Below, piece after piece: positions 1 to 64,000 of a stretch of 64,000 bases of DNA. Each line of letters opens with the position of its first letter. Position 1 is the first letter of the stretch. Under the pieces are notes generated by a model. The model had not been told where the DNA came from and made no database searches. It worked only from the letters and a program-made list of their open reading frames with translations. The DNA comes from Adineta vaga. Lineage: Eukaryota > Animalia > Rotifera. The stretch covers positions 434,001 through 498,000 of the forward strand of contig CP075495.1 in assembly GCA_021613535.1 (NCBI GenBank), written 5' to 3'. The position numbers were made by a program, and so were the translations under genes.

Positions 1-305
1 CTACTTTTCATTTTTGAAAATTTCAAATTCCTCTTTTGTCACGAGGAATCTTATCATTCGTACAATGGTTTCAATGGACAGCAAAAATATATAAGCCAGA
101 AAAGAGAAGGATTTGTTGGCAAAGAAAATGATGTTAACTGAAAAGATAATGTCGTTTTCCTATAAGTTAGCATCATTCAGTTGGCACGCTAGTCCTTTTT
201 CTTCACAAATTTCACTTTCTGCTATTCATTTAAGTCATTTTATGAATGATAAAACGTTCTGTGTAGAGTACGGAAGAATTCTTCAAATTTTTCATATAAA
301 ACTAC

Positions 306-526
306 ATTTCTGATTTCTGCCTCTGCTAACCATTGAAGTTATTGCATAAATTATAAAAACTTTGAATAACAGAATTGAATAAATTTTAAAATTTTACATT
401 GAGACGTAGATTTCTGATTTCTGGTTCCCTATAACTTATTAGCGTTATTTAATAAACGATGAAAATTTTCAAAATACTAGAACTTTTTGTCAAAATTTCG
501 CATAGAAGAGTAAATTTCTGATTTCT
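306..526. repeat. Degenerate ~104-bp tandem repeat (probably intronic)
   Basis: ATTTCTGATTTCT recurs at 306, 410 and 514 (exact 104-nt spacing) with diverged intervening sequence. Confidence 0.6.
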
Positions 527-554
527 AATTCATCTGTTTGAAGTCATGTAATTT

Positions 555-620
555 AAAAATTTTCAAAAATTAAAATTTTCAAAAAATTAAATTTTCAAAA
601 AATTAAATTTTCAAAAATTT
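555..620. repeat. ~18-bp tandem minisatellite (AAATTTTCAAAAAATTA)n
   Basis: About 3.5 consecutive near-identical copies. Confidence 0.75.
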
Positions 621-1077
621 TGACATGCTATTTCGAAAATTTGTATTCATTTGATATTTGCCACTCCATGTTGAAATCAGAAGAAGACGCCTATGAAGGT
701 TCTCCCGTCAGTCATAGAGGAATTTAACAACGAATAATCAGCACTATCAAAAGATATCAAATGTCTATGTCCACCAATCTCGGATTGTGTCGTCTATGAT
801 AAATTGATTTGAGCTCAACTGTCATATCGTCGTAAACCGCAGTTAAATCTAATGTTTAACTTTCTATCTAAAAAAATTTTCAAGTTTTCTACAAAAAAAT
901 CATAACTTATAAGCAGAAAAGACACAGATACTAAGCAAATTAAAGTAAATAATTGAAAATTAGAGGTATACAAAAATGTATAGAATTTTTCCATTAAATC
1001 ATTGTGATACGCCGCGTATTCTATTTTAATATTTCTAATTCGAACTAATTCTTTTATTTGACTTTATTTTGATTTAG

Positions 1078-4000
1078 TTTAAACTTTTATCAAATCTTTG
1101 TTCATATTCTAAAGATACAATATCTCAAGTACAGAATGATCTTAACAATACAGAACTTGTCAGTGTTGATCTTATGTCTGAAGAAAAGATTCGAAATGAA
1201 ATCGATGCCATTGTTGAACTATTGAGGGACAATGTTGCCTCTCATATTCGTTCCTCCTTAACCTATTTAAAAATAATCAATCAAGCAAATTACTTAATTA
1301 CCTCTCTCAATACAAAAGTAATCATTTCATATGATAGTTCTATACGTGAAACTATCGGTCAATGGATAACTGATACTGATACTTCATTCGAATTAGAATG
1401 GAACACACCTGCTTGCATCGACATCGTTAAAATTCCAATTAGAAATGCTACTTTCATACGAACCACACCTCCTAGCCTAGTTTCGTTTGAACCTCTTCTT
1501 CATTTTGCAATTATCAACGGGTTCTTTGCAAGTTGCACCACACTTGAAGCACTTCTTCCAAGTACTCTCGATTGTTTATATGATATCAATTGTATTGAAT
1601 TATTGATCGAATACTTTCCATCACTCATTCAAGTATGTATCCATATCGATGTATTCCAACGTCAAAAACGACGTCTTAAACGATGTGAAACGACTAGAAA
1701 TTGCTTCTGTGATTGGAGTGGGTGGTGATCTTTTGAAGCAGTTTTTCACCTTTTGTGATATCGTAAGCCGTGCGTAAATTGAACGATACAGTCTGTGTGT
1801 GACCTGCGTGAGAAATATTTTTGATCATGATCACTAATGTTACACTATTTATAGAGTAGAGATGTGCGAGACCAAGTTTTCCCCATTGTTCTCGATCTGA
1901 ATCTCGACAAATCTGATATAGTTCTGGTCTTGGTCTCGATAGTTGTAGTTTTTTTGAATATCTGACTCGATAATCATAATTGAGACCAAAAGAAAAAATG
2001 TCGGAAGCAAAAATGAGTGATGATGAGGTAGATTTCTGCTTCCATACATTTCCATTTCAAGATATTTGTTTTCCGATATTTCCATTGATCAGTTTACTCC
2101 TTCCCTCGATCGTGTAAATGATAAGAGAAAAATTCAATCACTTTTAGAATCTTCAATTCTCTCTTTAAAATATGTCCCTTTTCGTAATGTTATGTTGGCA
2201 ATACGACATACTACTGCTTTTTTTTCTTGAATGTATCTCATTTAAAACTTTTTATGCAAAAAAAGTAACCATTAAGTACTTAATAACAGTTTTGTTTATA
2301 TGGTATGGTATGTTATTCTTATCTAGATGCAATTGAATTGGACCAATTATGTTCTACCTGAAAAACAAGAACATCTATCCTTAGAAGATCATTTACTTAA
2401 ATTTTTCGTTCAAGAATCGTTAATCCAAATTAAGTATTTCGATTACTTTAATGAATGTGCTCCCGTATCGTTGATGTACACTGTCACAGCACAAATCAAC
2501 GTTTCATATGGACTTACTATGTTAATTAGTTTTTATGGTAGTCTCATTATTGTACTTCGTTTTATTACACCAATAATAACGAATCTCATATTGAAGTTGA
2601 AATTCTATTTGACAAACAATCATTTGAATAGAGGTAATTTGTTTTGAATATTATCAAAATAAAGTCATTCTAATTTGTAATTTATGTAGGATATTCTGAG
2701 AATTCTGGAATATTTTTACACAAATTTCGGTCGTGGATAATAAAGTTGAATTTATTTAAAGAAAAAGAAGCTCGAACAGAAAATGATATAAAAAAACAAA
2801 AGATTATTACATATGCCTATTTGATCCTGATGATCGGTATGTTTAATTCTTTTTTTGTCCCTGAAACCTACATCCAAGATAGGTTTTTTCGTTGACCTTC
2901 TGTTAAAAAAAAGATTTTAAATTATGTTATGAGCGATTTGAGTTGCAGTTCAATAAGATTTCGATTCAAGGAAAAGGTGACCTTGCTCCTACCTTAATCA
3001 TTTTCTATGAACGTAAATTCTTAGTTATCATAGATATTCTAATTTGGAATAGTCATTCAGTTAAAGATACCATTGAATTTTGTAAACCGCAGTTTCTTTT
3101 CTTTGTATTACTAGGTGCCATGATTATTGTTCTTCTCTTCACTTCTCAAAGTAGTGAAACGACTATGATAACAAAAGAAAATCCTTCGTTTACTATGTAC
3201 AAAGAATTGCAAGCGTCATATTCGAAAACGTTGACATGTCCCTGTTCTAGCATTAAAATACTTCATCATACATTCATTTCGTTGACTCCAAGATTACATG
3301 AAGTGTGTTTAAGTGATTTTCTTAGTGATCGTTGGATTTCAATCTTGAAAATAGTCAAATCAACTCGAGTACCTACAGACTGGCGTAGTAACGCTTTCTC
3401 ACAGTTTCAGTTATTGTCAAGTATTTGTCAACTAGCTGATCAAACGATCGAAAATGCTATTACTCACTTTATCAATCAATCTTTTATCAGTTCAAGTGTA
3501 CTCAATGAAAGTGATTTTGATATTCAATTAAATTCAACGCTCAAACAACTCTATCAATCAACAATCATCTATTTTCATCTACTGACTGACACAGCTCAAC
3601 TTTTTTTAAAAGTCGACCAGCCGTATGCTGTAATACCACGAAAGAATACTGAGAATAACATTAATTTTAATCCAAATCTTGTCGAAAGTATCGTCACGAA
3701 TGAAATGAATAACGAAACATTACTAGAGGTATGTCTGTTTTTGAGATGATAAAGAGGGGGAGTCGTTAGGCCACAATACTGAATTTGTCAACCGACTAAA
3801 AATGATTATTCTCAAAATTGAACATGAATGCTCGGATTCGGTGTATATCTATTCACATCCTCAAATTGTTTTAGGCTATGAAGACCTAAAAGGAAGTTTC
3901 GTAAATACGATAAATCTTTATATTATACAAATAATCGAAGAAAAATTCGAAAGAAATTAATTTACAGTATGTAGATTACAATACTACGGATATTATGTGA

Positions 4001-7000
4001 ATATTTCTAAGTATGAAACTACCAAATATTATACTGAGCATCTGATTACTGGGATAGGTAGAAAAGTCCATCTGTTTTGATCAAAAATTTACAGAGGAAG
4101 CATTGCACCCTCATGTCCCACCTCGGCGGTTACGCTATTCTAGTTCTACATGACAAAAGTGATTTTTTTTACTATTCATTGATACACAAACATAGTTTTT
4201 TGCTTTGTTTTTTAGCTGGGTTTTCGTTTTACTAACAATTACGATTTCAATTCCGCATCAATCATTTGCGTTTGTGCTACGAATCCCAATTGTCATAGTG
4301 CAGCTGCTATTTACGATGTTTCTGTTGACCATGAGAATCCAATAATCAAAATCGATTTCATAGTACCTGGCTGGAATGCAGGTTGTTTTGTTACTGATTT
4401 TCTTTCGTTCTCAACACTTGAATGTTTCTATTCGTATTCAACTTGTTTATCAACTCTCAATTATCACATAAAAGAAATATACTTTAAAACTGAGCCAAAT
4501 CCATCATGGTTTGATGTTCGCCCTCTCGTTTACAATCGAATGTTAAGTCATTTTCCTCCAAACACAACAATTGCAAAGATAATTAAAGATATGATGGTTG
4601 AAACATGGAATCCATCATTTTCATACAATCATTATTACAAAGCATGTGCACCAAGTTACTGTACTTATTCTCGTGTAATTCGTACAAACGGTATTATCGA
4701 TGTGTTTTTGAAACTGATGTCTACGATCGGTGGAATTTCTGTCTCATTACGTTTCATCACGCCTAAACTGATCGAATTTGTTGATGCTTTATCGAAGTTT
4801 AAGTTTAGACGACGACGACAACAACAACAAGAACAAGGTAATTCTAAATATGTTAACAGTATCTTTCAAGAGAAGATTTTACAGTAAAATTAAGCTATAA
4901 AAATACTGGCAACTCAATGAAAATGATCAAAATTTTGAGTATCTCAGTTGAATATTATCATAGATAAAAGTAGATCTTCTTATTTCTTATTTATTTGACA
5001 AGCATTTACTTCATAAGAATAAAATTTATCACGTTTTTTATTTTTTGTGTACAGTTCGTTTAGGATTGTACGACAGATTGAAAATGATTGTACGGCGTTT
5101 GACCACGTTAGTGTATACCACTGTCGTTAATTTAAACATCTTCCTTCTGCGAGATTTTCGAAGTAATATTGATCGAATGACAGCTAATCGACTTGGTAAA
5201 TGGGCTACTCGTCTGTACATCGTTTTGTTCACCGTCGGTCTTGCTAATCTCGCATTATATACCACAATTCATCCTCGACTTTTAACGAAAAATTTTGATA
5301 AACCATCTCTCAATCTATATAATCGTCTTGTACATGTTTATAAAGATCAATTGGAATGTCCATGTTCACGGATTGCACCTACATACAATAAATATGTTGA
5401 CATTCAACCAATATTTCATGAGGTAAGAAATTATTATATTGAGGATCCCACCTCGGAGTCTAAATACTTTCTGAATATTTTCAAGCGAAGTTTCCCCTAA
5501 ATTTTATTTCGTTTCTCCATGTAAACTATATGTTATAGAAGAACACATTGAACAGTAACATCCAAAAACATACTTTCTATTCGTTCAGACCGACATTTGT
5601 TTTCGATTTCTTTTTCTTTTTTCTTGATTATAGATTTGTTCCAGTCCATTTGCTTCAGATGAATGGAGACAAAATGTCACAATTAATCTTATTCCGGACT
5701 TATCTCTTTACGATTTATACGACTATCGCCGTTTTCTCTCGGCTCATTTGCAATTTCTTTCTGGTTTATGTAAGCTTTCGACTGAATTAATCCAAAACTC
5801 TGTCAATCAATTTCTATCGTCAGTACTTGTCACTCGACGACTTCTATCAGAAAAAGATTTTCGCACACGTCTTCATGTACAGATTGAACAAAGCAAATCC
5901 AATGGTCCTACTACATTTAGTAATCTTTTCTTCTTAATTCGAAGTTTATATTATGGAAATAATCTAATGTCCACTTATGGAACAAATTTTCAGTATTTTA
6001 AACTTTCAGAATCATTTGAGAATTTTGCATCGATTCGAACTATGATTTATGACAATAATTGTAGCTGTGGATTGCATTCAAATTGTACAAGTCAAGCAAG
6101 TTTTCTCATAACAAATTCTTCTGATCCTATTGAAATCAAAGGTTTGAAAATCGGATGCACACCAAGTGAATCATTTCTTGCATCAACTCTCGAATGTTTC
6201 TATGATATTTCATGTATTAATCTTATTCAAGAATATACGAATTATACAAACAAAGTAAATGTTACAACTATTCCTATTCCTCATCTCTCTGCAATGATCA
6301 ATCAATCATCGGTCAATCTTACTATAGCTGAACTTGTCAACAATCTGTTCATTGAAAATTGGACAACGACAATGAATTATTCATCCTATTTTGAACAATG
6401 TTCTCCTTTGTTGTGTTCATATACCTACTTACAAAAATTCAACTCTTTGTACACAATTACTCTTCTGTGTGGTTTACAAGGTGGTCTCACTATTGTTCTC
6501 AAATGGATTTCTCCTAAAATAATTCAATATTTAACAATAGTATATCAACATCATCAGAAGAGAAAGAGACGTATTCAACCTGTCTCCACTATCGAAATGA
6601 TGTCTACCGAGAGTGTTGCTGCAGTTGATTCCACATTGATATCTACTGGCACAACATCTCTGTATGTCAATCTTTATTTTCATTTTATTTCTAATGTACA
6701 ATTGTTTTCTATAGAACGAATTTTCCAGTACGATGTTCTTTCAAACTTATTTTGAAATGTCTATTACTATTGATTTTATTGACAAGTCTCATTATATTTT
6801 CTATTTACTTTCTACGACAAACAAATAATCAAGATGATCTAACAAGTATGAGAATTGTTGAGCATCTTGAGGGTGTGGGTGTGGGTGTTCACAGAAGTTT
6901 TCTTTTGGGGAAATCTAAACATATCTTTTGAAACTCTTTACTATAGCTCTCTGGATGAATACGACTATCAATGCAAGTTCAAATACAACAACAACTACTA

Positions 7001-8337
7001 CGGAAAACAAAACAACGCCGACTGCAACTATGACAACCTGTTTTTCAACGAGTGCGTAGATTAAAAATACTTCTTTTCTCGCTTATCATCTTTCTAGTCA
7101 ATGGGAGAACCAAATCGAAAGTTAACGAGGAAATATTATAATTAGACATCATTCTTTTCCCAAATGTATTTAACTTGAACAATGAAAATAACGTCGTTGT
7201 TTTTTCTTCTTAGCATCAAGTTGTCAATTAAATTTTCAATCGATATCAATCGATGTACCTTGCGAATCAGAGTCAAACGTTGTTAGCGATTTCAACGGTG
7301 ACAGTCGATTAGATATCGCTTTCTGTTGTACTCAAGATAATAGCGTCAATATTCTGCTTGGAGATGACAATGCAACGTTCAGAATACTGATGAGACATTT
7401 TTTAACTGATCGAATACATCCGCAAGCCATTACCGTTGGTGACTTTGACAATGACAGTAAACTGGATGTTACCGTTATTAATCAGCAGAACGATGGTGTG
7501 GTTGTAGTCTTTGGCAACGGTGACGGAAGCTTCACAGCATTAGTAGAGCTTTCAACAAACAACGATATTAATCAAATTGGAATTATTGTTGCTGATTTCA
7601 ACAATGACACTTATTTGGATATTGCGAGTATTGGTATGAAAAGCGTTAACGTATTTCTTGGAAATGGTGACAGAACGTTTGCAATACCAATGTCATTTTC
7701 GATTGGAACGGGTATTCCGTCATCATCATTTGCCGCCGGTGCCTTCAACAGTGACAAATACTTAGACATAGCTTTTGCGGATTCTTACAAACATCAAATT
7801 GGCCTATTATTTGGATACGGCAATGGATCTTTTGCAGCACGAAAGACGTTCTTTATCTTAGGTGCTATGTCTCCAGATGAAATGAATATCGGTGATATGA
7901 ATGGCGACACGTATGTAGACGTTGTTATCTTTAGTCCGCTACAAAACACTATTATCATGATGCACGGATCCGAAGATGGGACTTTGGGTGCACAGAAGAA
8001 TTGTATCCTAAGTGATGAATCTCAACATCAAACAACAATTACTATTACTGATGTCAATGGTGATGATCACCTGGACGTCGTTCTCGGTAGAATGATGCCA
8101 CACGGCGTAATTGTGTTACTTGGACAAGGAAATGGACGTTTCGAAGAGCAAACGATATTTACGACTGATGAATGGAAAAATCTACCATTGAAAATTAGTA
8201 TTGCGGATTTAAATAATGATGGTTGTCAAGATATAATCGGTACGAATAGCTTTACAACTATTGTGTATATTCTTTTGAATACATGTCAATGCTGCGTGCC
8301 AAAGATTCTTGAAAGAACCTCTTCTGTAGGTCAATGA
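1078..8337 (+). CDS. 5'-partial large multi-pass membrane protein: three repeated Cys-rich TM-flanked modules + extra TM + Thr-rich stalk + 7 FG-GAP/VCBS repeats
   Basis: Manually spliced in-frame GT-AG exons 1078-1632, 2327-2633, 2690-2836, 3115-3728, 4216-4837, 5055-5422, 5634-6661, 6715-6845, 6947-7051, 7214-8337. Recurrent motifs LxCPCS, STL(D/E)C(L/F)Y and YxxxCxPxxxxY followed by a TM helix. Last exon has 7 DxNxDxxxD repeats. Start codon lies upstream of the identifiable exons. Confidence 0.85.
6867..6889 (+). repeat. Telomere-like arm TTGAGGGTGTGGGTGTGGGTGTT (intronic)
   Basis: Direct read; reverse complement occurs at 9034-9056. Confidence 0.7.
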
Positions 8338-8994
8338 TTCCTATGACACTTTCTTCGACGAAGTTCTTATCTCTACTTTCAAGAAAAATCGCATAAGATT
8401 TCTTCTAAAAGGTGCATCTTCAATTTCTTTTCATATATATTCATGAGAAAATGTGTGATTTTGAGCAATTCCTCTGCTTATACCTTTTATTTCTATTGTC
8501 TTATCAAGCTTCTTCTGCTCTTTGTTTTTTCTGATCTGCTTGTCTGCTAATATTTTCAAAATACAGTGCAATACATAAATACTGCCTTCAAGTCTATGGG
8601 TAAAATAATCATCTCAATTTTCTCTAACTATTAATCACATGGACACTCTCAGTGAATATGGGTAAGAGATGAGGATTTAAAATAATCATAAGAGTGCACA
8701 ATCATGCTCTATCTAAATACCGTAAGAATGATGCGTGGCAGCTGCTGGAGGTATCTGACGGATTTCTTCTCGGATTACTCTAGCACACTTGAAAGCCAAT
8801 GAAAACTTATAAAAATCTTCTATCGGAGATAGTGAGGAGGTTTATATGTGGTGTTGAGGGTATGTCATACGTTATGGATTCGTATCCAGAGTGGTCTGCG
8901 GTACTGGCTCAGGTGTTTTGCATAAAAATTAGTTCAGTCTAAGGAAGAAAGTGCTGTAGAAAACCCTCCTAGTTTTAATAATGGGTTCTGCACC

Positions 8995-9056
8995 TTAAGA
9001 GTGTGGGTGAGCAGTGAAAGAGAGACCATACCCAACACCCACACCCACACCCTCAA
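8995..9056. repeat. Mini element with inverted telomere-like arms
   Basis: TTAAGAGTGTGGGTG ... CACCCACACCCACACCCTCAA; related paired-arm copies at 24714-24764, 49354-49443 and 57430-57474. Confidence 0.65.
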
Positions 9057-9312
9057 ATTCACTTAAAATTTCTCAGCTTTCAGAAGAAACACTGGTCTGT
9101 TTTAAGAAGGATACCCGGGGTAACGGTATTATGGCATCACTCACGTTTCGAAGAAAAAGTTCAATAGACAACACGTTCAAATAAAATAATTATCGGAAAA
9201 TAAAAATCAATTAGAAAAACATCGAAATGATTGAATCAATGATATTGAAGATATTATATCTTATAGAAAAGTTCCTATTCGTACTCTTGTTCGAATTCAA
9301 TTATGATCTCTA

Positions 9313-10450
9313 TTAAATATTTTCTGAAGATAAAAGTCTAATTTTATCACCTGGATAAAATAAATTAATATATAATATCCACGGTAATTTTCCATATGAA
9401 TATGTTCCATGATCAACAGACATACGATATTCTTTTCCTGTACGATCATTTTGTAATGTTAATGTTGCATCTTCACAATTAATAATTAAAGTAATAATAT
9501 CATTTGTTATATAAAATTGTTCATAAGTTTCATTATAATATTGATTTGATGAAACTCCACTATTATAATGTTGACCAAAGACTGCAATTTTATTATTACC
9601 AAACCAACCTGATGCTCGTGTTGTCGCACAATTTGTGAAACCAATATTATCAAAATTATAACCTGGACAAGAAATACTATCACCACTAATAGATTGAATA
9701 CCAATAAATAATTCTCTATTGAGATACATTCGTTCAATTTGTATTCGTATACGATGAATACCAACAGTTCTTAAGATTGTACCACGAACCGAAGCACCAT
9801 TTCCATATTGTGCTGTATGACCTCTTTCTGCTACTTGACTATTGCTTGTAACCTGAATATTTCCTATAGCACTGCCTAATTTATCCGATGATATTTCTGT
9901 AAATGATGTGCTTGTTGTAGGTCTTTGAGTAGTAGTTGTTGGAATAGCTGCAACGAGAAAATATAGATGATTCTATACATATGAAAATTACGAATACAAA
10001 ACTAACCTGAACATGGTTGATTAAATGTAAATTGATTATTTGGACAAAAACATATATAACCAGGTGGATTTGCTGTTGGAGTTTCTTTACATAAGATATC
10101 TTCACCTGAACCACATATATTTGGTCGATCACAATATCCTAAAAACCAGTGATTATCATGTTTTTATCTTCATATGAATCGATTATACATACGGCATCGT
10201 GTATTCATCAAATATTGTCCATCAGGACATGTACATATCGTTAATTCACTTAATCCAATTGTATAACATGTATAATTTGTCTGAGCATTGAATTGATTAT
10301 CTAATTCACAAATAGAACATTCTAAAATATAAATCTAATAGAAATGATTATAACAATATCAAGTTTTATCTTACCTTGTTTTGTATTAATAGTTAGACAA
10401 GATATAATTTGAAATCCAACAATGACAATAATTAATGATAACATCTTCAT
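9313..10450 (-). CDS. Secreted protein: signal peptide, two EGF-like Cys modules, Thr-rich linker, SPRY/B30.2-like C-terminal domain
   Basis: Exons 10450-10375, 10321-10193, 10138-10007, 9947-9313 splice in frame (all phase 1). Sequence: MKMLSLIIVIVGFQIISC..., CTCPDG, CFCPNN, PTTTTQRPTTST, then VRG..GIHRIRIQIE..FIGI..GW..NDIITLIINCED..LPWILYINLF. The SPRY-like call is from recall of the pattern. Confidence 0.75.
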
Positions 10451-10650
10451 TTTTCGAATCAACTAACTTATTGAGAAATGAATAAGATACTGATGATTAT
10501 ATATCACTCTAAAATCTCCGAAAAAACTATATGTTATCATAGTCTATTCTTTTCTCCGACAATCTGTCATTTTTATTGACTTATGATATCATAGTGTTAC
10601 TTTATCCCTGAAAAACGAACACATTTTCATATCACCGAAATACAAATGAG

Positions 10651-10766
10651 ACTTTAAGAGACTTGAAATTACTTGATGCGACTTTTACTATACTTGGAGC
10701 TACTTCTAACTACTTCTTTGTACTTCAAGTTACTTTTGAACTTTCATATACTTTTGTACTTGAAGT
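10651..10766. repeat. ACTT/TACTT array with ~10-bp periodicity
   Basis: ACTT at 10651, 10661, 10671, 10681, 10692, 10702, 10712, 10722, 10732, 10740, 10750 and 10758. Confidence 0.6.
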
Positions 10767-11333
10767 CCACCGTTTCTCCCTTGTCTTAGGTTGATGTTTT
10801 ATCGAATATTTTTAGTCGTGAAAAATGCTAAATACTCTTTGGACCAGAAGTATAACAATATTTTTTTTTATTAAATTTCATCTTTGTACAGTGAAGTCAT
10901 ATTTGACCTCGTTTGATAATATTAGGATTAATATCGAATCATCACCACAGATTTCAGAAAAGTGGAGTTATCGAACATCCTAATTTAATTATACTAGAAA
11001 TTTAAGGTTAAATTGAAAGACTATACTCACACCCTCAGCGGTGCTATGATTTGCATCGAACTACAGTGTCATCAAGATCATCCACAGGATATCTTACTAA
11101 CACGAATTATTATTCTTATTTGCTGCGTTTCGGCTAGAGTTATCAGTTTTATTATAAGTCTTTCATGTGCCAATCGATTCAATTCACGATATATTGTATA
11201 TGTCATTGTAACGGGTTTACCTTTGTATCATCTTCGTTATAAACATACGCACACCCTCAAAGAAGGATTCAAATTTTAAAATTAATTTATCATCTATAAA
11301 TATTTATCGATCACAACAATCCTATGAAAAAAA

Positions 11334-13015
11334 TTAAGATACATTCAATATACTTTTTAAATCATTAATTGATTGATAAACTAAAACTAAATCAGGATGA
11401 TATTGACGTAATACATTTACACATATAAGTCGAGCTTTTTCAAGATAATTTGCTGCTTTATTTAGATCACCCATAGCAAGATAAGTTAATCCGATCAGAT
11501 ATTTACATTTACCTATATCCCGTTATTTAACATTGTCATGAAAGAGACGTTGATACATATGATGAGCTTGAAAAAATAAATCAAGTGCGTCTTTATAATT
11601 ATCCAATGCCAATAAAATTTCCGCTCTATTCTTTATTGTATAAGCTAAATATGTATGATCCAATGTTTGTGGAAATATTTTTTAAATCAAATTTATTGCC
11701 TTTTGGTAATATTCTTCTGCTTCAACAAAATTCTTAAGTCGATAGAATGCTTTACCAATATTATTTAAAACAATAATATGTCTTTCAGAAGAATCAGTCG
11801 ATGATCGTTGATTAATATCAGCTGCTCGAAGAAATTTTTCAAGTGCTTCTTGATATTTACCTTTTTTTATAATACTGTTTGTCGATATTATTTTCAGTTG
11901 CATAAGTATTCGGATGATCTAGAGGAAGAAGTTTTTTATCGATTTGTTCACTTTTTAATAAACAAATGAGTGCTGCTTCATAATCACCATTATGATAATG
12001 TGCAAATGCAAGATGATCTGAACTTGCTTCATCATTTCCTTGATCAAAATAAACAAGTCCAAGATTAATCAATATTTGAGCTATACTTTTGTTCATCAGC
12101 TCGTTTATAAAATTCCAAAGCTTCATTACCAAATACAATAGCTTGATTAAAATTGTTAATATCATGATATAATCTTAATGTTGAACAACAAATATCAGCT
12201 ACAAGAGCATTTGATTCATTTTCTTTATCCATAGTTAAATTATAAGCTTGAGAAAATTCGACCGAGACCAAAATAAATATATGGATTATTTGGATATTGT
12301 TGTAAATAATTTTGACATTTAAACCATTGACCCATTTCAAATAATAAATCACTAAATGTTATTTGAATATTATCACAATTATCTAATTGTTTTTGTTTAA
12401 ATTCAAGATATTCTTTAGCGATAGTATCGACCTTCATCATAGTTGCAAATATTGAACATTTCCAATAATGTTCTTCATGAATATATATCATTGATTTAAT
12501 TTTGAATACAGTACTTAAATCAAATAATACTTCATCTTCATTTGATGTATATTCATATTCAATATTTTCTAATTCTTTTTTATTATCACGATAATAAAAA
12601 CGACATCTATTGAGTATTTGTTGAATTAATTGTTTAAATAATTGAAAAAAAAGAAATGAACCTGATTCATCAGTTAAATTTCGTGTGGATTTTTGTTTAT
12701 TTGGATTATAAAGAGAAAATAATGTTGTCGATTGTTTATGAATTTGTTCAATTTTATGAGTAATACTTTATTTTAAATTTGTTTGTTCATCAAAAATATG
12801 AATTAATTTTGGAAATTGTTTATTTGATAAATATTGAATCAATTTGTTCTATTTTATGCATTTGTATAAGAAGATCATGTGATGTACATGAATCAGCTAT
12901 AATAAGAATAATTGATTCTATATAAGATAAACATTCGAATTGATTAGAAAATAAAAGAACATAATCATTTAATTGTCGTAATATTTATTTTCTTCTTAAT
13001 AATTCAAGTAGCCAT
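11334..13015 (-). pseudogene. ADP-ribosyltransferase-TPR pseudogene (catalytic core deleted, stop and frameshifts)
   Basis: Recognisable segments LRQLNDYVLLF, STRNLTDESGSFLFFQLF, YYRDNKKELENIE, NEDEVLFDLSTVFKI and several TPR pieces (NNIGKAFY, NLGLVYFDQG) in shifting frames. In-frame TAA at 12768-12770. Confidence 0.8.
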
Positions 13016-13973
13016 GAATAACAGAAGATAGAAAAAAGGAAAAGAATTCAAGAATGATAAATAACGCATCGCTTGTGTTAACATTTCTTCCAAGTTTGAT
13101 AAGTTTTTTCTCTGAATAATATAATTTTATATCTGCAAGGTATGATTTGATCAAGTTACATATACACGATAAATGTAAAAACTTCGAATTTTATCTAAGA
13201 GTTGAGAAAGAGAGATGAATCATTCTCAAATGTCTGAAAATCAAAATTATCATGAGAAATCTTTTCAATATGCAAAATTTAAGATCGCACTTATGGATGC
13301 CATCTGTTCACGCTTAGAATGAGGATACAGTACTGTTCTAAATGGAGTACGTTGATGCGAGATACACAATTTTTTCATGAGTAACAAGTACTAACAATGA
13401 TAAATCACTTTTAATGTAATTAAAAAGATTATTTCCGATCTTTTTCTCTGCTTTGAGAATATTATTCAAATTTCAGTTCTAATTGAGATTGTGAAAAAGA
13501 ATGGAAATCTTTACATTTCATCTTACTATTTAATTGTACCTTTAATTCTGTGGTAATAAGTACTTCAGTTGATATCGAGTTTTATATCATTATAGAATTG
13601 ACACTTCGTATTTCTATACAAATGAGTATGTCGACTACAAACAATAAATCTATTCATTTTAACCAAAAATGATTTTAATTTTGTGCAAAGAAAAATAGTT
13701 CAAATGGCAATCATGGTTCAATTACTCAAGGCGCTAAAAATGAAGAAAAACACAGATCAATGAAAAAGCTTTAAATCGAGAGATTTATTCATTAACATTT
13801 ATCACTGTCGAGAAATTGTAGAAATCATTGGTAAGATCGATTGATTTATTTTTCCATCCATCGTACATTCTCGAGATTCGATATGGACGAAAAACATTGT
13901 AAACAGGCGATATCTTTTTTACACAATCGAGGACATAAACATTACATTCTTTCATTTGCCTCTGTCATGATCG

Positions 13974-14006
13974 TATATAAGCAACAGAACGTGATATATA
14001 TTCATT
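13974..14006 (+). promoter_or_regulatory. TATA box + initiator-like TCATT (duplicated at 14983-15015)
   Basis: TATATAAG followed 28 nt later by TCATT in both duplicated upstream regions. Confidence 0.55.
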
Positions 14007-14035
14007 TATATCTAATATAAGACAAAAAATAAGTT

Positions 14036-14599
14036 ATGATGGAACAAATTTGTAGAACTTTAAAGCCTTTCGCAAATATTTACACGGTTTTATTAATGTG
14101 GTTTTTGACAATAACTAATTTCTATATTTGTTTGAAACCTATACACGACTATGCCGCAATCGCTGGTTTAAAATCAATGCCGGTCATTCTTGATGCATTG
14201 TTTTATTACACACCAGATGAAGGTTATCAAACATTAAGTATTTTAGGCATTGATGGACGAAACGCTTATCGTTTAACAAATTACTATGATTTTGTTCTTC
14301 CAATCATTCTATTTCTTTCCTTAACATTACCCAACATTGCTTTAGGTGAAAAATGTTACTGTCTTATCGCTCCATTTATTTATATGATATCAGATTATAT
14401 TGAAAATCTTGCTGAGAAATATGTTTTAGAAATTTATCCTGAACGAAATGATTCAATGATGACATTAGCTTGTTATGCTGGTTTAAGTAAATTCGGCTTT
14501 CTCTTTTTAAGTGTATTAATAATAATTATCAATTTGTTCAAATGGATTCTCAAAGAAAAACCTCAATCAACATCAAATAATAAAAAGAAACAAAAATAA
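14036..14599 (+). CDS. Intronless ~4-TM membrane protein, bacterial/fungal-like family (copy A)
   Basis: 187-aa ORF; motif LDxxxxYTxDExYxxLxxLGxxGRxxY...DF..P...DYxEN...YP...K; tandem paralog downstream. Confidence 0.85.
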   Translation: MMEQICRTLKPFANIYTVLLMWFLTITNFYICLKPIHDYAAIAGLKSMPVILDALFYYTPDEGYQTLSILGIDGRNAYRLTNYYDFVLPIILFLSLTLPNIALGEKCYCLIAPFIYMISDYIENLAEKYVLEIYPERNDSMMTLACYAGLSKFGFLFLSVLIIIINLFKWILKEKPQSTSNNKKKQK

Positions 14600-15044
14600 A
14601 TGAAATCATAGTTCATCTTTACTTTTTTTAAATAAATTTTGAAAAACTAACGAATAATTTCCATTGATAATCATAAATAGACATGTGACAAACTCAAGCT
14701 AAAAAATTCGTGCAAGTTGAATTGAATATTTCCACTGTCCGATCCTAAAATATTTCATCAAACTTTTTTTTATAAATAACGCTAAATGTCAATTTCTTGT
14801 TCCATAATATTACAAGCTTTGTGAACTGAATTTCTTCGATTTTTCCCATCCTAATATAACAGATTCATCGGCATCTCTTCTGTTTTCACACATATAAAAG
14901 TACACCAGATGCAGTTAGAAAACGTCTTTCATTCTATAGTAGAATTACCATTGCAATCTTTCATTCGCCTCTGTCATGATCGTATATAAGTAACAGAACA
15001 TGATATAGATTCATTTATATCTAAGATAAGACAAAAAATAAGTT

Positions 15045-15590
15045 ATGATAGAACAAATTTGTAGAACTTTGAAGCCTTTGGCGAATATTTATACGATTTT
15101 ATTCATATGGCTCTTGGCAATTACTAATTTTTATCTTTGTATAAAACCAATGAAAGACTATGCTGTAATTGCTGGTTTAAAAACAACACCAGTTGTTCTT
15201 GATGCATTGAATTATTACACATCTGATGAAGGTTATCAAACACTAACTGTTTTAGGTGTTGATGGACGAAATGCCTATCGTTTGACAAATTACTATGATT
15301 TTGTTCTTCCATTCTTCCTATTTCTTTCACTCTCATTACCCAACATCGCTCTAGATGAAAGTTGTCACTGTGTCATTGCTCCATTTATTTATATGATATC
15401 AGATTATATTGAAAATCTTGCTGAAAAATATGTTTTAGAAATTTATCCTGAACGAAATGACTTAATGATGACATTAGCTTCTTATACTGGTTTAATCAAA
15501 ATAAGTTTTTTCTATATAAGTGTATTAATTGTAATAATCAATTTAATTAAATGGATCATCAAACAATCGAAAAAAACAAAACTAAAGTGA
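15045..15590 (+). CDS. Intronless ~4-TM membrane protein (copy B)
   Basis: 181-aa ORF highly similar to 14036-14599, with ~90 nt of shared upstream sequence. Confidence 0.85.
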   Translation: MIEQICRTLKPLANIYTILFIWLLAITNFYLCIKPMKDYAVIAGLKTTPVVLDALNYYTSDEGYQTLTVLGVDGRNAYRLTNYYDFVLPFFLFLSLSLPNIALDESCHCVIAPFIYMISDYIENLAEKYVLEIYPERNDLMMTLASYTGLIKISFFYISVLIVIINLIKWIIKQSKKTKLK

Positions 15591-16241
15591 ACTTCATTCG
15601 ATCTATGATATTTATAGAAAAAAAAACTTTATTTTCTTTTCTTTTTAATAAAGTACAATCATGAAGAAATTCGCATCAGTTTACAACACTATTTAAATAT
15701 TTTAACCTAAGACTTGTAAACATGACGAAAGTACGTAACGAAATTGTAAAGCAAGATTTTCTCACCCTACACTCCTGATTTCTATTGTTTACGATCATTT
15801 TGTAGAAAATGTTTCTGACGAAGTTCGTCCATTTAAAAAGAAAACAAATCAACATTGTAATTGAGGTAAATATCACATTATATATTTACCTATTTTATAT
15901 GTACATTCATTTTATAAATTATTATAGATATGAAGAAGTGAAATGATCAAAGAAGACAGAGAAATAAGAGTTTTTCTTGTGAGAAAAGACGAGAACATTT
16001 ACGAATTATTTGTTTTAAACACATAATCTAAAATATTTAGATATCGATTTTCGAAAGAGAACGAATAAACTACATGATTTTATTAGTTATATAAAATTCG
16101 AAAGAAGAAATGATATATTTACCGTTCGTTTTGTAATATAAATCGATGTGTATGTTAATATTTGATGTCTTATACAGATTGAAATAAAACATATGAGAAG
16201 ATTATAAATATTCGAAACTTTTTCTTTAATAAATCTATGAT

Positions 16242-17177
16242 TTATATTTTTGTATTAAAAATCAAATTTTGTAAACGAATTTGACAATCTTGAAAATGAA
16301 TATATAAAAGACAATGAATTGTACGAATTGTAAATGGATCTTCATTGAATGAAAATAATTTTGGAAGAAAAGATAACAATTTTCGTGAAAGTGGAAAACC
16401 AAATGTAATTTGTTGATGAAATTTATCAATTAAATCTTGTTTATTATCAAATAATTGACGTTCTAAATGAGAATGAAAATACAAATTTTTTGTTAATGAA
16501 ATATTTAAATAATTATTCAAAATAAAACCAATATAAATATCATCGGGATAAAATTCTTTTAAATATCCATTCATAAATTGAATACTTGACTATGTATAAG
16601 GTTCAAGTAATTCAACAGTACGTCTTGATAAACAAATTCCAGCGCCTGATGTCGCAAACCAAAAGTGTCGTGAATAAGAAGGTTTTTTTCGTTTAAATGT
16701 TGTATTCCAAGAATTTCGTCTAATATAATAAGGAATATTAAAATTAAGAGTTGATAAATATTTTTGAAGATTATCTATATGAACATATTGATCATCATCA
16801 AAATGACAAAACCATTCGTATTCATATAAATATTGTCGATAAAGAAGAAAATCATGACTTGTTTGACAACAAAGTGATCGAACTGAATGTGAAGTATTTC
16901 CACAGATTTGTTCTGTTGTTATTAAATGAGTTGAATTAACATTTGAAAGTAATTTATCACTTATAAAATAAACATCTTTCTCAACTAATAAAATCCATGT
17001 TTCAAGAAGATAAATTAAACGATTTGAATTATATTTTGATATTGTTCGAACAACATACATTATTCGATTCGATGTTTTTAATATTTGAGAATTTAAAATT
17101 AAAAAATATGAATAAATAATAAAACAAAATAGAAAAATAATGATTATTCGAAGAAAATAATTTCGATTAAAACGCAT
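16242..17177 (-). pseudogene. Fringe-like beta-1,3-glycosyltransferase (GT31) with in-frame TAG
   Basis: N-terminal TM anchor, WFCHFDDDQYV, FATSGAGICLSR and PDDIYIG motifs. The two ORFs are in the same frame, separated by TAG at 16590-16592. Some conserved sites look substituted (YYIRRNS for YxGRxS). Confidence 0.75.
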
Positions 17178-17552
17178 AATAATCTCTTTCGTTTTATCGA
17201 AATTCTTTTATCAATGATTTATTCTTAAAAGGACGTTGAATGAAACTTGAGATAAATCTACAACGAATCTTTTCTTTTCTCTTCTGTATATCAACAGACA
17301 GATTCGATTACAATATGTATATAACATAGTCTTCTTATTAAAAATCAATTTTCAAGATACAAAAAAACAGATATTTAAAAGAATTGTTTCATCTATCTTC
17401 CGCATATCTAAATAAATGAAAAAGAACATTTGTTTTTCTCTTACAATGATATTCTATTTTATATTTTTCTATAGGAATTCGATGTAGATGTTCGTTCATT
17501 CTATTTGAATATAAGAATATAAATTCAAAATCAAATTCAATATAAAGAAAAA

Positions 17553-18365
17553 TCAAACCTCAATTATAACATTTGTTGGTGGTGAAAATATTGGAAGAAA
17601 GTATCTTGCAACTGCACATGCTCGATTTGCAATATCTGATAAAGTTGTATATGATATTTGAAGAACATTTTTGACATAAGGACCTTTTCTTTGCCAAAAT
17701 TTTTGATTTTGAGCAACAGCTTGTAACTAAAACATTTGTTTTTCATCACTAAGACATTGTGTAATACCAAAAATAAGTTCATCAATTCCTGATGATTCTT
17801 TCCAAATATTTTGATCTTCATCGATATATGCTTTACTATTAACCATAGTTAAAAGATCATTTCTACCAAAATATTCTATATTTCCATCTTTAAATCGTTG
17901 AAAGAATGGATTAATATTCATAAGTAAATGAATACATTGTTCCATAACAGTAGATCGTCGATTTCCTGAATACATATTCGTACAAACCAAAGCAATGAAA
18001 ATATTTCTTTGTATACATTGTTGTAAAACCCATTTGACTTGATTCATATCTGCAAATGATGAAGGTGATATACAATAAATAATACAAATTGGATTTGTTT
18101 TTTGTATTAATTGATAAAAATATTGTTGAACATGTTGTTCTGTCCATGATTCAATACCAGGTGTATCCCAAAATTTAATTGTATAATTTAAACGAGAATC
18201 ATTAGAATTTCTTTGTTGTTCTAAGATATGTTCTGTAATTGATGTTGTACATGCATTTAAACTACTACTTGTTACAGCAACTTCTCTACCTATAATTGCA
18301 TTTATTAACGTACTTTTACCAACTCGACTCGCTCCGCATAATGTTACTGTAAAACTTTGTTCCAT
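17553..18365 (-). pseudogene. TRAFAC (AIG1/GIMAP- or MMR_HSR1-like) GTPase, copy 2, premature TAG
   Basis: GASRVGKS (G1), CT (G2), WDTPG (G3). TAG at 17727-17729 aligns with the Trp of WAQAVLDN in copy 1, and the frame continues (LQAVAQNQKFW) to TGA at 17553-17555. Confidence 0.75.
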
Positions 18366-18407
18366 AGAAATCTAGAATAGAAATTTCTCGTGAATAAAAG
18401 AATATAT

Positions 18408-19773
18408 TTATTGAGAAAATAAAGTAAATAAACGATATAAAATATTCGAAGTTCCTTGTTGCAAATTATTTTGAAGTTCTTTAGCTAAAAGACTTAATTC
18501 TGAATATTTAACTAAAACATATCCTTGCATTTGTTGATGAACTTTATTCCAATAACTTCGATTATCTAAAACTGCTTGAGCCCAACCACGAACAGCATGT
18601 TCTGATAAAGATTGCATAATACAATGTGTTAATTCATCAATACCTCGAATAGGTTTGATAATCGGTGATAAATCAGGATTTCCAAATGGTGTACTATTAA
18701 CCATTGTACATAAAGCATTTTCTCCAAACATAGTTACTTCATGTTTTCTAAGTATTGGATCATCAGTTTCGAATTCTAAGATTTTTCGAGGACCAAATCC
18801 TTCGAGTAAATTTTCAAGATCAGCTTTTGCAGACATTCGTGCTTCTCGTGAACCTGCGGAAAGGAAATTTGACGCAAGAAATAGATTAATTTGAAAACTT
18901 ACTCGCCCACATATTTGTTATCACAGCAGCACAAAAGATTTTTTTATAGAAACAATAATTAAGAATAACTTTGACTTGACTTAAATTAGCAAAAGTACCT
19001 GGTGCAGCACAATAAATAACAGCAATTGGTTGAATATGATCAATGATTTGAAACATTTCACCAATAGATTCTTGTTCAGTCCAATTTTCAATTCCTTTTG
19101 TATCCCAAATATATACTTTCGATTGTTCAGTAGAATTCGAATGTTCTGTTCCCTATTTTACTTCATATTTTTGTAATTTTTGTGTACAAGATTCTAAACT
19201 TGAACTTGTCTTTGCTTGACGTAGACAATTTCCAGTTAAAGCATTTGTTAATTGACTTTTTCCAATACGTGGTGCACCCATAAGAAGAATATTAAAATCG
19301 AGAGCTCTTTGTACATAATTGATTTCATTTTCATAAGCTTGATTTAACATAACATTCTGTACTTTTGTAGCGATTCGATTGAGAGCATCATCACGATTTG
19401 CTGTGAAGCCTATAGAAGAATTTAATGTTTTTTCTGTATTAGTTTGTGTTGATCATATATTGGAAGTTTCAATGTTCAAAACAGATTGTTGATCATCTTC
19501 TGTTGATGGATTTGATTCTACGAAGCTGAAAACTGGTTGTTGATCAATTTGATCTTCAGAAACACTTGAAAATTGAAAAAAATTCAAATGATTCTCTTGT
19601 TGTTCAGAAGAATGATTGTCAGTTGGAATATTCGATTGAACAAACATTGGAAAATTTTGTTCGGAATTTGTATTCAAAGGAATATCAATTGTTTCATCAA
19701 TATTTTCATTTAAATTGGAATGAAATGGTAATTCCAGCATAATATCAATTGGTTTTTCATCGTGTGTCTCCAT
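18408..19773 (-). pseudogene. TRAFAC GTPase, copy 1, with acidic N-terminal extension and premature TAG
   Basis: GAPRIGKS, SCT, WDTKG motifs. In-frame TAG at 19153-19155. Canonical intron 18902-18854 joins ...TNMWA to SREARMSAK. Acceptor at 19411-19410 has no obvious canonical donor. Confidence 0.7.
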
Positions 19774-20236
19774 TTGTTGAAATTTGTATCTTTCTATGAA
19801 GATTCATTGCAAAAATAAATGTTATATAGACTCATATAGGTGGATAAATCCTTTCATTTTAAAATGGAAATTTTCTCTGTCAACATTTTATTGGTCTAAA
19901 GGTTATTTGAAAAAACATACGTCATCTAAACATGAGCAATGATAAGAATAGAAAGGTAAGTTTTATCTCAAAATTGGGAATTTAACCATTATATATGAGA
20001 ATTACACAATAATTCAAGTTTTATTTGATGTGTTTTGTTTTTGATAATAAATACATGTCGAGTAGATTTTTGTGAGTTATGGAAGAACAAATTATTCAAC
20101 CTGTAACTATATGTATTTCATGAACCTTTTATTCATTTTATTATTTATAAATCATGTCTTGAAAATATGTTGAGTAAAGGTTTCGAGGCATTATTATCGT
20201 CTATACTCATCACAATAAAAAAGAGTTTTTTTATAT

Positions 20237-22258
20237 TTAATTGAAAAAGTTTCGGTTGCAGCTGAAAGAGTTCAAATGTGCGGTAAGTTGTTTCCATCCT
20301 TCATCTACTTTATTGATTAATATTAGATCTACGATCCAAAGACTTCCGTATTGTTCAATTGTATCAATTTGAAAGACTGATGCCATTGAAAAAAGAACTT
20401 CTTCTTCGTCTTCATATATACTTTGATAATCAATTTTACTGAATGGAATTGAATGAGCAACACAAAGATCAATTGTAATTTGATAAATAACGGATACTTC
20501 TGATGTAGGATCTTCAAGTAAACCATCACCTGCGAAAAACACAGCTGCTTGAACATTATTTGTTGTCGATAGAAAACTATTCATCGAAATCAGCTTACCA
20601 ACATTTTCTTGAAGTTTCTTTAATTCGTTCATTTTCATACGTTGACCACGATATAATGTTAATATTCGTTGATCCTTATGTAATGATTGAATAAACGGAG
20701 TTTGTAGTTCAACTAGTAGATTATGTAAATCGTGAATAAAATATCGTAATTTAAAAATAGTATCAATATCTTCTAATCGAAGAGTTTCATGAAGAATACG
20801 ATAAAGAAATGAATCGGAAGTATACCATTTAATTGCATTTTCTTTTCGAAAAGTTTTATTGAATTCATCTATCTTCTTCAAATCATTTGGACTATCCGCA
20901 TATTTGTATTGAAACATTTCGATCATTTCTTGTCGAGCAAATTCAGTTTGATGAAGACGTAAGATAAGATCTATAAGCAATTGAAAAGCAAGAAAAGGTC
21001 CATTTTTGTTGTCGAGATATCGAGTGAAAATTTTTTCGTGACAATTCGAAAAAAAACTTTGTTCACCGATAGTTGCTTTCCATGGATTGATAATTGTACA
21101 AAATTCTTGATCATCTTCATCAACTGCTGTTAAATCAATATTCCACCGTTTATTAATATACTCAACTCGATCAATACGGAACAATGATCTTAGAGAGAAT
21201 ATATATTCATCTTCTTCGATAAACATACTCAAATCTTTGATTTGAGCACCTCTTATCTTTTTGCAACGTGAGTCAATGAATATTCGATAGAAAACCGATT
21301 GTATCTTTGAATGAGGTCTGAAATAAGTTTGAAAATAAAACTCTGCAATACTTTGATCAACGGTTGTGGACAGAAAAGAAGTTACTGTAATCAACTTTCC
21401 AATATTTTTCTTATGTTTATCAATATCATGAATGTGAAGCAGTTGAACTCGAAACAAACAAAGTGGTTTCGTATCGTCCTGTTCTACTGATAGTTTCTGA
21501 AGAGCTTTGTCGAAGTCTTGAATATAAGTACGCCATAAAAATATGTTGTTGATATCATTACTACGTAATGTCTCGTTGAGTTGTTGATGAAAGAAGGACT
21601 CTCGAGTGTACCACCAAACAGCATTATCAGCTCGATAGTCACGCTCAAATTCGTTAATGTCATCATTTGTATATGAATATGCACGACAGTAGGCACGAAA
21701 TTGAGCAATCATTTCATGTTTTGCAATGTTAGTATGTTGCAAATGACTAAGTACATTGAAGAAAAATCTGTACCAGAAAAACGTTGCACTATTATCCATT
21801 ACATATTGGATCTTGGCAGTTACAGGACGAGAAATACCTTTTAAATCATTAATGTCGTGTCGTATTTGTTCAAATAATATGTGGATATTGTTAAATGTGC
21901 CACGAAAACGTTGATTAGATACGAGTGGCCCGTGATATAAGACATTAGCGAATAAATAAATTAGTAGTACTCCAGGAACTTGTTTAAGTTCATATTTATT
22001 ACGATTTACGACAACACTGTTAGAAAATATGATTATTGCGATGTCATTTGCAGCAGCAAAATGTATTAAGCTGATGTTGAGATCTTCATCTACAGATTTC
22101 TCATACTCATATCTAGTAATACCATCGAATTTGCAATATGAAGAAATGTCATTGGGTAATTTATTGCCTATTCCATATATATAAACCATTGATGGAGACC
22201 AGTTGACGTTTTCATTAACTTCACAACTGACTGCAAATAAGCGTGGTAGATGAGCCAT
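20237..22258 (-). CDS. Intronless tandem double NAD:arginine-type ADP-ribosyltransferase
   Basis: 673-aa ORF with two repeats of WYT..SF..L..TLR / L(F/Y)R(V/G)Q / SFLSTT / E-x-E-(Y/V)(I/L)F. No TPR or TM segment. Confidence 0.85.
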   Translation of the reverse strand: MAHLPRLFAVSCEVNENVNWSPSMVYIYGIGNKLPNDISSYCKFDGITRYEYEKSVDEDLNISLIHFAAANDIAIIIFSNSVVVNRNKYELKQVPGVLLIYLFANVLYHGPLVSNQRFRGTFNNIHILFEQIRHDINDLKGISRPVTAKIQYVMDNSATFFWYRFFFNVLSHLQHTNIAKHEMIAQFRAYCRAYSYTNDDINEFERDYRADNAVWWYTRESFFHQQLNETLRSNDINNIFLWRTYIQDFDKALQKLSVEQDDTKPLCLFRVQLLHIHDIDKHKKNIGKLITVTSFLSTTVDQSIAEFYFQTYFRPHSKIQSVFYRIFIDSRCKKIRGAQIKDLSMFIEEDEYIFSLRSLFRIDRVEYINKRWNIDLTAVDEDDQEFCTIINPWKATIGEQSFFSNCHEKIFTRYLDNKNGPFLAFQLLIDLILRLHQTEFARQEMIEMFQYKYADSPNDLKKIDEFNKTFRKENAIKWYTSDSFLYRILHETLRLEDIDTIFKLRYFIHDLHNLLVELQTPFIQSLHKDQRILTLYRGQRMKMNELKKLQENVGKLISMNSFLSTTNNVQAAVFFAGDGLLEDPTSEVSVIYQITIDLCVAHSIPFSKIDYQSIYEDEEEVLFSMASVFQIDTIEQYGSLWIVDLILINKVDEGWKQLTAHLNSFSCNRNFFN

Positions 22259-23059
22259 TGTCCTTAATACGTATCAATTATGAACTTTGTTATCCTGTTC
22301 AAATTACAAGCGTAGATGTCGATGTGGTTGTTACTTATTTCTATCACTTATATCAGTAAATGAAGATAAGAATCTGTCTTGTTTAGAGCAGTAATTCATT
22401 TCTGTAACGCCGAACATTATGAAACTAGTTACCTTGCATTTCAGAAAACTCAATCATCAACTGGTCTGAGAAATCAACTCGACGTATATCGGATTACACT
22501 TAATTCCAGAATCGGCAAGAATTAAGTCTATTTCTGAAATTTTTCGAAATGTTAGAATTCAATTGACATTGAGTAGATCTCATGTATCATGTCGTGATCG
22601 AGTTCCGGAATTGGAACTGATTGTTTTTAGAGACGAATCAGAGTCCGTAAGGTTCAATATCACGGAATCAAGGGAGTTTTTATCTTCATGAAAATTTTAG
22701 AAAGTATAATGTAAGAGAAAGTAGAATACATATTGTTTCAATTCAGAGCGTCACCAAATAATTCTATTTAGAAGGAGACTAATCAATGACGAACCAACAA
22801 GACTAAAAGAAATAAAATCTTAAGTACGAACCTCTGTTGTTGATGCGAATTGTCGTTGAGTACCATTTCTAGTTCGGCATTCTGCAGTTGCTTATCCTTT
22901 TTGTCTGCATCAATCACCTTAATTAATAAATAGATAATATGATTTTACGAAGAACTGAAACTTGTTTATGTACTTTTGTAGAACTCAAATAGTGTCGTAG
23001 TCTTAGCAACAAACGATGTAAGCAACAACAGAATCTAGCCATGTAATACACTATAAAGA

Positions 23060-23242
23060 CTGGCTTCCCATTTTCTCTTTTTGTTTTCAGAAAATATTTT
23101 CTTGACGTATTTTTTCCTTTTACTTTTTTACAAAAACTTGAACATCACCAAATATAAGTCTGTAACAAATGCGAAGTAGTGATATCAACAAGAAAATTTA
23201 GAATAAAATCAAAGAAAAGAAGAAAGAAAAATGGGATGTCAG
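23060..23242. mobile_element. Possible degenerate MITE
   Basis: CTGGCTTCCCATTTT... at the left end and ...AAAAATGGGATGTCAG at the right end form imperfect TIRs; purine/pyrimidine tracts are mirrored. Confidence 0.35.
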
Positions 23243-24013
23243 GCAACAATAAAACGATAAGTAACATATTATCGTCAACACGTATTTCTTTCGCAAACAT
23301 CAACGAAACAATATTTACATTGCACTATATTCTATCTGCGAGAATGTGACTATGAAATGACTTAAACTATCATCATTGATAAAGATACTTCGTTCTCATT
23401 GAAATCTATATAATATGACCATTGCATATCCATAAATAAATTTAAAAAAAAACATTTTATGAAAAAAAAGGAAAACAAATGCAATAAATTATTCAAATAT
23501 ATAAATAATTGAATGTGAAATAGAAGGAATTGATTTAATTAATAAATGTTTTTATTAAGAATCTTTTTTAACTGTTTTTTTCCGTAAACATGTTGCTTTT
23601 ATAGTGATGCTAATTACTGAGAGAAGATTGATAAAATAATGAAACAAACAATTGATTTCAATGTCTATTCAATATGCATTCATTCTATTCCGACATGTTA
23701 TACAAAAATCACTTATTCGCACGAATTCCGCGCACTCAATCATCATATAATATTAGACGTGATTCATATTCCATCATCGGTTAAAATATCCTTATCGTTT
23801 CTTCTTCTTGTTCTTCGTATATTTGATATAGGTACTGTTCGTTTAGGACTGATAGTTGAAAGGAGAAAAGAAAACAAAGCATATGTATGAGTAATAGTCG
23901 AAGGAGAAGAAGAAGAAAGAAAAGAATCCATGTGACTTTCGCCCATTTGTATTTGATTCTTTATACTCGCAACATACAAATTCGTTTTTCTTTATAATAT
24001 TCATATAGAAAAA

Positions 24014-24628
24014 ATGTCTTCATATATATTTAAAACAGTCGTTGGAAATGAAATAAATTCAGTTGTAAAAGGTAGAAATAGATTAATGAATATTTTAATT
24101 TATTAAATTTTTATTATTTAGAATTTGGTTTTGGTAATGATTCAAATGAAGATACAGAGGTCGCAAGTGGAATGTCAACTGCAGAGATTATGGTTTGAAT
24201 ATTTTCTTTTTTTCATTGAAAATGACAAATTATTTTTCGTCAAATTTTAGGCTGAAGAAAAACGACACAAAGCAGAAGCAGAAGAACGAAAAGCACGACA
24301 TGCTAAAGTTGAACATGAACGTGAAGAAGCTCGACAAAAAATTCGAGATAAAGTATTTATTCATTATTCTTCGTTATTAATTTATTCTTTTCTTTTCTTT
24401 TTTCAGTACAATATCAAGAAAAAAGATGAACCTACTTCATCACATAAATCTCCACCTGAACCAGCACGTGTACCAACTCCAGTATCACATGTTACTCCTA
24501 ATCAAGGTTAAAATCTTTAGATTTTTCTTTCTCAAAAATTTCATTATAAAATCATTTTAGGTTTTGATCCAGTCAAAATGACGACTAATGCATTTAATAA
24601 CCTCAAAGCGAAATTCGGATGGAAATAA
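24014..24628 (+). CDS. cpx: Complexin (synaphin)-like protein
   Basis: Exons 24014-24071, 24122-24192, 24251-24352, 24407-24506, 24561-24628 give MSSYIFKTVVGNEIN...AEEKRHKAEAEERKARHAKVEHEREEARQKIRDKYNIKKK...FNNLKAKFGWK. This contains the complexin central-helix signature EERKA.HAK.E.ERE..RQ.IRDKY. Confidence 0.85.
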
Positions 24629-24713
24629 TTTGTTAATTGTTATTTAAAATTTGTAATTGAATAAATTTTTTCATTTCAAAATAATCATTTTTATACTTCG
24701 ATTGTCATACAGA

Positions 24714-24764
24714 TTTAGGATGTGGGTGAGGGTCGAGTACAGGAAGACCCACCCACTTCCTCAA
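24714..24764. repeat. Mini element with inverted telomere-like arms
   Basis: TTTAGGATGTGGGTGAGGG ... ACCCACCCACTTCCTCAA. Confidence 0.6.
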
Positions 24765-24927
24765 GATGAATCAGTTGTATTTGAAAATCAATCAACAGAA
24801 ATGTTATCTTTTCACAAGTTGAACTTTTAGTTCATCTTGAATAAAAAACTTATACTTGTTTTATATCTACAATTTGATGTTGTGCATTAATATGATTACA
24901 AAAATTGTACAGGTTATGTTTTATATT

Positions 24928-25715
24928 TTAATCACAGCATTGCAGTTCGATCTCGATCTCATGATAATTATGATAGTTAGTTGAATGGTTTATCAATTCT
25001 TGAGGCTTGAAAGTGCGTTGATAGCATTTGAAGAAAACGCACTTATTTGGTTTATTAATTTCGATTGATAATAATAATGAATAAGGATTTAAGTAAATTT
25101 TAGTTGAAATATTTGCAGATAAACATTGAACCACACCTTGATTGTTAATGGTATTCTTTTTTTCTTTTCTTTGATGATTATGAAATTGTTTTAATTCTTT
25201 AAATTCAGCTTGACAAGCACAAATGAGTTTAATAACTCTATCTGAATGTTTATCTCGAATATGTTGATATAAAGATTCCATTATTTGATACTTCCTTGAA
25301 CAAAGATGACATGTTCTTGTCGATTTGTTAATTATCTCATTCGTAAATAAACCATTTGATAAATCTGAATCATTAAAAACATTTCTTTGATTTCTTTCTT
25401 TAAGTTCAACTAATTACCTCCATGAATAATTGTAATAAATGAATATTTATCAACTAATTTTCCGAGAAAATAAATTAATTTTCAATCAGTTGCATTTTTA
25501 ACATTAGTTTTAAGAACAGGATAAAGATGAATCGATAGATTTGATTCATTTTTAAGCTGATTGAATTTGTTTGACAGATTTGTATCATTATTATTCCAAA
25601 ATAAATAACAATCACAATTTGATGGTGATTGTGAAAGAATTGTTCGATTGTTAAATAAACTTCCACGTCCACCATCACAATCAAATAAAAGAAGTTGTTT
25701 ATATTCCGATGACAT
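24928..25715 (-). pseudogene. PIN/NYN-like domain + C2H2 zinc-finger gene, disrupted
   Basis: LLLFDCDG...KNATD*KLIYFLGKL...IIHGG (PIN-like KNAAD pattern) with TGA at 25482-25484, then a further stop and a frameshift. C-terminal CHLCSRKY...LYQHIRDKH plus two further degenerate fingers. Confidence 0.5.
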
Positions 25716-27149
25716 TGAATTTGAAATTATTCAAAAGATTTTTCCTAAAAGAAAATAAACTAAAGATCTATTTTAGACATTGAAATTTCTCTTAAATTAT
25801 CCAATGATGAAAGTTATTAAGGAATCACGTATTAGTTGTAACAAAAACATCGAAACTTTTAAATGTATATATATAGATATATTCAAATCTTCGTCTAATT
25901 AAACAACTTTCATCGTTTATCATCTTTTTCATATTCATATAACTATAACGTGTTAACTAATTCACTCAAAGATAATTACATTACTTATTGTATCTCTAAT
26001 GAAAAAAAAAAGACTATATCTAGATATGAATAGATATCATTAATAGTTATTCAATTAAATAGGATTGTCTATTTACACAAATAATAATATAAATATGAAT
26101 CAATAAAAAATATTTGTCACTTTTCAATATAGTTCAAAAAAACTCAATTTAATGATAAAATTCTATTCTTTAAATTTCTTAAAATAATCGAAATAAATTC
26201 ATAGAGAAAAAAACAAGAAAAATAAACTTTTAATTTTTCATCTGATCAACGAATTCTTTCGCTTGAAAATCCTATTCTCATCTGCTTAGATTCAATTAGA
26301 AATAAATCGTACAAGAATACATGAAATTTTATTAATGAACGTGAACATACGTTCGACTCTGTGAAAACATTTAACGTTCCTGATCAATGTATATATTGAT
26401 TTTATCACAAGTAACATTCATCGTTGTGACTCACTTCATCCTTTTAACTGTCTTTCTTCCAAGTTGAGGGCGTTGATGTTCGTGTATCTCTCGATAAAAT
26501 TCAATTCTAAACACATCATCCATACTCTCTCTTCCATCGAATAATTCTTTATTAGACGTTAATTATACAGAAGTATCATTAGATAATTATCAAATGGTAT
26601 TTTCTTATTTAAAATAAATATTAATCGGATCATTTATTTAATCAATTATCGATCATATTCTTCTTTCTTTCTTCCTTGAATAGACGCGAATGAAATATTT
26701 TGAATTTTATTATTATATTTTCGTTAAAAATGATGTTTATAGATAAGAAAAGGCAAATGTCACAAATATTTTTCTCTCACCTAAAAGAACATTTTCGACA
26801 CGTTCTTCTCTATCCTTGTATTTTGTAAACGTGGATCATTATTGATAATTTTGATTTTTAATTAATGCTATTAGACCATTACATAGTCATGTTGATTACA
26901 TTGAAAACGAATGAAAGATTTTAATGATATAAAAAACCTTGATAAATGATTTGATCAAATATTTCATGTCAATATGCGTATGTCTATTCTTTTTTTCTTT
27001 CCTTATTCTATAACGATATTTTATCATTACATCTATTTAAAGGACATAAATAATCAGATAAATTCTTCTTTATATATAAATATATGTGTTAATATGTTGA
27101 TGAAATTTAGTCATTTTATTTATCTTCTATTTTCTATTAAAAATTGACA

Positions 27150-28232
27150 ATGAGTACATCAAATACAATTCCACCTGATTATCAAAATGCTAATCCATTA
27201 CTTTATACATTTCGTGATTATCATACAGGTATTCAACCATATTTTGTATTCGTTACACAATTTTTTATTTTTGAAATTTCCCTTCGTCTTTGGGATCGAG
27301 CTGTTTATGGAACATGGTTATTACCAAGTGATTTTATTTATTTTGAAAGAGTACCAATAACACCTAATCCTACAACAGTTATTCCACCACCTATTGGTGT
27401 TTCATATATGAGAAGACGTGTTTCACGTATACGAACAATATATCTTCTTCAACAAAAAGGTATTTTAATAAAAACTGATAAAGATAATGAAAAAATGCCA
27501 ACATTTGATTTATTTGATCTTATATTTGTTTGTTTACCATTATTTGCTCATACAATTTGGTATTGTATTGTTCAAAGCAATTGTTCATCAGGTGAATTTG
27601 CGTCAACATGGAATTGTTATAATTTATTTGGTTATCGAATATATAATTATTTATTTGATCCATTTTCAATGTTTGCATTTGAATTTATTTCAAAAATAAT
27701 AATTATACGTGATAAAAAACATCATAAAATACCATTAATTATACGAAAGAAAAAATGGCGAAGAATTTTAGCACAAATTATTTTTTATCCTTCATTAATT
27801 TTATCAACAATAACATTTTTATTTGTTGGAGCTTTAATTCTTCCATATGCAATTACAAATATTATACCAATGATTATTATTTATTCATTTATAGTTATGT
27901 TTTATGCATATATTATTACAGTTTATTTAATGTTAATTCAATTTTATACATTTATTACAAAGAAAATTTTTAAATTTAATCAGGATAAACTTTCACGTTT
28001 AAAAACAGGAATAGAAAAATATCATTTTAAACGACGATTTGTTGTTCGTTTTGCTGTTCGATTATCTCCATATTTAGTACCTGTTTTATTTAATTTATCA
28101 CAATATTTTTATTATGGTGAAGATTTTTATCGTGCACTTACACGAGAAGCAAATTCAAGAAATATTAATGATTATTTTCAAAGAGTTGCAAATTCACCAC
28201 AAATTGCACATACAATATTAAGTACAATTTAA
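27150..28232 (+). CDS. Intronless multi-pass membrane protein of unknown family
   Basis: ~360-aa ORF with several hydrophobic segments and basic loops; AATAAA shortly after the stop. Confidence 0.75.
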   Translation: MSTSNTIPPDYQNANPLLYTFRDYHTGIQPYFVFVTQFFIFEISLRLWDRAVYGTWLLPSDFIYFERVPITPNPTTVIPPPIGVSYMRRRVSRIRTIYLLQQKGILIKTDKDNEKMPTFDLFDLIFVCLPLFAHTIWYCIVQSNCSSGEFASTWNCYNLFGYRIYNYLFDPFSMFAFEFISKIIIIRDKKHHKIPLIIRKKKWRRILAQIIFYPSLILSTITFLFVGALILPYAITNIIPMIIIYSFIVMFYAYIITVYLMLIQFYTFITKKIFKFNQDKLSRLKTGIEKYHFKRRFVVRFAVRLSPYLVPVLFNLSQYFYYGEDFYRALTREANSRNINDYFQRVANSPQIAHTILSTI

Positions 28233-28435
28233 CAATTGTTTTATTTATTTACAATAAACGTTCTTTTCTTTTTAAATTGAAGATAAGAATATTAAACTGA
28301 TTTATTGTAAAATGATGAATAATGTAGAAATAAAATTATCGATTTGAAAACTAAGTGACAATGTGTGAGTGAGTGAGAAGCGGATCGACGGGGGTTACTA
28401 TAGGCCTTTAGAGCAGAGGTCTGCGCTTTTTACTG

Positions 28436-28642
28436 CCTTCTTTCGATATTGAACAAAAAATCACATAACAGAGTTTTGATCTGAGATGTTGCCCATAGAA
28501 AGGTCCGCAGTCATCATATTAGATTATTTTTGAAAGCTTCTCATCCGGAAAAGATCTAGTGATGATTGAACCTCTCTATGGGAAACATATCAGGTCAAAA
28601 CTTCGTTATTTGATTTTTTGCTCATAGTATCGAAAAAGTGGC
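28436..28642. mobile_element. ~200-bp foldback/palindromic element
   Basis: AAAAAATCACATAACAGAGTTTTGATCTGAGATGTTGCCCATAGAAAGGT pairs with ACCTCTCTATGGGAAACATATCAGGTCAAAACTTCGTTATTTGATTTTTT; arms extend outward and inward around a ~30-nt loop. Confidence 0.7.
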
Positions 28643-29691
28643 CAAAATATCAACTCAAAAGCGATTGGATACTTTGTCACCTTCTCTCGTTAGCAATCAT
28701 GCCTCAAAGTTACCAAAATTGACATCATTGAATAGATCAAAACCCGAGCTCAGTATTCTCGATTTAAATTTAGGCTCGGCAAATTCTTAGATGAGCAGTC
28801 ATTCTATTCCGCAACGTTGAATAAATGAATCTTTCTTTGAAAAGAGTATTTTACTGCGAGCAATATTTTACATTATGTCGAAGCTTTTTCGCTTGTTACT
28901 TGTCTTGCTCAACTTACCTTGAATGGATAGAATACGTATTCGACGGACAAGTTTACAATCGACAGAATAGAGAAAAAATGTACGTGTTCTCCTTAGAAAA
29001 AAGATTTCTTTATTTATTCATTGATTTAAAATTTGAATAATTCTTTTTCCATCAAAATTCAATAATTTCATCGATGTATCACCTAGTTTTAGTTTTTAAT
29101 CTTGAACTTAATCACTCTTCTTGACCGGTGCACATGTATAGCAGCTTATAGCGTGAAAATTTTTCATAAACTGTATATTCTTATGTCGCGGACGTATCTT
29201 TCCGCTAATTTGTTAAAAAATGAAATTTCGTTCAATTTTAAACTATCGAAGTTATAGTTCTCAAACTTTCATTTTACCATCGAACTATCTAAAAATGTAA
29301 TCACCATTCTGTTGAATTCTTTACGTCTCGAATGTTTAAAAAAGTAAAGAATGAATTTTTATAAAATCCATTAACGTCAAAATCTAACAGACAAAATGCA
29401 AAGAAAGCAACAATATTCCTTTAACATCACAAGTGGGCATGACAATTTTTCAACCAACGCGAAGTTTTTTTGGTATTATGAGATCGACGTTTGTCTGAAT
29501 AGTACTTTTTTTTCAAAACATTTCGCTTTGTTTCGGTACTGACAAAACAAAGCTTTAGATTTTTAAACAAAAAATTTTCAATCACAGATTATAACTATTT
29601 GTTTCCATAAACAAACATTTTGCGCTTTTTTTAGTAACGCCTATTCATCTTTTAATTCATCAGAATTTTCTATACATGGGCAAAAGACATG

Positions 29692-29726
29692 TATAAAAGT
29701 AACCTGCATATTATTACTCTTCATTC
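29692..29726 (+). promoter_or_regulatory. TATA box + Inr-like TCATTC (equivalent TATA at 37201 and 45955)
   Basis: TATAAAAG with TCATT 28-29 nt downstream in copies 1 and 2; TATAAAAA in copy 3; each 60-75 nt before the ATG. Confidence 0.55.
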
Positions 29727-29752
29727 TTTCATTTCGTTTGAATTACTGACAT

Positions 29753-32218
29753 ATGACGAGCATTAAATTCTTCTTCGGTGTTTTTCTACTAGAAGTTTAC
29801 ATTGTGTATGCAACACATTTTCGTGGTGGTACAATTACATGGTTAGTTGTTCTTTCTTTTTTAAAATGATTTCAAACTTGATTTATTTCTAGGCGACCTG
29901 TGAATGCAACACCTAATGGTGCTTCCGCGGATTTTCTCATACGTGAACGATATTCATGGCGTCGCGGTTTTCCTGGCTGTGGCTGTACGGATGCAACTAT
30001 TGCAAGCAAGGGCCTTATTGGACCTACTCATTATGTTAAATGTACAGCTCCAACTCCAGCCGGTAGCTGTTCGTCTTGGACTAACTTAGTTACAACAACA
30101 TCTTGCACAGATTATAGTGTGAATCTTGATGTTAGTTCTGGTGAAAGAACAAGAATTGACAATTATCCATTGAATATTGCATTCACTATTTATTATACCG
30201 AAGCTGCATGGCTCAGTTTCCTTGTTAAAGGAAAGGATACAGATTGGTATGTAGCTAATCGAGTGAATACAAATCTCAGACCAGATGGTTATATCAATAC
30301 AAGTCCTGTTGCTGTCACACTTCCGATTATCTATAAACAAGTTGGTATTCAACATGTTCATGTTGTTCAAATGTCGGATTTTGATGGTTCAGATACTTTG
30401 AAATGTCGATGGGCAAATGCATCTAGTACTGTCACTCAGTATGATGAATGTGGTGGAATATGTGAAGGTGTTCCTGGTGCAAAACTTATTCCAGAAAACT
30501 GCACTATCGTATTTACACTAACAACTCCTGGTTGGTATGCAGGTGTAGCATTACAAATCGAAGACTACTTCACATCAACATCACCAACACCTATGAGTTC
30601 TGTTCCACTTCAGTTTCTTTTCTATGGTTATCCTGCACCTACTGGTTGTTCAACTCCACCAGAGATCATTGGTAATCGACCTAATCGAGGTAAGTTAACA
30701 CATCAATAAACACCTTTCTCTATATTTATTTGAAAATCATTTCATTAGCTTGTATTGGTACACCGATCGGTTCTAATGTCACTGAATATGTTATCGTTCA
30801 AACATTTTGTCCTGGTCAAACAATTGATGATTTTATAACAAGTTCTCCGATTGGTATGAAAAAGAGTGCGATTTTCAATCCAAGTCCAGGTTTGTCTCAT
30901 TTCAATCTCTAAGTTTGATATAATTTCTATTGTTGAATAGGTATTTATCATTTAATTCTCAGTTGGATTCCACAGTCAGATCAATATGGTCCCGAGCCAT
31001 TTTGTGCTGGTGCCATTGATAATGGAAATCTTCAATCCAATCAATGGTGTGTCACATTTTTAGTCGGTTTCGAATCACCTGACATCATTCGACCAACCAT
31101 AGTTCAAGGTTCTGTTTCTCCAATTGGAACTGTCTTTCAGAATCAGACAGTTTTCTCCTTTCAAAGTAACCATGGTGGCTTGTGTCCTTTAATATGTTTT
31201 CATTGTTTTATCTCTTTAGCAACAAAATCCGTCAATCGTCCAACACGTAACGGTACAACGATCTACTTTCGAGATGCTGCAAATGACACAGCTGTTGCAC
31301 AGTTTGATTGTGGTTGGGCACCTGAAGTCACATTCACCGGTTTCACAACCGTCATTCGTTTTGTCACTGTGAATTGGGAACCTGGTCACTTCTACTATAT
31401 CACAATGGATGGTGGTATGTTTTCTCTTGAGATGACCTCTTCTGTTTTATATATTTTATTTGTATTGATAATTGTAGGTGTTGTGAGTGGAACTGAGTTT
31501 TGTGGTAAGTCATCATTGTTTGTTGATATAAGATCAATTGAAATGATATTGTTAGGACCTGAATCTGCACCCATCACTGATAAAACTTATTGGGTATATA
31601 ATATTTGGAATCCTGCAGTATCATCAACAACAACAACAACCACGACACCATTTACAACAGTGACAGTAACAACAAAACCAACATCAACAACAAGTATCAA
31701 TACTTTAGTATGTTTTCATTTTATTGTACAATGTTTTATCATTGTGAATATTTTGATAATTAGTTAACAACAACTGGTATTGTCATAACAACAACTGCAC
31801 CTATAACAACAACAGCAACAACTTCATCAAGTTCACCTCCAACAACAGCTGGTAAGAAATGAAATATTCTTCATGTTTCTCTTTTCTATAATATCATTTC
31901 TTGTAGCTCCAACAACAGCTGGTCCAACTGCATCATCAGCAACAACTGAATCAACAGTTGCTGTCATGTATCCAAAAGATTTTGTAAGTGTTGAAACTCA
32001 ATTTGTATCTATAGATCTATATATATATATGTTGATGGTTGTAGGAAGAAGCATGTAAACAACCCGTAGCAATTATGACAAGTCTCATATTTATCGTGTT
32101 GATGCCTGGACAGGCTCTAGCGATGTATGCCATATTTACGAAACTTGAAAATATCTTTAATCCATCACGTATTCAAACAAAAACACGTCATAGACAACGA
32201 ATGAAACGAATTCTTTGA
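29753..32218 (+). CDS. Type I surface protein, HFRGGTITW (Sib/integrin-beta-like N-domain) family, copy 1
   Basis: Ten exons (29753-29841, 29893-30689, 30749-30889, 30941-31165, 31220-31414, 31478-31504, 31556-31707, 31764-31851, 31907-31983, 32045-32218). Encodes signal peptide, THFRGGTITW, DFDGSDTLKCRWA, VALQIEDY, PMSSVPLQF, an Ig-like segment, Thr stalk, TM and basic tail. Confidence 0.85.
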
Positions 32219-33066
32219 ACATGAAACGAATTTTATTTATTTGAACACATATTTTTATTTAATCAAGCGGATTGATGTTCATTCTTTTCGAGCTTTTCTT
32301 TCATATTTCAAATAAATTTTTGATTTGACGTGTGTTAATTTATTTCTTTTTCTTCAAAAATGACAATGAGTTATTACCAGACAGAAGCATTTGATCTTAA
32401 TAAATCTCATGTCATATGTATTCAAATAATTGTCTGTAATAAGTTAGTTCAGTGCGTAGAAAAATATCATTGATAAAATTAAAATAACGTTTGTTCGTTT
32501 TATTCTTTCAATGTTATATAAATAAGCAAAATTCTATGTCTAATCAATTTTCTTCAATTTGAAACGAATCAAAATCACAAATCTTTATTTGATTTAACAG
32601 TTTCACAATATAAATTCATTGTTTATATGAGTATCTTTCAACATTAAATTAAAATGAGTGTTGAAAGTCGAAGATCGACGTCATTAAATATATTTTTATC
32701 AAAATATTCTAAATGAACGAGGATGAAAGAGAAAATTCATCATGTTAAATAATAATATATTTAATAATTTATGTTGATAGAGGCAGTAATTTTCATGTAA
32801 ATTAAAACAACAGCATCAATGAAAGTGATTTGACTAGTATCTCATATCTTCCCATGTCGATTTCTTCTGCTAAACTTTGTTCTATATTTAAGAATTTGTA
32901 CGTGGTATAATTAACAGTCCACATTAAATATTTATTGACATTAGTTTTCCATTTTATGTTACTGAATGTTATATTAATCAAATGCAAGGTACTCAATCAG
33001 TTTCATTGAATGAAACATTTATAATGATTTCGCTTTAGTTTTGCACTAGAATAATTTTGGATATAG

Positions 33067-33750
33067 TCTATACACATAAAGAAGAATGTTTGTCTGTTTG
33101 CTCGTTATGCATTAAGTCCCTATAATAGCTACGGTGATCAAACTTTCCATAGTACTTCTCTAGATACAGAGAAAGATCATAGGGGGGTGGGCGTGAGAAA
33201 CGCGGATGAAATTTCACCCAGGTGATTCCGTGATAGCTAACGTCACCAAAATATTCATGAAACTTTTCTGTGTACAGGGAAAAGTCGAGAGGGTATAGAA
33301 GACGGAACTTTATTGAAATTTAATTCAATTTAGAGCAACTCATTTGATCAATCTTGAGAGTATCCATCTAATTATTACTATGCTTTCGCGCTAATCTGGT
33401 TGTGTTAGACAGAAGTAAGATACTCATATCGCCACGCAGTATCCGTTGAACTTTAGTGTTTTATCGTGGACATGTATGCATTCGCGATAGACAAAAGTTT
33501 AGCCCAAAGTCTAAGACTTTTTAGGTGCGAATTGAAGTAGAGATAGAGTTGGAGCGAAAACTGTTAGGAAATGGGCCGATTTGAAATGCTACATAGTATA
33601 AGTAATTCTAACTTAGATATGCGTGGCGGGATATGTGATGGTATAGATAGAAAATATCAAGAACAACCGTCTGTGTGTCTTCTATCGTTTTCTGACATAT
33701 GAAGTTTTCAGTCTGGAAGGTTCTTGACCATCATCGGGTACCTTCGCTAG
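33067..33750 (+). mobile_element. Non-autonomous Helitron-like element, copy 1
   Basis: 5' TCTATACACATAAAGAAGAATGTTTGTCTG; 3' ...CATCGGGTACCTTCGCTAG followed by T (TC...CTAG termini); homologous to the adjacent copy. Confidence 0.6.
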
Positions 33751-34263
33751 TATTATATATAAAGAAGAATGTCTGTCTGTATGTTCGCTATGCATTCAGG
33801 CCCTTCTATAACTATGATCACCAAACTTCTCACGATATTCCTCTCGGTCTCAGAGAAAGTCGACCGGAGGATGGTACGCAAGGCGTGGGTGAAATTTCAC
33901 CCAGGTAGTCTTGTGATAGCAAATGTCAAAAGAAGGTGGTTGAGATGTAACCGAGTTTCGATTAACTCATTTCATCGACTTTTAGAGTAGTCATCTCTTC
34001 CTGCGTTTTCATACTGGTCTGTTTCTCTTACAGGGCTTTATCGTGGGCCTGTGTCTGCGTAATAGATAAAACTCTTACCCGAAATCGAAGACTTTTTAGG
34101 TCTTAGCTGAAATGAAGACAGAGTCAAAGCGGAACCCGTAATAAAAGGTGTTTTTTCGCGGGAACTGTAAGAAATAATCCTCTCTGCATTTCCTATCGTC
34201 TTCTGATAAATAAAGTTTTCAGTTAGGAAGACTGTAAACTAACATCAGATATCTCCACTATAG
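33751..34263 (+). mobile_element. Non-autonomous Helitron-like element, copy 2 (head-to-tail)
   Basis: Repeats ATAAAGAAGAATGT.TGTCTG, TGAAATTTCACCCAGGT, AAGACTTTT..AGGT, CTATCGT.TTCTGA and AAGTTTTCAGT in the same order as copy 1; degenerate 3' end. Confidence 0.55.
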
Positions 34264-34675
34264 TAATATATATTTCGATGTATTGTTGAATGTGATTCAA
34301 CATGAACAATAGTTTTAATAGGTATGACAATATTATTTATGGTACTATGGTCGTTATAATAATTCTACAATCCAATCTTCTAATTAATTCTTTTGGTAGT
34401 TAGCATTTTCTAAACATTATGGGCAAGAGATAAAGTGAAAGATATCAGTATTGATTATATTCTTTAATAAGCCGTTTTCTAGACGGGTGTGAATGAAGGT
34501 GGGTGGAAAGGATACGTTCACATCCAAGTTTATGTAATTTTGTTTTCGATTGACGATATGAATTATTATTCATGCAACGAACTTCCATAACAGTCTGATC
34601 ATTCATTCTAACGATTATTTCCAAGATTGCGATGAAAAACAAATTACAGTCTCACGTACGTAAATTTTAGTAAAA

Positions 34676-35435
34676 AATACGAAGATTTATGTATCTTTCT
34701 ATCAATCGATAAAACTACTCAAACTAGGTATGTATACGGCCTAGGCAAAATTAAACCTAGTCGAAATTCGTTTTTAATTAGATGTAAAATTGAATCATCT
34801 TTTCTTCTGTGAATAAATACCGCTCTATCATATGATTTAAAACGATGTTTCATTCAAAGTCAACACAAAACTGACAGACACTAGAAGTATTTTAGCAGCA
34901 TACTAAACTTTAAGATACCGATGGAAGTCATTTGACCATGGAATAGACTGTTCAACAATTATTACTACATCAGATAAATCTAACAAAATATAGATGAATA
35001 CAAACTATATCCTATCGAACCTATGTCATCTGTCCCAGCAGATTGATATGAAGAAAACAGTCAAATCAGCTAAAACTTTTCCGAATTTCAAACACTGCGA
35101 CGTCGACTTTAATTTGAATTTATTGTAATAAACAACAACTACTATTTTAAAATTTAAAGTTTAACTTTGTCTAAAACTAAATTTTGCCACTTTTATATGC
35201 TCACTCAAGAAAAATAGAATAGATAAATTTCCGTATTTTTCTATATAAAACAATTGAATTAATCTCTGACAAAAATAAATATATTTCCATTCAGAGAAGA
35301 TCTTCTTTGATGAGATTGAAGTTATCGAAGAAGTAGATAATACAATATTCTTTTACAATAAACACTCATATTTAGTATACATACCTGTTTTGAGTCGTTT
35401 AATCTATTGATTGAAGAAAAAAACAATTTCGTATT
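34676..35435. mobile_element. Non-autonomous TIR element (~760 bp)
   Basis: ~60-bp imperfect inverted repeats at 34676-34737 and 35375-35435 (…CTCAAACTAGGTATGTATAC / GTATACATACCTGTTTTGAG…). The sub-terminal sequence CCTAGGCAAAATTAAAC recurs inverted at ~41148-41185. Confidence 0.6.
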
Positions 35436-36292
35436 CCACAATAATTTGTGAAGTTCTTAATCATCTATTTCTGAATCTTACTGCTATAATGATAATATCG
35501 TATACTACAAAGTGTATGCTATATATGAATTATGTTCGATTAAATTTAGACTATCAGAGTTTCAGAATAATCTATAACCTAGAATGAATTTTCTTCATAA
35601 GTTTTATCACAACGGAGCAAATTAAATAAGAAATATGTCTTATATACTTTCACGATCTTCTCAGTTTCTTTATGATAATCTGCAGATTATAATTCTCGTT
35701 CTTAACTTCTACTGACTCTCCGATGAAGAAGTGAAAGAACTGCAAAATGTATATGTTTACCACATTTTGTATTGTTAATGCGTAGAAAGATTGCTTTCAG
35801 TGAGTTGTCAATTGAGACAGAAAAGTTAAATAAATTCATTTTTTTTTGTTCCCAAGCAATACTTCTAACTATTTTTCAGAGATTTTGTATTTCATCGCAA
35901 GAAAAGAGAATAAACAAAAAAAGATCGACGAAAAGAACATTTACAAAATAAAAATACATTCTCTGAAGAAACCTAAAGTACAGATTGATGAATTCTTTTC
36001 CACTGATTAACGTTCATTGTAGATCTACATTTTATTCATACGTTTTCTAAATATATCTCTTTACATTGATTTCCACTGAACATAAACTGTTTAATTACCA
36101 ATGGTTTATTTCGATTTTAGTTTTCAGGATGGCAATGTTTACTCAGCCCATCCTCTGGATCAAATCTTGAAAATTCGTAACTTAACTTACGAAGTTAGAT
36201 CATAATATAAAGTCCATGATCGGTTAATGATGATCATTGAAAGAATATATTGTCTAAAGGCACATTGGCAAATATTTTCGAAACATTTCGTT

Positions 36293-36630
36293 TAGTAGCG
36301 AAGCCAGGATTTTTGCGAGATGCTGTATCTTAGCTTTAGAGCACGGGTCTCAGTTGAAACTTATGCATTTTAGAAAAATTCAAAACTTGAAATCGATATT
36401 TTTATATGAAATTTGTCGATTAAGTTAAATTTAGCGTAGTTAGCGATAGTATTCTTAAAAGTGAGATACCATTGACGGTATTCACAATTTCTTGGACAAA
36501 CTCTGATCTTAAACATCAGTTGATACAAACTCATCATTTGAGGCTAATATTAGTCTCCCACAACTATTGACTGAGACTCATGCTCCAAAGCTAAGATACA
36601 GCATCTCGAAAAATTTTGGCTCCGCTACTA
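36293..36630. mobile_element. hAT-like MITE (338 bp) with 8-bp TSD
   Basis: ~65-bp TIRs TAGTAGCGAAGCC...GATGCTGTATCTTAGCTTT / AAAGCTAAGATACAGCATC...GGCTCCGCTACTA; perfect flanking direct repeat ATTTCGTT (36285-36292 and 36631-36638). Confidence 0.85.
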
Positions 36631-37274
36631 ATTTCGTTTCGTTACAAAATTTTCTGTATAGTTTCTTTAGTTTGCATCATTTGATGTATATTATAAGTGT
36701 GAGGTATCAATTCTTTGCGTCAATTAAGAAAGAATTAAGACTGAGGATGTGGACGTAAATATAATTCATTTAATTAGAAGTTTTTATCAATTAAGTAATC
36801 AAGTCATTTGACATTTAACCAACATAGAATATCATATATGAAATATTTTAAAATATGATTTTGTCGTTAAAAACATTTCTTTTTGTTCACTTTTGAGAGA
36901 AAATTGATTCACCCTCAAATTCCTGCTAGAAAGAAAACTTTCTACGAATCTATTTTTTTAAAAAAAACGTTTTTCGCGAAAGAACACTAAAGTGTTCTAT
37001 TTTCTAAACAAATGTATTCAATTCTCAAAAGACATTTATTTTTAGACAGTTAAATTTTCGCTGATCAACAAAAGAGTGTTTACATTTCTTTTCAAATGTT
37101 AAGTCTAAATTTCGCGACGCTGAATAATTGCTGAATGTCATAGGAACACCTACTCATTTTCTTCTTTCTCCGACCTGTTTTCGTCAATCAAAAAATCATC
37201 TATAAAAGTACCTTACATATCATTATTCTCATTACTATTCTTTTTTCTTAATATTTCGTCTCGACTACTGACAT

Positions 37275-39745
37275 ATGACGAGGATTAAATTCTTCTTCGG
37301 TGTTATTCTACTAGAAGTTTATATTGTGTATGCAACACATTTTCGTGGTGGTACAATTACATGGTTAGTTGTTCTTTCTTTTTTAAACTGATTTCAAACA
37401 TGATTTATTTCTAGGCGACCTGTGAATGCAACGCCTAATGGTCTTTCAGCGGATTTTCTCATACGTGAACGATATTCATGGCGTCGCGGTTTTCCTGACT
37501 GTGGCTGTACGGATGCAACTATTGCAAGCAAGGGCCTTATTGGACCTACTCATTATGTTAAATGTACAGCTCCAACTCCAGCCGGTAGCTGTTCGTCTTG
37601 GACTAACTTGGTTACAACAACATCTTGCACAGATTATAGTGTGAATCTTGATGTTAGTTCTGGTGAAAGAACAAGAATTGACAATTATCCATTAAATATT
37701 GCATTCACTATTTATTATACCGAAGCTGCATGGCTTAGTTTCCTTGTTAAAGGAAAGGATACAGATTGGTATGTAGCTAATCGAGTGAATACAAATCTCA
37801 GACCAGATGGTTATATCAATACAAGTCCTGTTGCTGTCACACTTCCGATTATCTATAAACAAGTTGGCATTCAACATGTTCATGTTGTTCAAATGTCGGA
37901 TTTTGATGGTTCAGATACTTTGAAATGTCGATGGGCAAATGCATCTAGTACTGTCACTCAGTATGATGAATGTGGTGGAATATGTGAAGGTGTTCCTGGT
38001 GCAAAACTTATTCCAGAAAACTGCACTATCGTATTTACACTAACAACTCCTGGTTGGTATGCAGGTGTAGCATTACAAATCGAAGACTACTTCACATCAA
38101 CATCACCAACACCAATGAGCTCTGTACCACTTCAGTTTCTTTTCTATGGTTATCCTGCACCTACTGGTTGTTCAACTCCACCAGAGATCATTGGTAATCG
38201 ACCTGATCGAGGTAAGTTAATACATCAATAAACACTCTTCTCTATATTTATTTGAAATCATTTCATTAGCTTGTATTGGTACACCGATCGGTTCAAATGT
38301 TACTGAATATATTATCGTCCAAACATTTTGTCCTGGTCAAACAATCGATGATTTTATAACAAGCTCTCCTATTGGTATGACGAAGAGTGATATTTTCAAT
38401 CCAAGTCCAGGTTTGTCTCATTTCAATCTCTAAGTTTGATATAATTTCTATTGTTGAATAGGTATTTATCATTTGATTCTCAGTTGGATTCCACAGTCAG
38501 ATCAATATGGTCCCGAGCCATTTTGTGCTGGTGCCATCGATAATGGAAATCTTCAATCCAATCAATGGTGTTTCACATTTTTAGTTGGTTTTGAATCACC
38601 TGATATCATTCGACCAACCATAGTTCAAGGTTCAGTTTCTCCAATTGGAACTGTCTTTCAGAATCAGACAGTTTTCTCCTTTCAAAGTAAATCTTGTTCG
38701 TTGATGATTAAATCATGTTCTCATTGTTTTGTGTTTTTAGCAACAAAAGCTGTCGATCGTCCAAAACGTAATGGTACAACTATCTATTTTCGAGATGCTG
38801 CAAATGACACAGCTGTGGCACAGTTTGATTGTGGTTGGGCACCTGAAGTCACATTCACCGGTTTCACAACTGTCATTCGTTTTGTCACTGTGAATTGGGA
38901 ACCTGGTCACTTCTACTATATCACAATGGATGGTGGTACGTGTTATCTCTTGAGATGACCTCTTCTGTTTTATATATTTTATCTGTATTAATATTTGTAG
39001 GTGTTGTGAGTGGAACTGAGTTTTGTGGTAAGTCATTATTTGTTCATATATAAGATCAATTGAAATGAAATGAAATGATATTGTTAGGACCTGAATCTGC
39101 ACCCATCACTGATAAAACCTATTGGGTATTTAATATTTGGAATCCTGCAGCATCATCAACAACAACAACAACCACGACACCATTTACAACAGTAACAGTA
39201 ACAACAAAACCAACATCAACAACAAGTATCAATACTTTAGTATGTTTTCATTTTATTGTACAATGTTTTATCATTGTGATTATTTTGATAATTAGTTAAC
39301 AACAACTGGTATTGTAATAACATCAACTACACCTGTTACAACAACAGCAACAACTGCACCTGCAACTACAACTGGTAAACAATTCGAATATTGTTTATTT
39401 TGTCTTTTTTTAAATTAATTTGATTTCATTTAATTTAGCACTAACAACAACTGGTCCAACTGCATCATCAGCAACAACTGGATCAACATTCTCTGCGTTA
39501 TCTCCAAAAGATTTTGTAATTATTAATCTCAATTTGAATATATTTGTATCTATATATGTTGATGATTTTAGGAAGAAGGATGTAAACAACCGATCGCGTT
39601 AATGACAAGTCTCATATTTATTGTCATGATGCCGATACACTCTGCTGTTGTGTATGCTGCATTTACTAAAATGGAAAAGATGTTCAATCCATCCCATATC
39701 CAAGCAAGAACACGACATAAACAACGAATGAAACGAATTCTCTAA
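37275..39745 (+). CDS. HFRGGTITW-family type I surface protein, copy 2
   Basis: Same ten-exon structure; N-terminal exons nearly identical to copy 1; stalk, TM and tail diverged; stop TAA at 39743-39745. Confidence 0.85.
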
Positions 39746-41780
39746 TCATATTGAACACATATTTATATTTAATCCAAAATTTTGATGACTCTATTTTATA
39801 ATTTGTTTGAAATAACCTTTATTTTTATGTGTGTTTGAATAATACTAAACGAAAAGCTAAATATGATGATTTATTCATAAAATGTAGATAGAATATTTTA
39901 ATCTAGATATGAGATGAGGAAGAAAATTATTCCTATTGTGAGAAGAACTCAATATTTCTTGGATGATATCTATTTTTAGAGATTTTTCATAACGATTAAA
40001 AAAAAGTGTTGAACATTTTATTTATTGATTAATTCTGTTTCTGTCATTGACTTCTGTTCAGAAAGAAAACTCATTGTCTGAAGTTGAAAAACATCTCCAT
40101 AGCTTGAGGTAAAATCATAACAAATACATTTCGATATAAAACAGAAAAGAAGGAACACAAATCTCTAAAACAAATTTGATCATTATCATTGAAATCAAAA
40201 TCAACAGAAGATTTTTATTTTGAGATAATAATTCAAAAATATCATTTGTATTAATGATCTTGTCTATCTTATTCATAATGAGTTAATTATTTACGAAAAG
40301 AAACAGTAGAAGATTTATTGATATAACAAATCGAAGAAGAAAAGAAATCCGAGTATTATGTATATGTGTAAGGCAAAGTTAAACTTTAATTTTTCAGGTA
40401 TTCTAAGTTTTAGTTTCAAATATGAATCTTAGTTTAAAATATGTTCGTATATGTTTTAAATTATGATTAATATAGAAATAATGTTTAGATAGGTATTTAT
40501 ATGATAAATTGTATTTAATAAAAAATGAAAGAAAGTTTTGGAAGAGATAGAGTACGCAAGTTGTTTTTAATAGAAAACGAACAAAAAGTTTAGAAAGATA
40601 TAGAGCTCACGAGTTGTACTCATTAGAAATTAGATTTAGTTGGGAAAAATATATAGTTTGGAGGTTATAAGTAGTATTAATGATTATGATGTTAATAGTC
40701 CGACCATAAAAAGGAGGAAATGAAGGATGTGATAAAAAATGTTCAAATGTGTTCAGTCCTGGTATGAAAATGTTCTTTTTCTAGAACGAGTTGCAATTTC
40801 TCCGGCTCACTGTTGTCGCAACTGTAGGCGTTAAGAATATTTTCTTCTTCATACAGATCTCTCGAGCGAGTTGTGAAGGTTTGATGGTCATATGATTTCG
40901 TCTCGTCCATGTTTTTCTAGCTTTATCCAACTAACTATAAATTGTCGAATGATCTTATCTTTTTTGAAATTACTATTATGACCATCTGGGAATTCAGTAT
41001 ACTTCTAAGATACTTCCACTATATATTCACCTGCGCTGTCTCCCTCTATTCATCATGTTTAAAACATTTATCTAAATTACCTGAATAAAAACTAGCATTT
41101 AATTAGAAAAGAAAAACTAATTTCTTGACTATGTGCTTATAATTATAAACGAATTTTACCTAAGTTTAATTTTGCCTAGGACATATATTTTAAAAAGTAA
41201 AACTGACTATCGATCGGTTTTTTGTCAATGTATCTAAAATAATTTATCTTTGTACACTGTAAGGAACCATTCCATAGATCCAGCGAGTATCCTCTTTTTA
41301 TCTCATAAATATATCTTGGAAGTTTTGGCAACGTAAAATAATGCAAAGATGATCTGGGTAAAATTCACCGAGATACCTCCGTAACAACCTTTTCCAAAGA
41401 TATAAACTCCATATTAATCTTTCTCCGTTATCTAAGAAATTACTATGAAAAGGTGGGTATAGGTGTGGAAAATCCGTTAATTCTACACCCATACCCATCT
41501 CAGTGAATATCTCCTCCGAAACTGATTTAATATAATATATTCCTTGAGTAATGCCATTCATGGTACAGATGAATATCTATGTATTCTAAACGTTAATTGA
41601 TTACTTCTTAGAGTATTTTGGTGTTTGAGTTTCAATGCTCAGTGTATTTATATTAAAATATTCCTGAATATCAAAATTATTTTTTTTAATGAATTAAAAT
41701 AAAGCGCGAACAACAAAGCAGAAGTGGACAATTCTAGATTGTACTCGCTACAAGAAAGAGAATATGTTTTAAATGATTAT

Positions 41781-43478
41781 CTAGAAATTTCGCCGATAAA
41801 ATGTTGCTGTACCACATTCGAAATCAAGTGTTACATGACGAAGAGAATGATTCATAGTTTGTACAAGTATTAATGCTTTTTGAATTGATTTTTCGTATTG
41901 TTTTTGATCATAAATACATTTTGAACCATAATAAGATGAAATTGATTTAAACGAAGAAAGACGAATGAAAATTGAACTAATAAATGTTGATATTTCATAT
42001 GGAAATGTTCCAAAATGATCAACAGTAAGTGTTGTTAATTGTGGTAAACATTTTATAATCATATCAATTGATTTTAATTTATATTTTCGATAAATTAATT
42101 GTTTAATTGATAAATATTGACGTTTTTCCAAAAGAAAAGTATCATTTGAAGTATTCAAATATTTCAAATTCGGCATTCGATCAAGTAAACGACAAAGAAG
42201 ATTTCGACGAACACATTGATTACAATAACAATTTGATTGAAAATAAAGAAAACGAACATGATGAAAAATATCTTCATCAAGAATAATATTTGGAATAATT
42301 ACTTTATCATCATGAAATGGACTAATATTACAATCAATTGAAATTAAATTTGGCATTAATTTAGCAATTGAATGAAATGATATCATTTGATTAATATCAT
42401 TTTCAATAATATAAAGATAACGAATATGAGAAAATGATTGATAAGAATTAAGTTTTGAATATGATGTAAATCCATATAATCTATTTAAATGAAATGGTAA
42501 TGAATAAATATGAATAAGATAATGATCAATTAATAAAATATCTTTTTGTTCAATATGATAAATAAATTGTTGTGTTTGATTAAGAAATATTCTTTCAATT
42601 TTATTCATTAATTTATTATCAATTAAAAATGAACCATAGAAATTAAATTGATCAAATCTTATTTTATATTGTTCAATTATTGACCAAAATTCTTCATTAA
42701 AAATTATCCAATAGAATTTCATAGTAATTTTCTTAAGAATTTCTTTATTTGGACAACATTGATCGATAAAAATTTGAATTTGATCAAATGGTAATTGTAA
42801 ATTACTATTACATTCATTTCCTTGTTGTGTTGAAAATGAAAGACAAGTTAATTGTTTTAATCGTTGAAAATTAATAATCATTGTTTGAAAATAATTAGAT
42901 GAATACTTTTCTATACAATTAAATATATCAAAATTCTTAGCAAATGTTACTGATAAATATTGAAGAAATGATGTTTGTTTGACTATGTCTATTAAATGAC
43001 TCATTGTATTAACATATAATTTTAAATTAATCAAATTTGAATGATAAATTTCAATAGGTAATTCACGATTTGTTGAAAATTGAAGAATTGTTTGAGGAAT
43101 AATCAATTTTGAATCAAATGAAACGATTCGTTTATCATCAAAATAAATATGAAGAATTTTCAAATTCATATTCATTATTAATTCATTCCATTGAGAAACA
43201 TTTCGAAGATGTAATGAATATAATTGAAAATATTGACAATTAACTAATAAATAAATATTTAATTGATCTATTTTTAATTGTTTAATTGTTTGACAAATCC
43301 ATTGTAAATCTTCTTGATTTCCATTCCAATCATTTGTTAAATCAAGAATTTTGATATATGATCGAACAAGATAATCACATCGATTATTAAGTTGTGTAAA
43401 AGATCGAAGAATATCAGTTGATGTTAAAAAATCAAAGATTAAATAGATAATTTCATTTGGAAGTTTCATAAATAACAT
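41781..43478 (-). CDS. F-box protein with degenerate LRR-like C-terminus
   Basis: MLFMKLPNEIIYLIFDFL..DILRSF..LNNR F-box pattern; HIYSLPF motif; LxxL repeats; intronless. Confidence 0.8.
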   Translation of the reverse strand: MLFMKLPNEIIYLIFDFLTSTDILRSFTQLNNRCDYLVRSYIKILDLTNDWNGNQEDLQWICQTIKQLKIDQLNIYLLVNCQYFQLYSLHLRNVSQWNELIMNMNLKILHIYFDDKRIVSFDSKLIIPQTILQFSTNRELPIEIYHSNLINLKLYVNTMSHLIDIVKQTSFLQYLSVTFAKNFDIFNCIEKYSSNYFQTMIINFQRLKQLTCLSFSTQQGNECNSNLQLPFDQIQIFIDQCCPNKEILKKITMKFYWIIFNEEFWSIIEQYKIRFDQFNFYGSFLIDNKLMNKIERIFLNQTQQFIYHIEQKDILLIDHYLIHIYSLPFHLNRLYGFTSYSKLNSYQSFSHIRYLYIIENDINQMISFHSIAKLMPNLISIDCNISPFHDDKVIIPNIILDEDIFHHVRFLYFQSNCYCNQCVRRNLLCRLLDRMPNLKYLNTSNDTFLLEKRQYLSIKQLIYRKYKLKSIDMIIKCLPQLTTLTVDHFGTFPYEISTFISSIFIRLSSFKSISSYYGSKCIYDQKQYEKSIQKALILVQTMNHSLRHVTLDFECGTATFYRRNF

Positions 43479-46014
43479 TTTGTTGTTGAAATATGTCTTT
43501 GAAGAAAACAAATTATTACAAGAACTTAAGTAGAAAAAAGAAACGTCATTTTTATTGACATTTTGTCATACCACGTAGAGAAGAAGGATTTATATCATAC
43601 AAGAAAAAGATCACGGTTCTTTGTTATTCCATAGGTGTTACATTTTTTACGGTAAATCACAATAACAATTGTTGAATCGGATTAAATATGAGAAACATCT
43701 GTTATTGATAAGTTAATTTTAATACAATAATATACGAATCAAATATGTTGGAGAAAATAAAGATTATTTTAGAATATGAAAATATTCTTATAAGAAGATA
43801 TTCAACAATTTTGATGAGAAAATATTGATTATACAAATGCTTTGTTATTCTTTCCTTCTGATCTTGTGTTCTCTCTTTCTCTCTCTGTGTTGTCGAGTGA
43901 GGTTGATAGAAACTATCTTGTATTGACTACAGTTTTCTTTTTAATTGCGTATTTATATATTGTTATCATGTTTTATTACAAATAAATTCATTTCTATCCT
44001 ATCTTGAAGAAATACGACAATATGATCAATAGAATAAATACATTTCAATAAAAATAGAAGTATTATATTTCGGATTGTAATCAAATTTGTATAGATTGTA
44101 GACAACAAACGACGATTACTTCGAAATGAACGTGCATTGTCGATTGTTTCGGTTGCCAGAGTAAGTTTCTAGTCTATGGGATGGGAATGTATGATGAGAC
44201 CAATGAAAACGAAACATAATCACAGAAAAGAAAAGAAACACACATATATGAAAGTTAACATCATGAAGTGACATCGAATGACGCTAACATTCCTACGAAA
44301 ACCGATCTGTCTTCTTTGACTTGGAAGACTACAGAGCTATGCAAATTAATTTAAGTTATTAAGTATTTTTCAGTTTCTGAATTTGTGAGGTTCGCGTCGT
44401 ACAGAATGTACATGGAACAGCAATCTCCAGTATAATATCACAAAACTATTTTCGATATAAAAAATAGTATTTTATTGAATGAAAGAGATAGAAACATAAC
44501 AAAATATAGGAAAAAAGTTAATGATAGTAAAGATAAATCTATAATCTAATATTGACACATATAAATAACTAAATATGATTTTTACGATTTGAATTTTGGT
44601 CGATGTAACAAAGTAACTTAAGTAGTTACATATTAACTAGTAAAGTAAATGTAAAGTACCATATCCTTAGTGCGTAGTGATAAAAAAACGAACTGTGGTA
44701 ATAAGATCTAAACTTTCTTTGATGTAAAGCGGTAACTATGTCGATTTTTGTTTACTATTATTATCTTTTTTTTCAACATTTTGTTCTATTTCTACCTGAT
44801 CTATTCAAAAAAAGAATGTTTTTTCCATATGAAAAACAGTTTTACAATTATCTACATAAAGAAGAGAATGACCATGTTTATTCATATGAAAAGGTCAAAA
44901 TTCATCAATATAGTTAACAAGAATTGGAATAGAACGAAAAAAAAGTAGAATGACATGATAGACAAAAAATGAACTCAAATGACGAAATAGAAGAAAGTCA
45001 TTATGTTTTTACTATGCTCAAAAGAAAGAATCGTTGATACTAACGGAATTCAACTTGATTAAAAAAATCTATCAAACAAAGTTTCATAAGAATAACCCAT
45101 GTAAAACAATTCTTGCTAATGGATTCCGACGAAATTATTTCGGAACGCGAGGATCCAATCGGACGTGTTTGATCTGTGAAAGTGTCGAGATTTGATTTGA
45201 AATTACAAAACATAATTTCAATTGAAACATATGCATCTCAAGTTTTGCACAATTCTGTTATTATCAATTTGAAGATAAGTTGATGATGAAATGAACTGAT
45301 ATTCTATGAGTAAATGGTATTTCATAATATATAGATTAACGAGAGAAAAAGTTTCGAAATATATCTGCTCACTATATGTTTACATAGTAACAATGTACAC
45401 AATCTTTTATTTTCCATTTAATTCAAAGATAAACTAAATTCCTCTTTCGATCTTTTTCTCCTCGAGAAATCTTATCCATTAAATTGAATCATTCTCTTTT
45501 TTCTAAATGTTCTTATTGATTCACGTATATTACTAATTGGAAATATTTTCTACGGAATATAAAGAATTATTCAACAATGAATTTCATCTAAACCATTGTA
45601 ATTATAAAACTTTTCTTTTAATCTTTAATTGTTTATTCAAACTTTTTAGTTCAGTTATTCTTCACATAAAAGAATTGTTGTTTTCTTTCGTCGCGTGACA
45701 AAGAAATGCACTTTTTTTTCAAACTCAAACGAAACAGAACAGTAAAACTACAAATGTCCTTAAAATTCATTTTTTTCACTAAACATTTTCCGATGCTGAA
45801 AAACAAAGAGAAAATTGTTTACATTTGTTTTTAAGAATTGATTTCTCACAGAGAGATGACGAATGTTGATAAGTATGAGAAAGAATACGTCTATTCATTC
45901 TCTTTAATTGTCGTTTAGTTTAACTCGATAAGAGAGAAGAAAAAAGAAATCATCTATAAAAACACTTTGCACTTTGTTTTTCGCATTACTATTCATTTTA
46001 CTTCAATCGAAAGG

Positions 46015-48496
46015 ATGAATATGAAACTTTTTTTGATTTACTTTTTATTACAAATTTCTATTGTATATGGTTCGCATTTTCGTGGTGGAACAATTACATG
46101 GTTAGTCAATAGAAATATATTTTGTCTTGTCATTTATATCTAAGTTTGTTTTCTTTAGGCGACCTTTGAATGCAACACCTAATGGTGTTTCAGCTACTTT
46201 TATCATTCGTGAACGATATTCATGGCGTCTCACTTTCTCTGCAGCTACCTATTGTGATTCTAATACTATCGCTACTAGTGGTCTTATTGGTGCAGGTGAT
46301 ACTGTTCAATGTACAGGTGCATCTCCAGCCGGTAGCTGCTCGTCTTGGAGTACTATGCCTACAACAACATATTGTACAGACTTCAGTACTGCTCTTGATG
46401 TTAGTTCTGGTGAAAGAACAAAACAATATACATTTCCATTGGGTCTTTCATTTACCATTTATTATACTCAAGCTGCCTGGCTTAATGAACTTGTTGTAGG
46501 AGGTGGTTCACCATGGTATGTAGCTAATCGAGTGAATACAAATCTCAGACCAGATGGTTATATCAATACAAGTCCTGTTGCTGTCACACTTCCGATTATC
46601 TATAAGCAGATTAATATTCAACATGTTCATGTTGTTCAAATGTCGGATTTTGATGGTTCAGATACTTTACAATGTCGATGGGCAACTGCAACTGGTAATA
46701 TCAATCAATACAATGAATGTGGTGGAATTTGTAACGCTGTTCCTAGTTCTGTGCTTATTGGAACAAACTGTACTATTGTATTTACATTAACAGTTGCTTA
46801 TAGATATGCAGGAGTTGCATTACAAATCGAAGATTACTTCACATCAACATCACCAACACCAATGAGCTCTGTACCACTCGAATTTCTTTTCTATGGTTAT
46901 CCTGCACCTACTGGTTGTTCAACACCGCCAGAAATCATTGGTAATCGACCTAATCGAGGTAAGTTAATGCATCACTTGACACCTTTTTCTATATTTATTT
47001 GAAAATCATTTCATTAGCTTGTATTGGTACACCGGTCGGTTCTAATGTTACTGAATATGTTATCGTCCAAACATTTTGTCCTGGTCAAACAATTACTAAT
47101 TTTATAACAAGTACTCCAATTGGTATGAAGAAGAGTGCGATTCTTAATCCAAGTCCAGGTTAGTTCTTTCTCAATCTCTAAGTTTGATATAATTTCTATT
47201 GTTGAATAGGTATTTATCATTTAATTCTCAGTTGGATTCCAACATCCAATCAATATGGTCCCGAGCCATTTTGTGCTGGTGCCATTGATAATGGAAATCT
47301 TCAATCCAATCAATGGTGTGTCACATTTTTAGTTGGTTTTGAATCACCTGATATCATTCGACCAACCATAGTTCAAGGTTCTGTTTCTCCAATTGGAACT
47401 GTCTTTCAGAATCAGACAGTTTTCTCCTTTCAAAGTAACCATGGTGGCTTGTGTCCTTTAATATATTTTCATTGTTTTATCTCTTTAGCAACAAAATCCG
47501 TCAATCGTCCAACACGTAACGGCACAACGATCTATTTTCGAGATGCTGCAAATGACACAGCTGTTGCACAGTTTGATTGTGGTTGGGCACCTGAAGTCAC
47601 ATTCACCGGTTTCACAACTGTCATTCGTTTTGTCACTGTGAATTGGGAACCTGGTCACTTCTACTATATCACAATGGATGGTGGTACGTGTTTTCTCTTG
47701 AGATGACCTCTTCTGTTTTATATATTTGATTTGTATTGATAATTGTAGGTGTTGTAAGTGGAACTGAGTTTTGTGGTAAGTCATTATTTGTTCATATATA
47801 AGATCAATTGAAATGATATTGTTAGGGCCTGAATCTGCACCCATCACTGATAAAACTTATTGGGTATATAATATTTGGAATCCTGCAGTATCATCGACAA
47901 CAACAACAACAACAACACCATTTACAACAGTGACAGTAACAACAAAACCAACATCAACAACAAGTATCAATACTTTAGTATGTTTTTATTTCATTGTATA
48001 GTATTTCAGTATTGTGAATATTTTGATAATTAGTTAACAACAACTGGTATTGTCATAACAACAACTGCACCTATAACAACAACAGCAACAACTTCATCAA
48101 GTTCACCTCCAACGACAGCTGGTAAGAAATGAAATATTTTTCATGTTTCTCTTTTCTATAATATCATTTCTTGTAGCTCCAACAACAGCTGGTCCAACTG
48201 CATCATCAGCAACAACTGAATCAACAGTTGCTGTTATGTATCCAAAAGATTTTGTAAGTGTTGAAACTCAATTTGTATCTATATATCTATATCTATATAT
48301 ATATATGTGTTGATGATTGTAGGAAGAAGCATGTATGCAACCCGTAGCAATTATGACAAGCCTCATATTTATTGTTTTGATGCCTGGACAGGCTCTAGCA
48401 ATGTATGCCATATTTACAAAACTTGAAAATATCTTTAATCCATCACGTATTCAAACAAAAACACGTCATAGACAACGAATGAAACGAATTCTATGA
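46015..48496 (+). CDS. HFRGGTITW-family type I surface protein, copy 3
   Basis: Same exon structure; divergent signal peptide and N-domain; 3' half nearly identical to copy 1; stop TGA at 48494-48496. Confidence 0.85.
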
Positions 48497-49353
48497 GCAT
48501 GAAAGGAACTTTATTTACTTGAACAGTTTCTTTTATTTAATCAAACATATTGATGTTCATTCTTTTCGAGCTTTTCTTCCCTATTTTTATCTCAAATAAT
48601 CTTTGGTTTAATGTGTGTGTGTGTTTATTTTTGAATAATAACACCCTACCATAGAATTTTCATAAGAAATGGAATCAGAAGATGAAAAAGACTAATGAAA
48701 GATGAACTATTTAAAGTTGAGAATAAATCTTGAGAGGATGTGGGTGTAGAATTAACGCATTTTCCCTAATATCTATCGACAATACTACATAGCAGTCCAA
48801 ACTCTCGACTGAAGCATTAACAAAAAACGGAATTTACTGACAATTTCACCTGATAAATGTTTTGTTTTGGAAGTGAGTTTTGTATAATTTTGAGGATACT
48901 TGTGTTATATTAATCGATAGACAACCAAAAAATAAGTAACACTGATTCCATGCATTCACGAGTCTTTTTCTGAAAGACTGAGAAGAGTATTCTGAGCGCT
49001 CAAAAACATCATGATTTCTCATATTTTCATTGTCTACTTGTTAATATTTATTGATACTAATATAAGGTTTAAAACCTTCACTTTATGAAATATATGATGT
49101 ACACAACTGAGATTCAGACATGAAAAGGAAAAGTAGAGTAATGATATTATGCAATGAAATGTTCAATCTTTCAGAGACTTTTCAAGAAAATGTTTTTCTG
49201 ACCTTTGAATCGCGACAAACGTATTTCCAATATTTTATGCTTACCACCCGCCTTTCAACCGAGGGAATATTACTAAGAATAAAATTTTGAATATATAAGA
49301 TAAACAGTATCTTGAAAAGTGAGTCTTACATGACAAAGAGCGAGTCATTCATA

Positions 49354-49443
49354 TTGAGAGGTGGGTAATAAGGCACTAAACCACACCCATCCTGTTCCAT
49401 AGCCCAGATCACAATGATCCTCAGCCATCAACAACACCCTCAA
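49354..49443. repeat. Mini element with inverted telomere-like arms
   Basis: TTGAGAGGTGGGT ... CCACACCC ... CAACACCCTCAA. Confidence 0.5.
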
Positions 49444-49782
49444 GATTATTTATCGTGATATATTTTCGATTTGAAAGTTCATTCTCATATATATATTTTA
49501 TCCATTTATTTGAACAAATATTCATCAAAGTTTTTGCATCTCAAATGAGAAACACATACGTATATCGATAAAATATATCAACATGGAAAAGAATAACTAA
49601 CATTTACATCGAATAAAATCGGAAACAAGTCACTTTTGTATCCTATTTAAAAAGCATTTACAAGTTGACGGAAATTCGTCAACAAAAATAATCTATGACA
49701 GATGTTTCGATAAGTAACTCTTGTTGTGTTTCATTAGAATCAAAAGTATTATATATCACGTTTTCATTTGCACGTATAAATT

Positions 49783-52700
49783 ATGGAGAAATGTAATGAT
49801 CATCAGATTAAGTTGATATCCATACGAGACATTGATCACAATGAACAGATACAAAATCATTCTCAAGTATTTAATCAAACTATTAATATGACAAATATTT
49901 CATCAATACAAAGGACAGATGATATGTTAGATTCGAATAGTATTGAAAACAAAACAATTACAATCAATCCTCGACTTGTAGAACTGATTACTCAATCGCA
50001 AACTTTACCAATTAAGAATACTCAAATGATTCTGAATCCTCTTCAAGGATATGCCGAACAACCTCTTCTACCATTATCCAAAGCTTGTACACCACTCAAT
50101 GATATTTTTCATAATTTATCATTTTATGTTCAACAAGCATTGAATGAAACACCGGAACAACCAAAAGATGGATTAACTATTGATGAAAGTGCTTCAATTC
50201 GTCTTTATACATTAGAATGGGAAAAACCACATCGAAGTCTTTATTCATTACTCAATTTTACTTTAAAGAATGGAAATCGTGATGATCTTCTACCTTATTT
50301 CAAATATCTTAAACTTTTGTTAACTGCTCTAGTTAAATTACCATGTGTTCCATCATCAACAGTTTGGCGAGGAGTAACGAGAAATTTAAGTTCTGATTTT
50401 CCTCCTGGTACTGAAATAACATGGTGGTCATTTTCATCATGTACAAATGAAATGACTGTACTTGAAAATAATATGTTTTTGGGTAATCAAGGTGATCGAA
50501 CATTATTTTCTGTTGAAACAATAAATTGTCGAACAATTCGTGAACATTCACATTTTATTACTGAAGATGAAGTTCTTCTTTTACCTGGAACACAAATGAT
50601 TGTTCAATCACAATTATCTCCAGCACCTGATCTTTATATAATTCATTTAAAACAAATTCTACCTAAACAAATTTTATTAGAACTTCCTTTTGAAGGTAAA
50701 ACTAATGATAAAATTTGTAGATAAATTAAATTATATTTAATTCTTATAGGTGCCCATCTTTATCCTAAACCTAAGTAAGTAAATGATTTCATTAATTTCT
50801 AAATGTATTTTCTCTGATACTTTTTATGAAATGATCAAGACGTCAATGGTATCGTAAAAAGAGATTTGTCATTCCAAGTGTATTTTTCATCAGTCTGATC
50901 ATTGTTGGTATTCTACTCGGTTCTGTTCTCGGAACAAGATTCAAAAACAAATCATCAGGTATAGTTTGTTATTAGATCTTTATTATCAATTGAAAAATTT
51001 GCTTAGAATTTTAATAAATTCATATTGACTTTTTTCTTTTAGTAACTATATGTGATAATCCATTACAAGGACATATTTTCTATGATGCTGGAAAAAATCC
51101 ATGGGATGCAACACTTGGTTATTTCAGAAACAACAAAACCTTAGATGTGGCAGTAGTCAACTTCATCGAGAATACTGTTTATGTTTCTTTTGGAAATGGC
51201 GATGGAACGTTCCAATATTTAGGAAGAACTATGGTTGGTAAATATCCATGTTTTACAGCATCACATGATTTCAATAATGATGGACAATTGGATCTTGTCA
51301 TTGTTTTAAAAGAAGAAAATGCTATCACTATATTACTTGGTAAAGGAAATGGATTATTTGAAAATTCATATAATTATACAGTTGGAAAAAAGCCTTACTC
51401 TATATTAGTCAATGATTTTAATAATGATAATAAATTAGATCTAATCGTTCCAAATGAAGGTGATCATACTATTAGTGTCTTACTTGGAAATGATTATGGA
51501 ACTTTTCAAACTCCAACTAGTTATGCAGTTGGTATGGGTCCAATTCTTGCAGTGTCAAGTGATTTCAATAATGATGAAAAATTAGATCTTGCGGTGCTCG
51601 GTTACAGGAACGGTACCGTTAGTATATTCTTTGGTGATGGAAATGGAAAGTTTCATATTTTGATACATCATGAATTTAATCGATTGGCATACCATATGAT
51701 GTTGGGTGATTTTAATAATGACACAAAAGCAGATCTAATTATATGTTTGAATAACAAAATTATTAAAGTATTGTTAGGAAATGGAAATGGAACATTTGAG
51801 ATGTTTTTGAATAATACATTTATTGAAGATTGTTATACAGGAATAGTAAGTGATTTGAATAAAGATAATAAATTAGATTTAATATTAGCCAGTTTGGGGA
51901 ATAAATGTGTTACTGTAATGTTTGGAAATGGAAATGGAACATTTCAGAATGGAATCTGCTATAAGACTGCTGCCGTACCACAGCATATAATTTTGAATGA
52001 TTTTAATAATGATAGTTATTTGGATTTAGTGGTAGTTTATCAACAACAAAATACCATTAGCGTATTGATTGGCAACAGTAACGGAACATTTCACAATGCA
52101 TCGGACTATAAAGTTGGAAAGAAGCCAGTTCATCTGGCGACTGGTGATTTTAATAACGATAGAAAAGCAGATCTCGCAGTGATAAACGCTGATGATGGTA
52201 CTTTTAGTATTTTGTTGGGAAATGAACATGGAAATTTTCAGGCTGTAATGAATTATACAGTTGGTCATCGCCCAGCATCGTTAATAAATGGTGATTTTAA
52301 TAATGATAATAAATTAGATTTGGTTGTCGTTAATTTTTATGAAAACAAGATCGGTATTTTATTGGGAGAAGAACAAGGACTTTTTCGAACTCCAAAATAT
52401 TATACGGTCGGTGAAAATCCAAGTTCAATTATATCAGAAGATTTTAATAATGATAGAATATTGGATCTAGTAGTGACCAATGAAGGCAGCAATAGTATTT
52501 GTGTATTGATAGGTAATGGTAATGGTACTTTTCAAATACCAATATTCTATTCGACGAAAAGTTTGCCACAATTTTTAGCATCAGGTGATTTTAATCGTGA
52601 CAATAAATTGGATGTAGTTGTGACTCATAGTGACGGTTCGGTTGATGTACTATTTGGCGATGAAAATGGAAGATTTCAGAATCGAATATCATTTGATATT

Positions 52701-53114
52701 GATGATGCATTAAAAGCAGTAGTAGCATACGATTTCAATCATGATGAAAAACTTGATCTCGCAATAGCCTGTTTTCTTAACGGGAGCGTCATTGTATTAC
52801 TTGGTGAAGGAAATGGAAAATTTCACTTTTTTGCACAATATATCGTTGGTTCACAACCAAATGCTTTAGTATTAAATGATTTCAATAATGATGGAATATT
52901 CGATTTAATAGTAAATAGTTTTAATAGTAATACGATTAAATTATTACTTGGTAATGGAAATGGAACATTTCGAACACCAATACAATATATGATTGAAGGA
53001 AATCCAACTTCTATTAGATCAGGTGATCTAAATAATGATAGAAAACAAGATCTAATTGTAACAAGTAATAATCCTTCGCGTTTTTATGTTTTTTTGAATA
53101 TTTGTGAAAATTAA
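49783..53114 (+). CDS. Receptor-like ART: cytosolic mono-ADP-ribosyltransferase + single TM + 14 FG-GAP/VCBS repeats
   Basis: Exons 49783-50695, 50750-50774, 50840-50958, 51043-53114 splice in frame. ART motifs VWRG, WSFSSCT and EDEVLL; KPKRQWYRKKR then TM FVIPSVFFISLIIVGILLGSVLG; 14 DFNND-type repeats with many NxT/S sequons. Confidence 0.88.
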
Positions 53115-53266
53115 TTATTTATTTAATCAAAAAATAAACTTAACTTAAATTATAATAACTTTAGATAAGATTATTGTTTACTGAATGTGATAGAAAAATG
53201 TCAACTACATTCTTTTTAATATAATTGAAAATTTACGACGTCATCACAATTACAACAAATAGAATA

Positions 53267-54465
53267 TTAAATATGAGTGTCTCCAACAGTTCTTGGTATG
53301 GTGTTTCTTTTTGTACGATTAGATTCTTGAGTAGTTAGTTGTTGTCGATAAAATAAATGAATTAATTCACGACGAAATGATTTACTTGATAATGTAAATA
53401 GATAAAAACTCATACATGATGAGAAATTAGCTATTGAACTACCAGCATTTCCAAGACTTCGATCTCTTAATTTTTCTAATTCACTTTTAATCATATTACT
53501 CGCTATGGTTACATAGAGTTGAGAAATTGAACCAATACTTGTTGTTGTAATGAAAACTAAACATTGAATTGTCAACATTTGAAGAAATTGTCGATCTATT
53601 TTGTTTTGATTTCGATGAATAGGATTTGATATATTTTCTGATGTTACAATTCTTCTTCTACCTTGACGAACATTTCGAATAGTGAGAAAACCAAAAACAA
53701 GCATAAAGATAGTTGGAATCCAACTCCAAATCACCAAATTCCATATCGACCAAAACGTTCGATAAGTGCTCGTTACAGATGTACATGATCGTTGAGGATA
53801 TAAGATAATTCCTTGATAGAAAGGTGCATGAATTTGAAGAAGAAAAACAAATAGAATTGTAAGTGGAATAGCACGAGTTGCCACACGAATACTACTCCAT
53901 TTTCGATATTTAGCAGATGATGAAGTACATAAAAATCTAAATACAATTAGAATAATTAAATCTTATCGAAATATATTCGAACATCGAAAAGTAGTGACAA
54001 CGATATTTTATAAAATATCGTTGTCACTACTTTTGAATATCCCTATGTACCGATCAATTGAAGCCAAAGTCATTAACCATGATGGTACTATTCTAAAAGA
54101 TAAGAAAAGAATAATTAGATATGAATATATTTGTATTAAGTCATAACTTACCGAAAACAAAATAAAAGATAGGATAGAATTTGACATGTTGGATTTGAAT
54201 ATATGAATACATCGATATAATATCCAACTTGAAGTAATCGTAATGGAACAAGAGAACAGACAACAGCACAACCAGATAGTGTTGATGCCATAAAATAATG
54301 TGTACATGGACTTGATCGAAAAGGACGACGTGTAAAAACATAAATACTTAATGTATGTCCAATTATACCAAAAATTATTAGACAAATATTCCATATTTGA
54401 TTGAATATGTTTAAACGTTCAATATCATTGACGAGATTTGACATAGTTGTATTTGATGATGACAT
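53267..54465 (-). CDS. Orphan class A (rhodopsin-like) GPCR
   Basis: Exons 54465-54152, 54092-54051, 53936-53267. FGIIGH (TM1), CQ..YL, LASIDRFLC (DRY-like), IPTIFMLVFG, SFYLFTLSSKSFRREL (TM7/helix 8). Confidence 0.85.
53987..54034. repeat. Perfect 48-bp loopless palindrome in GPCR intron 2
   Basis: AAAAGTAGTGACAACGATATTTTA|TAAAATATCGTTGTCACTACTTTT. Confidence 0.95.
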
Positions 54466-54875
54466 GTTGATTTATAAAACGACTGAATGAAAGTTTTATC
54501 ATACTAAATAACTCTATATTTTGATGATATGATTATAAAACTAATCTTTAATTTCTTTCTCATCAAAATTTGATCATATTCAATCTACTATATGAATGCT
54601 TATGATAATTCTATAGCTTAACATTAGTTTTTGACGTCATAAATTAATTATAAAAATAGAAAATGAAATTGTCAAATTCTGACAAGATGATTCTTCAACA
54701 TTCAATATTTTTATCTCGACAAAAATCTATTCTTTTCATGATTATTTTATAAAATAATGAACAGAAACGTACAGACAACAATTTCTTTCGATATTCAGCT
54801 GTCGTAGAGAAAAAGATTTTAATCTAATAAATCAATTTTATTTACAAAATCAAAGATAAATTTCCTAAATACATT

Positions 54876-55248
54876 TTATCGTACAAAACAAAATGGTGGA
54901 CAGATTATATGAGAAGATGCTCGATTATATACCTAAATAAAATAAAAGTAAAAAAGAATGAATGAATGATAAGATTATACTTACATCTTTGATTCTTTTA
55001 TATTCTAAAATACAAGAATAAGAAATAAATATTTTCAATAGAATATAATAATTTACCTTCTGGACTTATATCAAAAGCTTTATCTTTTTCTTTTAAATCT
55101 AAAAAAAACAACAAATCATTGAAAATCTTTTCGACAAAATCAAATTCTTTTTACGTTCTAAAGCTCGTGAAAATGAATTTCGTTTCTTTTTTGGTATTTG
55201 ATCATTTTCAGGAATTAATAATATTTTCGATGATGTTTCATTACCCAT
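54876..55248 (-). CDS. 70-aa micro-protein with N-myristoylation-like motif
   Basis: Exons 55248-55155, 55098-55057, 55004-54985, 54932-54876 (canonical GT-AG, frame kept) give MGNETSSKILLIPENDQIPKKKRNSFSRALEHLKEKDKAFDISPEEYKRIKDVYNRASSHIICPPFCFVR. An apparent 5'-UTR intron also lies upstream. Confidence 0.65.
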
Positions 55249-56333
55249 TATTCAAGGTGAAAAATACTTCAATCTAAAGCAAGAAATACATATATACTCA
55301 ATGTTATAATGTTTCCTTTCGTCTCTTACCTATATAAACACGTTTTATCGTTGAATTAGAAATATAATCTACAATACTCTTTTTTCGATTGTTTATATAG
55401 ATATCAGTGAGAAAAGAAAATATACAGCCTACGTTGATCATTGATCTATATCGATTTGAAAAGAAATCGTAGGTAAATATAACATTTATTTACGTCAGAG
55501 TATTTGTTTTTTTGTATTCATAGATTTATTTCGCAGTAGAAATAGTGACGATAAACAAATGGTAAATATCATATTCTATAAATAAAATATCATTACTGAT
55601 CTTTTTTTCCTATACACAAGAATATGATAATTAAAAACAGATTGCTCTATGTATAGTTTTTATTAAATGATGTCAATGGGTATATTCTCTACTTAACACA
55701 TCGTTTGGTCAAGTTTAATAGAAAACAAATATATTTGAACGTGTTTTAAAGAAGAGTGGTGTGACATATTCGGAAGATCAGAGATGCTGGAAAAAGCCCA
55801 TTTTCATAAACCACCATACCAATGTTTGAAATCTCGTTGTATTTGTAGATTTGCATTTGAGTTGTTCATATATTTTCTAATATTTCCATTAAGAATTGTT
55901 ATTATATCGTTGATAAATTAGTAGAATCTAAAATAGATTAAATCTATCGAATAATATTAACAGAAATACTTAGAGAACAATAATGAAAGAAATATTCATA
56001 TGAAATAAGATATCGATTCTTCTTAATCATGTGATGGTAAATACTGATGAAATCGTAAAAAGTTTGCGTGTAAATGTACTACTCTTTATACATTCTGTTT
56101 TCTATAATTCATGATACGAATATTGGAGGAAAGAGTCGTTTATATAATCAGATCTGTCTACATCTACCAACCCTCCAAGATGCGGTTAAAGAAAACATAC
56201 ATTTTCACATCCATGTGCGTTAATAACGCGCATTCTTTTACTACCTACCAATGTTTTTTGACATTCACTCATCTATAGTTTGTCAATGATTCTATGCAAC
56301 AAACATTCTCACATCTCATAAAATATTCACCAC

Positions 56334-57430
56334 ATGGCAACATCAAACAACAGAACAATCTGTTTTGTGTGTAACAAAGACAAAATTACTTATCCTTGTA
56401 ATGGTTGTAAAAGATTATTTTGTTATACACACTTGAGAGAACATCATCAAGGATTGAATGAAGAATTAGGTATTATTATCAATGATTATAATTGTTTTCA
56501 ACAAATAATTAATGACCAAAAACAAAATTCACGAAATTCTTCTTTAATGAAACAGATCGATCAATGGGAAAGAAATTCAAGAAGAAAATGAATTCAACGA
56601 AATTGATCTAAATTGATTGACTTTTTATTTCTAGAATTAAAATATAATAAATGGAATCAACATGCGACTATATAGTTGCTGGAGGAAATCGAGAAGGATA
56701 ACGATTGAATCAACTGTATGAACCTCGAGGATTAGTTGTTGACGAAAATAATAATATCTATATTGCTGATTTTCAAAATCATCGTATTGTTAAATGGAAA
56801 TGTGGTGATGCAAAAGAAGGTCGAATTCTTATAGATAAAGATAATGATCTATTCAATAAACCAACAGATGTTGTTGTTGATAAAAACAATGATTCTTTAA
56901 TCGTTGCTGATTATGGAAATATCGACGAGTTATTCGATGTTTTGATCAAATTCCAAGAGAAATATCAATTCTTATTGATAATATTGATTGTTTTGGTGTT
57001 GCAATAGATAAATATGGATATCTCTATGGTTCGAATCAAGAAAAAAATGAAGTAAGAAAATGGAAAGATGGACAAAATGATGGAATATTAGTTGCAGGTG
57101 GAAATGGTTTAGGAATTCATCCAAAACAACTTAATTCTTCTACTTTTATTTTTGTTAATGATAATCAATCAATTTATATATCAGATACTGGAAATCATCG
57201 AATTTTGAAATAGAATAAAAATGCAAACAAAGGTATAATTGTTGCAGGAGGAAATAACGAAGGTATAGTGATCTTAATCAATTATTTGAACCTCATGGAA
57301 TAATTGTTGATGAATCGAATCAAATATATATTGATGATTGGGGAAATAATCGAATAATGCGTTGGTCTGAAGGAAATTCATATATTTCCGATCGAAATAA
57401 TCATTGTGTTCAAAAATATGAAATCAGTTT
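56334..57430 (+). pseudogene. B-box-like zinc finger/coiled-coil + NHL repeat pseudogene
   Basis: CFVC..C.GC...FC..HL.EH and IDQWE, then NHL pieces (VAGGN, LYEPRGL.VD, IYIADFQNHRIVKW) broken by frameshifts and a TAG at 57211-57213. Confidence 0.8.
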
Positions 57431-57474
57431 TGAGGGTGTGAGTACTCATCTTTTCTGTCACCCACACCCAACAC
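57430..57474. repeat. Mini element with inverted telomere-like arms
   Basis: TTGAGGGTGTGAGT ... CACCCACACCCAACAC. Confidence 0.6.
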
Positions 57475-57685
57475 ATCGTTCGAGAAGAAGAGACGATTTT
57501 TATTTGTAGTTAATTATTAGATTATTTTAATGTTCCATGATATACTGTCATCTTCAGTATAGCCATCTATATGTAATATTATTCGTTTTATTCTTAGATG
57601 TTTTCGAATGATTGGTCAACTGTGAACAATTAACTTTCATTCTTATTTTTATTGAACGAAATTTATCTATGGTTTTTTTTTCTAA

Positions 57686-58300
57686 ATGACAGAAAAGATT
57701 TATCGAAAAACTGGTGGTAAAAGACGAAGAAAACAAAATATTTCAAAAAAAATTTTTCTTTTTTCTAGGTGTTCGATTTTCTGCTGATGCAACAGATTCA
57801 TCTGATGATCATGAAGAACATCTATCTAAAAGTAAAATTTTCATATATTTCTCATAATTTTTATTGTTTTGATTTTCTTAGATGAAATTCATTGGAATAC
57901 AAATGAATGTTCATTAGATTTATATTTTGGTATTTTAAAACTTTCTCATATTTATTCGATGACATTTGATGTGATCTTTGATGAAATTCCAATTCAATTA
58001 GAAATAATTCTTGATCATCAAGATTCACATGGTTTACAATTAATTGTTAATCAATGTTCAAATTCTCATTTAAATCATCAAATTCGTTATGAAGTTGAAG
58101 TTGTTATTAATGGTGATACAATTCCTGGACCATTTCATCGAACATTTTTATTAAAAGAAATCTCAGAATCATCGTCACAAAAATCGATTCAAATTAATGT
58201 AAAAGGAAAAATTTTACGTGAAAATCAAGGAACAGCTACATTAAAACATGGTGTTCATATGAAATCAATTATTAAAGAAGTTAACGAAGATGATGAATGA
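57686..58300 (+). CDS. ADISSP: ADISSP/C20orf27 (DUF4517/UPF0687)-like protein
   Basis: Exons 57686-57716, 57769-57831, 57882-58300. GVRFSA, FGILKLSHIYSMTF and INVKGKILRENQGTATLKHGV resemble recalled C20orf27 motifs IRFAA, VGFLKILHRYEITF and VTVQARVMDRHHGTPMLLDGV. Confidence 0.7.
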
Positions 58301-59570
58301 ACAAAAAATTAAGTTTTCTTAGAAATAAATCGATATACATACAGATATCTTTTTTTTTTCAATAATTATATTCATATTTCATTTTCTAAAATAATTCTAT
58401 ACGAATAGAATGAGACTTTGTTTTGTATCGATATGTTCTTATCTTTTTTCCAACATGAAAATAGTTTAGGAGAAAAGAATGATAACAACGATCACTCTTC
58501 TTCTTCAACAAGTAAAAAATGAAGTATGGACCAAAACTACGAGACGTAACCGTACCTCTATTCGGACTCGGAAAAGGCTCTCAATGTGTTTATGAATATT
58601 TGGGTGCTCAACACCATGCTGTATGTGCAATGCATCAGAAAAAGAATTCTACATTATAGTACCGATGAAAACCCAATTAAATATATACAAGACACAAAAT
58701 GACAATTATTCTGCGCAGTATTAGCTATAACAATCACTAGCATTGATATGAAGAACAAAACAATGAATATTTTAATTGTAAAACAAAAATAAAACGATTC
58801 TATTATTTGTCTATGGAACGACATGATTGATCAAGAAGAATTTTTTTTAACTTTCATTATACAGGAAAATAATTCATGTGATCAAAGTCAAAACATACAA
58901 AATAAGAATAGATTGTGTGTGGCCATATGTGAGGAGAGAGTGTTGTAATGACAAACTGGTTGAGTAGCTAACCGCCTCTCACGGTATGATGTTTATTGAC
59001 TACTCTACATGACCAGAATGTCTCTACTTCACAATAAGACACACGCTTATATAGAGAGAGGAAGAGAAATGTACATACAGACCAATGAAGCGAAGATAAG
59101 AACGAAAGAATGAACCGAGAAGTCAAACGGTAATATGACCGATAGAATGATATTGTTCTCGTCACAAGTGTCACCTCTATATTCACTAAATTATCGAATT
59201 CGAGAGTTGTCTGTTGTAAGTTTCAAAACATGATGTCTGAAATTTAAATTCTTTTCCGGTACCATAACCATGTACAATACACCTGTTTTCTCTATCAAGT
59301 AATTCAATGATACTATCATCACTATCCACGCTCTTATGACTTCTAACAACATCAATGAAAATACACAACTACAATTGCGTTTTCAATCAAAAATGATTAT
59401 CATTGCCATATTCAATGAACTCTATACTGTGTCGTTCATATCGAAACTCTTTTTCCTAATACTTTTTGTCGCATGAATAAAGTGTCGCTAGTATAATTTT
59501 TTACACAACTCATGATTGGTTTTAACCTAAATCAATTTTTCACAATCAATTTTGTAAGTTATACGAGAAT

Positions 59571-59990
59571 ATGTCAACTTTATTGAATATTTATCTTTGT
59601 TTAATTATAATTTTCCCCTGGTTTTCATCATTACTTTATTTGTTCTTTCCTGGTGAAACGATGAAATATTTTGGTGATTTGCCAACATCATCCGGTCAAT
59701 TCTGGGTACGAGTCGTTGCAAGTGGTGACATTCTTGTTGGATTTCTTGCTTTTATTGGATTAAGAACACGAAATAATGAAATATTAAAATTAGTTTTACA
59801 ATCAATTGCTATTTATACTCTTTTTCATATGTCAACATTTTGGTATGATCATACTTTTCGTAAACAACATCCAAATGGTCCTATTTTCTATATAATTCTA
59901 TTGGTAATGAGTCTTGCTGCTTGCGGATGGTGGCCTTGGTGGAAACCACCGTATCATTTAAATAATTCTTCACATATGAAAGATCAATAA
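59571..59990 (+). CDS. Intronless small 4-TM protein, unknown family
   Basis: 139-aa ORF with four hydrophobic segments. Confidence 0.7.
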   Translation: MSTLLNIYLCLIIIFPWFSSLLYLFFPGETMKYFGDLPTSSGQFWVRVVASGDILVGFLAFIGLRTRNNEILKLVLQSIAIYTLFHMSTFWYDHTFRKQHPNGPIFYIILLVMSLAACGWWPWWKPPYHLNNSSHMKDQ

Positions 59991-60294
59991 GAAAAACATA
60001 AATTTAAAAGATACACATCAACGTTAAAAAAGAATTTAGAACTATATAGTATATTTCCATAGATAAGAATATCTTTTTCTTTGTATATTTAATCGAAATG
60101 ATAACATTTTAGATAAATGTGATTAAATATATCTTGTGTTAAGAAATACGTTTATCAATTCATTTTTATTTAGGAAAGATTATTTAATAAAAATCGAATT
60201 TGTAATGGATAAATATATTGACAAAAAAAAAGATTTGATAAAATGTTAAAATTTCAGTCCTTAAGAAGAAAATCTTGTTGTGTTGATATAACTA

Positions 60295-62364
60295 TCAATA
60301 TAATTCAGCACTTGTGAGATAGCCACCATTATCACCACCAGCAACTAGTACGGTTCCATTTGATAATATCGATGCTGTATGATACTTTCGTGCAACATTC
60401 ATATTTCCTGTCATTCTCCAAATACCTGTCGATGGATCATACAATTCAGTACTACTCGGAGTAGCTCCATTATCACCACCAGTAACTAGCACTTTTCCAT
60501 TTGATAATATCGATGCTGTATGATACTTTCGTGCAACATTCATATCTCCTGTTATTGTCCAAATACCTGTCGACGAATCATATAATTCAGCACTTTTGAG
60601 ATCACCACCACCAGATCCACCAGTAACTAATACTTTTCCATTTAATAACACCGTTGCTGTATGATATCTTCGTTCGACACTCATGTTTCCTGTAGTAATC
60701 CAGTTACCTGTTGAGGAGTTGTACAATTCAGCATTTTTGAGAGCAACACCACCATTTTCTCCACCAGAAACTAATGCTGTTTGATTTGATAATATCGATA
60801 CTGTGTGATACCTTCTCGCAACATTCATATTTCCTGTCATTGTCCAAATACCTGTCGATGGAGCATATAATTCAGCACTACTCAGAGCAGTACCACCATT
60901 ATGTCCACCAGTAACTAATATTTTTCCACTTGATAATGTGGATGCTGTATGATACCTTCGTCCGACTGTCATGTTTCCTGTCAGTATCCAACTACCTGTC
61001 GATGAATCATACAATTCAGCACGTGTGAGATGACCAGCACTACCATCATCTCCACCAACAACTAATACTGTTCCATTTAATAATATCGATGCTGCATAAT
61101 CCCATCGTTTGACACTCATGTTTCTTGTAGTAGTCCAATTACCTGTTGATGGATCATACAATTCAGCACTTCTAAGATTGGTCCCACCAGTAACTAACAC
61201 TTTTCCATTTGATAATATTGATGCTGTATGATACCTTCGTCCGACTGTCATGTTTCCTGTCAGTATCCATCCTAAATAAGATTAATAAAACAATAGTTTT
61301 TCTTCTATAAAATTCTTAGTTTTTTTAAAATAAATGAGTAACTAACTCTGAATTATCTATTAATAGAAAATCTTTCTTACTTGAATGAATAATTAAATCG
61401 AATTTTTGTATTCGATGATTATTTTGATCAGTAACAAAAAGATTTCCATAACTATCAAAACTAAGACTCCAAGGTTGATTCAATTGATTCGATGCTAAAC
61501 CTGATGAATTTGTACATCCAATTAAACATTGAAAACCATTTGATCTTTCACCAACAATACGATTATTACCAGAATCAACAATGAATAAATATTTATCATA
61601 GTCTAAAATAATTGCAGTTGGACAATTGAGATTGATCATCACATTTACTGATCCAGTTCCAATTACGGTTTGGCCGATTAATTTTTCTGAATTAAACAAC
61701 TGAATTCGATTATTTCCACAATCAGCAACATATAAATCTCCATTTGTATCATCAATAAATATCCCACGAGGATTTCGAAGTGTTGTTGATGTTGATCCAG
61801 CACTTCCTGTTCCAGCAACAATCATCAATGGACTCCAATCATTTATCAATGATTTGGAAAGAATCTGATGACGTTGAGAAAATGAACAAAAGAGAATATT
61901 GTTAATACTTATAAAGATATCAAAACATTGTTGACATAAATTCATTCTTGATATTGAAATTATTGAATTCAATGCAATGCGACTAATACCACCAAGTGAA
62001 GAAAATGTATCAATATAAATTTCATTTGTGTTTGTTACAAAAATAGTTGATGAATTTATTGTTGCTGTAAGATTTCCTTGGAAAAGAAGAATAATTTGAC
62101 CATTATCTCGATTAGGAACGAATATTGTATTATTTGTATTGATAAATATATCCAAAGGATATGATCCAATAGACACATTATTGGCAATAGTTGTTCCATT
62201 TGGATTCCAGGAATCATCGGAAGAGAGTTTTGGTTGATTATAAGAAACCCCTAAAGTATATCGATTTTATTTCTTGTCATTCGTAGAATTTCAAATAACT
62301 TACCTTTCGTTTCTTTAATTATGAATAAAACTATTGAGAAAATCAATTCTTTATTTGCAAACAT
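60295..62364 (-). CDS. Secreted NHL propeller + 7 kelch repeats
   Basis: Exons 62364-62304 (signal-like), 62250-61381 (SYNQPK..WNPNGTT, NHL repeats) and 61271-60295 (seven M..RxxHTAS.L.NG.VLV.GG..AELY units); both introns phase 1. Confidence 0.85.
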
Positions 62365-62520
62365 TATGAAGAAATGAAATGCTCGCAATTTCTTCATCTT
62401 TTATTTTATTTACTTTAAACATCGAATCGATTATTAAATAAATAAAAAAAAGAAGTCTGGTTTGAAATTCTACAAATTATACATGTTGGAGAATATGATT
62501 TTGCAAAAAAAATGAACAAA

Positions 62521-62964
62521 TATATGTCAGAGTTGACTCTAAAATAAATAATCGTAAACTTTTTTCAATATCATAAATAGTCTTTTATTGAGTACATTAG
62601 ACAGATATAAAGCAAACTAATGGAAAACAATTTAAATCACTAGGAAATTGCAAGTGTTTGGGCAATTGTAGCACGAATCTGTGTTATTGCAAGAAAAATA
62701 ATCGAAAATGCTGTACGAAATGTCACAGCGATAATCATTCAAAATGTAAAAATTGCTAGATTTTCTTTTATATTTATCAGCAATAGGTTAGAGATTTTTT
62801 TGTTTACGATAGTTGTTTTTTTTTCATTAGTTTGCTTTATATCTGTCTAATGTACTCAATAAAAGACTATTTATGATATTGAAAAAAGTTAACGATTATT
62901 CATTTTAGAGTCAACTAGTTGCCTTTTAAAGGCAACTGGATTTTAGAGTTAACTCTGACATATA
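62521..62964. mobile_element. MITE with ~110-bp near-perfect TIRs
   Basis: 62521-62632 is the reverse complement of ~62815-62964 apart from an insertion in the right arm; TA-rich ends. Confidence 0.8.
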
Positions 62965-63240
62965 TAAATATGTTAAGCAACACTCTCTCAGTTAGAAAAA
63001 ATTCTGGAAATGCGTGAGATAACTGATTCTGGAATGTTCAACATCGCGGAATAGAATGAGCGCTCGAATCGTTGATATTTTAATAATCGATTCTGTTTAG
63101 TTTTTTTCGCGATTTTTTATGTAAAGAGTTTATCGGAATTTGAGTTTGTCATAAACTCAAATTCTTCATCATCTCCATCGGGTTAAAGGTTAAAAAAGAA
63201 AGTCGTAGCCAAAGATTAAGCAAACGTTTATTTTAGGATA

Positions 63241-64000
63241 TTAATGAAGTCGTTGTTGCCATTTTTTCCATGTTTCTTTAAATGATTTGTTATATAAATC
63301 AGATGGAAGAACAAAAACAACGAAAATTAACATTGATGGAATAAATGAAATGAAATAACTTGAAATAAATAACCAAGGATATCGAGAAGTATTGATACAT
63401 CCAGATAATAATGATATAGTTAGACGAGGTAATGCTAAAATCATTAGAATAATCGGTCCAATAACTAATTGTTTATGTTCATGAAATTGTTCATAAATAT
63501 GTTGTTTAAATGTTTGTTTTGTTCGAATTATTGATCGTTGTCGAGCAGATCGAAAGATAATAAATGAAGCACAAAAAAGATTTGCTGTAAATGGAATAAG
63601 TAAACGAATAAATAAAATAATTGTATTATAATCTTGAATAAATGAAGTATAAGAAGTAATACAATATGTATAAATTTCTATTTCATCATATTCAGATTTC
63701 AATACAAATAAATCGCGATAGAAAAATTCATGACTCAATGAACCAATGATACAAATTGGTAAGATGAAAACTATCCAATAAGCAATTTGTTTACTTTTTT
63801 CTCGATTAAATTTGACTCCTTTGTAAACTGTCAATGCACGTTCAAGAGCAACACAAGCATTTAACCAAGTATCGAAATATAAGAATAATTTAAGAATTGA
63901 TTCAATAATTAAACATCCACCACGAAGAATTGAACGAGACATTGAAATATTCATTTCAGTAAATAAAACAAAGGAAAATTTCACAATAAACATATTAATT
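63241..64000 (-). CDS. 5'-partial class A GPCR (TM2-TM7 region)
   Basis: C..IE..LK....TWLNACVALERA, IPFTANLF, ILALPRL, FIPSMLIFVVFVLPS..Y; reading frame runs off the window end. Confidence 0.8.
   Translation of the reverse strand, partial: INMFIVKFSFVLFTEMNISMSRSILRGGCLIIESILKLFLYFDTWLNACVALERALTVYKGVKFNREKSKQIAYWIVFILPICIIGSLSHEFFYRDLFVLKSEYDEIEIYTYCITSYTSFIQDYNTIILFIRLLIPFTANLFCASFIIFRSARQRSIIRTKQTFKQHIYEQFHEHKQLVIGPIILMILALPRLTISLLSGCINTSRYPWLFISSYFISFIPSMLIFVVFVLPSDLYNKSFKETWKKWQQRLH

Follow-up and report, generated by a model that had tools for sequence, protein, structure and literature searches.

A candidate single-pass receptor ADP-ribosyltransferase with two FG-GAP propellers in the bdelloid rotifer Adineta vaga

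Structure and splicing of the gene

The window analysed was a stretch of 64,000 nucleotides from Adineta vaga (contig CP075495.1, positions 434,001 to 498,000). On its plus strand, four exons carry one open frame for a product of 1,042 aa, in which an ADP-ribosyltransferase (ART) domain is followed by a basic cluster, a transmembrane (TM) segment and 14 FG-GAP repeats. Exon 1 (49783..50695, 913 nt, ending in phase 1) starts with an N-terminal extension of about 80 aa without a signal peptide and continues with an ARTC-type (R-S-ExE) domain (about 50020-50694), assigned from PF01129, an AF2 model and a structural match to ART2.2. Intron 1 (50696..50749, 54 nt, GT..AG, phase 1) is missing from all four intronless paralogues. 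Exon 2 (50750..50774) is a microexon of 25 nt for a conserved LYP linker. Intron 2 (50775..50839, 65 nt, GT..AG, phase 2) ends in an AAG acceptor, which is weaker and is the first AG past the pyrimidine tract. Exon 3 (50840..50958, 119 nt) encodes a W-Y-basic juxtamembrane cluster (50841-50864) and then the single TM helix, and is split from the ectodomain exon by intron 3 (50959..51042, 84 nt, GT..AG, phase 1). Exon 4 (51043..53114, 2072 nt) encodes the 14 FG-GAP repeats, with the stop codon at 53112-53114.

An earlier note on this DNA had joined two open reading frames through exons of 25 and 119 nt into one protein, and this model was borne out by the GT-AG introns, the open frame and the first two junctions. 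In four of four intronless paralogous ORFs, the last bases of exon 1, the whole of exon 2 and the first bases of exon 3 align one directly after another, with no gap or overlap (742, 743-767 and 768 in one example), while introns 1-3 gave only scattered spurious matches to the same ORFs. Judged by these alignments, junctions 1 and 2 are base-exact against all four, which is not chance. For junction 3 (50958/51043) the support comes from the GT-AG signals, the open frame and the homologous gene models P0008, P0011 and P0015. The four intronless ART-TM ORFs come from a bdelloid-like metagenome region, and three of them bear PAN domains; a viral origin for these copies was rejected, as the genes next to them are of animal type, one of these being related to a gene in the window.

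The junctions were also sought in four sets of contigs presumed to derive from RNA (4 of the 14 runs listed), and no junction-spanning pieces of the window gene were among the matches listed from these sets. A paralogous X9 contig (800 nt, with 36 differences over 50415-50697) runs on without intron 1 into linker-like sequence resembling P0239; because intronless paralogues exist, it is no proof of splicing. An X9 joint from 50657 to 51411 was present in one contig with 22 letters on its short side and was too weak for use.

Exons 2 and 3 together are 144 nt and the frame survives their skipping, and retention of intron 3 leads to a stop within a few codons. With the weaker second acceptor and the database models P0001 and P0002, which fuse the ART straight to FG-GAP, these features would suit a window copy that is not made full-length and instead gives a soluble ART-FG-GAP protein that lacks the TM through exon skipping, an ART anchored by its tail through retention of intron 3, or no product at all. 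This was considered improbable, since the four exons are all open and conserved, exons 2 and 3 match the intronless paralogues, the FG-GAP exon begins 84 nt past the TM exon and offers neither an early ATG nor its own signal peptide, and six homologous models share the ART-TM-FG-GAP order.

The ART domain, the membrane segment and the propellers

Pfam assigned PF01129 to the protein at E 5.8e-8 (32.8 bits, cut-off 22.3). The R-S-E triad (VWRG, FSSCT, EDE) was present as previously claimed: R196 in VWRG (50368..50370) and S219 in FSSCT (50437..50439) are each kept in 30 of 30 aligned sequences, and the ARTT loop (x-x-F-x-x-E-x-E, 50548..50571) ends in E261-D-E263, where E263 is invariant (30/30) and E261 is kept in 29/30. 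According to the text available of PMC8120803, the ARTT loop reads x-x-aromatic-x-x-E/Q-x-E and ExE is typical of arginine-specific enzymes; with F258 as its aromatic residue and E261-x-E263, the loop of the window protein is of this arginine type.

The AF2 model of the ART (pLDDT 92.4) has a cholera-toxin-like ART fold. Compared with PDB chains it gave 21 matches at a Z of at least 8, and those listed were ART-fold toxins and enzymes. Rat ART2.2 (1GXY) was the top match (Z 17.6, rmsd 3.4, 206 aligned, 16% identity), a rank tied within Z 1 with HopU1 and a Tre1 toxin/immunity entry. Among bacterial single-domain matches, HopU1 scored Z 16.8, Tre1 16.7, XopAI 15.3, ExoS 14.4 and Vis 13.1; C2/VIP2-type toxins scored lower (11.5-12.2). 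The earlier label "toxin-type" was too narrow, an ecto-enzyme being the top match. Cholera/C2-like proteins as closest kin were rejected on the Z values of the C2/VIP2-type toxins and ART2.2. A PDB sequence search found nothing for the ART by itself and, for the ART alignment, peroxidases only, which stem from a partner domain. By fold, triad and ARTT loop the domain is best placed in the ARTC (R-S-E) clade, and transfer to arginine is predicted.

One strongly hydrophobic segment was found (residues 322-345, about 50865-50936; Kyte-Doolittle 19-mer 2.68), with the basic cluster just before it and a G336-G340-G344 zipper within it. Among the family TMs, GxxxG occurs in 31/36 and a W-aromatic pair before the TM in 35/36, whatever the outer domain, these being related and not independent sequences. 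A homodimer prediction for the ART-TM part of homologue P0009, in which the alignment was not used, scored 0.22 against a mark of 0.32.

In 24 of the 26 TM homologues the flank ahead of the TM holds more lysine and arginine than the flank behind it, and a crude scan found an N-terminal hydrophobic stretch in none of the 26. This charge bias supports a cytosolic ART, as a prediction; with no signal peptide and basic residues on the ART side, the TM would act as a signal anchor. The type II topology proposed in the earlier note is supported by the basic cluster and the charge bias but not, in the window gene, by its sequon argument: the ART exon holds 9 N-glycosylation sequons in 304 aa (3.0 per 100), and the FG-GAP exon has the lower density, with 14 in 689 aa (2.0 per 100). 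Across the family the argument does discriminate, with sequons at 1.1 per 100 aa on the ART side and 2.3 on the far side; cysteines number 1.2 and 2.0. The disulfide-rich PAN and Cys-rich domains of homologues are located beyond the TM from the ART, which would place ART and outer domain on opposite sides of the membrane. A cytosolic enzyme also fits the soluble sister ARTs, whose fusion partners are domains of cytosolic type (LRR_6, NHL, TPR, Ras/AIG1 GTPases, ubiquitin, kinase and TIR-ankyrin).

These observations bear on a different reading, in which the protein is an outward-acting enzyme or an A-B-like defence molecule whose ART is luminal or released, whose propellers bind a target cell and whose hydrophobic segment aids delivery. 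In A-B toxins an enzyme is followed by a hydrophobic segment and binding repeats, an order that the window protein resembles; the structures nearest to the ART belong to an ecto-enzyme and to bacterial effectors that are secreted, and an ART-MACPF fusion is present among the soluble sisters. The chance of this reading was judged to be slight, given that a signal peptide is found in neither the window protein nor any of the 26 TM homologues, that 24 of them have the basic cluster on the ART side, and that the disulfide-rich domains lie beyond the TM.

The ectodomain (Pfam FG-GAP_3, E 1.5e-81) consists of 13 DxNxD loops and one degenerate first repeat, 14 in all, at a spacing of 48-49 aa. Its model (pLDDT 92.5) has 56 strands in 14 blades forming two 7-blade beta-propellers, as the earlier note had expected, and is matched by integrin alpha propellers at Z 33-35 over about 320 residues. 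The ectodomain is 33-39% identical to bacterial and bdelloid FG-GAP proteins. The FG-GAP calcium loop is of the DxD/NxDG type. In the 13 loops of the window protein the acidic positions are kept and the loop glycine is found in 2, versus 75% of repeats in five named bacterial proteins; as far as sequence goes, the propellers may bind calcium. A PDB sequence search with the ectodomain gave a single match, a secreted esterase, and Foldseek returned generic multi-propeller proteins. Among the 50 structural matches listed in the comparison that gave the integrin propellers there was no lectin propeller, and a lectin role stays compatible.

Homologues and their outer domains

In 26 of 46 longer homologues, 42 of the 46 being named as bdelloids, a TM follows the ART at a distance of no more than 75 aa. 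The outer domains that follow it were LamG/ConA (14), FG-GAP (6), PAN (2), peroxidase (2), LCCL (1) and Cys-rich repeats (1), so that a survey of proteins of the form ART-TM-X gave one ART-TM module with at least six kinds of X. As predicted proteins, the bdelloid family comprises one conserved ART-linker-TM module with many different outer domains. In the other 20 of the 46 the adjoining TM is missing, and several homologues fuse the end of the ART exon straight to FG-GAP, PAN, peroxidase or Kelch. Together with the frame-keeping skip of exons 2 and 3, these may mean that soluble forms exist, or that the models are wrong.

The TM is specific to a close clade, being present in 8 of 15 informative representatives at 55% identity or above and in 1 of 95 below, and the TM-bearing homologues fall in one ART clade (support 100/100; P0040, a short match, and P0046, with no match in the script's search, were left off the tree). 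A single origin was recovered in 0% of 200 bootstrap trees for each of the LamG, FG-GAP, PAN and peroxidase partners, although ectodomain labels still cluster on the tree (17 changes versus 29.3 when shuffled). The tree suggests that ectodomains were swapped repeatedly within the ART clade; gene conversion among ART domains could mimic such swapping.

An Atlas cluster of 138 members, dominated by Rotifera, has FG-GAP_3 in 97% and ART in 90%; in a second, of 170 members, ART is fused to ADP-ribosylglycohydrolase. A third homologue search, from P0201, gave 8 matches, none of them new. Close relatives in prokaryote genomes or viral contigs were not found by word patterns, a weak negative.

Some ART-TM members have a tail of just 8-25 aa past the TM, among them an intronless 306-aa ORF beside full-length copies, which means that an outer domain is not always present. 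TM-FG-GAP proteins without an enzyme made up 3 of the 12 named bdelloid FG-GAP proteins checked, and the peroxidase outer domain may be an enzyme in its own right. Such proteins favour a membrane-tethered ART with the predicted topology and no ligand gating. Its outer domain would serve only to place the enzyme, whether by adhesion, by sorting to a surface or gut membrane, or by retention in ER or vesicles, and catalytic output would depend on expression, NAD level or cytosolic partners; changes of ART GO terms with desiccation and spaceflight (accessible parts of PMC10809525 and PMC12220480) point the same way. We hold this tether to be unlikely, though less so than the other alternatives, because it has no need for six or more unrelated binding-type outer domains, repeatedly recruited, or for a TM zipper and juxtamembrane motif kept across all of them.

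Receptor reading and comparison with known systems

On the predicted topology, the gene on balance probably encodes a single-pass receptor enzyme, with the transferase in the cytosol and the propellers facing outward. It is likely an undescribed type of cell-surface receptor, signalling by ADP-ribosylation and not phosphorylation. Binding of a multivalent ligand (a microbial surface, a glycan or an extracellular protein) to the two propellers would cluster receptors; the conserved small-residue zipper would pack the TM helices and shift the juxtamembrane linker; and the ART would move ADP-ribose from NAD onto arginines of cytosolic targets or of the neighbouring receptor, a mark that ADP-ribosylarginine hydrolases would undo. 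The repertoire probably serves to sense non-self or the environment, and would be the membrane-bound counterpart of a much larger array of soluble ART-sensor fusions. Chances are about even that bdelloids possess "receptor ADP-ribosyltransferases" as a new class of receptor enzymes, with exon-shuffled sensors on one cytosolic arginine-ART which, together with hundreds of soluble fusions and ARH erasers, form an animal signalling and immune layer based on arginine ADP-ribosylation in place of phosphorylation. The sensors could then be FG-GAP, LamG/ConA, PAN, LCCL and Cys-rich domains, and a heme peroxidase sensing peroxide.

Published gene counts concern TM and other forms pooled. In the accessible part of PMC11258130, two Adineta species have 431 and 366 ART-annotated genes and 58 and 48 hydrolase-annotated genes. 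After fungal infection the pooled ART-annotated genes are enriched among those going down (A. vaga, 6 genes at 7 h, FDR 4e-5, and 19 at 24 h, FDR 1e-12; A. ricciae, 8 genes at 24 h, FDR 0.024), and the ART term is not in the up sheets of its supplement file 14. This down-regulation counts against the immune-sensing part of the receptor reading. "ADP-ribosylation" GO signals in bdelloid stress transcriptomes have been read via PARPs, in one paper as far as its available text goes, though hundreds of genes carry the arginine-ART term (PMC11258130).

The receptor-kinase analogy drawn earlier fits the architecture, one TM lying between catalytic and variable outer domain in 26 of the 46 homologues. 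Plant RLKs likewise join a catalytic module, a TM and a variable outer domain, as do bacterial kinase-TM-sensor proteins; P0155, a bacterial kinase-TM-FG-GAP protein, has the same N-in order and repeat type as the window protein, and the enzyme-less TM-FG-GAP proteins parallel receptor-like proteins. The inner enzyme differs, being an ADP-ribosyltransferase instead of a kinase. To our knowledge, the single-pass receptor enzymes described so far are kinases, phosphatases, cyclases and those with RNase or TIR domains.

Vertebrate ecto-ARTs (ARTC1-5) have PF01129, the R-S-ExE site and a whole-domain structural match in common with the window protein. Their catalytic domain is extracellular, the proteins being held by a GPI anchor or secreted (PMC9027952, in the text available), whereas the window protein lacks a signal peptide, carries its TM internally and combines a predicted cytosolic ART with an outer domain of about 700 aa. 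HopU1, Tre1, XopAI, ExoS and Vis share the fold class and act on cytosolic targets; these bacterial ARTs are soluble and delivered into other cells, whereas the window gene is an animal gene with introns and its own TM and outer domain. In bacterial A-B and binary toxins (cholera, C2 type) the enzyme is prokaryotic and secreted, and binding/translocation falls to a component of its own; the window gene departs from this in its spliceosomal introns, integral TM and named relatives in bdelloid rotifers. PARP16 (ARTD15) is also membrane-anchored, with a cytosolic catalytic domain, and acts in stress signalling (available text of PMC3634511). It belongs to the diphtheria-toxin-like (H-Y-x) family, an ARTD/PARP in the portion of PMC9027952 available, and is a single gene whose product is tail-anchored, with a short luminal tail and no folded variable ectodomain; the window protein differs in its R-S-E site and internal TM.

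Integrin alpha is a type I protein with an N-terminal propeller, leg domains and a short cytosolic tail. The window protein shares its 7-blade FG-GAP propeller and has two of them, which are C-terminal to the TM and without thigh or calf leg domains in Pfam. Its loops have diverged from the DxNxDG pattern of bacterial FG-GAP/VCBS repeat proteins.

Every single domain comes from a known family. The architecture, and likewise the receptor reading if right, is new as far as the literature searched goes, in which no description of ART-TM-ectodomain proteins was found. The sections available of PMC9027952 treat the arginine ARTs of animals as extracellular enzymes and name as an open question what produces intracellular arginine ADP-ribosylation in mammals. 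If true, the reading would make cytosolic arginine ARTs with interchangeable outer domains a further class of receptor, offer a clean system for learning how signals at the membrane control an ARTC enzyme, and bear on recognition diversity in asexual bdelloids. Database annotation already gives ART and FG-GAP on such proteins, uncommented.

Gene structure and splice junctions

The surrounding genome is AT-rich (~30% GC) and intron-bearing, and the ART-FG-GAP locus lies on the + strand. Two long open frames were found here, at 49780–50724 (+; Pfam ART, E 5.8e-8, above the cut-off) and 51018–53114 (+; Pfam FG-GAP_3, E 1.5e-81). The earlier note had joined them through two small exons into one gene (49783–53114; exons 49783–50695, 50750–50774, 50840–50958 and 51043–53114), and that observation was confirmed: the introns (54, 65 and 84 nt) are all GT..AG, and the spliced gene reads as a single open frame; its 1,042-aa product has one hydrophobic segment (residues 322–345), just behind a basic cluster.

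In the contigs compared with the window, no piece of this gene covers a junction. The gene for a homologue, P0176, lacks introns in metagenome loci L001–L004, which represent two places (L001/L002 and L003/L004), each present in both of two assemblies. Between them, L002 and L003 contain four unbroken ART-TM ORFs arranged head to head in pairs; three carry PAN domains, the fourth a tail of 23 aa, and the neighbouring genes are animal-type. In all four ORFs the last part of exon 1, the 25-nt exon and the first part of exon 3 align directly one after another, with no gap or overlap, so junctions 1 and 2 (50695/50750 and 50774/50840) proved base-exact by DNA comparison. Junction 3 (50958/51043) is predicted from its GT-AG borders, frame, homologous models and an exon 4 without its own start or signal. 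The ART-TM-FG-GAP order recurs in six homologous gene models, and both domains occur together in a 138-member Atlas cluster.

Exons 2 and 3 can be skipped in frame, since the introns flanking them (1 and 3) share phase 1. Such skipping accounts for database models joining the ART straight to its partner domain, which are either mis-predictions or genuine isoforms. Set beside the single frame and the six models of the same order, expression of the window copy otherwise than as a full-length receptor is judged improbable.

The divergent, head-to-head intronless ART-TM-PAN genes at L002 4369–7392 and L003 4879–7389 may have arisen by intron loss or by retroposition, and their paired layout recalls sensor/executor pairs. 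Further ART ORFs lie at L002 1–393 and L003 1362–2195.

Predicted folds, topology and mechanism

The AlphaFold model of the ART (pLDDT 92.4) was matched by Foldseek to Vis, HopU1, ART2.2 and C3-type enzymes. In a wide structural search rat ART2.2 scored best (Z 17.6, rmsd 3.4, 206 aligned), followed by HopU1 (16.8), the Tre1 toxin/immunity entry 6DRH (16.7), XopAI (15.3) and ExoS (14.4), the first three being tied within 1 Z unit. The toxin-type label proposed earlier covers too little, since a vertebrate ecto-enzyme, ART2.2, scores highest and C2/VIP2 types score lower (11.5–12.2). The proposed R-S-E triad is retained: all 30 aligned sequences have R196, S219 and E263, and 29 have E261. The active site fits both the ARTT pattern and the ExE motif, which marks arginine-modifying enzymes (extract of PMC8120803); the enzyme would be expected to be active.

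The outer part comprises 14 repeats of 48–49 aa, and its model (pLDDT 92.5, pTM 0.72) has 56 strands in 14 four-strand blades, in agreement with the double seven-blade propeller of the earlier note. Integrin alpha heads were the best single-propeller matches (Z 33–35, ~320 aligned), with many further seven-blade propellers at Z 30–33. Since the two halves are 42% identical in register and most ART-linked homologues have length for one propeller only, the propeller was likely doubled in this copy. The nearest sequences are bdelloid and bacterial FG-GAP/VCBS proteins (30–39% identity). Calcium binding is uncertain, with the loop glycine present in only 2 of 13 loops.

In 24 of 26 TM homologues, K/R residues on the ART side of the TM outnumber those beyond it. 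Per 100 aa, these 26 have 1.1 sequons on the ART side versus 2.3 on the far side and 1.2 cysteines versus 2.0; none has an N-terminal hydrophobic stretch, although some models are partial. The charge bias supports the type II topology proposed earlier, but the sequons of the window gene favour neither side. That the ART acts outward as an enzyme, as its likeness to ART2.2 might suggest, is very improbable alongside this bias.

Small-residue (GxxxG-type) TM zippers drive helix pairing. GxxxG occurs in 31 of 36 TMs, small-x3-small-x3-G in 29 and a W-aromatic ahead of the TM in 35, whatever the outer domain; these rows are related, so the shuffle baseline overstates the significance of the motifs. 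The most likely reading, with moderate confidence, is a type II receptor enzyme: ligand would cluster the propellers outside the cell, the TM helices would pack together, the cytosolic ART would modify arginines, and hydrolases would remove the mark. The interpretation of the earlier note is partly supported and is strengthened at family level: the architecture, catalytic residues, family and modular swapping are established, the folds and topology are predicted, and the proposed gating, substrates and biological role are inferences. A membrane-tethered ART without ligand gating would share the same topology, with no part for the conserved TM motifs, and is rather unlikely.

The ART-TM family and its outer domains

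Forty-six longer proteins containing this ART were retrieved, 42 from named Adineta, Rotaria or Didymodactylos and four from other or metagenome records. The survey of ART-TM-X proteins proposed earlier yielded 26 with a TM no more than 75 aa beyond the ART and six kinds of outer domain: LamG/ConA-like (14), FG-GAP (6), PAN (2), heme peroxidase (2), LCCL (1) and Cys-rich repeats (1). Among the other 20, two stop at the basic cluster, about ten join the ART to the same kinds of partner without a TM, and one, P0046, does carry a TM that the script missed; each of the remainder is either a distant soluble form or a chimeric model.

Among the best 150 of 3,259 representatives, 8 of the 15 informative sequences with ≥55% identity have a TM behind the ART, versus 1 of 95 with less (short or cut sequences, 1/16 and 1/24). 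Distant ARTs carry LRR_6, NHL, TPR, GTPase, ubiquitin, kinase or MACPF domains, as seen in a scan of 67 of these 150 picked by length, and the Atlas also has ART-ARH, ART-NACHT-TIR and ART-MORN clusters.

In a midpoint-rooted tree of 45 ART domains the TM-type forms fall within one 40-row branch (support 100/100). LamG, FG-GAP, PAN and peroxidase partners each require at least two changes, and none of 200 bootstrap trees gives any of them a single origin; labels are still clustered (17 changes versus 29.3 when shuffled). Outer domains have been swapped repeatedly on one ART-TM module, gene conversion among ART domains being an alternative source of this signal.

Two ART-TM proteins with class I heme peroxidase outer domains, P0013 and P0019, are candidate peroxide sensors; the distal R-x-x-W-H motif is intact in P0019 and lacks its histidine in P0013. 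A second ART lies beyond the LamG region of P0003, likely from fused models. P0254 combines ART with a MACPF/SNTX-like domain and P0270 with polyubiquitin. In P0043, which falls outside the TM clade, a hydrophobic stretch lies ~90 aa past the ART, ahead of NHL repeats. P0288, a 1,109-aa protein with the layout ART-TPR-kinase-ART, belongs to a cluster of 28 members, many on 34–43 kb contigs, which could be a discrete element. Bdelloids also have type II TM-FG-GAP proteins (P0080, P0081, P0085) whose N-terminus is short and which lack an enzyme domain; these are possible co-receptors or decoys.

Published context and neighbouring genes

In line with the earlier note, no ART-TM-ectodomain family was described in the full-text literature searched on rotifer ADP-ribosylation, PF01129 and TM ARTs, largely without subscription papers; the supplements of the original genome paper or some comparative ART reviews may note the expansion. 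Extracts of PMC3417536, PMC3482391 and PMC7955679 do not mention it. The nearest described systems in the extracts used are ecto-ARTs (PMC9027952), PARP16 (PMC3634511) and receptor kinases. P0155, a bacterial-type kinase-TM-FG-GAP protein, has the same layout but with a kinase for the ART.

In extracts of PMC11258130 the arginine-ART GO term is assigned to 431 genes of A. vaga and 366 of A. ricciae and is enriched among those down-regulated upon fungal infection, which argues against an induced antifungal effector; judged by file order, the table appears to concern horizontally acquired candidates, and the main text, as extracted, does not mention ADP-ribosylation. Against that argument, extracts of the preprint of the same study (10.1101/2021.09.04.458992) state that TIR receptor genes likewise go down and receptors may be constitutive. 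Extracts of other sources state that FG-GAP is among expanded families with proposed defence or signalling roles (PMC3846280), that the ART term shifts under stress (PMC10809525, PMC12220480), that a lectin survey left out TM proteins (PMC8878817), and that a separate UBL-ART family includes rotifers (PMC12957317).

Within the window, a 7TM-receptor-like gene (53267–54471, -) is convergent with the ART-FG-GAP gene, their stops ~150 nt apart; its last exon had no Pfam match at E 0.01. A second FG-GAP propeller exon (7192–8337, +; six Pfam stretches), downstream of ORFs at 1078–6755, seemingly ends a long repeated multi-pass membrane gene, whose single scanned upstream ORF had no Pfam match. A 678-aa ORF (20237–22273, -) with two PF01129 stretches and no TM represents a second, soluble ART type, and of two adjacent ORFs beside it (17727–18917, -) the one scanned matches AIG1/IIGP/Roc-like GTPases. 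Three near-tandem copies (29882–31767, 37404–38958 and 46106–47706, +) encode a protein that contains Cys, is apparently secreted or at the surface and gave no Pfam match, and a 52% identical relative sits near the ART-TM-PAN cluster in L003.
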